A DNA stretch of 35,502 nucleotides, taken from IMG/VR virus record IMGVR_UViG_3300018475_000067; one strand, given 5' to 3'. Position 1 is the stretch's first letter. Every line of letters begins with the position of its first letter. Both the position numbers and the translations under genes were made by a program. Below are positions 1 to 35,502 of this stretch, one piece after another. Below the pieces are notes generated by a model. The model was not told the origin of the DNA and ran no database searches. It saw nothing but the letters and a program-made list of their open reading frames with translations. Origin of the DNA: a virus.

Positions 1-486
1 ATGGATGTGGATGAGTTCATTCATATCAAAGAACAGAATAAAACTTTGAAAGAGTTTTTGGAAGAAAATGCTGCATATTCCAGTGTGAAATGTTTGTGGA
101 AACACTTTACAGCAAACGGACAGGAGGAAAAAACTTCTCTTCCGGTAAGAGAGCGATTCACTGTGGAAACCGATTGGGGAGAAGAGAAACATGGCGGAAA
201 GTTCTTTGCACAGTCTAACCGGGTAAGTCATTTTGCAAGCTATGTTCCGCAAATACGATTGAATAGCAAGCACCTGGAGCATGACAGTGAAAAAGTAACC
301 GGGTTTTATCAGTTAAATCACTACATAACCAAATCTTATGAAGAGTGGTTGGAGAAAATCGCAAGAGGAAGTGTGAATCCGGGATATATGAGAAAATATC
401 AGGAATTTTTTGAAATCAATCCGGATATGCAGTATTTGAATACCGGAGAAAAAACAGCGCAGGGATATGGTGCAGTCAATAAATAG
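1..486 (+). CDS. Glycosyltransferase (GT92/GT2-like), C-terminal part. Continues in frame from 34666 across the circular junction.
   Basis: Bases 1-123 duplicate 35380-35502 in the same frame as the ORF that starts at 34666. Stop codon at 484-486. Confidence 0.7.
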   Translation: MDVDEFIHIKEQNKTLKEFLEENAAYSSVKCLWKHFTANGQEEKTSLPVRERFTVETDWGEEKHGGKFFAQSNRVSHFASYVPQIRLNSKHLEHDSEKVTGFYQLNHYITKSYEEWLEKIARGSVNPGYMRKYQEFFEINPDMQYLNTGEKTAQGYGAVNK

Positions 487-504
487 AAAGAGAGGAAGAA
501 GAAA

Positions 505-873
505 ATGGAATATCTGGTTTTAAAGGACGAAAACAAAATACAAATCGAAACAGGTTCCGGTTTGTCGGATATGATGGTGGTATCAGCCACAAAGGAAGAG
601 ATGATTGCCACATGGGATTTACTGACCATGGAAAATCTCAAAGCTGTGCAGATTAGAAACAGTGAAGATGTGGTACTTGGAGAATATGCCAACCTTGTTC
701 TTGAAAGCGAAACCTCAGTGGTACAGGCAGATGGAACCATTCTTACACGTTTCAAGTTAAGACAGAAAACAGAAGTGGAGCTGTTAAGGGAAGAAGTAGA
801 AGCACTGAAAGTGGGGCAGGAAATTCAGGATGGAGCGATTGTGGAATTGGCGGAAATTATCGGAGGTGAATAA
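505..873 (+). CDS. Hypothetical protein (occupies the XkdW position of PBSX-like late operons)
   Basis: 122-aa ORF with a GAGGAAG Shine-Dalgarno (SD) sequence and a coiled-coil C-terminus. The assignment rests on position only. Confidence 0.5.
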   Translation: MEYLVLKDENKIQIETGSGLSDMMVVSATKEEMIATWDLLTMENLKAVQIRNSEDVVLGEYANLVLESETSVVQADGTILTRFKLRQKTEVELLREEVEALKVGQEIQDGAIVELAEIIGGE

Positions 874-875
874 TT

Positions 876-977
876 ATGGTGAATTTCTATGTGAAAAGAA
901 TTAAAAAAGGTCTGATGACAATTGAGGATGTGCCGCCACGCTGGAAAACAGCAGTGGAGGAGGTATTAAACAATTAA
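876..977 (+). CDS. XkdX-like small protein (33 aa)
   Basis: Manual ORF MVNFYVKRIKKGLMTIEDVPPRWKTAVEEVLNN. Its size, motif and position before xhlA/holin resemble the XkdX family. Confidence 0.5.
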   Translation: MVNFYVKRIKKGLMTIEDVPPRWKTAVEEVLNN

Positions 978-996
978 ATATTTTCTTTAGAGCCAA

Positions 997-1037
997 AGAG
1001 CCGGGAACTTCTGTAAAAGGAGTCTCCGGTTCTTTTT
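997..1037 (+). terminator. Possible intrinsic terminator
   Basis: AGAGCCGG pairs with CCGGTTCT (8 bp, one G-U) and is followed by TTTTT. The loop is long (~21 nt). Confidence 0.35.
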
Positions 1038-1064
1038 ATATCAGGAAAAGGAGGAAGCAGAAAA

Positions 1065-1382
1065 ATGACAGAGCAGGAAATGGCTGTAAAATTGGCAGAG
1101 TATGGAAAAGAGATTGGTTCTTTAAAACATCGGGTAGATGATTTGGAGGAACAGACACAAGTGATTCAGGAACTGGCTTTGTCTGTGAAGGAGCTTGCCA
1201 TCAATATGCAGAGCATGATCAAGGAGCAGGAGCGTTACCGGAAAACACAGGAAAGAATTTTTTCCAGGATTGAGGTTTTGGAAAATGAGCCGGCGAAACA
1301 CTGGAACACTTTGACTACTGTTATTATTACCGCTTTGGTTAGTGGCTTGATGGGGTATATTGTGACAACTATTTTTAAATAA
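1065..1382 (+). CDS. xhlA: XhlA-like (haemolysin XhlA family) lysis-associated membrane protein
   Basis: N-terminal coiled coil plus a single C-terminal transmembrane (TM) helix (LTTVIITALVSGLMGYIVTTIF). Lies immediately upstream of the holin and lysin. Confidence 0.65.
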   Translation: MTEQEMAVKLAEYGKEIGSLKHRVDDLEEQTQVIQELALSVKELAINMQSMIKEQERYRKTQERIFSRIEVLENEPAKHWNTLTTVIITALVSGLMGYIVTTIFK

Positions 1383-1395
1383 GGAGGAAAGAAAA

Positions 1396-1623
1396 ATGTT
1401 TCAGAACAATGTTTTTAGTGTATCGGTAGATACAAAGAAATGGATTAAGGCAGCCGCGGTAAGAGCGGTGAAAACAGCAGCACAGACCTTTGTAGCAACT
1501 GTGGGAACGGCAGCTACAATGGGAAGTGTGGATTGGAAAATGGTATTTTCTGCATCTGCATTATCAGGTATTTTGTCTGTGGTAACCAGTCTGGGAGGAC
1601 TTCCGGAAGTACAGGAGGAGTAG
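1396..1623 (+). CDS. Holin
   Basis: 75 aa with a VRAVKTAAQTFVATVG motif, two hydrophobic segments and an acidic tail. Lies upstream of the endolysin. Confidence 0.75.
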   Translation: MFQNNVFSVSVDTKKWIKAAAVRAVKTAAQTFVATVGTAATMGSVDWKMVFSASALSGILSVVTSLGGLPEVQEE

Positions 1624-1626
1624 AGA

Positions 1627-1746
1627 ATGTGGGGAATAATTGTATTTTTGGCAGTAATTGGAGCAGGAAGTATATTGGGGATTGGTTGTTATGCAATTGC
1701 CAAAGGATGTGAGGTGCTGAATGAATATATCAGAAAAGGGAATTAA
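1627..1746 (+). CDS. Small hydrophobic peptide (39 aa), possible lysis accessory
   Basis: Manual ORF MWGIIVFLAVIGAGSILGIGCYAIAKGCEVLNEYIRKGN. It overlaps the endolysin start. Confidence 0.35.
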   Translation: MWGIIVFLAVIGAGSILGIGCYAIAKGCEVLNEYIRKGN

Positions 1747-2401
1747 TTTAATCAAGAAATTTGAGGGCTGTCATTTGACAGCCTATCTGTGTCCGGCAGG
1801 AAAGTGGACCATAGGTTACGGACATACAGCCGGAGTAAAAAAGGGAATGCGAATCACCCAGGCACAGGCAGAGGAATATCTTCGTCAGGATTGTAAGTCT
1901 TCTGAGAGAGCGGTCAATGCTTTGGGAAGAAAGTTAAACCAGAACCAGTTTGATGCACTGGTTTCTTTTACCTTTAATTGTGGTGTTGGAAATCTGAAAA
2001 CGCTGTGCAAGAATCGTAGTCTAGAAGTGATTGCTGAGAAGATTCTTCTTTATACCAAAGCCGGAGGAAGAACTTTAAACGGGCTTGTAAAACGAAGAAA
2101 AGATGAACAGGCTTTATTCCTTACCCCGGTGAAAACAGAAGGGCAAATGGTGGCTACGGAAAGCCACAGTGGTATATCAGCAGGTTTGAGCGGTCAGAAC
2201 AAGCCGGTGTTACGAATGGGAAGCCGGGGTGAGGATGTAAAAGAAGTGCAGAAATTTCTTTCATTGAAAGGTATTTATCATGGAGCCATTGATGGTATCT
2301 TTGGAGTCTTGACTAAACAGGCTGTTATTGAATGGCAAGGTTATTGCGAAATCGCAAAAGACGGTGTGGTTGGAAAGAATACCTGGGCAACGATGGGATA
2401 G
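1721..2401 (+). CDS. Endolysin: GH24 phage lysozyme domain plus C-terminal PG_binding_1 domain
   Basis: FEGCHLTAYLCPAGKWTIGYGH carries the E-x8-C-x5-T catalytic signature. The C-terminus GEDVKEVQKFL...DGIFG...T is a typical peptidoglycan-binding repeat. Confidence 0.9.
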   Translation: MNISEKGINLIKKFEGCHLTAYLCPAGKWTIGYGHTAGVKKGMRITQAQAEEYLRQDCKSSERAVNALGRKLNQNQFDALVSFTFNCGVGNLKTLCKNRSLEVIAEKILLYTKAGGRTLNGLVKRRKDEQALFLTPVKTEGQMVATESHSGISAGLSGQNKPVLRMGSRGEDVKEVQKFLSLKGIYHGAIDGIFGVLTKQAVIEWQGYCEIAKDGVVGKNTWATMG

Positions 2402-2427
2402 GGTATGCAGGATTTTATAATTAAAAT

Positions 2428-2460
2428 TCGTGTTGCATTTCGTGTTGTATCGTGTTATAT
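2428..2460 (+). repeat. Three tandem CGTGTT(G/A)(C/T)AT units: candidate integrase arm-type sites (left arm of attP)
   Basis: The units are cgtgttgcattt, cgtgttgtat and cgtgttatat. The 20-mer at 2428-2447 recurs exactly at 2645-2664. Confidence 0.45.
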
Positions 2461-2582
2461 TTGGTGGCAAACTGCTCTTGAAATCAAAAAAATATTATTC
2501 ATATTGATAATCAAGAATGCAGTATTTACAAGGGATTGACAAGAAATGGCTTAAAATCAACATTTACTAAAAATACATTTTG

Positions 2583-2610
2583 ACCGGTTCAATTCCCGTC
2601 TGGTCCATTC
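2583..2610 (+). other. Candidate attP core resembling the 3' end of a tRNA or tmRNA gene
   Basis: ccGGTTCAATTCCcgtctggtcca reads as a T-loop, 3' T-stem, 7-nt acceptor strand and discriminator. Lies next to the 3' end of int. Confidence 0.5.
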
Positions 2611-2611
2611 T

Positions 2612-2639
2612 AAAAAGCCCTAGTTTTAGGGCTTTTTTC
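2612..2639 (-). terminator. Intrinsic terminator downstream of int (the hairpin is symmetric, so usable on both strands)
   Basis: AGCCCTA-gttt-TAGGGCT, flanked by an A-run and a T-run. Confidence 0.75.
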
Positions 2640-2641
2640 TT

Positions 2642-3859
2642 TTATCGTGTTGCATTTCGTGTTGCATTGGTAAAATTTTCGTACTCTTTCCTGCTCTCTT
2701 CACAGTCAGTTTTATCAAATAAAGTGAGCCATGCATTATATTTTTCATCTGTGACTTTGGGGGTGAAAAATTCGTTTTCAAAATAATTATCTATTGTATT
2801 GTCTACCTTTATCCTTTCAGAATCATATACCTGCATATAGGTTCCCTGCATTACTTTTGGAGAACTCCAACCACCACGATCCATAGCGTATTCCGTAGGA
2901 ATGGATAAAAAGGACATGACAGAAGCATTGACATGCCTCAGATCATGAAAGGACATATGTGGTAAATTATTTTTTTCTAACAGATAAACAAAACGATTTG
3001 CTACTGCCTTACCACTTAATTCTACAAGTCTGTCCCCTTCTACTTTGTCAATTAATTCCCTTATGTATGGTGGAATGCGATGCATTCGGTTTCTTTTTTT
3101 ATTCTTTGCTATATTCTTTTCAATTTCTCCATCTTTCGTGTGTACTACAACTTTATCAATGTAAATGTAATCACCTTTGATAGAAGAAGATTTTGTAAGT
3201 CCTTTTATTTCAGACATAGTAAATGAAAGCCACATAGCCAGAAGAACCGGTAACTCTATTTCAGTTCCTTTTACCATATCAAAAATCACTTTAGGAGAAG
3301 ATAATTCATGTACCGGAGCAACGTGTGATGGAAGAGTAACATTTATCAGGAACTGAGGGTTATATTTTTTTATTACGGTAGAAATCAGTCCCCATTCATT
3401 ACGGACAGTCTTGGCAGATATAGGCTTACCTTTACTTCGCTTTGATTTTGATATTCGGCCGCACTCTTCGTTAATGGCTTTCTGTAATATTGTATTGTCT
3501 AGTCTTTTTATATTTAAGCCCATAATAGACTGAAAACCATTGTCCCTTATAGTTTCATACCCTTCAATAGTTTTAGGGGACTCTACGGCTCTGATAGAAG
3601 CTATATAAGTATTAATACCATCCATGATAGTCATTTCATTAGGATTTACTTTATAGGCTTCCTGTACCTGCATTTTTAATGCTTTGGCTTCTTCCATAGT
3701 AGGAGCAGTTACAGATTCATATTTTCTTTTCTTTTTCACTTTTCCATTTTCATCCAGAACCGGCTTTCCATTTTCATCCAGTACATCAACCATACCGACA
3801 TATACTTGCAATCTTTTAGAACCACTTGGAAGAGTGTTCTTTTGCTTTCTTTTTGCCAT
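2642..3859 (-). CDS. int: Tyrosine recombinase (phage integrase)
   Basis: 405 aa. C-terminal FHDLRHVNAS...RGGWSS...GTYMQVY matches the R-H-R-Y catalytic signature. Lies adjacent to attP. Confidence 0.9.
   Translation of the reverse strand: MAKRKQKNTLPSGSKRLQVYVGMVDVLDENGKPVLDENGKVKKKRKYESVTAPTMEEAKALKMQVQEAYKVNPNEMTIMDGINTYIASIRAVESPKTIEGYETIRDNGFQSIMGLNIKRLDNTILQKAINEECGRISKSKRSKGKPISAKTVRNEWGLISTVIKKYNPQFLINVTLPSHVAPVHELSSPKVIFDMVKGTEIELPVLLAMWLSFTMSEIKGLTKSSSIKGDYIYIDKVVVHTKDGEIEKNIAKNKKRNRMHRIPPYIRELIDKVEGDRLVELSGKAVANRFVYLLEKNNLPHMSFHDLRHVNASVMSFLSIPTEYAMDRGGWSSPKVMQGTYMQVYDSERIKVDNTIDNYFENEFFTPKVTDEKYNAWLTLFDKTDCEESRKEYENFTNATRNATR
2645..2669 (+). repeat. Two tandem CGTGTTGCATT units (right-arm copy of the 2428 repeat), inside the last codons of int
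   Basis: The units are cgtgttgcattt and cgtgttgcattg. On the minus strand they encode the Int C-terminus NATRNATR. Confidence 0.45.
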
Positions 3860-3922
3860 AATATCATCCTCTCTTTCTTAAAAATGGGTATAAAAAATGC
3901 ACCCTCGAAAACATGCGTTCCG

Positions 3923-3952
3923 TTGACTTTGGGTGTCCGAAGATGATACAAT
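3923..3952 (+). promoter_or_regulatory. Near-consensus sigma-A promoter (TTGACT, 18 nt, TGaTACAAT)
   Basis: -35 at 3923-3928. Extended -10 TG at 3944-3945. -10 at 3947-3952. Confidence 0.55.
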
Positions 3953-3958
3953 ATATTT

Positions 3959-4027
3959 GGATTTTGGGTGTATATCTTCGGATGTATACTTGCCGCTCTG
4001 GTGCTGGGAACACTGGGGCGGTTTTTT
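3959..4027 (+). ncRNA. Candidate ~70-nt small RNA between int and abi
   Basis: Promoter at 3923-3952. Hairpin 3968-3989 has a UUCG loop. The terminator hairpin 3993-4021 needs G-U pairs, so it forms on the + strand only, and is followed by a T6 tract at 4022-4027. No ORF. Confidence 0.4.
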
Positions 4028-5042
4028 ATGTGAATCTTGCTTTTAACAATTTCTGAATCCGATCTAAGGTATTATTAGGAAGCCCGAACACTTCATAAAC
4101 AGATTTACCATTAAAAAGAATATTGTTTTGTTCGTAAGGTATAAATAGTGTATAGAGCTCTCTGTAAAATCCTGTTAATAAATAGGAATCATTTAATAAG
4201 ATTAAAATTACTAAAATAACAGAGAATAAATCATTTTGTCCCAAGCGAGAGTTATACTCGTATTCTTTTAAATTACCAAGAGAAAGCAATATCGCGGCTT
4301 TCTTGGGAAGGATTGGTAATTGCATAATACTAAAAGTTCTATTGCCATGTGCTATTTTATTTCGATATTCTTTTATTAAACTTAATGCTTTAATAAAAAA
4401 TTCTTTACGTTCATCAATAGTTAATGCTTCAGAAGATAAAAATTGAGAACAAATATCGGATTTATGTATTCCTTTTAGTATGGTATACCATTCGATACTT
4501 AATCCAAAAGGTATATTGGTAGTAATAATCCATGGTGGAATATGATTTTTTGTATTTCGGTAATGAATTAAACTTGGATTATTACGTTGGTTTGTAATGC
4601 ATTCTTTTATTTTACGAAGAATGGTATCGCGTTTACCGGTTGAATTACTATAATAACGATTGTATAAATAATCATCAGGATTATTATTGCTCATATCATT
4701 CCAATCGGTGTATACTCCATAGTTTTCAGAAATCAAATAGGAAATTCGTGATTTTAAGGATTTTTCAATATAAATAATATATTTAAAAAGAATAGTATTT
4801 AAACTGGTGTCGATGGAATGTAATGTGTATAGTTCTTCAAAACGAGTACCTTCTATAAATTTTTCAGAATTAGGAAGTTGTAAAAAAGTATTTTTATATC
4901 CATTTACAATAGAATAATATGAAAAATTTTGAAGCGCCATTTTAGTAAAGGATTCGTCTGCAATTATAATATTCCGGCTTTTCATAATTTCAATCATTTG
5001 TTCATAGGTTTTAAATGGTTTGTCATAAGTGATAATTGTCAT
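4026..5042 (-). CDS. Abi_2 family (AbiD/AbiF-like) abortive-infection protein
   Basis: N-terminal KPFKTYEQMIEIMKSRNIIIADE...LQNFSYYSIVNGY matches the Abi_2 family signature. Its position between int and cI is typical of a moron (accessory gene insert). Confidence 0.75.
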   Translation of the reverse strand: MTIITYDKPFKTYEQMIEIMKSRNIIIADESFTKMALQNFSYYSIVNGYKNTFLQLPNSEKFIEGTRFEELYTLHSIDTSLNTILFKYIIYIEKSLKSRISYLISENYGVYTDWNDMSNNNPDDYLYNRYYSNSTGKRDTILRKIKECITNQRNNPSLIHYRNTKNHIPPWIITTNIPFGLSIEWYTILKGIHKSDICSQFLSSEALTIDERKEFFIKALSLIKEYRNKIAHGNRTFSIMQLPILPKKAAILLSLGNLKEYEYNSRLGQNDLFSVILVILILLNDSYLLTGFYRELYTLFIPYEQNNILFNGKSVYEVFGLPNNTLDRIQKLLKARFT

Positions 5043-5045
5043 GTA

Positions 5046-5080
5046 AAGAAAAAACCCCCTTACCTAGGGTGGTAAGAGGG
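5046..5080 (-). terminator. Intrinsic terminator lying 12 nt upstream of the abi start codon
   Basis: Minus strand reads CCCTCTTACC-acccta-GGTAAGGGGG (10 bp, one mismatch), then TTTTTTCTTT. Confidence 0.65.
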
Positions 5081-5128
5081 TTCTCGCTAGTCATCTTATC
5101 CCGACGACCATTTCTGTTTAATAGAACA

Positions 5129-5157
5129 ATCTTACCATCCAAAAAAATAAATGTCAA
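5129..5157 (-). promoter_or_regulatory. Candidate promoter for abi (TTGACA, 17 nt, TGgTAAGAT)
   Basis: -35 at 5152-5157 overlaps the upstream stop codon. -10 at 5129-5134 with an extended TG. Confidence 0.45.
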
Positions 5158-5567
5158 GCAAGTTTTATTGGATCTCCAACACGAATATATGGGTCTTTAA
5201 TGTTTAGAGGTTCAATATCTTTTTCTTCAAGTTTTAAAGGAACGTATTCCGTTTCAGAAGATTCGCTTAATAAAGGAGAAAGAGTCAATTGCCACTGAGA
5301 AGGTTTTATAATAGTTCTCGTATCTTGCTTTTGACATACAGAATATCTATTTGTTACTTCTATTACTTTTAAAGTATCTTTAACAAATTCATAATTACCT
5401 AGTGAAGCACCTGTATGACTGTAAATTTCCGGACCGAGTTCATAAATCTGAATGTAAGTATCCTTTTTTAATTTGTTATTGCCGGAATCAACCAGAATGG
5501 TTCTGGAATCTACAATGCGGATTACGTTTCCTATATAGTTAGGACCATAATTATTATTTTCTGCCAT
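5154..5567 (-). CDS. Hypothetical protein (137 aa), lysogeny-operon accessory gene
   Basis: ORF has an SD sequence (revcomp of ...ccttt...) and lies between the immA-like gene and abi. No family recognised. Confidence 0.55.
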   Translation of the reverse strand: MAENNNYGPNYIGNVIRIVDSRTILVDSGNNKLKKDTYIQIYELGPEIYSHTGASLGNYEFVKDTLKVIEVTNRYSVCQKQDTRTIIKPSQWQLTLSPLLSESSETEYVPLKLEEKDIEPLNIKDPYIRVGDPIKLA

Positions 5568-5627
5568 ATCACTATCAACCTTTCTAAAATAATTTTATAT
5601 AGTTTTTTAATAGAATTAAAAGAAAGT

Positions 5628-5849
5628 TCAGTTATTATGTGTATTATATTCAATTCTATTAGCATTATCTTTGCCAAAGTCATTTCCAATAATATGTTTC
5701 AGAGCGTGCTGGAAGGCTTTTTGTTGCCTTTCATATGTTAGGGAAGATTCAATAAATATTGTGTAACTTCCATCTTCATTTTCGATGACAGATTCAGTTA
5801 CTTTTTTATTAGGGAAAGTCATTAACTGAATTTGATAATCAATCGTCAA
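5628..5849 (-). CDS. Short ImmA/IrrE-like protein with a degenerate metal motif (HALKH)
   Basis: YTIFIESSLTYERQQKAFQHALKHIIGNDF resembles the ImmA core (...INS.L....Q.FT.AHELGH) but lacks the Glu. It overlaps the cI stop by 11 nt. Confidence 0.45.
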   Translation of the reverse strand: MTIDYQIQLMTFPNKKVTESVIENEDGSYTIFIESSLTYERQQKAFQHALKHIIGNDFGKDNANRIEYNTHNN

Positions 5850-6216
5850 TGTATCCTCGTTCCTTTCTTTTTAAGGCGAGTAGCATACTGTGTACTGTTT
5901 CTAAGTCTTCCGGTTCGGCATCTTGAGCAGCATCAAACAGCATACGCAACTCCTTGTTTTCAAAAATCTTTTGTGCCATGTTGGCAGTCTCGTCATTTAA
6001 ATAGTAAGTTTCACCTCCTTCTTTTTCTTTACCCGTCATGAGGTAATCTACAGACACACCAAAATAATCAGCAATAAGTTGAGCATTTTTTCCGCTAATC
6101 AAATTACGTCTATTTTTCCAATTCGACATGGTAGATTGTCCTATGCCGGTTGCTTTGCATACATCAGCAGTAGTTATACCAAATTTTTGTAGTAATTGTT
6201 CAAAAACCTCGTACAT
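5839..6216 (-). CDS. CI-like XRE-family HTH repressor (125 aa)
   Basis: MYEVFEQLLQKFGITTADVCKATGIGQSTMSNWKNRRN is an HTH_3 motif. AAAAGGAGAC SD sequence at 6221-6230. The 232-aa ORF in the track is an upstream over-extension. Confidence 0.85.
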   Translation of the reverse strand: MYEVFEQLLQKFGITTADVCKATGIGQSTMSNWKNRRNLISGKNAQLIADYFGVSVDYLMTGKEKEGGETYYLNDETANMAQKIFENKELRMLFDAAQDAEPEDLETVHSMLLALKRKERGYIDD

Positions 6217-6246
6217 TTCGGTCTCCTTTTTTGTACAAAAAAGCAA

Positions 6247-6407
6247 ACTTTCAAAATGTGAAGTTAATATATTGACTTCCAAAATGTGAAGTGATAATAT
6301 GTGTTGTGTAAGGAACTTCACAAAATGGCAGTGGCGATAAATTAAAAACACTACTTGGAAATTCACTTTTGTTTTATGGTAAAAACAGTGTATCACATTT
6401 GTGAAGT
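6247..6407. promoter_or_regulatory. Immunity switch with four 18-bp operator-like sites and opposing promoters
   Basis: Sites: O1 6247-6264 ACTTTCAAAATGTGAAGT. O2 6275-6292 ACTTCCAAAATGTGAAGT. O3 6315-6332 ACTTCACAAAATGGCAGT. O4 6390-6407 (rc ACTTCACAAATGTGATAC). Rightward promoter: TTGACT 6272-6277, 17 nt, TGaTAATAT 6292-6300. Leftward promoter: TTGCAT 6410-6415, 17 nt, TGaTACACT (-10 at 6387-6392). Confidence 0.6.
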
Positions 6408-6434
6408 AAATGCAACTACAAGATATAGGAAGGA

Positions 6435-6638
6435 GTGATTTACTTGTACAACAAATATGAAGAACTGTTACAGAACACAGGAAAAACTTCATATCAAGTA
6501 TCAAAAGATACAGGAATTGGACAGAATACCTTGTCAAATTGGAAAACAGGAAGAAGTAAGCCCAAGATAGAAAAACTTCAAAAGTTAGCAGATTACTTCC
6601 AAGTACCAGTTACTTATTTCTTGGATGATAAAGATTAG
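6435..6638 (+). CDS. Cro-like XRE-family HTH protein
   Basis: TSYQVSKDTGIGQNTLSNWKTGRSKP is an HTH motif. Divergent from cI. The start is GTG 6435 or, more likely, TTG 6444 (GGAAGGAG SD ends at 6435). Confidence 0.8.
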   Translation: MIYLYNKYEELLQNTGKTSYQVSKDTGIGQNTLSNWKTGRSKPKIEKLQKLADYFQVPVTYFLDDKD

Positions 6639-6690
6639 GAAGGAAAATTAGATTATCTTTTCAAAACAGAAGAGAAGGAATCAAGTAAAA

Positions 6691-6846
6691 ATGAATGAAA
6701 TTTTGGAGCATTTAAAAAAGGAGGTTAAAGATATTAAACGTCTATTATTACTAACAATGAGTGCAGTCGTTATAGGTTGCCTAATGAACAATATGTGGAT
6801 TTCAGTATTTTTGATTCTCTTTTGGAATTGGGGACTTAGTCGCTGA
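6691..6846 (+). CDS. Small membrane protein (51 aa)
   Basis: Manual ORF MNEILEHLKKEVKDIKRLLLLTMSAVVIGCLMNNMWISVFLILFWNWGLSR. Its N-terminus is paralogous to the 7033 ORF. Confidence 0.45.
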   Translation: MNEILEHLKKEVKDIKRLLLLTMSAVVIGCLMNNMWISVFLILFWNWGLSR

Positions 6847-6854
6847 GTTTATCA

Positions 6855-6983
6855 ATGAGATTATTTACCTGTATCATCACGGCAAGGAAAACAGGAAGAA
6901 GTAAGCCCAAGATAGAAAAACTTCAAAAGTTAGCAGATTACTTCCAAGTACCAGTTACGTATTTCTTGGATGATAAAGATTAG
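6855..6983 (+). pseudogene. Duplicated 3' fragment of the cro-like gene (42-codon ORF lacking the HTH)
   Basis: 6896-6983 is nearly identical to 6541-6638 and keeps the Cro frame (KTGRSKPKIEKLQKLADYFQVPVTYFLDDKD). Confidence 0.55.
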
Positions 6984-7032
6984 GAAGGAAAATTAGATTA
7001 TCTTTTCAAAACAGAGGAGGAATCAAGTAAAA

Positions 7033-7191
7033 ATGGATGAAATTTTGGAGCATTTAAAAAAAGAATTAGATTTTAAAAAGAAATCGCTGGAATGGGCAGT
7101 AGAAGAATTGATGAAACGCGAACAAGAAATAAAAGAACTCGAGAAATATGTTTGCGAAATAGAGCGGATTATTTCTAATCCGCCTGCTTAA
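7033..7191 (+). CDS. Small coiled-coil protein (52 aa)
   Basis: Manual ORF MDEILEHLKKELDFKKKSLEWAVEELMKREQEIKELEKYVCEIERIISNPPA. SD sequence GAGGAGG upstream. Confidence 0.45.
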   Translation: MDEILEHLKKELDFKKKSLEWAVEELMKREQEIKELEKYVCEIERIISNPPA

Positions 7192-7192
7192 A

Positions 7193-7384
7193 TTAGTTTT
7201 CTTTATCTGCTAAGAGTATTTTCTTTAAAGAAACCATAGCATTTTTTATGGCTGTGTTCTGTTGAATAATAGCATCGCTATTGATTTTACCATAATCGTC
7301 CTGGTATTCCAAAGACTTGCTTGCTTCTTTTTCAAATTGGTCTATTACAGAATCAATAGCATTGTTTAGTTCTGGTTTTGTCAT
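7193..7384 (-). CDS. Hypothetical protein (63 aa)
   Basis: Internal ATG at 7384 is preceded by AAAGGAAG. The 80-aa ORF in the track probably starts too early. Confidence 0.45.
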   Translation of the reverse strand: MTKPELNNAIDSVIDQFEKEASKSLEYQDDYGKINSDAIIQQNTAIKNAMVSLKKILLADKEN

Positions 7385-7606
7385 AGGTAACTTCCTTTCA
7401 TATGTACTTAGGCATGGCAGTGCCTTGTGGCTCAATTATAGAAAAGGAGAGTAAAAATTGCAAGACGAGTACCAGTTACTTATTTCTTGGATGATAATAG
7501 GAAGTAAAATTGATTATCTTTTCAAAACAGAAGATGCAAATTAGTTATTTTATGGTTCAGTTTGAAGATGATGAGTATTTATATATGACAGAAAGGGGGG
7601 AATTAT

Positions 7607-7870
7607 ATGCCACCGGTAAAAGCATTAGGAATGTATGGAGAAAAAAATAAGCGTTTCGCTGATGTGATAGAAGCTTATATGAAGCTGGCAAGAGTAGATT
7701 ATAAGAAACTCATGGAAAAAGCCGGAAGACATTCATCCACATTTTACAAAAGAAGGGATGACCCGGAGCATATGACGGTGTCAGATTTAAGGGCATTTAT
7801 CAGAGTATTAAAAATTCCGGAAGAAGAAGTTTTAGATTTTTTGTATGACAAAAGGGAGGAACGAAAGTGA
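7607..7870 (+). CDS. Hypothetical early protein (87 aa)
   Basis: ORF with a GGGGGGAA SD sequence. No family recognised. Confidence 0.5.
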   Translation: MPPVKALGMYGEKNKRFADVIEAYMKLARVDYKKLMEKAGRHSSTFYKRRDDPEHMTVSDLRAFIRVLKIPEEEVLDFLYDKREERK

Positions 7871-8094
7871 ATGAAAAAATAGGTTTTTTAGCCCTGATGT
7901 TAGGAGGTGCTGGGATGGATGGTCCAAACAAACTTATTCCGGCACTGCTGGTTCTTATAGGGTTGGCAGTCATAGGACTATCTGTATTAAAAGAAAAAGG
8001 TCTTGCCCCACGCCGACCAAAGCAATGGACAAGACCAGCAAAAATATACTACATCGTGATTGTAACACGAGGAATAGGAGAACGCAATGGGTGA
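7867..8094 (+). CDS. Small membrane protein (75 aa)
   Basis: GTG start overlaps the upstream stop. AGGGAGGA SD sequence. Two hydrophobic segments. Confidence 0.5.
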   Translation: MNEKIGFLALMLGGAGMDGPNKLIPALLVLIGLAVIGLSVLKEKGLAPRRPKQWTRPAKIYYIVIVTRGIGERNG

Positions 8095-8260
8095 ATTAGG
8101 AAAACAGGCAATCGTACAGAATACACAGGGGTGTTCAGAGGAAGATATCAAAATAATGTTAAAGGAAATTCCGACCAAATACATCCTGGAAGAAATCTTT
8201 AGCAGACTGGAAGAACTGGAACGATTAAAGAAATCCGGCAGGGAACTTTTTGGTGTATAG
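8087..8260 (+). CDS. Hypothetical protein (57 aa)
   Basis: Manual ORF MGELGKQAIVQNTQGCSEEDIKIMLKEIPTKYILEEIFSRLEELERLKKSGRELFGV. AGGAG lies 6 nt upstream. Confidence 0.45.
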   Translation: MGELGKQAIVQNTQGCSEEDIKIMLKEIPTKYILEEIFSRLEELERLKKSGRELFGV

Positions 8261-8480
8261 ACAGGAATGTTCTGAGTGCCATGGGAATTGCGAACCGGGA
8301 GAAATGGTAAACGGTGTTTGTCTGGAATGTCTGGAGAAAAAGCGGCTGACCATGGTGACAAAGAGCAGAATGGTTCAGTCATCTGAGGTTCTCTGGGAAC
8401 AGGGCAGTGATTGTTTTGCCGGCAAAAGGAGGAGTGGCTATGGAATACAGAATAGAGTATGCACAGGGAAGATGTTGTAA
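8250..8480 (+). CDS. Possible Cys-rich (zinc-ribbon-like) small protein
   Basis: CSECHGNCEPGEMVNGVCLEC motif. The TTG/GTG start and the 3' extent are uncertain because it overlaps the next gene. Confidence 0.3.
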   Translation: MVYRQECSECHGNCEPGEMVNGVCLECLEKKRLTMVTKSRMVQSSEVLWEQGSDCFAGKRRSGYGIQNRVCTGKML

Positions 8481-8649
8481 CCGGGCAAACAGTCGTAAAG
8501 ATTTACTTGAATGGTTGGAAATTCTGAAAGAGGAAGTAATCACCAACATTGTTAAGATATCCAGGAATGGCAAAGAAGAGTCCGTTCTTGAGAAATATAA
8601 GAAGTATATCGGAAAGCAGGAAAAAGAATGGCAAAGACAAAAAGAGTAA
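8440..8649 (+). CDS. Hypothetical protein (69 aa)
   Basis: ATG at 8440 is preceded by AAAGGAGGAG. The track ORF starts earlier, at 8407. Confidence 0.5.
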   Translation: MEYRIEYAQGRCCNRANSRKDLLEWLEILKEEVITNIVKISRNGKEESVLEKYKKYIGKQEKEWQRQKE

Positions 8650-8789
8650 AGAACCCTACCAGGGCACAGAAGGAACTTATGGTGGCAGCAGGACTGGACT
8701 GGAAGAACTGGAACGTACTGGAAGAGGACAACCTTTCGATTACGGTAATCAGTAAGAAAGCCGGAAGAAAGAGAGTGTTATTGAAATAG
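8628..8789 (+). CDS. DUF6906-like small protein (53 aa)
   Basis: Manual ORF MAKTKRVKNPTRAQKELMVAAGLDWKNWNVLEEDNLSITVISKKAGRKRVLLK. The PTR.QKEL....GL....W pattern is typical of this family. Confidence 0.5.
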   Translation: MAKTKRVKNPTRAQKELMVAAGLDWKNWNVLEEDNLSITVISKKAGRKRVLLK

Positions 8790-8798
8790 GGAAAAAGA

Positions 8799-9119
8799 AT
8801 GTTAAGTGACAGAGAAATTGAAATGAAGTTATATGATATGGCAGCAGTGTTTAAAAATCATATGAGAGCCGGGAGGTATCCGCAGGCGAAATATATTTAT
8901 GATAAAGCAAGGATGCTGGCTGTGGAAACCGGTTTGGAAGAGAAAAAAAGAGAAGAACTTTTTGGACTTCGGGGAGAAAGAGGAAATAGTCTGAAAGAAG
9001 GATTATTTCCTCATGAACTGGTGCAGAAAGCATATTTGGAAACCTGTGTAAAAGCCAAAGAGCAGCCGGAGGATTGCATTTTATGTCAGAAACAGTTGGG
9101 AATAATGGTGCAAAAATGA
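8799..9119 (+). CDS. Hypothetical protein (106 aa)
   Basis: ORF only. Confidence 0.45.
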   Translation: MLSDREIEMKLYDMAAVFKNHMRAGRYPQAKYIYDKARMLAVETGLEEKKREELFGLRGERGNSLKEGLFPHELVQKAYLETCVKAKEQPEDCILCQKQLGIMVQK

Positions 9120-9553
9120 AGGAAATCAATATTTATTTATATAGCACTATAAAGGGTGGTAAGGAAAAAAATGGTGCCTATACTTATATTCTGGAAACTG
9201 CTACAAGCAAGGGAAATGCCACGATAACCAAGACAGAAAAGGTAGAAGATATGACTGCTAATAAATCGGTGTTATGTGCTTTGATAGCAGCTATGAAAAG
9301 AATTCGCCAGAGTAGTTATCTGGTGATATATACGGATTGTCATTACCTGGTTGCTAATACGAGAGACAGCCTTGGCAAATGGAGCAGGAACGGATGGAAG
9401 ACAGCCAGAGGGGATGAAATAAAAAATCCGGAGCAATGGAAGGAAATTCACCAATTGCTCATGCCACATTCCTTTGAATTTATAGTAGGTACCAGTCACA
9501 GTTATTACCAGTGGATGAAGAAAGAAACGGAGGCGGCAGCGGAATGTATGTGA
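9116..9553 (+). CDS. RNase H (type 1)-like protein, catalytic residues apparently incomplete
   Basis: LVIYTDCHYL and NGWKTARGDEIKNPEQW align by eye with RNase HI TDSQYV and RGWKTADKKPVKNVDLW. ATGA overlap with the upstream gene. Confidence 0.6.
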   Translation: MKEINIYLYSTIKGGKEKNGAYTYILETATSKGNATITKTEKVEDMTANKSVLCALIAAMKRIRQSSYLVIYTDCHYLVANTRDSLGKWSRNGWKTARGDEIKNPEQWKEIHQLLMPHSFEFIVGTSHSYYQWMKKETEAAAECM

Positions 9554-10227
9554 CCGGAGTGGTGGAAAAGACGGAAAGCGGTTCCGGAAAGACCAGACTG
9601 CAGATTTTACTGGATGGAGAAGATAAGGCAGAACTACTCCGGCGAAAAGAGATAGGAATGGTAGGGATGTGGCTGGATGATGGAAGATTGATTTCTGCAT
9701 TACAGAGAAAAAAGATTTATGCGTCTATTCGGGATGTCTCTAATCATACCGGATATTCCCCGGAGGAAACCAAAGAAGTATTGAAGTTTCTGTATGTAGA
9801 ACGAACCGGAAGGAATGCGTTCTCCTTAGCGGATTGTACCATGGACACTGCAAGAGAATTTATTAACTTTATGATAGACATCTGTTTGGAAAACGGAATC
9901 ATTTTAACAGATTCCTTATATGACCGGACAGAAGATATCGAGTATATGCTGAAAAGCTGTCTTAAGAACCGTAGGTGTAGTATCTGCGGCAGGAAAGGAG
10001 AGGTTCATCACTGGGATGCCATTGGCATGGGGAATGACAGAAGACACTATGATGACAGTAGCAATCGTAAGATTTGTCTGTGTCGGAAACATCATACCCT
10101 GGCACATAGCTACGGAAGGGAAAGGTTCATGCAGATATATCACGTTTTCGGAGTTTATTACATGGATGGCAGTCAGGATGTTTCCATAGAAGAAAATAAG
10201 GAAGGAGGAAAAGAGCATGAATGTTGA
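9544..10227 (+). CDS. Putative HNHc-type nuclease (HNHc_6-like)
   Basis: C-terminal CSICGRKGEVHHWDAIGMGNDR...ICLCRKHHTLAH motif. ATG 9544 overlaps the upstream stop. Confidence 0.55.
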   Translation: MYVTGVVEKTESGSGKTRLQILLDGEDKAELLRRKEIGMVGMWLDDGRLISALQRKKIYASIRDVSNHTGYSPEETKEVLKFLYVERTGRNAFSLADCTMDTAREFINFMIDICLENGIILTDSLYDRTEDIEYMLKSCLKNRRCSICGRKGEVHHWDAIGMGNDRRHYDDSSNRKICLCRKHHTLAHSYGRERFMQIYHVFGVYYMDGSQDVSIEENKEGGKEHEC

Positions 10228-10606
10228 CTTAAATTCCATTGGTGGCGGAGCCTTACAGGCACGTTTTAACCGGGAAATGGAAAAAGTGGTAAAGAACATG
10301 AAGGATCCGAACACACCCTATAAGGATGTAAGAAAAATTACCATAACACTGGCTTTTAAACAGGATGAAGAGAGAAATGCAGCAGCCTGTACCGTAGAAG
10401 TAACCAGTAAACTGGCAAAAGCGAAAAGTTTTGAAACAAACTTTGGTATTGGTCAGGATCTGAAGACAAATCAGTATCTTGCCAAGGAGTATCATAATCA
10501 GATACCGGGGCAGATGGGCTTTGAAGATGTAAAACCGGTAACAGAAGAAAACAGTAATGTAAAAGAGTTTAATGGGCAAAAATTGTCCCGTGCTATAGGA
10601 GGATAA
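10217..10606 (+). CDS. Hypothetical replication-module protein (129 aa)
   Basis: ORF with an AAGGAGGAA SD sequence. Confidence 0.5.
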   Translation: MNVDLNSIGGGALQARFNREMEKVVKNMKDPNTPYKDVRKITITLAFKQDEERNAAACTVEVTSKLAKAKSFETNFGIGQDLKTNQYLAKEYHNQIPGQMGFEDVKPVTEENSNVKEFNGQKLSRAIGG

Positions 10607-10630
10607 ATATATGATTGCAAAGGCATTGGA

Positions 10631-11404
10631 TTGGATTGGATTGAGGGCAGAACTGCTCCGTTTTTAAAAGAAATTGATGGAGTTACATGGTCAAATAAGA
10701 GTCTGAATAAAGTAATTGATGTGAAGAAAATAGAGTCTATTTCTTTTTCGACATTGACAAGTCTGGTGGATTATTTAAAGAGTGGGATTGATGTACCAAA
10801 CAGCTTTATTGATCATGTTTTTGTAAATGTGGTATCACCGACACGCATTGAAGTGAGTTCGGGAGTAAATGGAAAGAATTATTACAGCAGAACACAAATT
10901 GCTGAGGTAAAGGCAGTACTGCCGGAAATTAAGATTGGAAAATGGCTGGGACAGACAGAATTTTGTATTATGTTACGTTCTTCTTTTTTGGATAACTCTA
11001 GTATGTTGCATTCTTTGTTTTCTTCCGATCCGGATGTATTGAAGGGAGAAGATACACATAGAAATGCATTGATCGAAGTGGCCAGTAATATTGTATCCGG
11101 TACGATTGCAGAGTATCAGGATACCGGTATTAGTCAGAAAGCTACTATTAAGACGGGTATTCAGGAAACAGAGGATAAATTGTTACCGGAGAAGGTGATT
11201 TTAAGACCGTATCGTACTTTCCTGGAAGTGGAACAGCCAAAGAGCGAGTTTGTTTTCCGGGCACAGAATGATAAATATGACGGAGTACAGTTATCTTTAC
11301 ATGAAGCAGATGGCGGAAGATGGAAAATGGATGCCAAAGCAGCGGTAAAAGCATATCTGGAAAAGGAATTAAGCGGAATGGAATGGATTTCTGTTTTGGC
11401 ATAA
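10631..11404 (+). CDS. Hypothetical protein (257 aa). Start is ambiguous: see the (TTGGA)3 frameshift finding.
   Basis: The long ORF is open from 10607. Its only in-frame start is TTG 10631. A strong SD sequence plus ATG at 10611 sits in another frame. Confidence 0.5.
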   Translation: MDWIEGRTAPFLKEIDGVTWSNKSLNKVIDVKKIESISFSTLTSLVDYLKSGIDVPNSFIDHVFVNVVSPTRIEVSSGVNGKNYYSRTQIAEVKAVLPEIKIGKWLGQTEFCIMLRSSFLDNSSMLHSLFSSDPDVLKGEDTHRNALIEVASNIVSGTIAEYQDTGISQKATIKTGIQETEDKLLPEKVILRPYRTFLEVEQPKSEFVFRAQNDKYDGVQLSLHEADGGRWKMDAKAAVKAYLEKELSGMEWISVLA

Positions 11405-11468
11405 AAGAAAAATGTGGCAGTAGTCTTTGCGGACTCTGCCACAAACAAAAAAAGAAAGAAGGTATCGG

Positions 11469-12404
11469 ATGTCAGGAATACCCAAAGTAGGAATCGATTA
11501 TGCAGGCTGGGCGGTGGACATCTTTGACAATGATACCAAAATTGACAAATTACTGGATTCCAAAGGCTGGATAGGATTTAGTGTGTATTTCTTTTTGTGT
11601 ATGAAGGCCTACGGAACGGAAGGATATTTTTATAAATGGTGCTATGACGATTGTGCATCGACGGCTCGAAAGATGGGCAGCGGCATCAGTGCCAGTACGG
11701 TAAAAGAAACCGTGGACTACTGCTTGCAAATTAGTCTCTTTGACAAGAGGAGGTTTGTGGAGTGGGGAATTTTAACTTCAAAAGGTATTCAGCGGCGGTA
11801 CTGGAACGTGGTTCGTAACCGCCGTGTAAAAAAAGTATATTTGGAATTTTGGTTGCTTGGAGACCATGAGTGTTCAGGCTTAGTTAAAGTCAACCTAAAA
11901 GAGCCGGTGACGGATGCAGAAAGCCATTTGCAAAGTGCAAATGAGGATGTGCAGATGGGAAATGCTAATAAAGTAAAGTATAGTAAAGTAAATAATAATA
12001 TCGTTGCACCTGCAAAGCAGGGCAAGGATGATAAGGAGAAAATGCCAACAGATTTTGAGTTAAAGTGTGTGGATTATTTAATACAGTGTGTACTTTCTGA
12101 TTTTCCAAATCAAAAGGTTCCAAAAAGTTTAAAAGAGAAGGGAAAGTGGACAGTGCATATTAAGAGAATGATGGAAATAGATAACATTACACCGTCAGAT
12201 ATATGGAATACACTGGTATGGACGATGAAAGATTCCTTTTGGAGAACCAATATCCGCAGTACGAAAAAGTTCCGGGAAAAATATGCAACATTGTATTTGC
12301 AAAGTAAGCAAAGAAGAAATACTTCCGGAAACAAATTCAATACTTTTGAAAATCAGAGGGAATATGATTATGAAGCACTGGAAAGGGAATTGTTGGCAAA
12401 TTAG
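11469..12404 (+). CDS. DUF4373 (Lin1244/Lin1753-like) replisome-organiser / DnaD-like protein
   Basis: N-terminal IDYAGWAVDIFDNDTKIDKLLDSKGWIGFSVYFFLCMKAYGTEGYFY matches the DUF4373 pattern. Confidence 0.6.
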   Translation: MSGIPKVGIDYAGWAVDIFDNDTKIDKLLDSKGWIGFSVYFFLCMKAYGTEGYFYKWCYDDCASTARKMGSGISASTVKETVDYCLQISLFDKRRFVEWGILTSKGIQRRYWNVVRNRRVKKVYLEFWLLGDHECSGLVKVNLKEPVTDAESHLQSANEDVQMGNANKVKYSKVNNNIVAPAKQGKDDKEKMPTDFELKCVDYLIQCVLSDFPNQKVPKSLKEKGKWTVHIKRMMEIDNITPSDIWNTLVWTMKDSFWRTNIRSTKKFREKYATLYLQSKQRRNTSGNKFNTFENQREYDYEALERELLAN

Positions 12405-12413
12405 GAGAAGAGG

Positions 12414-14420
12414 ATGGAATTAGACTGGTATAAAAAAGTCAGGTATGAGGACAAAAAAGAACTTGCGAAAGAAAGTCTGACAAAAATGGTAAGTTCTTTT
12501 GTGGCAGCAGGTTACTGGATCAGGAGCATCTGGGAAGATAAAGAATGTGAAAGCGAAGGATATGGAAGTATCTGGGAAATGGCTGAAAAAGAATTTGGAT
12601 TGAAAAAGAGTGAAGCATCCAGGGCTATCAGCATGAATAAAAAATATTCTGTGGATGGAAATTCACCGGTCATACTGGAAAGATACGTCATGTATAACAA
12701 AAGCCAGCTGCAGGAGATGTTAACCATGACAGAGGAACAGCTGGAGCAGGTAACTGTGGACATGAAAGTACAGGAACTGCGGCAGCTAAAAAGAGCAGGG
12801 GCAACACCGGAACAGTTACGTATGTTGAAAGAATTGCTTGCTGACTGGGTGAAAAGTGCATATGTAGAGATTTATCGCAGTGTGCAACAAGGCAAGGAGA
12901 TTATGGAAAGTATCGGGGAAATACTGAATGATGACGTTCCTGTGAAAAAAGGAGATAAAGTATTTTTTACGGGAGAGGATGTGGATGAACTGGTAGAACG
13001 TACTACCGGGGAAGTTCTGGCGAAGTATTCCAAAGGCATGGCGGTTTCCATTATTTTGGAAGAATACTGTAAGTTACAGGAGTTACGAAAAATCAAAAAG
13101 AAACCGGAGATAAGAGGACTTATGGATGATCCATACTGCAGAGAATGCGGGACACCATTAGACAGTCCGGAGCATGGTAAAAATCCATCTGTGATTTGCT
13201 CCTGGTGCGGACAGGCTGTGGATTGGAGTGATTATTCCGTGGAAGAGTCTGTTGCGACGTCGCAAGAACCAGTAATTACTGGAACGGAAGCGATTTTAGA
13301 GGCAGAAACTATTGAAAAAGATTTGGAAGTGTTTCAGGAACCGGCTGAGGATGTGACTGAGGTGCTGATAGAAGCGGAAATTGTGGAAGAAATTGAAGCA
13401 GATGAGGAAGAATGTGCAGAAGTTTTCGCATTCGAAGTGCTGGACAGTGATGAAGAAGCAGAAAGTATTATTGATGGAGAATTTCGGGAAATTTCAATGG
13501 AAGTAATTGGAGAAGAAGAGGTATCTGTTTATGGCTTGCCTAAAACAGTATATCCGGAAGGCAGCAGTATTTCTACTGTAGGTTGTGGGCATAAGTATAA
13601 TTGTTTCAGTTGTGCCCAGGAATGTGACATGCGGCAGGAAAAGCGATACTGCAGGGAAGCAACATTAGGAAGTCCGTTTTCTTGTACAACTATGAATGTT
13701 CTGGAATTGTTGAAAGAGGAATTTGCAGAGGTATGTCAGTTTGTCAATTATGAGAGGGCTGAGTATACTGCCGGAAGTAAGGAACCTGTTCCTTGTTGTA
13801 AAAAATGTCAGGTATCAGATTGTGGATACCGATGTGGAAGGTCTGTGTATGTAAAAACAGATACAAAGGAAGTAACAGAACCGGAAGAAACCACAATGGC
13901 AGCAGTAGAGGAAAGTGAACTGATGCAGATAAAGAAGGTTTTGGAAAAAGAAAATGAGCTGTTGGCGGAATATCTGAAAATTGATGATTTACCAGTATTT
14001 ACTGTAAAAAGACAGAAAATCATTGTAGGAGCTCTTGCAAATATGGTCTGTGAACTGGAAGAGATGGAACAGAAAACAGAACCGGTAGAACAGCCGGAAC
14101 TTCCGATTTTGAAAAATAATGACCAGAGACAGGAATTTATTGCAGATTATGAAAACTGGCCGGTATGGATGGAGCAGCCATTAACTGGTGAGAAATATTA
14201 CCGGTATGAGTTTGAAAACGGCGCCGCTTTTGTAGTGAAAGCATATTTTCACAAATGCTTTGATATTAATATTCGAGGGAAATGGGAAGACAGGTATAAA
14301 GATGGCTGGGGAGCTGAGGAATATTACATCATGACGGAAGGAAAGCATTTCAAGGATTGTCTGACAAATAAAAGCTGTATGATTGAGTTTTTGAAGAATT
14401 TGCAGAAGGAGAAAAAATGA
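12414..14420 (+). CDS. Large hypothetical protein (668 aa) with CxxC pairs and an acidic low-complexity core
   Basis: CRECGTPL...CSWCGQ zinc-ribbon-like motif, an E/D-rich stretch (residues ~290-380) and a Cys-rich segment. Confidence 0.6.
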   Translation: MELDWYKKVRYEDKKELAKESLTKMVSSFVAAGYWIRSIWEDKECESEGYGSIWEMAEKEFGLKKSEASRAISMNKKYSVDGNSPVILERYVMYNKSQLQEMLTMTEEQLEQVTVDMKVQELRQLKRAGATPEQLRMLKELLADWVKSAYVEIYRSVQQGKEIMESIGEILNDDVPVKKGDKVFFTGEDVDELVERTTGEVLAKYSKGMAVSIILEEYCKLQELRKIKKKPEIRGLMDDPYCRECGTPLDSPEHGKNPSVICSWCGQAVDWSDYSVEESVATSQEPVITGTEAILEAETIEKDLEVFQEPAEDVTEVLIEAEIVEEIEADEEECAEVFAFEVLDSDEEAESIIDGEFREISMEVIGEEEVSVYGLPKTVYPEGSSISTVGCGHKYNCFSCAQECDMRQEKRYCREATLGSPFSCTTMNVLELLKEEFAEVCQFVNYERAEYTAGSKEPVPCCKKCQVSDCGYRCGRSVYVKTDTKEVTEPEETTMAAVEESELMQIKKVLEKENELLAEYLKIDDLPVFTVKRQKIIVGALANMVCELEEMEQKTEPVEQPELPILKNNDQRQEFIADYENWPVWMEQPLTGEKYYRYEFENGAAFVVKAYFHKCFDINIRGKWEDRYKDGWGAEEYYIMTEGKHFKDCLTNKSCMIEFLKNLQKEKK

Positions 14421-14962
14421 ATTACTTTGAATTAAAAATAACCGAAGAACAAAGAATAAATGAATTTAAGCAAATTACCAAGGGAGTATTTACAGAAAAA
14501 CAAGCAGGGAAGCTGATAGAAATGGGATATTTCATGGTACCGGCATCTTTAACACATCACGGAACACAGTCGGGAGACCTTTATCATCATAGTAAACTGA
14601 TTTATTTGCAGTTAAAGGAATACACGGAAAAACTGTATCTGGAGTGGAAAAATGAAAGAAGTCCCATGGTGGTGGCATTCTTACATGATTTATGCAAGGC
14701 AGATGATTATGTTTTGAAAGACGGGGCATATGTTGGGAATAGAGAAATGCTTTTAAGTGGCCATGGAGAAAAGTCAGTTATTATGGCACTGCAATTGTTC
14801 CCGGATCTGACAGACGAAGAAATCATGTGCATCCGGTATCATATGGGAGCCTATGAAGGACAGGAAAAGTGGAGAACACTGGGAAATGCCATAAAGAATT
14901 ATCCAAACATCCTATGGGTACATCAGGCGGATATGATAGCCAGTCAGGTATGGAAGGTATAA
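14417..14962 (+). CDS. HD-domain phosphohydrolase
   Basis: The series HH...AFLHDLCK...GHGEKS...IRYHMG...HQADMIAS is an H..HD..H..D pattern. Confidence 0.65.
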   Translation: MNYFELKITEEQRINEFKQITKGVFTEKQAGKLIEMGYFMVPASLTHHGTQSGDLYHHSKLIYLQLKEYTEKLYLEWKNERSPMVVAFLHDLCKADDYVLKDGAYVGNREMLLSGHGEKSVIMALQLFPDLTDEEIMCIRYHMGAYEGQEKWRTLGNAIKNYPNILWVHQADMIASQVWKV

Positions 14963-15012
14963 GTGGCAGCAGTCGTGGATAAAAAGAGAAAGTAGTAGGA
15001 GGATGAGAGAAG

Positions 15013-15630
15013 ATGAGTAAAGCATTAGAGTTAGCGAAAGAATTATTAAAGGTTTTGAATGAGGAAAATGCAGCAAAAAAGAATATTGAGCAGTACCAGC
15101 TTTCTACATTGGAACCAGAAGAAGTTTTTAAAGTCGGGGAACATGATTTTATTGTACTGGAACAGATGGAAGGACAGACCGCAGTTATTTCAAAAGAGTT
15201 TATGGCAAAGGGTAAGAAATTTGATGAAGATACCAGAGATTACAATACATCCGCTATCAGGAAGTTTATTGAAAGTGAAATTCAACCGGTAATCGAAGCG
15301 GCAGTAGGAAGTGAAAATCTTGTGGAACATGAAGTGGAACTTACTTCCGTGGATATGCAGAAAGAAATTAATAATTGCAAATGTAAAGTTAGATTGATTA
15401 CTTTTGATGAAGCACGTAAATATAACGATTTGATTGCTGATAAAAATATTGGTGACTGGTGGTGGACATGTACACCGTGGAGCACTAAGGAACGCGGATG
15501 GGAGTACTCGCTCGCCGTTGTTTGCCCGTCCGGCTATTTCAGCGACTGTAACTGCAATGACGACAGCGGTGTTCGCCCTGTTTGTATCTTAAAATCTAAT
15601 ATCTTTGTATCTAAAGGAGGAGAGAAATAA
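15013..15630 (+). CDS. DGR variable protein 1 (DUF6273 / C-type-lectin-fold-like)
   Basis: C-terminus WWWTCTPWS...VVCPSGYFSDCNCNDDSGVRPVCI. VR1 lies in the last ~40 codons. Confidence 0.85.
   Translation: MSKALELAKELLKVLNEENAAKKNIEQYQLSTLEPEEVFKVGEHDFIVLEQMEGQTAVISKEFMAKGKKFDEDTRDYNTSAIRKFIESEIQPVIEAAVGSENLVEHEVELTSVDMQKEINNCKCKVRLITFDEARKYNDLIADKNIGDWWWTCTPWSTKERGWEYSLAVVCPSGYFSDCNCNDDSGVRPVCILKSNIFVSKGGEK
15517..15579 (+). repeat. DGR variable region VR1
   Basis: A 63-nt match to the TR with 11 differences, all at TR adenines. Confidence 0.9.
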
Positions 15631-16220
15631 TGGCTAAAAATCTGGAACAGAGAGTGGAAGAACTTGAAAAAATCATAAAGAAAATGCAGGCAAAGAATTT
15701 GAAATTAAAAAAAGATTTAGCAGTAGGAGATACATTTGAACTTATTGGACTTAAATGGAAAATCTTAGACATTGCAGAGCAGGGGTATAAATGTATTGCA
15801 GAAAAACTTCCGGAAAATAAAAAGTTTGGAAATAACAATGATTGGAAAGAAAGCAGTATTCGGGAATATTTGAACGGAGAGTTTTACGAGAAATTAGAGG
15901 AAGTAATAGGGGAAGATAACATTATTTCTTTTGAAAGAAGTTTGTTGTCCCTAGATGGTCAGACAGAATATGGAACTTGTGAAGATAAGGTGTCCATTGT
16001 CAGTCTGGATGAATACAGACAGTATAGAGCATTGCTTCCAAATGAAGAATATTACTGGTGGACTCTTACACCGGATACTACAAAATGTAATGGAAATGAG
16101 TCGTGGATCCTCGTTGTTTGCCCGTCCGGCGATATCAGCGGCAATAACTTCAATATCAACGGCGGTGTTCGCCCTGTTTGTATCTTTTCATCTGCAATCT
16201 TTGAATCAGAGGAAGGTTAA
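15630..16220 (+). CDS. DGR variable protein 2 (paralog of target 1)
   Basis: C-terminus YYWWTLTPD...VVCPSGDISGNNFNINGGVRPVCI. VR2 lies near the 3' end. Start overlaps the target 1 stop (TAATG). Confidence 0.85.
   Translation: MAKNLEQRVEELEKIIKKMQAKNLKLKKDLAVGDTFELIGLKWKILDIAEQGYKCIAEKLPENKKFGNNNDWKESSIREYLNGEFYEKLEEVIGEDNIISFERSLLSLDGQTEYGTCEDKVSIVSLDEYRQYRALLPNEEYYWWTLTPDTTKCNGNESWILVVCPSGDISGNNFNINGGVRPVCIFSSAIFESEEG
16113..16175 (+). repeat. DGR variable region VR2
   Basis: A 63-nt match to the TR with 8 differences, all at TR adenines. Confidence 0.9.
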
Positions 16221-16592
16221 ATGGCAGAAACAGATTTAAAAGTAATCTTAAAAGCAAAGGAACTGGCAGAACATACCTTGCGTGTCACATCCAACTGTAA
16301 CCGGTACCCGAAGAAATACAGATTCTCATTAGTGGACAAGATGCAGAATAAGTCACTTGAAATTTATGAACATCTGCATGAAGCTAATCGGACTGATTTG
16401 AGGGAGTATGCAAGGGAACGTTCAGAATTACAGACCAAGGCAATCGCTCACTGTGATGAACTTCTGTTTTACATAGAACTATCCTATAAGCTCAATATCA
16501 TTAATGATAAAAGCATGGGATACTGGTCTAAGATGGTAACAGATATTAAGCATATGGCGATTGCTTGGAGAAGCAAAGATAAAAAGAGATAA
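16221..16592 (+). CDS. avd: DGR accessory variability determinant (Avd-like four-helix-bundle protein)
   Basis: 123 aa, basic and helical. Sits between the target genes and the TR, as in canonical DGRs. Confidence 0.75.
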   Translation: MAETDLKVILKAKELAEHTLRVTSNCNRYPKKYRFSLVDKMQNKSLEIYEHLHEANRTDLREYARERSELQTKAIAHCDELLFYIELSYKLNIINDKSMGYWSKMVTDIKHMAIAWRSKDKKR

Positions 16593-16620
16593 TTATTACA
16601 GGATATCTGATGCATAAACC

Positions 16621-16683
16621 GTTGTTTGCCCGTCCGGCAATATCAACAACAATAACTACAATAACAACAACGGTGTTCGCCCT
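16621..16683 (+). repeat. DGR template repeat (TR)
   Basis: GTTGTTTGCCCGTCCGGC-AATATCAACAACAATAACTACAATAACAACAAC-GGTGTTCGCCCT. Non-coding, with an AAY-rich core holding 20 adenines in 11 codon-equivalents. Confidence 0.9.
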
Positions 16684-16788
16684 ATTCTGTATCATACAGA
16701 CCGGAAGAGTAGGCAACAAGCCGAAATCAGAAAAAGATACAAAAAATCAGATATCCTTCCACTAGGTGGTAAATACAAAGGTATTTTT

Positions 16789-17829
16789 ATGGATAAAGAA
16801 ATAATATGCAGTTTTGAAAATCTTTACAAGGCATACAGACGTGCAAAGTCTGGCAAGGGATGTAATAATAGCTGTGCTAAATTTCAGAACATGAGTCTGG
16901 AAGGAGTACATCTGTTAAAAGAACAGCTTGAAAATCAAACTTATAGGATGAATCCATACAACGAGTTCAAGATATATGAACCAAAGGAAAGAATCATTAA
17001 ATCGTGTTCTTTTAAGGATAAAGTGGTGCAGCATTGTTTGTGTGATGAGATTCTGCATCCGAGGCTGGCAAAGGAATTTGTAAAGACAAATTATGCCGGA
17101 CAAAAAGGGAAAGGAACCCTTTATGGACTGAATAGTCTGAAAGAACAGATGCTAAGTTTTTATGAAATGCATGGTCTTGAAGGTTGGATACTGAAATGTG
17201 ATATTACAAAGTTCTTTTACCAGATAGACCATGAAATATTAAAAGATATTGTGGATTATCACTTTATGGATAATTACACGAAATGGCTGAACCATTTATT
17301 TATAGACAGCACAGAAGGATTGGGACTTCCGTTAGGAAATCAGGTGGCACAGGTTTATGCATTGTTAATGCTTAATGGCATGGACCATATGATTATAGGT
17401 GAATTGGGAATAAGTCTTTATGGGAGATACATGGATGATTTTTACCTGATACACCATGATAAAGAATATTTAAAAGAATGTTTGGTGCGGATACAGGAAA
17501 TGGTAAGCAGTCTTGGACTTTGCCTTAATGGAAAAACTCAGATAGTACCGTTTAGATGCGGAGTAGGTTTTCTAGGGTTTCACCATTATGTAACAGAGAA
17601 TGGGAAATATATAAGGAAATTGAAAGGTGAAAATAAACGGAAAATCAAAAAGAAAGTGACCAGATGGGTTAGAGCTGTACAATCCGGAAAAATGACAGAA
17701 AAGAAATTTTATGAAAAGTATAATGCGTGGAAAAATCATGCTTTACATGGAAACTGTATTAAACTTTGTCATTCCATGGATTTATATGTAAATAGTTTGA
17801 TAAAAATAAGTAGAAAGGATGTTTTATGA
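16789..17829 (+). CDS. DGR reverse transcriptase
   Basis: 346 aa. Carries the NYAGQKGKG, LGNQVAQ (DGR-type [ILV]GxxxSQ-like) and YGRYMDDFYLI (YxDD) motifs. Confidence 0.9.
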   Translation: MDKEIICSFENLYKAYRRAKSGKGCNNSCAKFQNMSLEGVHLLKEQLENQTYRMNPYNEFKIYEPKERIIKSCSFKDKVVQHCLCDEILHPRLAKEFVKTNYAGQKGKGTLYGLNSLKEQMLSFYEMHGLEGWILKCDITKFFYQIDHEILKDIVDYHFMDNYTKWLNHLFIDSTEGLGLPLGNQVAQVYALLMLNGMDHMIIGELGISLYGRYMDDFYLIHHDKEYLKECLVRIQEMVSSLGLCLNGKTQIVPFRCGVGFLGFHHYVTENGKYIRKLKGENKRKIKKKVTRWVRAVQSGKMTEKKFYEKYNAWKNHALHGNCIKLCHSMDLYVNSLIKISRKDVL

Positions 17830-18245
17830 GTAGAACAAAAGCAAGAAAGGAACGCCTAGAACGTGTCCGCGAGAGGTATTTAAAAAAGATAAAGGAAGAG
17901 GACATTGCAAAAGAAATGAATTTATCTTTGAGTACCGTGCGAGGTTATATCTCAGAAATGGGATTGAAAAAGAGGGACTGGAATGCAATAAGAGAAAAGA
18001 TTATAGAAATGTATAATTCAGGACGGAACTTTGAAGATATTGAGGAAGAAACGGGAGTGTGCCGCGATACAATCAGGAAAACATTAAAGAAGAGTGGATT
18101 GTTATCAAGTGGAAGATTTTATGCAGTGGAGAATAATCTGATAGATGAGAATACGGTATTTGCGGATAATAGAGTGAAGATTGAAAAAATAGTGATATAC
18201 GGAAAGCGGTATCAGGATGTGACACAGGTACTGGTACCGAGATAG
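17826..18245 (+). CDS. DNA-binding protein with two HTH motifs
   Basis: EEDIAKEMNLSLSTVRGYI and FEDIEEETGVCRDTIRKTL are both HTH-like. ATGA overlap with the RT stop. Confidence 0.55.
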   Translation: MSRTKARKERLERVRERYLKKIKEEDIAKEMNLSLSTVRGYISEMGLKKRDWNAIREKIIEMYNSGRNFEDIEEETGVCRDTIRKTLKKSGLLSSGRFYAVENNLIDENTVFADNRVKIEKIVIYGKRYQDVTQVLVPR

Positions 18246-18256
18246 GAGGGAAAACA

Positions 18257-18484
18257 ATGACAAGAATAATTTTATTCCTGCTTCGTATGAAGTTAGGAGT
18301 TAAAAAGAACGAAAGATTTCAATTTGATAACCAGAAGAACAAAGAAGATTATTATTACATATCTGAAAATAAGTTATACAAAATTATGTGGCGGGATTGT
18401 AAAGTAACGGAAAGGAGAGCCAATGTAAGCCTGAACTGGTTACTGGATCCGGAATGTAAGATTGTGAAATTAGGAGGTCACTAA
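18257..18484 (+). CDS. Hypothetical protein (75 aa)
   Basis: ORF with an AGGAGGG SD sequence. Confidence 0.5.
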   Translation: MTRIILFLLRMKLGVKKNERFQFDNQKNKEDYYYISENKLYKIMWRDCKVTERRANVSLNWLLDPECKIVKLGGH

Positions 18485-18485
18485 A

Positions 18486-18899
18486 GTGATAGAAAAAGAG
18501 TCATGGAGAATTATAGAGCTGATTATCCGAAGATACCCGGACAAGAAGAGAGAATATGAAGAATATGTATCGGATGTTATCATGGCTAGCAGTACCGGAG
18601 AAGAATACTGTGGCAGCAGCTCTGATAATAAACCCCAGTCTGTAACAGAAGCCAAGGCTCTTAAAATGACCAGTGCTTATATGGATAGGCTGAAACGGGA
18701 AATATATGCAGTTGAAACGGTGTATAGTGGATTAAAGGAAGAAGAGAAGAAAGTCATGCGTGAGAGGTTCTGGACGGACAGAAGGAGGAATGTTCCATAT
18801 CTTAACATGAAAACAGTAAGTTACAGTGAAACACAAATGAGAAGGATTGTGTTTAAAATCATTTGTCAGGTGGGAAGATTTTTAGGGGAAATCAATTAG
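18486..18899 (+). CDS. RinA/ArpU-family late transcriptional activator
   Basis: Size, the ...IIRRYPDKKREYEEY... N-terminus and the sigma-region-4-like C-terminus (SYSETQMRRIVFKIICQVGRFLG). Lies upstream of the packaging genes. Confidence 0.6.
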   Translation: MIEKESWRIIELIIRRYPDKKREYEEYVSDVIMASSTGEEYCGSSSDNKPQSVTEAKALKMTSAYMDRLKREIYAVETVYSGLKEEEKKVMRERFWTDRRRNVPYLNMKTVSYSETQMRRIVFKIICQVGRFLGEIN

Positions 18900-18913
18900 G
18901 AATGTGATAAGAA

Positions 18914-18938
18914 AGTCTGTAAAAATGCAGGCTTTTTT
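18914..18938 (+). terminator. Intrinsic terminator
   Basis: AGTCTG-8 nt-CAGGCT, then TTTTTT. Confidence 0.55.
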
Positions 18939-18958
18939 ATTATATATACAAATAAGCA

Positions 18959-18987
18959 TTGACATATGGTGCACCATATAATATATT
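18959..18987 (+). promoter_or_regulatory. Promoter (TTGACA, 17 nt, TATATT) whose spacer is a perfect 16-bp palindrome
   Basis: ATATGGTGCACCATAT at 18964-18979 is its own reverse complement. Confidence 0.55.
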
Positions 18988-19009
18988 ATATGTAGGAGGT
19001 GAGAAGAAG

Positions 19010-19120
19010 ATGGCTAAGAAAAAGAAAAAGCACAAACTTGAAAAAGTAGCAATCATAGTAAGCATCATCAATGGATTGGTCGCAACAATCTGCATGCTAT
19101 ATGAAACATTTTTCAAATAA
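19010..19120 (+). CDS. 36-aa Lys-rich/hydrophobic peptide (type I toxin- or holin-like)
   Basis: Manual ORF MAKKKKKHKLEKVAIIVSIINGLVATICMLYETFFK. GGAGGTGA SD sequence. A hairpin plus T-run follows at 19128-19161. Confidence 0.5.
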   Translation: MAKKKKKHKLEKVAIIVSIINGLVATICMLYETFFK

Positions 19121-19184
19121 GTGCTTGGCGGTGGGTAAATCCCACTACTCACCGCTATTTTAAACCATCTGTAAATATATGTCT

Positions 19185-19346
19185 ATGAAAAAAATAATTT
19201 TTATTACGAGTTTGGCAACTTTCTTTTGCTTGTGTTATATGGCTGTTAAGAATGGTATGGATGTATTTATAGGAGTAGCTTTATTAACAAGTATATTGAG
19301 TAATGTATTAAACTTATTATGTATTGTCAGAAAGGATGAAAAGTAA
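19185..19346 (+). CDS. Small two-TM membrane protein (53 aa)
   Basis: Manual ORF MKKIIFITSLATFFCLCYMAVKNGMDVFIGVALLTSILSNVLNLLCIVRKDEK. Weak SD sequence. Confidence 0.4.
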   Translation: MKKIIFITSLATFFCLCYMAVKNGMDVFIGVALLTSILSNVLNLLCIVRKDEK

Positions 19347-19348
19347 TT

Positions 19349-19549
19349 ATGCCAATAGGTAAGCCATCAAAACAAACAATAGCAACAGAGAAGTATGCCA
19401 AGAAAGTAGGATTGATTAGTAAGTCATATAAACTTAAAAAAGAATTAACGGAAGACTTTGCCGAAGCCTGTGCGAAAAGAAATACCAGTGCGGCAGCAGT
19501 CCTTACGGAATTTATGGAAAAATTTGTAGCAGAAACTGAAAATTTATAA
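19349..19549 (+). CDS. Hypothetical small protein (66 aa, possibly RHH-like)
   Basis: ORF only. Confidence 0.45.
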   Translation: MPIGKPSKQTIATEKYAKKVGLISKSYKLKKELTEDFAEACAKRNTSAAAVLTEFMEKFVAETENL

Positions 19550-19599
19550 AAGATGGACGGATTTTTCATGTCAAATGTGCTATTATGGTATCATCAAAA

Positions 19600-19631
19600 A
19601 GAGTCAGGGAACAAAAACCTTGGCTCTTTTT
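19600..19631 (+). terminator. Possible intrinsic terminator
   Basis: AGAGTCAGG pairs with CTTGGCTCT (two G-U pairs) and is followed by TTTT. Confidence 0.4.
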
Positions 19632-19652
19632 ATATTCAGAAAGGCAGCAGTC

Positions 19653-19994
19653 ATGAATACCGGAGCAGAAAGATATGGTACCCACCGGGGTGCATTTGAA
19701 AAGAATAAAAAGAAAATAATGGCGACACAAAAGATTTGTGGGATATGTGGAAAGCCGGTTGATTTTGCACAGAAATATCCCAGTCCATTATCGCCTTGTA
19801 TTGACCATATTATTCCAATTGCAAGAGGGGGGCATCCCAGTGATATTGACAATCTGCAATTAGCCCACTGGACCTGTAATCGACAGAAGTCAGACAAGCT
19901 GATAGAAGTGAAGATTTTTGATGAAAAAAGTGAAATTATCAGTAACAGGGTGCTGCCACAATCTATGGATTGGAAGAATTATAAACCAAAGTAA
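19653..19994 (+). CDS. HNH endonuclease (packaging-associated type)
   Basis: CGICGKPV...CIDHIIPIARGGHPSDIDNLQLAHWTCNRQKSDK. Start chosen at the internal ATG 19653. Confidence 0.85.
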   Translation: MNTGAERYGTHRGAFEKNKKKIMATQKICGICGKPVDFAQKYPSPLSPCIDHIIPIARGGHPSDIDNLQLAHWTCNRQKSDKLIEVKIFDEKSEIISNRVLPQSMDWKNYKPK

Positions 19995-20086
19995 ACAGGG
20001 GGCATACCACCCCCTGGATGGGTGTGAATGAGGTTCACGCCATCACTGCACAAATATCTCGCTGAGAAAAAATGAGGAATGAAATT

Positions 20087-20359
20087 ATGGCTAATGTGAA
20101 GGTAGAAATCAATTATAAAGGGCTGTTGGAACTCTTTAAAAATGAGCAAATAAAAGAAAAATGTATTTCAGTAGCAAATAATGTGGCACAAATTGCAGGT
20201 GAAGGATATAACGTAAGCAATTGGACAGGACCACATAGAGCAGGGGCGACAGTTTGGTGTGATTCGTATGATGCAATTCGAGACAATATGAAAAATAATA
20301 CAATGCTGAAAGCATTGGGAGCTTCGGTTCCAAAAAATAAAATTGTAGTGAGAAAATAA
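20087..20359 (+). CDS. Hypothetical protein (90 aa) upstream of portal
   Basis: ATG at 20087 with GAGGA 7 nt upstream. Confidence 0.5.
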   Translation: MANVKVEINYKGLLELFKNEQIKEKCISVANNVAQIAGEGYNVSNWTGPHRAGATVWCDSYDAIRDNMKNNTMLKALGASVPKNKIVVRK

Positions 20360-20369
20360 GGAGCCTGAA

Positions 20370-21638
20370 ATGAGCAATTACAAAGGGATAGTATATCTGA
20401 GAAAAAAGTTAAATCAGAAGAGAGAACGGGTATTAAAAAGATATAAGTATTATGAAATGAAGAATGTGGTAAGAGACTTGAATATCGCAGTTCCGGCAGA
20501 AATAAAAGGATTACATTCCATGCTTGGCTGGTGCGGAAAAGCAGTGGACAGTGTTGCGGATAGATTAATTTTCCGGGAATTTGAAGATGATAATTTTGAT
20601 TTATCAGAAATTTTTCAAATGAATAATCCTGATATTTTTTATGACAGTGCTGTATTATCGGCATTGATTTCTTCCTGTTGTTTTATTTATATTTCAGCAG
20701 ATGAAAGCGGATTTCCCAGACTGCAGGTAATTGATGGAGCAAATGCAACCGGAATATTAGACCCGATTACAGGATTATTAACAGAAGGATATGCAGTTCT
20801 GGAAAAAGATGATAACGAGAATGCGATATTAGAAGCATATTTTCAGAAAGGACAAACAACTTTTATCAGAAAAGGTGTCCGAAATCATCAGGTAGTAAAA
20901 AACAGTGCGCCTTATCCTTTGTTGGTACCAATAATCTATAAACCGGATGCCAGAAGAGTATTTGGACATTCCAGAATCAGCAGAGCATGTATGAGTCTGG
21001 TGGATGCAGCCATAAGGACTGTGAAGCGTTCTGAAGTTTCAGCAGAATTTTATAGTTTCCCACAAAAATACATTACTGGTTTAAGTGAAGATGCAGAAAT
21101 TGCAGATAAATGGAGAGCATCTATGTCCAGTCTGCTGTCATTTACAAAGGATGACGAGGGAGATAGTCCTAAGTTAGGACAATTTACACAGCAGTCTATG
21201 TCACCGTATACAGAACAGCTTCGGACATTCGCGGCACTGTTTGCAGGAGAAACCGGTTTGACTTTGGATGATCTGGGATTTGTTTCTGACAATCCATCCA
21301 GCCAGGAGGCAATAAAAGCATCACATGAAACCTTACGATTAACCGCTAAGAAGGCACAAAGAACCTTCGGAAGCGGTTTTTTAAATGTCGGCTATCTAGC
21401 AGCCTGCGTAAGAGATGATTTTGCTTATCAGAGAAGACAACTTTATCTTACAAAGCCTGTTTGGGAGCCGATTTTTGAACCGGATGCCTCAATGTTATCC
21501 AGTATAGGAGACGGGGCAATTAAGATTAATCAGGCAGTGCCCGGATACTTTAATAAGGATAATCTGAGAAACATTACAGGAATTGAACCAAGTAAGATGG
21601 AACCGGTAACAGTAGTACAGCCGAATCAGGAGGTATAA
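20370..21638 (+). CDS. Portal protein (SPP1 gp6-like)
   Basis: 422 aa, followed by a MuF-type gene. The N-terminal region is typical of SPP1-family portals. Confidence 0.8.
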   Translation: MSNYKGIVYLRKKLNQKRERVLKRYKYYEMKNVVRDLNIAVPAEIKGLHSMLGWCGKAVDSVADRLIFREFEDDNFDLSEIFQMNNPDIFYDSAVLSALISSCCFIYISADESGFPRLQVIDGANATGILDPITGLLTEGYAVLEKDDNENAILEAYFQKGQTTFIRKGVRNHQVVKNSAPYPLLVPIIYKPDARRVFGHSRISRACMSLVDAAIRTVKRSEVSAEFYSFPQKYITGLSEDAEIADKWRASMSSLLSFTKDDEGDSPKLGQFTQQSMSPYTEQLRTFAALFAGETGLTLDDLGFVSDNPSSQEAIKASHETLRLTAKKAQRTFGSGFLNVGYLAACVRDDFAYQRRQLYLTKPVWEPIFEPDASMLSSIGDGAIKINQAVPGYFNKDNLRNITGIEPSKMEPVTVVQPNQEV

Positions 21639-22981
21639 TGGAAGATATTGCACCAAAGTTATTAGAAAAAATACAAAAAGATTTTCAGACTATGTTTGAT
21701 AAGAGTGAAATCATTTCCAAGTTATATGCAAAAGTAAGAGATGGTACCGCTACTTACAAAGAAGCTAATGAGTTCTCTGTTGAGGTAGGGCATATCCTTG
21801 CAAATGCATATGGTAACAACCTTAGTTCTGAAGTTCTTCCGGATGGGAAGATGTATTACAACATTGCTAAGAGAGTTATCCGTCCTACGATGGAAAATAA
21901 TTATCATTTGATTACGGAAGTTACGAAAGAGGTACAAAGGTCTTTAAACAGTGAGGCAGGAATTGGAATAAAGCCAATCATACCGGAATTAAATCAAGAC
22001 CGTATTGACGGAATTCTAAACCGTATTTCCAGTGAAGATATATTTGATGATGTAAAATGGATATTGGGAGAACCGGTAGTCAATTTCAGTCAGAGTATTG
22101 TGGATGATGCTATCAAAGTAAATGCTGAATTTCACGGAAAGGCAGGAATGAAGCCTAAGATTGTTCGTAAAATGGCAGGCAACTGTTGCGAATGGTGTAA
22201 GGCGGTAACAGGTAAATATTTCTATCCGGATGTACCGCAGGATGTTTACAGAAGACATCAGAGGTGCAGATGTACGGTGGATTATGTCCCGGGAGATGGA
22301 AAAGTTCAGAATGTACATACAAAGCAGTGGCGGAAGGAAGATGGCAGTAACATAAGGTTAGAGAAAAGAAAGGAACAGCATTATTTACCAGTCAAAGGAA
22401 GTGGAAAATTAAGTTTGACGGATAGAAAGATGGGGATTATAAATCTAATAGAGATAGATGGATATTCAAAAGTATATGTTGAAGAAGGGGTAAAGATTAA
22501 ACCTAAAGCATTACATACCATAACTAAAAATATTGATGAAGCAATAGATTTTTATAGAGGAGATAAAAGTAGAAAACCAATAATAGCAGTTGTTGCTATG
22601 AAAAATTTAAATGGTGCACTTGGAAAATATGATTGTGTACAAAATGTAATATACATTGCTCCGGATACAGGAGATGCAAAAATGTTGAGTGTGTTTTTTG
22701 CAATGGATAAAAATGTAGCAATAGGGAGTACGGAGTATCATGAAACATGGCATTGGATGCAAGCACAAGGTTACAAAGGAACGATTACAGAAGCTAACAG
22801 GAATGTAGAATATATGCCTTGGCTAGTAGAAAAATGTAAAAAAAATATTGTTTCTTTAGGGATAAATGAGTATAATGTTAATGAAATATCATCATATGCT
22901 GCTAAGGCGTTTGTTTGGGAAAGATATGATGAAGTGGAGGCCGAATACTATACATTGAAGTGCTTAAAAAGAGGGAGATAA
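21638..22981 (+). CDS. MuF/SPP1 gp7-like minor head protein with a C-terminal ~200-aa HExxH-containing extension
   Basis: The head-morphogenesis domain ends with CCEWCKAVTGKYFYPDVPQDVYRRHQRCRCTVDY. The extension carries HETWH at 22739-22753. Confidence 0.75.
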   Translation: MEDIAPKLLEKIQKDFQTMFDKSEIISKLYAKVRDGTATYKEANEFSVEVGHILANAYGNNLSSEVLPDGKMYYNIAKRVIRPTMENNYHLITEVTKEVQRSLNSEAGIGIKPIIPELNQDRIDGILNRISSEDIFDDVKWILGEPVVNFSQSIVDDAIKVNAEFHGKAGMKPKIVRKMAGNCCEWCKAVTGKYFYPDVPQDVYRRHQRCRCTVDYVPGDGKVQNVHTKQWRKEDGSNIRLEKRKEQHYLPVKGSGKLSLTDRKMGIINLIEIDGYSKVYVEEGVKIKPKALHTITKNIDEAIDFYRGDKSRKPIIAVVAMKNLNGALGKYDCVQNVIYIAPDTGDAKMLSVFFAMDKNVAIGSTEYHETWHWMQAQGYKGTITEANRNVEYMPWLVEKCKKNIVSLGINEYNVNEISSYAAKAFVWERYDEVEAEYYTLKCLKRGR

Positions 22982-22985
22982 TATT

Positions 22986-23144
22986 ATGTATATCATTATT
23001 CCGGAAGAAATGAAAAAATTGGAGAGGATATATACACCTTATTTAGATGGAGTACATTTAAAGGAAGGTGCACCGAAAGAAGCAAAGGAAGCATATGAAA
23101 CATTTTATAATTGGTTTGGTAAAAAATTAGGTTTAGAACAATAA
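22986..23144 (+). CDS. Small protein (52 aa), candidate cognate partner of the MuF C-terminal domain
   Basis: Manual ORF MYIIIPEEMKKLERIYTPYLDGVHLKEGAPKEAKEAYETFYNWFGKKLGLEQ. It starts 5 nt after the MuF stop. Confidence 0.4.
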   Translation: MYIIIPEEMKKLERIYTPYLDGVHLKEGAPKEAKEAYETFYNWFGKKLGLEQ

Positions 23145-23147
23145 GAA

Positions 23148-23179
23148 GTCACCGTTATATTTAGTGCGGTGATTTTTTT
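23148..23179 (+). terminator. Intrinsic terminator
   Basis: GTCACCG-12 nt-CGGTGAT, with the final T beginning a T7 run. Confidence 0.6.
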
Positions 23180-23202
23180 GTACAAAAAATCAGGAGGCTT
23201 AT

Positions 23203-23553
23203 ATGGCAAAAGATGAATACTATGTGCTGGTATGCAAAATATTAGTATATCTTTACAAGCGTTTAAAAGGAAAAACAAAAATAAAGCCGGAAGAATATTT
23301 ACTTCCATTGACAAAAGATTTCCCCATACATGAAGAATACTTTTTATATGTTTTGGAGAAGATGCAGGAGCAGGGATATATAGAAAAAGTGGTCTTTGTA
23401 CGAGCATGGGGAGAAGATATTATTATGGCAGATAGCAGTAAGATAAGAATTACACCTGTGGGAATTGACTATCTGCGTAATGACAGTGTTATGAATAAGC
23501 TGATACATACCATACCGGAAGCGGCAGCGATTATTAGTTTATTTCAAGTATAA
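23203..23553 (+). CDS. YjcQ-like winged-helix protein, possible small terminase / DNA-recognition subunit
   Basis: YYVLVCKILVYLYKRLKG... resembles the YjcQ family. Lies immediately upstream of terL. Confidence 0.45.
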   Translation: MAKDEYYVLVCKILVYLYKRLKGKTKIKPEEYLLPLTKDFPIHEEYFLYVLEKMQEQGYIEKVVFVRAWGEDIIMADSSKIRITPVGIDYLRNDSVMNKLIHTIPEAAAIISLFQV

Positions 23554-23574
23554 AAGCAGAAAGTGAGGAGCAGT

Positions 23575-25014
23575 ATGGCAGAACCGCGAATTGGTCGCCA
23601 GACTCCCACACAATCCGTTGTATTACCTTACTATGTAACAAAAGGGCAGGAAGCAATCGATTATTATAATAATTCCGGAAGAACTGCACAGCAGTGGCAG
23701 GAACTTTTATTAAGTGATATTTTGGCTGTGAATGAAGAAGGACTTTGGGTACATACCAAATTCGGTTATTCCGTGCCACGAAGAAATGGAAAGAATGAGA
23801 TTGCAGCAATCCGGGAGGTGTTTGGACTTTTAAAGGGGGAAAGAATACTTCATACAGCCCTCAGAACTACAACCAGTAGTGCTGCATCCAAACGATTGTC
23901 AGCTATTCTGAATGGAATGGGATATTGCGAAATCGCAAGACCAAAAGCTGGAGAGGAATATAAGAAAGCATACACCTACTCCAAACAATTTGGTCTTGAA
24001 AGAATTGTAATCCTGGATGAAGGAGGAGGCAGTTGTGATTTTAGAACCCGTTCCTCCAAAGGTGGTCTGGGAGAAGGTTTCGATTTGCTGGTTATTGATG
24101 AAGCACAAGAATATACTGACGATCAGGAGTCAGCACTGAAATATGTGGTAACAGACTCTAAAAATCCACAAACAATCTTTTGTGGAACACCACCTACACC
24201 GGTAAGCTCCGGTACCGTATTTACTAAATTAAGAGTTTCTATTTTATCAGGAGGAACGGTAAATGCAGGTTGGGCGGAATGGTCAGTGGAAAAACATTCT
24301 AATCCAAGAGATAAAGAATTGTGGTATGAAACCAATCCATCACTGGGAACGATTTTTACAGAAAGGTCTGTTACAGATGAAATTGGAACAGATGATGTAG
24401 ATTTCAATATTCAGAGACTGGGATTGTGGATTAAGTATAATCAGAAATCTGCTATCAGCAAAGTGGAATGGCAGGAATTAAAGGCAGAGAAATTGCCGGA
24501 GTTATCCGGAGCATTATTTGCAGGTATCAAATATAGTCATGAAGGTGGGAATGTAGCATTGTCCATAGCGGTCAAAACCAAAGATAAAAAGATTTTTGTA
24601 GAAACTATTGACTGTCGGGAAGTCAGAGCCGGAAATTATTGGATAATTGACTTTTTAAGAAATGCAGCCATTGAAAAAATAGTGGTAGATGGTGCCAATG
24701 GACAGCAGATTTTAGCAACTGAAATGAAAGAGGCAAAATTAAAAACACCGTTACTTCCTACGGTAAAAGAAATTATTGTGGCAAATTCCACCTTTGAACA
24801 GGGAATTTTTCAGGCAAATATTGTCCATAGCGGTCAACCTTCTGTAGAACAGGTAGTTGGAAATTGCGAGAAGAGAGCCATTGGAGCTAATGGAGGTTTT
24901 GGATATAAAGCTATGCAGGAGGATATTGAGATTGCAATTTTGGACAGTCTGGCATTAGCCTACTGGGTATGTAGTACAAGTAAGGAAAGAAAAAAACAAA
25001 AAGTAAGCTATTAA
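23575..25014 (+). CDS. terL: Terminase large subunit
   Basis: Walker A-like PRRNGKNE, Walker B LLVIDEAQ, and a C-terminal nuclease-type region. ATG 23575 follows a GTGAGGAG SD sequence. Confidence 0.85.
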   Translation: MAEPRIGRQTPTQSVVLPYYVTKGQEAIDYYNNSGRTAQQWQELLLSDILAVNEEGLWVHTKFGYSVPRRNGKNEIAAIREVFGLLKGERILHTALRTTTSSAASKRLSAILNGMGYCEIARPKAGEEYKKAYTYSKQFGLERIVILDEGGGSCDFRTRSSKGGLGEGFDLLVIDEAQEYTDDQESALKYVVTDSKNPQTIFCGTPPTPVSSGTVFTKLRVSILSGGTVNAGWAEWSVEKHSNPRDKELWYETNPSLGTIFTERSVTDEIGTDDVDFNIQRLGLWIKYNQKSAISKVEWQELKAEKLPELSGALFAGIKYSHEGGNVALSIAVKTKDKKIFVETIDCREVRAGNYWIIDFLRNAAIEKIVVDGANGQQILATEMKEAKLKTPLLPTVKEIIVANSTFEQGIFQANIVHSGQPSVEQVVGNCEKRAIGANGGFGYKAMQEDIEIAILDSLALAYWVCSTSKERKKQKVSY

Positions 25015-25036
25015 GGCACCGAAAGGTGTCTTTTTT
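25015..25036 (+). terminator. Intrinsic terminator
   Basis: GGCACC-GAAA-GGTGTC, then TTTTTT. Confidence 0.6.
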
Positions 25037-25086
25037 AGTGGATAAATTTACCGATACCACCGGGTTAAGTGGGAAAGGAGACAAAA

Positions 25087-25581
25087 ATGGGAGAGTTTAA
25101 AGTAATTGAAACACAGGAACAGTTAGATGCTGTTCTGGGAGAAAGACTGAAAAGAGAAAGAGAAACAGTGAAAAAAGAATACGCCGGATATTTATCACCG
25201 GAAGATGTGAAAAAGTATGAAGGATACTTGTCACCGGAAGATGTGGCGAAAAAGTATGAGGGATACTTATCACCGGAAGATGTAACTAAGAAATATGCCG
25301 GATATTTATCACCGGAGGAAGCAGCGAAAAAAGATGCCAAAATCAAAGGGTACGAGACCGACTCGGTAAAAACGAGAGTAGCCCATGAAGTTGGATTATC
25401 TTATGATGCAGTAGCCTTTTTAAAGGGTGAAGATGAAGAAACTATCAGAAAAAGTGCAGAAACTTTAAAAACTCTGGTAGGCAGTAGCAATGTTGCACCA
25501 TTGGCATCTACGGAAAATGGAGTAGGGAAAGCGGATGAAGCAGCATATAAAAATGTATTAAAAGGATTAAAAGGAGAGTAA
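25087..25581 (+). CDS. Capsid scaffolding protein (DUF4355-like)
   Basis: N-terminal EFKVIETQEQLDAVLGERLKRERE. Lies directly upstream of the major capsid gene. Confidence 0.7.
   Translation: MGEFKVIETQEQLDAVLGERLKRERETVKKEYAGYLSPEDVKKYEGYLSPEDVAKKYEGYLSPEDVTKKYAGYLSPEEAAKKDAKIKGYETDSVKTRVAHEVGLSYDAVAFLKGEDEETIRKSAETLKTLVGSSNVAPLASTENGVGKADEAAYKNVLKGLKGE
25180..25332 (+). repeat. Four tandem 36-39-nt coding repeats (Y-A/E-G-Y-L-S-P-E-D/E-V-x-K-K)
   Basis: The repeats read YAGYLSPEDVKK, YEGYLSPEDVAKK, YEGYLSPEDVTKK and YAGYLSPEEAAKK. Confidence 0.85.
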
Positions 25582-25585
25582 GAAA

Positions 25586-26470
25586 ATGGCAGGAGTATTA
25601 TCAAAAGGAACATTATTTGATCCCCAATTAGTAACAGATGTAATCAATAAGGTAAAAGGGAAATCATCTTTGGCGGTATTATCCCGTCAGGAACCGATTC
25701 CTTTCAACGGTAGCAAGGAATTTGTATTTTCTTTAGATTCTGAAATTGATATTGTGGCAGAAAATGGGAAATATTCTCACGGTGGAGCAACTTTTGAACC
25801 TATTACCATAATTCCGATTAAAGTAGAGTATGGTGCAAGGGTATCGGAAGAGTTCTTAACAGCAACGGAAGAAGAGCAGATTGAAGTTTTGAAAAATTTC
25901 AATGAAGGTTTCGCTAAAAAAATGGCAAGCGGTATGGATTTAGCGGCTTTTCATGGGGTAAATCCTCGTACCGGACAGCCTTCAACAGTGGTAGGAGATA
26001 ACCATTTTGATGCGAAGGTAACTCAGACAGTTACTTATGATGCGGATGCACCGGATAAGAACCTTGAAGCAGCTATTGCACTTGTGGAAGGTTCTGATGG
26101 TGAAGTGACAGGAATGGTGATTGCACCTGCAGTGCGTACTGATTTAGCTTCCATGACAAAAAGCAATAGCGAAAAATTATATCCGGAATTTGCTTTTGGT
26201 GGTAAACCATCAAATCTCGGATCCAATGCATTGGAGGTCAATAAAACCGTAGCAGTAGGAGATGTGGACAAAGCAATTGTCGGAGATTTTGCCAACAGAG
26301 TGAAATGGGGATATGCAAAGGAAATTAAAATGGAAGTTATCCCATATGGTGACCCGGATAATACAGGGGTAGACTTGAAAGGTAGCGGACAGGTTTACAT
26401 TCGTTGTCAGACTTACATTGGCTGGGGTATTTTTGATGGCGACTCTTTTGCCAGAGTTATTACTGCATAA
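25586..26470 (+). CDS. Major capsid protein (HK97-fold family)
   Basis: 294 aa, follows the scaffold gene. N-terminal GTLFDPQLVTDVINKVKGKSSLAVLS is typical of this family. Confidence 0.85.
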   Translation: MAGVLSKGTLFDPQLVTDVINKVKGKSSLAVLSRQEPIPFNGSKEFVFSLDSEIDIVAENGKYSHGGATFEPITIIPIKVEYGARVSEEFLTATEEEQIEVLKNFNEGFAKKMASGMDLAAFHGVNPRTGQPSTVVGDNHFDAKVTQTVTYDADAPDKNLEAAIALVEGSDGEVTGMVIAPAVRTDLASMTKSNSEKLYPEFAFGGKPSNLGSNALEVNKTVAVGDVDKAIVGDFANRVKWGYAKEIKMEVIPYGDPDNTGVDLKGSGQVYIRCQTYIGWGIFDGDSFARVITA

Positions 26471-26616
26471 TGAAGTATGTAAATGTGAAAACAGGGGCGG
26501 TCATTGAGACCGCCTGTGTAGTAAAAGGAGACAACTGGAAAATTGTGGAGAAACAGCCAAAGGAAACAATAAAGAAAACAGTAGTCAAGGGAACAAAGAA
26601 AAAAAGTGGTGAATAA
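26470..26616 (+). CDS. Small basic protein (48 aa)
   Basis: Manual ORF MKYVNVKTGAVIETACVVKGDNWKIVEKQPKETIKKTVVKGTKKKSGE. ATG overlaps the capsid gene stop. Confidence 0.4.
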   Translation: MKYVNVKTGAVIETACVVKGDNWKIVEKQPKETIKKTVVKGTKKKSGE

Positions 26617-26617
26617 A

Positions 26618-27013
26618 ATGGAATATTTTGCAACGGTACAGGATGTAACAGAGTTATTCCGTCCATTAACAGAAGAGGAAGAAAAGAAAGCAACAGCCTT
26701 ATTACCGGTGGTTTCAGACAGCATACGGCAGGAAGCAGTGAAAGTGGGAAAAAACATTGACCAAATGATTACAGAAGGAATCTTGTTAGAAAATGTTGTA
26801 AAATCCGTGACCGTAGATGTGGTTGCTAGAGCGTTAATGACTTCTACTAATTCAGAGCCAATGTCCCAAATGTCACAATCAGCTCTTGGATATTCCGTTT
26901 CCGGAACCTATCTGGTTCCTGGTGGTGGTTTATTTATTAAGAAATCAGAACTATCCCGACTGGGATTACGAAGGCAACGATGTGGGGTGATAGATTTATG
27001 TTCGAAGGAATAA
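26618..27013 (+). CDS. Head-tail connector (Gp19/Gp15/Gp42-like)
   Basis: YFATVQDVTELFRPLTEEEEKKATALLPVVSDSIR follows the family pattern. Confidence 0.65.
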   Translation: MEYFATVQDVTELFRPLTEEEEKKATALLPVVSDSIRQEAVKVGKNIDQMITEGILLENVVKSVTVDVVARALMTSTNSEPMSQMSQSALGYSVSGTYLVPGGGLFIKKSELSRLGLRRQRCGVIDLCSKE

Positions 27014-27330
27014 TGATTATTTTGTATGACAAAGTAAAGGTAGGAGAAGACGAATTTAACCATCCTGTTTATGAAGAAGTACCAAAAGAGGTGAAAAATG
27101 TGTTAGTTTCTCCCTCTTCCTCTACAGATATTGTGGATAATCTCAGTTTATATGGGAAAAAGGCAATTTTTACCCTTGCAATTCCAAAAGGAGACACAAA
27201 CATCTGGGAAGACCGGACAGTAGAGTTTTTTGGAAAGAAATGGCGGACTTTCGGTTTTGTGACAGAAGGGATTGAGCAACTTATTCCACTTGATTGGAAC
27301 AAGAAAGTGATGGTGGAGCGGTATGAGTGA
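26998..27330 (+). CDS. Head closure / head-tail adaptor protein
   Basis: Assigned on position and size. An alternative start is ATG 27013 (TAATG overlap). Confidence 0.5.
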   Translation: MFEGIMIILYDKVKVGEDEFNHPVYEEVPKEVKNVLVSPSSSTDIVDNLSLYGKKAIFTLAIPKGDTNIWEDRTVEFFGKKWRTFGFVTEGIEQLIPLDWNKKVMVERYE

Positions 27331-27700
27331 GGTAAGAAAGATGCTGGAAATAATTCTTTTACGATATTTTAAGAAAAATATGGAAGTTCCTGCTTTTATG
27401 GAAACACCTGAGAAAGAACCCAAACGGTATATTTTGTTAGAAAAAACAGGCGGTTCCATGGAAAATCATATCTGCTACGCAACGATTGCAGTACAGTCTT
27501 ATGCAGAAAGTATGTATGAAGCGGCAGTGTTAAATGAAGAAGTCAAAGGTGTGATACTGAATGGTTTTGTCAGGCTACCTGAGATTTCAAAAGTAAAACT
27601 GAATACAGATTATAATTTTACAGATACAACGAAAAAGAAATATCGTTATCAGGCGATATATGACATAACTTATCAGGAGGGAAGTAATTATGGCGAATGA
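27323..27700 (+). CDS. Tail completion / head-tail joining protein (DUF3168-like)
   Basis: Assigned on position before the major tail gene, and on size and pattern. Confidence 0.5.
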
Positions 27701-28277
27701 TGCAAATAATGTGGCAACAGGGAAACCAAAGATTGAAGGTGCGGTATATAGAGCGCCACTTGGTACTGCACTTCCGGCAGATGCGACAACGGTATTGGAT
27801 GCAGCCTTTAAGGCATTGGGATATATCAGTGAAGATGGGTTTAAAAATAATAACTCTCCCAAAAGTGAAACCATTAAAGCGTGGGGCGGAGATGTTGTTT
27901 TGAATATGCAGACAGAAAAGCCGGATACTTTCAAAATGAAATTAATCGAAGTTTTAAATGTGGAAGTATTAAAAGCTGTTTATGGAAGTGACAACGTGGA
28001 AGGAACGCTGGAAGAAGGTATTACGGTAAAAGCAAACAGTAAAGAACAGGAAAGTGCTGTATGGGTGGTAGAACTGATTTTGCATGGGGTATATAAAAGA
28101 ATTGTAATTCCGAATGCATCTATTTCTGAAATTGCAGAGATTGAGTACAGTGATTCCAGTGCCATTGGCTATAATATTACCATTACAGCGGTACCGGATA
28201 AAGATGGGCAAACCCATTATGAATATCTGAAAAAAATAGCGAAAGTAACAGAAACAACAGGAGAAACAGAAGAGTAA
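27690..28277 (+). CDS. Major tail protein (phi13/TP901-like)
   Basis: [41 protein letters not shown] follows the family pattern. Confidence 0.8.
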
Positions 28278-28327
28278 GGTATAGGAATAAAGAGTGCTCA
28301 AAATTATAGAAAGAAAAGGTAAGGTAT

Positions 28328-28591
28328 ATGTTAACAGGAAAAACAGAAAGTGGATTTGAGTTTCAGCTTAGTGAAAATGCAATGAATAACATGGAACTGA
28401 TAGAAGATTTGGCAACTGTAGACCGGGGAGATGTTACAGCACTTCCTAAAGTGCTGGTTGCGTTGCTTGGAGCAGAGGAAAAGAAAAGACTTTATGACCA
28501 TCTGCGAACAGAAGATGGAAGAGTTCCTATTGATTTGTTGGTAGAAGAAGTGAAACAGATGTTTAAAGTGAGTAAAGAATTAAAAAACTAA
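28328..28591 (+). CDS. Tail assembly chaperone (gpG-like)
   Basis: Lies upstream of the tape measure gene. Ends in the slippery A_AAA_AAC. Confidence 0.7.
   Translation: MLTGKTESGFEFQLSENAMNNMELIEDLATVDRGDVTALPKVLVALLGAEEKKRLYDHLRTEDGRVPIDLLVEEVKQMFKVSKELKN
28582..28588 (+). promoter_or_regulatory. -1 programmed frameshift slippery heptamer A_AAA_AAC
   Basis: In X_XXY_YYZ phase with the 28328 ORF. The -1 frame continues directly into the 28591 ORF. Confidence 0.6.
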
Positions 28592-28959
28592 TGGCCCTTG
28601 CCAATATGATAAATACAGACCGAGATGCATTAATTTGCGACCTGGCTGAAACATATGGAATTTTTGATTATAGGTCGCTCCCGGCACAAACGGTAGCGGC
28701 CTTATCTATTGGCTTAAGGGCGAATTCAAGAATAAAAATGAAACTTGCAGGAATGGAGTTTGAGCCGGATGTTTATCTGTTGGCAGCTATCGTGGATCGG
28801 CTGTCAATTTTACTATGGCGGCAAACAAAGGATGGAGTAGAGGGAATAAATATGCCAGAACTGATTTTGGGGCACAGTGAAGAGAAGGTATCCAAAGGAT
28901 TTTCCTGCGGTGAGGAGTTTGAAAAATTCCGTGCAAGTATTCTGAGAGGAGAAGGATAA
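28591..28959 (+). CDS. Tail assembly chaperone extension (gpT-like; possibly expressed as a G-T fusion)
   Basis: The ORF is in the -1 frame relative to the gpG-like gene, immediately before the tape measure gene. Confidence 0.6.
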   Translation: MALANMINTDRDALICDLAETYGIFDYRSLPAQTVAALSIGLRANSRIKMKLAGMEFEPDVYLLAAIVDRLSILLWRQTKDGVEGINMPELILGHSEEKVSKGFSCGEEFEKFRASILRGEG

Positions 28960-28960
28960 A

Positions 28961-31066
28961 GTGGCAACAGAACTGGCAAAAGCGTATGTGCAGATTATTC
29001 CTTCTGCACAAGGAATGAAGGAGAAAATCAGTGAAATACTGGGAGAGGAAGTACCAGGTGCAGGAAAAACAGCAGGCACAACATTAGGGAGCAGTCTAGT
29101 GGGGAGCTTTACCAAAGTAATGGCAACACTGGGGATAGGAAAAGTAATTTCAGATGCCTTTAGTGAAGGAGCTGATTTGCAACAGAGTATCGGTGGTGTG
29201 GATACCTTATTTAAAGAAAGTGCTGATATTGTAAAACAGTATGCAAACGAAGCCTATAAGACTGCGGGATTATCTGCGAATGAATATATGGAAAGTGTTA
29301 CTGGCTTTTCTGCTTCTTTATTGCAAAGTCTTGGAGGCGATACTGCTAAGGCTTCGGAAGCGGCAAATACTGCTTTGGTAGATATGTCGGATAATGCCAA
29401 TAAAATGGGAACCAGCATGGAACTTATTCAGAATGCATATCAGGGATTTGCAAAACAGAATTATACTATGTTGGATAATTTGAAACTGGGATATGGTGGA
29501 ACTCAAAAGGAAATGGAAAGATTGCTTGCTGATGCCGAGGCTTTTTCCGGAGTTTCTTATGACATTAGTAATCTCAGTGATGTGTATGAGGCTATTCATG
29601 TTATTCAGGGAGAAATGGGCATATCAGGAAGAACGGCAGAGGAAGCAGCAGCGATTATAGAAAGAACCGGAAGAAGTTCGGCAGAGGTATATGAACAGTT
29701 AGGAACCACTGCCAAAGAAGGAGCAACCACCTTTTCAGGTGCATTGGCATCTATGAAAGCAGCAGCCACAAATCTGCTTGGAAAATTGACGTTAGGAGAA
29801 GACATAAGTTCAGAACTGTTTGCATTACAGGAGACGTTTCAGACATTTTTGTTTGGCAATGTACTTCCTATGGCAAAAAGTCTTCTATCTACTCTGCCTG
29901 ATATATTGGATGGATTGTTTACTTTAGTTGTTCAAACCATAAATAATATTGATGCTGGAGAAATGGTACAAACAGGGATTAACCTGGTAACCGGATTGGC
30001 AGATACGATTGTTTATAATATTCCGTATCTGTTAGAAGCTGCGTGGAATTTAATGAGTGAGTTTGGAAAAGCATTGCTTACAACGGATTGGTCTGAAGTT
30101 GGGATGAATCTATTGAGAGAATTGCAGGGAAGTCTGGAATTAAATGCAGGTGAAATCTTGGGTGCAGAAGGTTCTTTTATCACTGTATTGGCAGAGCAGA
30201 TACAGGAAAGTTTACCTACCATTCTGAATCAGGGAATACAGATTGTAACGAGTATTGTAGAAGGAATTTTGCAGACAATTCCTACCTTGCTAACAACTGC
30301 CGGAGAATTACTTGGTCAGTTTGCAGCTTATTGCATGGAAAATCTTTCGATTATCTGGGCTGCGGGAACAGAATTATTATTGCAGTTAGTGAATGGTATT
30401 ACAGAATATCTTCCTGCGATTGCAGAACCGGCGATTCAGACGATTGCTCAGTTTACAGAAACGATATTGAAGAATCTTCCACAAATATTAGAAAGTGGAA
30501 TTTCTCTTATTAGCGAGTTAATAGCTGGTATTATTTCTGCCATTCCGGATGTTGTGAGTGCTGTCTGGGATATTATTGTAACAATAAAGGATGAATTTTC
30601 TAAAATTGATTGGTTGGAAGTTGGAACCAATATTCTTGAGGGTATTAAGAATGGGTTGTTAGGTGGATTGGATGTTATTGGAGATGCAGCCAAAGAAGTT
30701 GGGAAAAAAGCATTAGGAGCTGTGAAAGAATTTTTAGGTATTGCAAGTCCCTCAAAAGAATTTATTAAAATTGGTGAATTTGTAACAGAAGGATTTGCCC
30801 AAGGGATTACACAAAGCTCTGCTAATGTCGAGAATGCATTACAGAAACTGACAAAGGTTAATATGGGGGACTTTGCATTAAATGCAACAGCCGGACAAGG
30901 AAACGGAAATGGAGTAAATTCAGATGCAGTGTTGGAATTAGCTAAAGCTATTTCTGAAAATCCAACCAAGGTTATTGTTACTTTGGAAGGAGATGTAAAG
31001 AGATTGTTTCGGGCAATGCAGTCTGAGGCTAGAAATAATCAGTTACTTACAGGCGTAAAAGTGTAG
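28961..31066 (+). CDS. Tape measure protein
   Basis: 701 aa, helical and repetitive, with a GTG start. N-terminal MATELAKAYVQIIPSAQGMKEKI is typical. Confidence 0.85.
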   Translation: MATELAKAYVQIIPSAQGMKEKISEILGEEVPGAGKTAGTTLGSSLVGSFTKVMATLGIGKVISDAFSEGADLQQSIGGVDTLFKESADIVKQYANEAYKTAGLSANEYMESVTGFSASLLQSLGGDTAKASEAANTALVDMSDNANKMGTSMELIQNAYQGFAKQNYTMLDNLKLGYGGTQKEMERLLADAEAFSGVSYDISNLSDVYEAIHVIQGEMGISGRTAEEAAAIIERTGRSSAEVYEQLGTTAKEGATTFSGALASMKAAATNLLGKLTLGEDISSELFALQETFQTFLFGNVLPMAKSLLSTLPDILDGLFTLVVQTINNIDAGEMVQTGINLVTGLADTIVYNIPYLLEAAWNLMSEFGKALLTTDWSEVGMNLLRELQGSLELNAGEILGAEGSFITVLAEQIQESLPTILNQGIQIVTSIVEGILQTIPTLLTTAGELLGQFAAYCMENLSIIWAAGTELLLQLVNGITEYLPAIAEPAIQTIAQFTETILKNLPQILESGISLISELIAGIISAIPDVVSAVWDIIVTIKDEFSKIDWLEVGTNILEGIKNGLLGGLDVIGDAAKEVGKKALGAVKEFLGIASPSKEFIKIGEFVTEGFAQGITQSSANVENALQKLTKVNMGDFALNATAGQGNGNGVNSDAVLELAKAISENPTKVIVTLEGDVKRLFRAMQSEARNNQLLTGVKV

Positions 31067-31077
31067 GAGGAATCACA

Positions 31078-31434
31078 ATGTTAGTAATGATTGGTTCTAC
31101 AGATTTAACTTCCAAAATAGAGAATAATTCTTATGTTATGGAAGCAGAAGATAGTTTTTTAGAGTGGGAAGATGGAAATAAACAAAAACACAGAGTATAT
31201 GTGAAAAGTAAAGTGAAGGGTAGCTTTAATGTTATTTGTGATGCTCGCCTAGGAATGAGTTCAGTTGAGTTTTTAGAATTGATAAAGGAAAACACCCAAA
31301 ATAATGTATTGTTGATTACTTGCTGGATAACTAATAAAGCTGAGTATAGAACTTTAAATGCATATGCGAAGATTATTACGAAGAAACACACAGATACAAT
31401 GGATATTTTTGGAGTGGAAGTGGAGGAACGATAA
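31078..31434 (+). CDS. Tail component (distal-tail position, unusually small)
   Basis: Assigned on position after the tape measure gene only. Confidence 0.4.
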   Translation: MLVMIGSTDLTSKIENNSYVMEAEDSFLEWEDGNKQKHRVYVKSKVKGSFNVICDARLGMSSVEFLELIKENTQNNVLLITCWITNKAEYRTLNAYAKIITKKHTDTMDIFGVEVEER

Positions 31435-33176
31435 TGATTGAAGTACCTACAAGAGTGAAAGAGGCTTTGGAAGATGGCAGCTATCTGAAAAATTATCGTT
31501 TTATCATATTGGATGAGAATGGTGAGGAAGAATTTACCATTGATAACAATAATCTAGTAAGTGAGTCTGTTAGTATTGATGAGCGTTTATGTTCAGAAGA
31601 TACGATTAAATTTGGACTTTGTGAAGGGTGTCAGCTTCAGTTTGAATATTTTGGTTTCCCGGATATACGGGGAAGAAGAATACATGCATATATAGATGTA
31701 CAGTATAAGGAAAAAGATGGCAGTTTACAGTGGCATTCCATATCATTAGGTTTCTTTGAGGTAAGAGAGTGTGCCATGCAGTTTTCCACAGGCATTAGGA
31801 AATGTTCCTGCTATAACAAATTATATAGTGAGTATCTGGATGCAAAGGCAGATGAATTGGTAAAAGAACTTGTTAACGCAGGAGAGTGTGGTGTAACTAA
31901 TAAATTATCCGTACACACATTACTTAAAATGTTACTTCAAGGATATTCAATTGAAGAAGTATTTGAAGAGGAGACAGAATATAGTGCGGCAATTTCCGGA
32001 CGTAGTTATAACAAAATTGCTGTTCCGGTAGCATATGCAGACGGAACGACTACGGGAGGATATTATTATATTCATACAGTCAATGGATATATTATACCTA
32101 AGGGATTTAGTGAAGATGATTTTTTTTCTTTTCGTATCTATGCAAAACAGATACGTCAGAAATTAAAGGATAAAGGTATTGTTTCAGCATCACGTTATAC
32201 GATAGCAAACGGTGAAGTGTATTCGTTTGAGGAATATGCAAAAACAAATTTTAATGGTGCAAGAGCTGTAGGAGGGGGTGCAGACATAATATCAACTTCC
32301 GGAGAAAAAATTTTAGAATTAAAGTTTGGTAAGGCGGAAGAGGATGTGATAACAGATTACATTACGAATATAAGGAAAGGGGTATCTATAACTATTCCGG
32401 TAAAGGTAACAGGTGGAAACTCTTCGGATCCGGACATTACGGAGGCAGAAAGAGAAACAATGAATAATTTATATGAACAATTTATTTCAGAAGTGAATGT
32501 CGTTGATTGCACTCATAAGATATTAGCACCAATAGAGAAGTATAGGCTGACATCTGCGGTAATGGAAGAATTATCAGATATAACAATTAGAAAATTACAA
32601 TCAGCAGTGTATGAAACGCGATGTTTGTTTGGGCGTTTGGATAGAATAACAGATTTATTTAGTGGAGTGGAATTGAATAATAAAAGACTTTTACCGGCGC
32701 AAATTTTGTATCCGGAAAGAGATTTGTATCCTAAGGGATTGTCTATCAGAGCTAAAAAAAGTACATTTCAGCAGTTATGGGTGGAAAATGATAATGTGAA
32801 GAAGTTTCGATATTTAATTGTTACCTATAAAACCGTGGATGCAGAAGGTGCGGAAATTGAGAAAGTACTTCAGCGGACCATTAATAATGATGGAAATACA
32901 GATTATCATATGTCTGATAACTGGCTATTTAAAAATTTTGTATGGACTGAGGAAGAAGTTGGAATTTATGCAGATAATATGATTGAAAAAATGCAGAATA
33001 TGACATGGTTTCCTTTTGAAATGTGGTGTGTGGGACTTCCTTTTCTCGAAACGGGTGATGAAATTGAAATACCCACTGATAATGGAACATATACCACCTA
33101 TATACTTCAGAGACAAATGAAAGGGATACAGAGTTTGGCAGATAGTTATATTAACGGCACTCTGAATATTTTCTAG
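31434..33176 (+). CDS. Tail tip / baseplate-associated protein
   Basis: 580 aa. Assigned on position. Confidence 0.5.
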   Translation: MIEVPTRVKEALEDGSYLKNYRFIILDENGEEEFTIDNNNLVSESVSIDERLCSEDTIKFGLCEGCQLQFEYFGFPDIRGRRIHAYIDVQYKEKDGSLQWHSISLGFFEVRECAMQFSTGIRKCSCYNKLYSEYLDAKADELVKELVNAGECGVTNKLSVHTLLKMLLQGYSIEEVFEEETEYSAAISGRSYNKIAVPVAYADGTTTGGYYYIHTVNGYIIPKGFSEDDFFSFRIYAKQIRQKLKDKGIVSASRYTIANGEVYSFEEYAKTNFNGARAVGGGADIISTSGEKILELKFGKAEEDVITDYITNIRKGVSITIPVKVTGGNSSDPDITEAERETMNNLYEQFISEVNVVDCTHKILAPIEKYRLTSAVMEELSDITIRKLQSAVYETRCLFGRLDRITDLFSGVELNNKRLLPAQILYPERDLYPKGLSIRAKKSTFQQLWVENDNVKKFRYLIVTYKTVDAEGAEIEKVLQRTINNDGNTDYHMSDNWLFKNFVWTEEEVGIYADNMIEKMQNMTWFPFEMWCVGLPFLETGDEIEIPTDNGTYTTYILQRQMKGIQSLADSYINGTLNIF

Positions 33177-33186
33177 GAGGAAGGAA

Positions 33187-34653
33187 ATGGATAAATTATA
33201 TGAGCGAATAGATTTTCAAAATGATATGCCACCGGCTTTAAATGCGGATAATCTGAATGCGATAAGTAAGGCATTGGAAGAATTGGATTTAAGGGTAATA
33301 AGTATAGCACCGGAAACTTTGCTTTTGCGTTTAAAGGACATTAGTGAGTTGTTAAGAGATACACAGACTTTATTTGTGGATGCAGAAGGTAATGCCATAT
33401 TAGCAAAGAGTTATGCAGCTGGTGGTACCGGAAGCAGAGATGGAGAAGATACGGACAATGCAAAATACTATAAAGAGCAGGCACGAGACTCAGCAAATAA
33501 AGCGGAAATTTATGGTGCAGAAGCAGAAACGTATGCAAATGCAGTACGTGACAGATATACAGAATATTATGACCACTTAGACCGGGCAAATAATCCTCAT
33601 AACGTCACCAAAGAGCAGATAGGGTTAGATAATGTACCAAATGTGGCACCAATTGCAAACCTCCTTACCACAATAGTCGGAAGTCCTTTAGATGCCACTA
33701 TGGGTAAAGAACTGAATGACAAAATCACAGCTTTGCAAGAAAACGGTGCAGGTAATGATTATTATGTCGGAACCTGCACTACATCTGCATCCACAGCAGA
33801 CAAAGTTGTGACGATTTCTGATTTTAATTTGAAAGTAGGAGCCGTTGTACATGTGAAGTTTTCTTATACCAATACTTCCAGTTCAGCTACCTTAAATGTA
33901 TCTTCCACGGGTGCAAAAGCAATGTATTACATGGATGGAACAAGAATGTATTATATTCCTTCCGGAGTGTATCATTCTTTTATCTATGATGGTACATATT
34001 GGAGATATATGGGGACGCAGAATGCGATTATTGCCTCAAATTATGAGCGGTATGGTATTAAGATGGAGTATAGAGCATTGATACCGCTTTTATCGGGGTA
34101 TTCGATAGATATAGGTACAATTTCCAAACCGTTTAATAATATTTATAGTTCCAATATTTATGTAAAAAGGGCTGGAACTACAACTCAAACGCTTGCGGTG
34201 TTACCGCCATTACCATTAGTAAGAGGAAACTTTTGTCTATATGATTATCACCAGATTTTATTCACCGAGTACAGTGATTATGTAAAGAGTGTTATAAACG
34301 GAGTTTTTCATGCAGCAGGTTGTAATATAGGATGCAATGTAGTTTCCGGAGGTTCGGGAAATTATGAGGCGTTATTTTTATTCAGAATTATGGGATATGT
34401 GGTAAATCCGAGCGACTATTATCTTGCAAAACCTTTTGTAGCAGATGTTTTGTTGTCTACTTCCCAAACGAACGACTGCTCTGGTGAATATACAAACTGT
34501 GCAACAATAGAAACTCCATATAGTCAGAGTATTACATTGACCTTAACTGGGGTCAGCGTTAACAGTTGTGGGGTTGCATCCGGAGCTGCATATCTTAAGT
34601 TGACGGCTACATCCAGAAATATTCATATATCAGAAATTGATTTGATGCCATAG
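33187..34653 (+). CDS. Tail fibre / receptor-binding protein
   Basis: 488 aa. N-terminal YERIDFQNDMPPALNADNLNAISKALEELD is typical of fibre N-termini. The C-terminal region is divergent. Confidence 0.6.
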   Translation: MDKLYERIDFQNDMPPALNADNLNAISKALEELDLRVISIAPETLLLRLKDISELLRDTQTLFVDAEGNAILAKSYAAGGTGSRDGEDTDNAKYYKEQARDSANKAEIYGAEAETYANAVRDRYTEYYDHLDRANNPHNVTKEQIGLDNVPNVAPIANLLTTIVGSPLDATMGKELNDKITALQENGAGNDYYVGTCTTSASTADKVVTISDFNLKVGAVVHVKFSYTNTSSSATLNVSSTGAKAMYYMDGTRMYYIPSGVYHSFIYDGTYWRYMGTQNAIIASNYERYGIKMEYRALIPLLSGYSIDIGTISKPFNNIYSSNIYVKRAGTTTQTLAVLPPLPLVRGNFCLYDYHQILFTEYSDYVKSVINGVFHAAGCNIGCNVVSGGSGNYEALFLFRIMGYVVNPSDYYLAKPFVADVLLSTSQTNDCSGEYTNCATIETPYSQSITLTLTGVSVNSCGVASGAAYLKLTATSRNIHISEIDLMP

Positions 34654-34665
34654 GAGGAAGAAAAA

Positions 34666-35502
34666 ATGGTACAGTTGATTATTGACGAAGTAACAGGGAA
34701 AGTTTTGGGATTTAATACAATTATTCCAACCATCACAAAAGACATTATTATCATAGACGACGAGGAGTTTGAGAAACTACGAAATGAGAAGGATTTCAAG
34801 AAACTGTATTATGAAGATGGAATAATGGTAGAAAAAGAAGAAAAGGACAGTGAAAACGAGGAAATAGACGAACTGGAAAAACAGGAGTTTAGTTATCGTG
34901 AAAAAGTAGCAAAAGAACAGAAGATTTTCATGGATTGTGTGTTGGAAGGAAAGTCTACGGAAGAGGCAGCAGCCACCGTAAGAATGAATCGGCAGCAGTT
35001 GGAGGAGATTTTACAAAGAAAAAAAGATTACTGGTCCGGGTATGAAGAAAAAAGACAAAAGAAAGTAGTAGAAAAATTTGAAAAGGAAGAAAAGGAACTG
35101 TCTAATAAATATTTTCTTTCCGTTGTAACAGCTGTTCGTGATGAAAATGATTATATAGAAGAATGGCTGGATTATCACATTGAAACAATGGGTGTGGAAC
35201 ATTTCTACATTTATGATAATGAGTCCGTTGTCTCAGTTAGAGAATATTTGGAGAGGATCAAATATCGATATTTGGACAAGCTGACAATTATCCCGTGGAA
35301 AACTAGCACACATACCCAGCAGGATACTTGTAACGACTGGCTGCAGAACTATGGACCGGAAACGAAATGGTTTATATGTATGGATGTGGATGAGTTCATT
35401 CATATCAAAGAACAGAATAAAACTTTGAAAGAGTTTTTGGAAGAAAATGCTGCATATTCCAGTGTGAAATGTTTGTGGAAACACTTTACAGCAAACGGAC
35501 AG
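34666..35502 (+). CDS. Glycosyltransferase (GT92/GT2-like), N-terminal part. Runs off the window and continues at 1-486 (399 aa total).
   Basis: No stop before the window end. YFLSVVTAVRDENDYIEEWLDYHIETMGVEHFYIYDNES is a GT92/GT2-type nucleotide-sugar-binding motif. DVDEF acts as the DxD motif. Confidence 0.7.
   Translation, partial: MVQLIIDEVTGKVLGFNTIIPTITKDIIIIDDEEFEKLRNEKDFKKLYYEDGIMVEKEEKDSENEEIDELEKQEFSYREKVAKEQKIFMDCVLEGKSTEEAAATVRMNRQQLEEILQRKKDYWSGYEEKRQKKVVEKFEKEEKELSNKYFLSVVTAVRDENDYIEEWLDYHIETMGVEHFYIYDNESVVSVREYLERIKYRYLDKLTIIPWKTSTHTQQDTCNDWLQNYGPETKWFICMDVDEFIHIKEQNKTLKEFLEENAAYSSVKCLWKHFTANGQ
35380..35502 (+). repeat. Terminal overlap identical to 1-123
   Basis: Direct comparison of the two ends. 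Confidence 0.95.

Follow-up and report, generated by a model that had tools for sequence, protein, structure and literature searches.

A probable diversity-generating retroelement with two DUF6273 targets in a temperate Lachnospiraceae phage

In the genome of an uncultivated-virus record, IMGVR_UViG_3300018475_000067 of IMG/VR, a short repeat next to a reverse transcriptase gene recurs near the 3' ends of two tandem genes, and the question that it raises is whether this is the template of a working diversity-generating retroelement (DGR) and what role the two diversified proteins play for the phage. The window, that is, the whole 35,502-nt stretch that was analysed, holds a complete ~35.4-kb temperate siphophage-like phage of a gut-type Lachnospiraceae host. 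A nucleotide search against deposited phages returned only one weak fragment (MT839962, 66% identity). Judged from its sequence, the cassette is very probably a functional DGR, and we identify it as such because of its adenine-only mismatches, its gene order, the family matches of its RT, Avd and DUF6273 proteins, its variation in populations and its RNA helix. Two-target DGRs that diversify DUF6273 proteins have already been published (nd4/nd12, Toutatis, Lelie), and the element described here is a further case.

Anatomy of the cassette

The cassette occupies positions 15013-17829 in the order target 1, target 2, avd, template repeat (TR), reverse transcriptase (RT), and a single 64-nt template serves two small neighbouring lectin-like proteins (Table 1).

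Table 1. Features of the cassette, listed along the window.
Feature	Coordinates	Strand	Description
Target gene 1	15013-15630	+	205 aa; charged N-terminal helix followed by DUF6273; VR in last ~38 codons
VR1	15516-15579 (15517-15579 without leading C)	+	64-nt counterpart of the TR; 10 mismatches, each on a TR adenine
IMH-like 3' flank of VR1	15580-15590	+	GTTTGTATCTT
Target gene 2	15630-16220	+	196 aa; paralog of target 1, DUF6273; start overlaps target 1 stop
VR2	16112-16175 (16113-16175 without leading C)	+	64-nt counterpart of the TR; 8 mismatches, each on a TR adenine
IMH-like 3' flank of VR2	16176-16186	+	GTTTGTATCTT
avd (accessory variability determinant)	16221-16592	+	123 aa; phrog_3206 'Avd protein of DGR', E=5.1e-22
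Upstream strand of 12-bp TR-bracketing helix	16600-16611	+	AGGATATCTGAT; perfect complement of 16746-16757; corresponds to the avd strand in the 'cPRT Stop' duplex of Bordetella
TR	16620-16683 (16621-16683 without shared leading C)	+	64 nt, non-coding, 20 adenines
IMH*-like 3' extension of TR	16684-16695	+	ATTCTGTATCAT; includes TGTATC (16688-16693), predicted template strand of the template:primer duplex
Predicted primer strand in spacer	16736-16741	+	GATACA; includes A16741, candidate for priming in cis (compare Sp A56 in the Bordetella DGR RNA)
Spacer strand of TR-bracketing helix	16746-16757	+	ATCAGATATCCT
Stem-loop and A-rich run	16759-16779	+	CCAC-TAG-GTGG (16759-16769), then TAAATACAAA; counterpart of the cPRT Stop stem-loop and A-minor adenosines
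DGR reverse transcriptase	16789-17829	+	346 aa; motifs LPLGNQVAQ and YMDD; without maturase or endonuclease domain

This anatomy can be read directly from the DNA. The initial annotation had placed the TR, VR1 and VR2 and quoted their codon blocks correctly, and it was right that one template feeds two genes. It had counted 11 differences in VR1 and 19 in total; our recount gave 10 and 18, while its count of eight for VR2 was confirmed. Its central claim stands: 18 of 18 differences fall on TR adenines, of which there are 20 in 63 nt, and the probability of such a result under random placement is 1.4e-6 for VR1 and 3.3e-5 for VR2. The identity of the flanks, also claimed, extends over 18 nt on the 5' side and 12 nt on the 3' side of the three copies. 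Read in the VR frame, all 20 TR adenines fall on the first or second position of their codons, which are nine AAY, one ATC and one TAC, and mutagenesis at adenine therefore cannot yield a stop codon. No further TR-like copy was found on either strand of the window in a scan that allowed any change at A positions. A 51-aa ORF (16610-16765) runs across the TR; because it is out of frame and its ATG is missing in most relatives, the description of the TR as non-coding is reasonable.

Both VRs share one 3' continuation and the TR has another, as the initial annotation had quoted them. The flank common to VR1 and VR2 also follows the VRs of ~40 relatives and carries fixed non-A differences from the TR; these differences, just 3' of CGCCC, are fixed family-wide and never copied into the VRs, and the 3' boundary of transfer maps to ~16683-16687. 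The proposed IMH/IMH* reading holds as a sequence pattern, with a putative role in setting the direction of homing. DNA folding found no hairpin or cruciform 3' of VR1 or VR2 that was better than shuffled sequence.

The TR lies, as had been stated, between an avd gene and an RT with the motifs LGNQVAQ and YMDD. The best homologs of the RT support its assignment to the DGR type rather than to group II or retron enzymes: its best PDB match is 8ub7_A, the Bordetella bRT (E=9.4e-36 over residues 6-299), versus 4e-10 for group II and 2e-9 for retron-type RTs, and it matches phrog_1423 with E=1.5e-100. We took 8ub7_A to be bRT from the residue numbers D138, I181, Q187 and D215/216 given in the bRT-Avd-RNA paper (10.1101/2023.10.23.563531). 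Matches to the RT by tblastn were DGR phages (nd12, nd4, Toutatis, Lelie and Bordetella phages), the closest deposited phage RT being that of nd12 at 49% identity. Of the residues that serve catalysis or template contact in bRT, K29, F66, R74, I76, D138, Q187 and D215/216 align to identical residues here and I181 to Leu, and LGNQVAQ has Ala where bRT has Ser186 (IGSLTSQ), which is true of the whole RT family. An affinity to retron or group II RTs had been named as the finding that would count against a DGR; by homolog scores, the RT groups with that of the Bordetella phage. A group II intron was rejected (TIGR04416 at 103.7 bits against a cut-off of 300, an RT of only 346 aa, no Rfam group II intron in the window), as was a retron (St85 RT model at 36.6 bits against a cut-off of 235, PDB retron-type RTs 26 orders of magnitude weaker than bRT, no Rfam retron RNA). 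In fact no Rfam family of any kind reached its gathering threshold in the window, which also holds no tRNAs, and promoter and terminator scans were uninformative, giving fewer matches than in shuffles. The top profile matches of Avd lie under the curated cut-offs (NCBIfam NF033474 DivGenRetAVD, 41.5 of 80 bits; Pfam bAvd, 21.3 of 40 bits), and comparison with PDB sequences gave nothing significant.

The DUF6273 targets

The two target proteins are 36% identical and belong to the same family by direct profile matches: target 1 scores 30.3 bits against Pfam DUF6273 (cut-off 23.5) and E=2.8e-31 against phrog_9958, and target 2 scores 45.6 bits and E=4.6e-43. Each VR falls within the last ~38 codons of its ORF, and relatives have up to three such targets in tandem. 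The AF2 model of target 2 has a mean pLDDT of 71.7, with low confidence in the VR loop, and its top Foldseek matches are DUF6273 proteins; neither Mtd nor TvpA was retrieved. For these reasons we take the C-type-lectin fold of the targets from the literature. Neither the target sequence nor a profile of the target family had a significant match among PDB sequences. A weak PHROG match to 'Hoc-like head decoration' was also seen.

The closest described systems also diversify two such proteins. The gut phages nd4 and nd12 (Baykov et al. 2023, PMC10743442) carry a DGR with two C-lec/DUF6273 targets, 'tentaclin' and tgt2. Like the window, they combine one TR with two VRs and have the VR at the C-terminal end of DUF6273; they encode the closest deposited RTs (49% identity for nd12, 40% for nd4), and tgt2 is homologous to the window targets at 32% identity. 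The window, in contrast, lacks a tentaclin (a target with an N-terminal VR and Ig domains), and both of its targets are tgt2-like, at ~200 aa versus 234-294 aa, and stand in tandem directly upstream of avd, whereas tgt2 of nd4/nd12 lies 11-12 kb from the RT. The backbones differ as well, siphovirus-like here (major tail protein, tape measure, no sheath) and that of small myoviruses in nd4/nd12. The Faecalibacterium phages FP_Toutatis and Lelie (PMC11792537; bioRxiv 10.1101/2024.10.15.618418) again have a DGR with two DUF6273 targets. Their small target is homologous to those of the window (27-30% identity) and sits in an early, DNA-metabolism region, and their RTs are 38-39% identical to the window RT; their second target is large (Hoc-like, with Ig domains) and the small one remote, whereas both targets of the window are small and are paralogs encoded side by side.

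From the literature, one would by default expect the targets to bind a receptor or ligand for the phage. The target genes are not part of the virion module: they have replication genes on one side and late regulators on the other, and the tail genes are ~13 kb away. In the proteins no domain is recognisable as a virion anchor, and the N-terminus has just a short helix. Both observations favour another reading, in which the DGR is real and its targets are early- or middle-region proteins that act in or on the infected or lysogenic cell instead of binding receptors from the virion, possibly as variable binders for counter-defence, for superinfection exclusion or as adaptors. The FP_Toutatis homolog, gp24, is likewise surrounded by methyltransferase, regulator, replication and antiterminator genes, and the papers that assign receptor-binding offer it as a hypothesis. 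Gene position, however, is weak evidence in mosaic phages, tail-associated DGR targets, Pioen and the tentaclins among them, also have the DUF6273/C-lec domain, there is the weak Hoc-like PHROG match, and the N-terminal helix could itself be an attachment or oligomerisation module. We consider a non-virion role unlikely.

Template RNA and proposed mechanism

The TR is bracketed by a 12-bp helix whose covariation is observed directly. Compensatory changes were found in 9 of 12 pairs, with 99% of cells paired; none of 500 shuffles reached the observed score, and pairing dropped from 95% to 32-51% once the partner was slid. The helix is intact in 40 TR-bearing copies, in at least 15 different sequences, and is fixed 9 nt before the TR. 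The stem-loop that follows it (16759-16769) has compensatory changes in 3 of its 4 stem pairs, and TAAATACAAAGG is nearly invariant across relatives. Helix, stem-loop and A-run match the 'cPRT Stop' architecture known from the solved RNA of the Bordetella DGR. The GATACA strand always lies 4 nt before the Stop duplex, and its pairing with TGTATC is seen in 98% of cells; this pairing is invariant and hence does not covary, so that a template:primer duplex at this site is consistent with the Bordetella model. RNAalifold favours another, equally invariant pairing, of the TR 3' end with GAGTAGGC...GCCG; none of the alternatives at this end varies, the local hairpins CTGT/ACAG and GGC/GCC included, and they cannot be ranked against TGTATC:GATACA. 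A GTTGTT/AACAAC helix inside the TR was disregarded, being invariant and lying in the template.

The reference for these features is the DGR of Bordetella phage BPP-1 (mtd-avd-TR-brt), for which a cryo-EM model of the bRT-Avd-RNA complex is available (Handa et al., bioRxiv 10.1101/2023.10.23.563531, PDB 8ub7 series). The two elements share the order target-avd-TR-RT, adenine-specific mutagenesis from AAY codons, a homologous RT (E=9e-36) that keeps active-site and template-contact residues, and an RNA in which an upstream:spacer duplex, preceded within a few nt by a candidate template:primer duplex, leads into a short stem-loop and then adenosines. They differ in that the window has two tandem small targets versus the single 381-aa Mtd, and its DUF6273 targets lack the beta-prism and beta-sandwich domains of Mtd. 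The TR measures 64 nt in the window and 134 nt in BPP-1. The upstream helix strand is found just past the avd stop codon and not inside avd, and 4 nt rather than 2 separate the primer strand from the helix. Finally, BPP-1 has a hairpin 3' of the VR and the window none, the RT has Ala for Ser186 of bRT, and the host of the window phage is Gram-positive.

By analogy with the Bordetella phage DGR we infer which nucleotide primes synthesis, that the helix acts as a stop and what the IMH does; on this model, diversification may proceed as follows. In the folded avd-TR-spacer(-RT) transcript, the TR would lie in a loop closed by the 12-bp helix (16600-16611 with 16746-16757). An RT-Avd complex would then cis-prime cDNA synthesis from the spacer, with A16741, at the end of the GATACA:TGTATC duplex, as the predicted primer. 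Synthesis would run 5'-ward through the 64-nt TR with misincorporation opposite its 20 adenines and would halt at the bracketing helix. The mutagenised cDNA would replace the homologous 64 nt near the 3' ends of the two tandem paralogous genes, and the IMH-like flank, present at the VRs and absent from the TR, would give the transfer its direction. Each event would rewrite 11 codons, corresponding to the predicted C-terminal loop of a small DUF6273 (C-type-lectin-like) protein, and could give up to ~6e11 peptide variants per target without ever creating a stop codon.

Natural variation and its implications

Related loci were gathered by exact look-up of the Avd protein and from protein cluster members, and near-identical contigs came from other samples too. 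In six near-identical contigs the TR is identical and the VRs differ, with three nucleotide alleles each of VR1 and VR2 and four (VR1) and five (VR2) protein alleles. The variable VR positions in these contigs are TR adenines in 18 of 19 cases, and one VR1 allele has a non-adenine change (TR C to A). Over 6,372 nt, one contig and the window are separated by 8 differences, of which 7 are at TR-adenine sites in VR1; another has 14 differences in VR1 and 12 in VR2, and elsewhere 1 in 4,281 nt. Overall, contigs with only 1-5 differences in ~4,300 other positions have 7-14 in the 64 positions of a VR and share the identical TR, which means that VR turnover is far above background divergence. In 90%-identity protein clusters, four and five VR alleles were found, with the variation concentrated in 11 VR codons. 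An exact match to the window RT was not found, as every other contig differs at nt 17563, and a pattern made of the flanks only (GTTGTTTGCCCGTCCGGC, 33 N, GGTGTTCGCCCT) had no match in metagenome_contigs or genome_contigs.

The same specificity holds in the wider family. Across 63 TR/VR pairs from ~40 related phages, in which the TR adenines are conserved, 652 of 682 mismatches (96%) are at template A, corresponding to mismatch rates of 54% at A and at most 1.7% at other bases; A>G (334) is followed by A>T (249) and A>C (69). The comparison of related genomes that the initial annotation had proposed thus gave variation at adenine positions and almost nowhere else. This A-specific TR-to-VR variation is observed directly in natural populations, where the DGR has, from these sequences, evidently been active. 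One relative has an in-frame TAG within its RT motif.

That stop codon shows that decay occurs in the family, and the cassette might accordingly be a relic, formerly active and now inert, with its VR differences frozen. The rapid VR turnover beside an identical TR among near-identical contigs speaks against this, as do the intact ORFs and perfect RNA helix of the window cassette, and we regard a relic as very unlikely. That there is no retroelement at all, and that ordinary paralogous repeats were diversified by point mutation, selection or gene conversion, is conceivable insofar as the targets are tandem paralogs between which recombination could occur, but it leaves unexplained the 96% of 682 mismatches on template adenines, the non-coding copy being the invariant one and the adjacent DGR-type RT, Avd and structured RNA, and the near-identical contigs and family-wide adenine data effectively refute it.

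Altogether, a functional DGR is much the best reading of the locus; it reveals no new mechanism. With a 64-nt TR, two tiny targets (three in relatives) adjoining avd and a complete 35-kb temperate backbone, this clean, compact DGR could be used as a model. Its ~40 relatives provide unusually clear covariation for the TR-bracketing 'cPRT Stop' helix, which has been solved only for the Bordetella element, and thereby independent comparative support for a conserved cis-priming/termination architecture in Bacillota phage DGRs. The window also adds to a recurring, unexplained pattern of small DUF6273 targets encoded outside the virion module. It is a long shot, but the ~200-aa tandem DUF6273 targets and homologs such as Toutatis gp24 may be early-region variable binders, for example against host defence or competing phages, rather than virion receptor-binding proteins; if so, phage DGR biology would extend beyond tropism switching.

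One template, two targets and a DGR-type RT

Two tandem target genes (36% identical to each other) are followed by an Avd-like ORF, the template repeat (TR) and an RT gene. Both variable regions (VR1 and VR2) are copies of the TR sequence, and 18 nt at the 5' flank and 12 nt at the 3' flank are identical across all three copies. The initial annotation, which proposed a one-template, two-target diversity-generating retroelement (DGR), gave the codon blocks exactly and the VR2 mismatches correctly (8), but VR1 carries 10 mismatches rather than 11, for a total of 18 rather than 19. As it had also claimed, every difference (18/18) falls on a TR adenine: adenines make up 20 of 63 nt, and were the mismatches placed at random, the probability of this would be 1.4e-6 for VR1 and 3.3e-5 for VR2. 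Read in the VR frame, the TR core is AAT ATC AAC AAC AAT AAC TAC AAT AAC AAC AAC. Its adenines occupy codon position 1 or 2 without exception, no TR adenine change can reach a stop codon, and in theory each target has access to 6.2e11 peptides. No further TR-like copies turned up when both strands of the window were scanned with the A positions left free. At 64 nt the TR is shorter than the one in BPP-1, a Bordetella phage (134 nt).

The top solved homolog of the RT is chain 8ub7_A (E=9.4e-36), identified as the Bordetella phage DGR RT (bRT) by its residue numbering (D138, I181, G182, Q187, D215/216, R74, F66 and I76 as named in Handa et al.). Group II intron RTs match far less well (4e-10), as do retron-type RTs (2e-9), and the curated group II, retron and DRT models all score far under their cut-offs. 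In the alignment with bRT, K29, F66, R74, I76, D138, Q187 and YMDD are identical, while I181 is replaced by Leu and S186 by Ala; the 'AQ' variant is common to the entire RT family, which still mutates adenines. Since nt 17563, within the RT gene, is G in the window and A in all six near-identical contigs from other samples, no other record contains an identical RT protein. For the Avd ORF the best NCBIfam and Pfam matches are Avd models, both under curated cut-offs.

Features of the cassette and its genomic surroundings (window coordinates)
Feature	Coordinates	Size	Remarks
Terminal repeat	1-123 and 35380-35502	123 nt	exact
Integrase	2642-3859		minus strand
Lin1244-like replication protein	11427-12404
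Acidic, Cys-rich protein	12414-14420	668 aa
HD-type hydrolase homolog	14417-14962		cassette follows
Target 1	15013-15630	205 aa	Pfam DUF6273 above cut-off; phrog_9958
VR1	15516-15579	64 nt	within last ~38 codons of target 1
Target 2	15630-16220	196 aa	Pfam DUF6273 above cut-off; phrog_9958
VR2	16112-16175	64 nt	within last ~38 codons of target 2
Avd ORF	16221-16592	123 aa	phrog_3206 'Avd protein of DGR', E=5e-22
TR-bracketing helix	16600-16611 with 16746-16757	12 bp	AGGATATCTGAT with ATCAGATATCCT, perfect complement
TR	16620-16683	64 nt
TGTATC	16688-16693		proposed IMH* zone
GATACA	16736-16741		four bases before the helix
Stem-loop	16759-16769	4 bp	one base after the helix
RT	16789-17829	346 aa	after 105-nt spacer; motifs LPLGNQVAQ, YMDD
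HNH endonuclease	19575-19994
Portal	20370-21638
Minor head protein	21638-22981
Large terminase	23563-25014

The exact terminal repeat makes the record a complete circular assembly of ~35,379 bp. Besides the tabulated genes it encodes HTH and late-type regulators, a major head protein, a major tail protein, a tape measure and distal tail proteins, and the phage is temperate and siphovirus-like. Among the recorded copies of the target proteins, one comes from a Lachnospiraceae MAG, and the host is assigned to this family. The portal and minor head protein genes precede that of the large terminase, an unusual order for a head module, with the HNH endonuclease upstream. Encoded between the replication protein and HD hydrolase genes, the 668-aa protein combines a long acidic middle with several Cys-rich clusters; Pfam gave no match to it, and its C-terminal half matches phrog_15077, a function-unassigned family.

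Variation in natural populations

Six independent contigs (L041-L046; ENA and JGI samples) were retrieved through an exact match to the Avd sequence. L041 differs from the window at 8 positions in 6,372 nt: seven in VR1, all at TR-adenine positions (7/7), none in VR2 and one elsewhere. The counts for VR1, VR2 and elsewhere are 14, 0 and 5 in L042 and L045, 14, 1 and 3 in L044, and 14, 12 and 1 (in 4,281 nt) in L043. The TR is identical in 6/6 contigs, and 18 of the 19 variable positions among these VR alleles are TR adenines, so variation between related genomes lies where the initial annotation had predicted it. The exception, in a single VR1 allele common to L042-L045, is a TR C replaced by A (equivalent to window 15543, AAC to AAA, beside A-site changes); it represents a rare misincorporation at a non-A base or else an ordinary mutation. 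Protein clusters at 90% identity hold four target 1 and five target 2 alleles, with variation concentrated in 11 VR codons. This is the pattern expected of recent, repeated TR-to-VR mutagenic homing. That the cassette is a frozen relic is excluded for practical purposes by VR variation alongside an identical TR in near-identical contigs.

At 1-2410 of L043, a cassette with identical Avd adjoins a lysozyme gene and a minus-strand gene for a 383-aa protein. Its target 1 is called 5'-truncated (173 aa), which suggests that a recombination junction lies within target 1 or just upstream.

More widely, 40 IMG/VR contigs carry an RT 67-82% identical to that of the window, nearly all with the same cassette and two VRs. 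Among 63 distinct TR/VR pairs, template A accounts for 652/682 mismatches (A>G 334, A>T 249, A>C 69); adenines are mismatched at a rate of 54%, and C, G and T at 0.7-1.7%. Two of these relatives have three VR-bearing small DUF6273 genes with one TR, in tandem in one (L034, 1642-3424) and with one gene ~1.7 kb from the other two in the other (L029, 443-3412). A third, L030, has an in-frame TAG in the RT motif (~4535-4564, GLPLGN*VAQ) and nonetheless two VRs with A-specific mismatches; recent inactivation of this DGR or an error in sequencing may account for the TAG.

The 3' transfer boundary and predicted RNA architecture

Across the family the TR continues 3' as CGCCC-ATTC-TGTATC-A(C/T) and every VR as CGCCC-N(G/T)TT-TGTATC-TT. 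These fixed flank differences support, as a sequence pattern, the proposed initiation of mutagenic homing sequence (IMH) at the VR and its TR counterpart (IMH*). The A directly after CGCCC is G, T or A among VRs and is therefore still copied, whereas the C three bases past it is T in every VR and is therefore never copied; information transfer thus ends within ~3 nt (~16683-16687 in the window). The window TR has one extra base at 16683-16684 (CGCCC-T-ATTC, against CGCCC-ATTC in relatives) that its own VRs lack. If copied, this base would shift the VR frame, in keeping with transfer that stops on its 5' side. Unlike in BPP-1, no hairpin was found 3' of VR1 or VR2 (z-scores +1.1 and +0.1).

For 17 diverse relatives we aligned the stretch between the avd stop codon and the start of the RT gene, and RNAalifold returned a 12-bp long-range helix bracketing the TR. 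Compensatory double changes occur in 9/12 pairs, 99% of cells are paired, and the covariation was reached by 0/500 shuffles. The adjoining stem-loop covaries in 3/4 pairs and is followed by a nearly invariant TAAATACAAA; for helix and stem-loop jointly, sliding the partner by 1-3 columns reduces pairing from 95% to 32-51%. In 40 TR-bearing copies the 12-bp helix is intact, in at least 15 different sequences and always 9 nt before the TR. Finally, GATACA can pair with TGTATC (98% of cells, against 20-65% when slid), an invariant pairing and hence one without covariation support.

This predicted layout agrees with that of the Bordetella DGR RNP as solved by cryo-EM, in which a TR:Sp (spacer) template:primer duplex ending at the priming adenosine is followed by 2 nt and an avd:Sp 'cPRT Stop' duplex, after which come a short stem-loop and A-minor adenosines (Handa et al.); the gap from primer strand to helix is four bases here rather than two. 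Stop-like duplexes were predicted in 207/278 Avd-containing DGRs, with a mean of 13 bp (Handa et al.). By analogy, cDNA synthesis would be primed by A16741, starting at about C16687, and would be terminated by the bracketing helix just upstream of the TR.

The targets and their published relatives

The AF2 model of target 2 (mean pLDDT 71.7, pTM 0.70) combines an N-terminal helix with a mixed alpha/beta domain; confidence is low in the VR loop (residues 151-176). Foldseek against the PDB gave a sole credible match, the Thomasclavelia ramosa IgA peptidase (9qa6, E=1.6e-3), whose N-terminal domain is annotated DUF6273; several top matches in the viral library are annotated DUF6273 proteins of uncultured phages. 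Because Foldseek with this model did not retrieve Mtd or TvpA, and PDB sequence and profile searches with the targets were empty, the C-type-lectin assignment rests on the literature. Read directly from sequence, the target N-termini are charged helices rather than signal peptides.

One TR diversifying two DUF6273/C-lec proteins is known from the gut phages nd4 and nd12 ('tentaclin' and a small tgt2; PMC10743442) and from the Faecalibacterium phages Lelie, CP11 and Toutatis ('large' and 'small'; PMC11792537; bioRxiv 2024.10.15.618418), and A-site variation among related genomes has already been published for both groups. The closest RTs among deposited phages are those of nd12 (49%), nd4 (40%), Toutatis (39%) and Lelie (38%), and the window targets are 27-32% identical to the small targets of these four phages. 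In contrast to them, the window lacks a large or Ig-bearing target; its two small paralogs (three in some relatives) lie in tandem directly upstream of avd, and its backbone is of a different phage type. The novelty is thus one of arrangement only.

A receptor-binding role of small DUF6273 targets is a hypothesis of the literature. Toutatis gp24 (NC_047915, 5049-5696) has genes for methyltransferases, a regulator, a replication initiator and antiterminator Q around it, and the window targets (15013-16220) likewise lie in an early/DNA-metabolism region, outside the tail module. We nevertheless regard a non-virion role of these proteins as rather improbable.

Altogether, the A-specific mismatches, the DGR-type RT and the variable VRs with an invariant TR bear out the interpretation of a bona fide two-target DGR that has been active in nature. 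To this the present analysis adds proof, at the level of populations, of that activity, a map of where transfer ends on the 3' side, and a strong covariation signal in favour of the TR-bracketing helix.

Follow-up and report, generated by a model that had tools for sequence, protein, structure and literature searches.

Phage DGRs are usually explained as a means of tropism switching by tail-fibre variation. The DGR considered here lies in the viral record IMGVR_UViG_3300018475_000067 of IMG/VR (the window is the whole stretch analysed, 35,502 nucleotides), and its targets are two small proteins, T1 and T2, encoded among early genes. We ask what such hypervariable proteins are for, and whether they act on the virion, outside the cell or within it.

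The contig termini carry a 123-nt direct repeat; the genome, of 35.4 kb, is therefore circularly closed and complete. This gut phage is temperate and of the siphovirus type, and its closest relatives are prophages in Lachnospiraceae MAGs. The cassette has the order T1-T2-avd-TR-RT (Table 1). The phosphohydrolase gene is the final one of the replication block, its start overlapping the end of the gene at 12414-14420, and rinA sits downstream of the cassette. The initial annotation had placed the targets between an HD hydrolase and the late activator, and this is correct because the neighbours are identified as a phosphohydrolase and a RinA-family protein. From the replication genes through avd the genes overlap or are tightly packed, with no terminator-like site in between; the stop codon of T1 is overlapped by the ATG of T2 (ATAATG). 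T1 and T2 lie within the early block, and the tape-measure gene follows 13 kb further downstream. They belong to the lytic early operon, whose strand is opposite to that of the repressor and integrase. The structural proteins are encoded within 20072-34653. The top sigma-70-like match on the + strand of the 6-21 kb region occupies the gap 3' of rinA, where the late unit may start. Since the total counts of promoter and terminator sites were not above shuffled expectation, the scan is a weak pointer only.

Table 1. Features of the DGR cassette and its neighbours in the window.
Feature	Position	Strand	Basis
HD-type phosphohydrolase	14417..14962	+	phrog_5889 E 7.6e-27; phrog_28876 E 1.6e-15 (metal-dependent phosphohydrolase PHROGs)
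T1, DGR target 1, 205 aa	15013..15630	+	ORF; PF19789; phrog_9958 E 2.8e-31
VR1, encodes VVCPSG-YFSDCNCNDDS-GVRPV	15516..15582	+	repeat family D1
T2, DGR target 2, 196 aa, T1 paralog	15630..16220	+	ORF; PF19789; phrog_9958 E 4.6e-43
VR2, encodes VVCPSG-DISGNNFNING-GVRPV	16112..16178	+	repeat family D1
avd, DGR accessory variability determinant	16221..16592	+	phrog_3206 'Avd protein of DGR' E 5.1e-22
TR, template repeat	16620..16686	+	repeat family D1; VR-frame translation VVCPSG-NINNNNYNNNN-GVRPI
Inverted repeat CTGTAT-C-ATACAG, directly 3' of TR	16687..16699	+	sequence read by eye
DGR reverse transcriptase (RT)	16789..17829	+	RVT_1 58.4 bits (cut-off 29.6); phrog_1423 E 1.5e-100
RinA-family late-gene activator	18486..18899	+	TIGR01636 32.0 bits (cut-off 31.9); phrog_36 E 3.7e-8
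Sigma-70-like promoter match TTGACA-17-TATATT, 11/12	18959..18987	+	consensus match only

The cassette is a complete and active DGR. Its 67-nt repeat is present in three copies, VR1, VR2 and a single TR, 21 of whose 67 bases are adenine. VR1 differs from TR at 11 positions and VR2 at nine, and all 20 mismatches fall at TR adenines, which bears out the proposal that two adjacent paralogs of about 200 residues are the targets. Nine codons of TR are AAY, and 2.5e12 combinations of amino acids are possible in theory. The distance from the end of the VR to the stop codon is 38-48 nt in the two targets; both VRs have GGTGTTCGCCCTGTT at the terminus where TR has GGTGTTCGCCCTATT, an element that may act as the IMH. 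TR ends 103 nt before the start codon of the RT gene, and the inverted repeat that follows it may be a portion of the TR-RNA spacer structure. The RT translation displays YMDD and LGNQVAQ motifs. Avd also matches curated models below their cut-offs (NF033474, E 1.3e-10; Pfam bAvd and 23S_rRNA_IVP). The window contains the invariant flanks of the repeat three times and no more, where chance would give 0.03 and 0.01, and therefore the tail-fibre-like gene at 33187-34653, already described as free of a VR, has none, nor has the rest of the genome. T1 and T2 are the only targets of the DGR in this phage.

Natural variants follow the same pattern. Two variants of T1 (P0357 and P0358) differ from it solely within residues 175-185, and a variant of T2 (P0363) has nine differences, all in 168-178. 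Outside the VR, variants from other samples show no differences; their 10, seven, nine and one substitutions all lie within the 11 VR codons. An NCBI MAG encodes an identical T2 together with a T1 whose VR differs at 10 residues. In Lachnospiraceae with this cassette the T2 protein has the accession MBE5852280.1. Among relatives, 1223 of the 1329 mismatches (92%) counted in 115 targets from 58 IMG/VR loci are at TR adenines. Comparison of these sequences indicates that T1 and T2 are diversified independently in nature, and the variants, with 1-10 of their 11 VR residues changed, provide indirect evidence that mutagenic retrohoming is probably ongoing. A nucleotide search with the cassette against 50,697 phage records gave a single match, an unannotated faecal fragment of 5.6 kb.

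T1 and T2 share 39% identity across 142 residues (BLASTP, E 6e-32). Their C-terminal parts read DWWWTCTP...VVCPSG-YFSDCNCNDDS-GVRPVCI and YYWWTLTP...VVCPSG-DISGNNFNING-GVRPVCI, so that the motif (W/Y)WWT.TP...VVCPSG-[VR]-GVRPVCI noted earlier is present in both translations. Three profiles had been proposed for these proteins. DUF6273 (PF19789) matches T1 with 30.3 bits and T2 with 45.6 bits, both above the gathering threshold of 23.5, and is listed for nearly all hits of the homolog searches, which gave 6352 homologs for T1; DUF1566 and FGE-sulfatase are absent from the Pfam matches at E <= 0.1. DUF6273 is a C-type-lectin-like domain and a published DGR target in gut phages (PMC10743442). Neither protein has a signal peptide or transmembrane segment, as previously reported (maximum Kyte-Doolittle 19-residue means of 0.51 for T1 and 0.88 for T2), and both are acidic, with pI values of 4.8 and 4.7, respectively. 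An N-terminal hydrophobic stretch is absent from all 365 relatives retrieved; of 147 diverse representatives, two have one, a small protein and a giant of 4905 residues.

An AlphaFold2 model of T2, made from a 78-sequence alignment spanning subfamilies, has a pLDDT of 87.7. A first run was discarded: its alignment was shallow (42 close homologs), and the pLDDT was 62, falling below 50 throughout the VR region. In the model VR2 is a beta-hairpin with strands 169-173 and 177-179, and the 11 VR residues are predicted to form a surface hairpin of a globular lectin-like domain, close to the C-terminus of the protein. To this extent the model agrees with the anticipated lectin fold; the similarity detected by Foldseek to classical C-type lectins is weak (E 0.2-1.5). 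Before the domain there is a 16-residue helix and a linker, and nothing else. The helix, residues 5-20, is predicted at a pLDDT of 56-73 only; the N-terminal hydrophobic residues, judged by eye, are spaced by 3-4, and a predicted N-terminal amphipathic helix is supported for both T1 and T2.

Structure matches in BFVD are DUF6273 proteins, and a PDB sequence search with T2 alone returned zero matches. The sole significant relative in the PDB is the DUF6273 N-terminal domain of an IgA protease (9qa6), for which we know of no DGR association. This domain, from Thomasclavelia ramosa, aligns with T2 with a Foldseek E of 9.5e-6 and a query-normalised TM score of 0.59, and the profile match, over the W-TP...SSG...GVRP motif, has an E of 6.5e-5. 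The protease domain is the larger of the two (residues 31-322) and belongs to a secreted, cell-wall-anchored bacterial peptidase (PMC12402451). The DUF6273 profile gathers 7787 clusters at 50% identity, larger multi-domain DUF6273 proteins included. When small targets are clustered at 90% identity, a single cluster holds up to about 23,000 VR variants.

By sequence, T1 and T2 are members of the published 'small target' or 'tgt2' type, exemplified by nd4_tgt2 and nd12_tgt2 (PMC10743442), Lelie/CP11 (PMC11792537) and Toutatisvirus gp24 (10.1101/2024.10.15.618418). With T2 as the query, tblastn finds nd4 (32%, E 3e-20), nd12 (32%, E 2e-16), Lelie (30%, E 6e-13), Toutatis (27%, E 6e-13) and Brigit (25%, E 7e-9), the overall range being 25-34% identity with E from 7e-9 to 4e-20. 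An alignment of T2 with the small targets has W144, T147, G167, G179, R181 and P182 in common. The proteins of nd4, nd12, Lelie and Toutatis share with T1 and T2 a single DUF6273 domain within about 200-300 residues, a short flanking helix, a VR hairpin at the C-terminal end of the domain, the lack of a signal peptide and a position among early non-structural genes. The arrangement differs: those four phages have a large Ig-bearing tentaclin next to the RT gene and, remote from it, the small protein as a second target, whereas our phage has no targets besides its two tandem small paralogs, whose genes immediately precede avd-TR-RT. T1 and T2 carry the flanking helix at the N-terminus, the proteins of nd4, Toutatis and Brigit at the C-terminus. 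The Lachnospiraceae host family and siphovirus-like virion type also set our phage apart from the published small-target phages. The Faecalibacterium phages with homologs, Brigit, Toutatis and Lelie, are available as cultured lysogens.

We then consider where such genes are placed. Our survey covers the phage itself, 20 Lachnospiraceae prophage loci, 80 IMG/VR loci (among the matches listed), nd4, nd12, Toutatis, Lelie and Brigit, with fetched flanks that reach 8-10 kb. In every lineage examined the small DUF6273 gene has early, replication, recombination or methylase surroundings, and none of the loci, which number more than 100 and represent about 10 lineages, has it in a head or tail module. 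The early block in question, in phages of gut Firmicutes, comprises genes of the lysogeny switch, recombination, replication, methylation and late regulation, and the small target is transcribed in their direction. At the 80 IMG/VR loci listed the flanking genes are co-directional throughout; the annotated part of their 20 commonest neighbour families comprises an SbcC-like ATPase, primase/helicase, DnaD-like loader, RNase H, RecT-like protein and DNA methyltransferases, with no structural genes. The small target of nd4 adjoins PolIII-alpha, with SSB and DnaC a few kilobases downstream; those of Toutatis and Lelie are amid an HD protein, methylases, a replication initiator and antiterminator Q; and in nd12-like phages the gene is found between Lar-like/Dam and N6_N4 methylase/VRR_NUC/HNH/TerL.

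Might this placement carry no information about function? The target-avd-TR-RT unit could be a mobile module that settles at permissive module boundaries and brings its targets along. DGR targets usually adjoin avd-TR-RT, and the position of the cassette relative to the same replication genes varies among related prophages: at eight of the 80 IMG/VR loci listed the homolog of the 12414-14420 gene is downstream of the cassette and not upstream, in locus L013 the cassette is lodged between replication genes, and in L010 a T1-T2 pair directly follows repressor/cro, upstream of the replication genes. The same L010 has no Avd or RT gene within 10 kb, and in L030 a small target between helicase/VRR_NUC and a sigma-like regulator has no RT gene nearby, so early location is kept without one. 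In Toutatis, Lelie, nd4, nd12 and Brigit the RT gene is beside tail genes 17-41 kb off and the small target is still in the early block (10.1101/2024.10.15.618418). FP_Brigit gp06 is the third gene of an early operon, 41 kb from a TR that serves both it and a tentaclin, and all seven of its mismatches are at adenines. These cases, and the absence of the cassette from in or beside the structural module in all of more than 100 loci, make the uninformative-module explanation very improbable. The early-region placement of small DUF6273 targets, irrespective of the site of the RT gene, is the new point to emerge here.

The more serious alternative is that T1 and T2 are virion-associated accessory adhesins, receptor-binding or decoration proteins that are encoded outside the structural module and attached by their helix to the tail tip or capsid, with which the phage would retarget to host-surface or mucosal ligands. 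The natural comparison is with Mtd of Bordetella phage BPP-1, a 381-aa trimeric protein of the tail-fibre tip with an N-terminal beta-prism and a beta-sandwich, encoded among tail genes. The BPP-1 system (mtd-avd-TR-brt) resembles ours in the order of target, avd, TR and RT and in the adenine-specific rewriting of a C-terminal VR. T1 and T2 have neither beta-prism nor beta-sandwich, are encoded in the early block and lack the features of the Mtd-like class of tail-fibre receptor-binding proteins; Mtd gave no sequence match in the PDB search and is absent from the Foldseek matches to the T2 model. An Mtd-like receptor-binding role is nevertheless what published authors assume for the 'tgt2' proteins (PMC10743442), and Roux et al. 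find tail proteins to be the majority of viral DGR targets (PMC8144416). The predicted lectin-like fold has its VR hairpin at the surface, as known binders do, DGR VRs being displayed on C-type-lectin-like scaffolds (PMC10743442, PMC8144416).

Tentaclins and Hoc-like targets, whose VR hairpin is also borne by DUF6273 (PMC10743442; 10.64898/2026.05.08.723808), provide a second comparison. They are proteins of 550-620 residues, with Ig-like domains behind a VR that is close to the N-terminus, and their genes adjoin tail or lysis genes. No Ig-like Pfam domain is present in T1 or T2, nor do they show the arrangement of that class, Ig-like domains after an N-terminal DUF6273. Their C-terminal parts do match phrog_10993, 'Hoc-like head decoration' (E 1e-6 to 5e-6), a point in favour of a decoration protein, but only over residues 148-203 of T1 and 111-195 of T2, that is 50-85 residues around the VR. 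We rejected the head-decoration class since the alignment is confined to the VR-proximal part and Ig domains are absent. The preprint on Roseburia phage Shimadzu (10.1101/575076) contains neither 'mass spectrometry' nor 'proteom', and the T2 protein search returned no Shimadzu record.

One argument for an adhesin is that DUF6273 is extracellular in every known setting (PMC12402451; PMC11792537; 10.64898/2026.05.08.723808). The IgA protease is secreted and sortase-anchored (PMC12402451), tentaclins are found in a vesicle or secretome fraction (10.64898/2026.05.08.723808), phage Pioen has DUF6273 fused to a tail-fibre-like N-terminus (PMC11792537) and the domain also occurs in a giant signal-bearing protein. 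By analogy these settings would favour an extracellular binder. The missing export signal is neutral in this respect because virion proteins need none. Early transcripts can last until assembly. The conserved short terminal helices could also serve as docking or attachment modules on a virion, which counts against a non-virion role.

Other observations speak against an adhesin. In the loci surveyed the gene is absent from head and tail modules, and it can be the third one of an immediate-early operon. The cassette associates with unrelated packaging and head modules: it is 48-89% identical to that of prophages in which no portal, TerL or capsid protein matches those of our phage at E < 1e-5. 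Many relatives (e.g. P0257, P0245 and P0241) carry an N-terminal DUF3310, a domain of SaV, an early non-structural protein of lactococcal phage (PMC8306868); a Pfam search did not find DUF3310 (PF11753) in T1 or T2. DUF3310-DUF6273-Ig proteins (P0262 and P0330) were set aside as evidence for a link to the virion because their layout is that expected of a join at the shared VR of a small target and a tentaclin, by misassembly or recombination. We regard virion-associated adhesins as possible rather than probable.

A third possibility, which we consider decidedly unlikely, is that T1 and T2 are soluble extracellular lectins that are not part of the virion, released by lysis or in vesicles of the lysogen, with a role in lysogenic conversion or as a 'public good'. 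Their ligands would be host-cell debris, neighbouring bacteria, mucus or immune molecules. T1 and T2 are acidic soluble proteins of small size; lysogens express a DGR-diversified DUF6273 tentaclin of a Faecalibacterium prophage, which also occurs in extracellular vesicles (10.64898/2026.05.08.723808); and on a Bacillota chromosome (L024) a lone T2-like gene adjoins a repressor gene. However, T1 and T2 have no signal peptide and, being in the lytic early operon opposite to the repressor and integrase, should be silent in a lysogen. Furthermore, a product that diffuses away would uncouple a VR variant from the genome that encodes it, which would weaken selection for a DGR.

The genomic surroundings in many lineages point to a non-structural early protein, and the reading that we prefer, with confidence a little short of even, is that T1 and T2 are early-expressed, non-virion hypervariable binders. 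Judged from the gene order, they would be transcribed together with the early and middle genes, upstream of the RinA late activator, and would work as soluble binders within the infected cell and not as receptor-binding proteins of the tail tip. Two paralogs would offer two separately tunable specificities, and pairing of T1 with T2 through the short N-terminal amphipathic helices is conceivable. The likeliest class of ligand would be a strain-variable macromolecule of the host or of a competing element that is bound early, for example a defence or takeover target. Neither T1 nor T2 matches a known defence or anti-defence family in NCBIfam, where they have no match at all, or in PADLOC, in whose defence models Avd is likewise unmatched and the RT gives generic RT/DRT similarity only. 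The AbiD match reported by PADLOC belongs to a separate gene, 4026-5042.

In support of such an early, non-virion role we note the second DGR target of the Quimbyviridae, which has a C-type-lectin domain and, like T1 and T2, is encoded away from the structural module. It sits amid defence and counter-defence genes and is read by its authors as non-structural, a precedent for such a phage DGR target (PMC8008677). The Quimbyviridae differ from our phage in that they infect Bacteroidetes, have a frameshifted RT gene and have an additional, structural target of the same DGR. Our T2 protein search returned no Quimbyvirus record from the phage collection, in which Quimbyvirus records may be lacking. 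The initial annotation had thought an intracellular target an unusual use of a DGR. The target type is in fact precedented (PMC10743442; PMC11792537; 10.1101/2024.10.15.618418), and a non-structural target has been proposed for the Quimbyviridae (PMC8008677).

A bolder and rather unlikely version is that in phages of gut Firmicutes DGRs would diversify a family of small cytoplasmic lectin-fold proteins whose synthesis begins as lytic growth sets in, as an antibody-like and rapidly retargetable counter-measure against strain-variable host defence or takeover targets. If that were true, it would be the DGR's only job in this phage, and tail-fibre retargeting would be one of two major uses of phage DGRs.

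Small DUF6273 targets are abundant in gut metagenomes, and in Lachnospiraceae phages like this one they are the only DGR targets. If T1 and T2 are virion adhesins, then they would be unusual receptor-binding proteins, encoded and probably expressed alongside early genes. If they are not part of the virion, then hypermutation would also have a role inside the cell or early in infection, and the ligand would represent a new axis in the conflict between phage and host. Our observations suggest that hypermutation in phages serves more than the retargeting of tail fibres.

The DGR cassette of the window is compact, the stop codon of T1 being overlapped by the start codon of T2, after which the avd gene, the TR and the RT gene come without gaps. 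As paralogs, T1 and T2 align at 39% identity across 142 residues (E = 6e-32). VR1 has 11 differences from the TR and VR2 has nine, and the TR base is adenine at all 20, bearing out the initial annotation of two adjacent, diversified paralogs of about 200 aa. Translated in the VR frame, the TR reads VVCPSG-NINNNNYNNNN-GVRPI and allows about 2.5e12 amino-acid combinations. An inverted repeat, CTGTAT-C-ATACAG (16687-16699), directly 3' of the TR, may be part of a TR-RNA structure used for priming.

Components of the DGR cassette in the window
Feature	Position	Strand	Description
T1	15013-15630	+	ORF, 205 aa
VR1	15516-15582		repeat copy towards T1 3' end
T2	15630-16220	+	ORF, 196 aa
VR2	16112-16178		repeat copy towards T2 3' end
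Avd gene	16221-16592	+	123 aa
TR	16620-16686		67 nt template repeat
Reverse transcriptase	16789-17829		346 aa

A 123-nt direct repeat (1-123 and 35380-35502) ends the contig, so the genome is closed, at about 35.4 kb. Exactly three sites in it, VR1, VR2 and the TR, carry the invariant flanks of the DGR repeat, against 0.03 and 0.01 expected, so T1 and T2 are the sole DGR targets of the phage; as had been claimed, this flank search across the window placed no VR in the tail-fibre-like gene (33187-34653). An ORF of about 400 aa crosses the genome junction (about 34666 to 486), between that gene and the holin.

T1 variants from other samples, grouped with it at a minimum of 90% identity, differ from it by 10 (P0357) and seven (P0358) substitutions, all in residues 175-185, the rest being identical. 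From T2, the retrieved homologs P0363 and P0364 differ by nine substitutions, all in residues 168-178, and by one, respectively. An NCBI Lachnospiraceae MAG carries an identical T2 (MBE5852280.1) adjoining a T1 changed at 10 VR residues, and the turnover of the two VRs is thus independent. Across 115 targets from 58 related IMG/VR loci, all T1 and T2 copies are diversified, with 1223 of 1329 VR-TR mismatches (92%) on TR adenines. Judged by these sequences, the element is active in nature. A complete, active DGR is thus shown, and with it two small DUF6273 targets that diversify independently of each other. Single 90%-identity clusters of nd12-like and Brigit-like small targets hold 23,439 (P0257), 10,131 (P0245) and 3,204 (P0322) distinct sequences, a trace of VR diversification on a massive scale in public metagenomes.

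Both proteins pass the Pfam threshold for DUF6273, a family the initial annotation had named among the profiles to search (T1 30.3 and T2 45.6 against 23.5 bits), and strongly match phrog_9958, whose function is unannotated; no NCBIfam or PADLOC model matches either. Gut phages are already known to have DUF6273 as a C-type-lectin-like domain targeted by DGRs. From phages nd4 and nd12, Baykov et al. (PMC10743442) reported large 'tentaclins' with Ig domains together with a second, small target named tgt2, which they supposed, with no experiment, to bind receptors in the manner of Mtd. A small target has also been described in Faecalibacterium phages Lelie/CP11 (PMC11792537). Toutatisvirus has its second VR gene, a core gene, 17.5 kb upstream of the TR (10.1101/2024.10.15.618418), and for Quimbyviridae Benler et al. 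(PMC8008677) proposed that the second DGR target, which lies among genes related to defence, is non-structural. Given these precedents, neither the target type nor the idea of a non-structural phage target is new; T2 is homologous to the published small targets (nd4, nd12, Toutatis and others) at 25-34% identity. What differs here is that two tandem small paralogs are the sole targets, that the cassette is embedded in a recombination/replication block and that the T1/T2 subfamily has a helix at the N-terminus.

A first AlphaFold2 model, built on close homologs, was poor; an alignment of 78 sequences across subfamilies gave a T2 model with pLDDT 87.7 and pTM 0.79. It comprises an N-terminal helix (residues 5-20, pLDDT only 56-73), a flexible linker and a globular alpha/beta domain (about 34-190) whose VR segment folds into a beta-hairpin (strands 169-173 and 177-179). 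As to the lectin fold anticipated earlier, the model displays the VR on this hairpin, and classical C-type lectin domains are only weakly similar (Foldseek E 0.19-1.5, target-normalised TM 0.40-0.54). Among solved structures, only the N-terminal DUF6273 domain of an IgA protease from Thomasclavelia ramosa (9qa6) is significantly similar (Foldseek E 9.5e-6; profile search E 6.5e-5 over the W-TP...SG...GVRP motif). Matches in BFVD are gut-phage DUF6273 proteins, DUF1566 appearing at E of about 0.03, and Mtd is absent from the Foldseek matches.

Wherever its setting is known, DUF6273 is extracellular: it occurs in the secreted IgA protease (PMC12402451), in tentaclins of vesicle fractions (10.64898/2026.05.08.723808), in phage Pioen as a fusion to an N-terminus resembling that of a tail fibre (PMC11792537) and in a signal-bearing giant protein. 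These settings, and conserved terminal helices that could be docking modules, speak for the main rival explanation, that T1 and T2 are virion adhesins encoded outside the structural module, which we consider a serious possibility, somewhat less likely than our own proposal below. Their release as free lectins is a lesser possibility. Neither protein has a hydrophobic segment, in agreement with the earlier reading that signal peptides and TM helices are lacking, and an N-terminal hydrophobic stretch is found in none of 365 retrieved relatives. The family profile gathers 7787 clusters at 50% identity (E <= 1e-3); the best 147 of these have a median length of 213 aa, and among 147 diverse representatives two, one small protein and one 4905-aa giant, carry such a stretch. 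The giants P0366 (6979 aa) and P0442 (4905 aa) contain 28 and 14 DUF6273-like stretches, respectively; P0442 is presumably a bacterial surface protein because of its N-terminal signal/TM segment. The rare layouts of P0262 (479 aa) and P0330 (482 aa), DUF3310-DUF6273-Big_13 or DUF6273-Big_9/13, are what the fusion of a small target with a tentaclin at a shared VR would give, through misassembly or real recombination.

The gene map confirms that the targets lie outside the tail module. Holin and endolysin are followed by the integrase, an AbiD-like gene and the repressor on the minus strand, then by a tightly packed plus-strand early block that includes the replication initiator (11427), a 668-aa protein and the HD hydrolase. 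The cassette comes next, then an HTH protein and the RinA-family late activator (18486-18899), and beyond it HNH, portal, head, terminase, tape measure and tail genes. No terminator-like site was found between the replication genes and T1; the best plus-strand promoter match within 6-21 kb, a weak pointer as a consensus match only, lies just after rinA. The prophage-borne abortive-infection gene (4026-5042, minus strand; PADLOC AbiD E 1.7e-42; phrog_2158) adjoins integrase and repressor. Packaging gene order is unusual (20072-25014), with a neck-like gene, portal (20370) and minor head protein (21638) preceding the large terminase (23563).

This placement recurs in relatives. The genome collection yielded 19 prophages, 18 of them in Lachnospiraceae MAGs (for example Roseburia, Agathobacter, Dorea and Mediterraneibacter), and one more locus was fetched through a T2 homolog. 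T1-T2-Avd-RT is kept in most of these 20, none of which shares the portal, terminase or capsid of this phage at E < 1e-5. One (L013) has replication genes on both sides of the cassette; another (L010) has the T1-T2 pair after repressor/cro, upstream of the whole replication block, with no Avd or RT within 10 kb. A Bacillota MAG has a lone T2-like gene (L024:3206-3874; 222 aa, 34% identity) next to an HTH repressor. Genes of housekeeping size come after it, one of them an 898-aa polymerase-like ORF, and the T2-like gene may be either the remnant of a prophage or a copy that was domesticated. Among the 80 IMG/VR loci listed, T2 directly follows T1 in 74, the order is exactly T1-T2-Avd-RT in 45 and flanking genes are all co-directional. 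Annotated members of their 20 commonest neighbour families comprise an SbcC-like ATPase, primase/helicase, DnaD-like loader, RNase H, three RecT-like families and DNA methyltransferases, and no structural genes. The acidic, cysteine-rich 668-aa protein (12414-14420; phrog_15077), upstream of the cassette here, has its homolog downstream of the RT in eight of these 80 loci, and the cassette has therefore moved within the early block.

Early placement might then be a by-product of cassette mobility, a lesser alternative contradicted by the remote targets of Brigit, Toutatis, nd4 and nd12. The small DUF6273 gene of Faecalibacterium phage Brigit (gp06, L004:3948-4559; NC_047909.1), third in an early rightward operon, is a genuine remote DGR target: 7/7 mismatches fall at TR adenines, and TR and RT are about 41 kb away (L112:32400-35791), beside the tail fibre and the Hoc-like target gp60 (6/6 at adenines). 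As such remote targets keep the early-block position, it is independent of where the RT cassette lies. The nd4 gene adjoins PolIII-alpha and lies a few kb upstream of SSB and DnaC; those of Toutatis and Lelie lie amid an HD protein, methylases, a replication initiator and antiterminator Q; nd12-like genes have Lar-like/Dam on one side and N6_N4 methylase/VRR_NUC/HNH/terminase on the other; and that of locus L030 lies between helicase/VRR_NUC and a sigma-like regulator. Many nd12-type relatives carry an N-terminal DUF3310; this is the domain found in the lactococcal phage protein SaV, which is early and non-structural (PMC8306868). Early-block placement of small DUF6273 targets is thus consistent across every lineage examined; we did not find it stated in the published descriptions consulted.

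Our tentative proposal, held at a little under even confidence, is that T1 and T2 would be expressed together with the early/middle genes and, inside the infected cell, serve as hypervariable soluble binders. They might pair through their short heptad-like N-terminal helices, and their ligand would be some strain-variable macromolecule.
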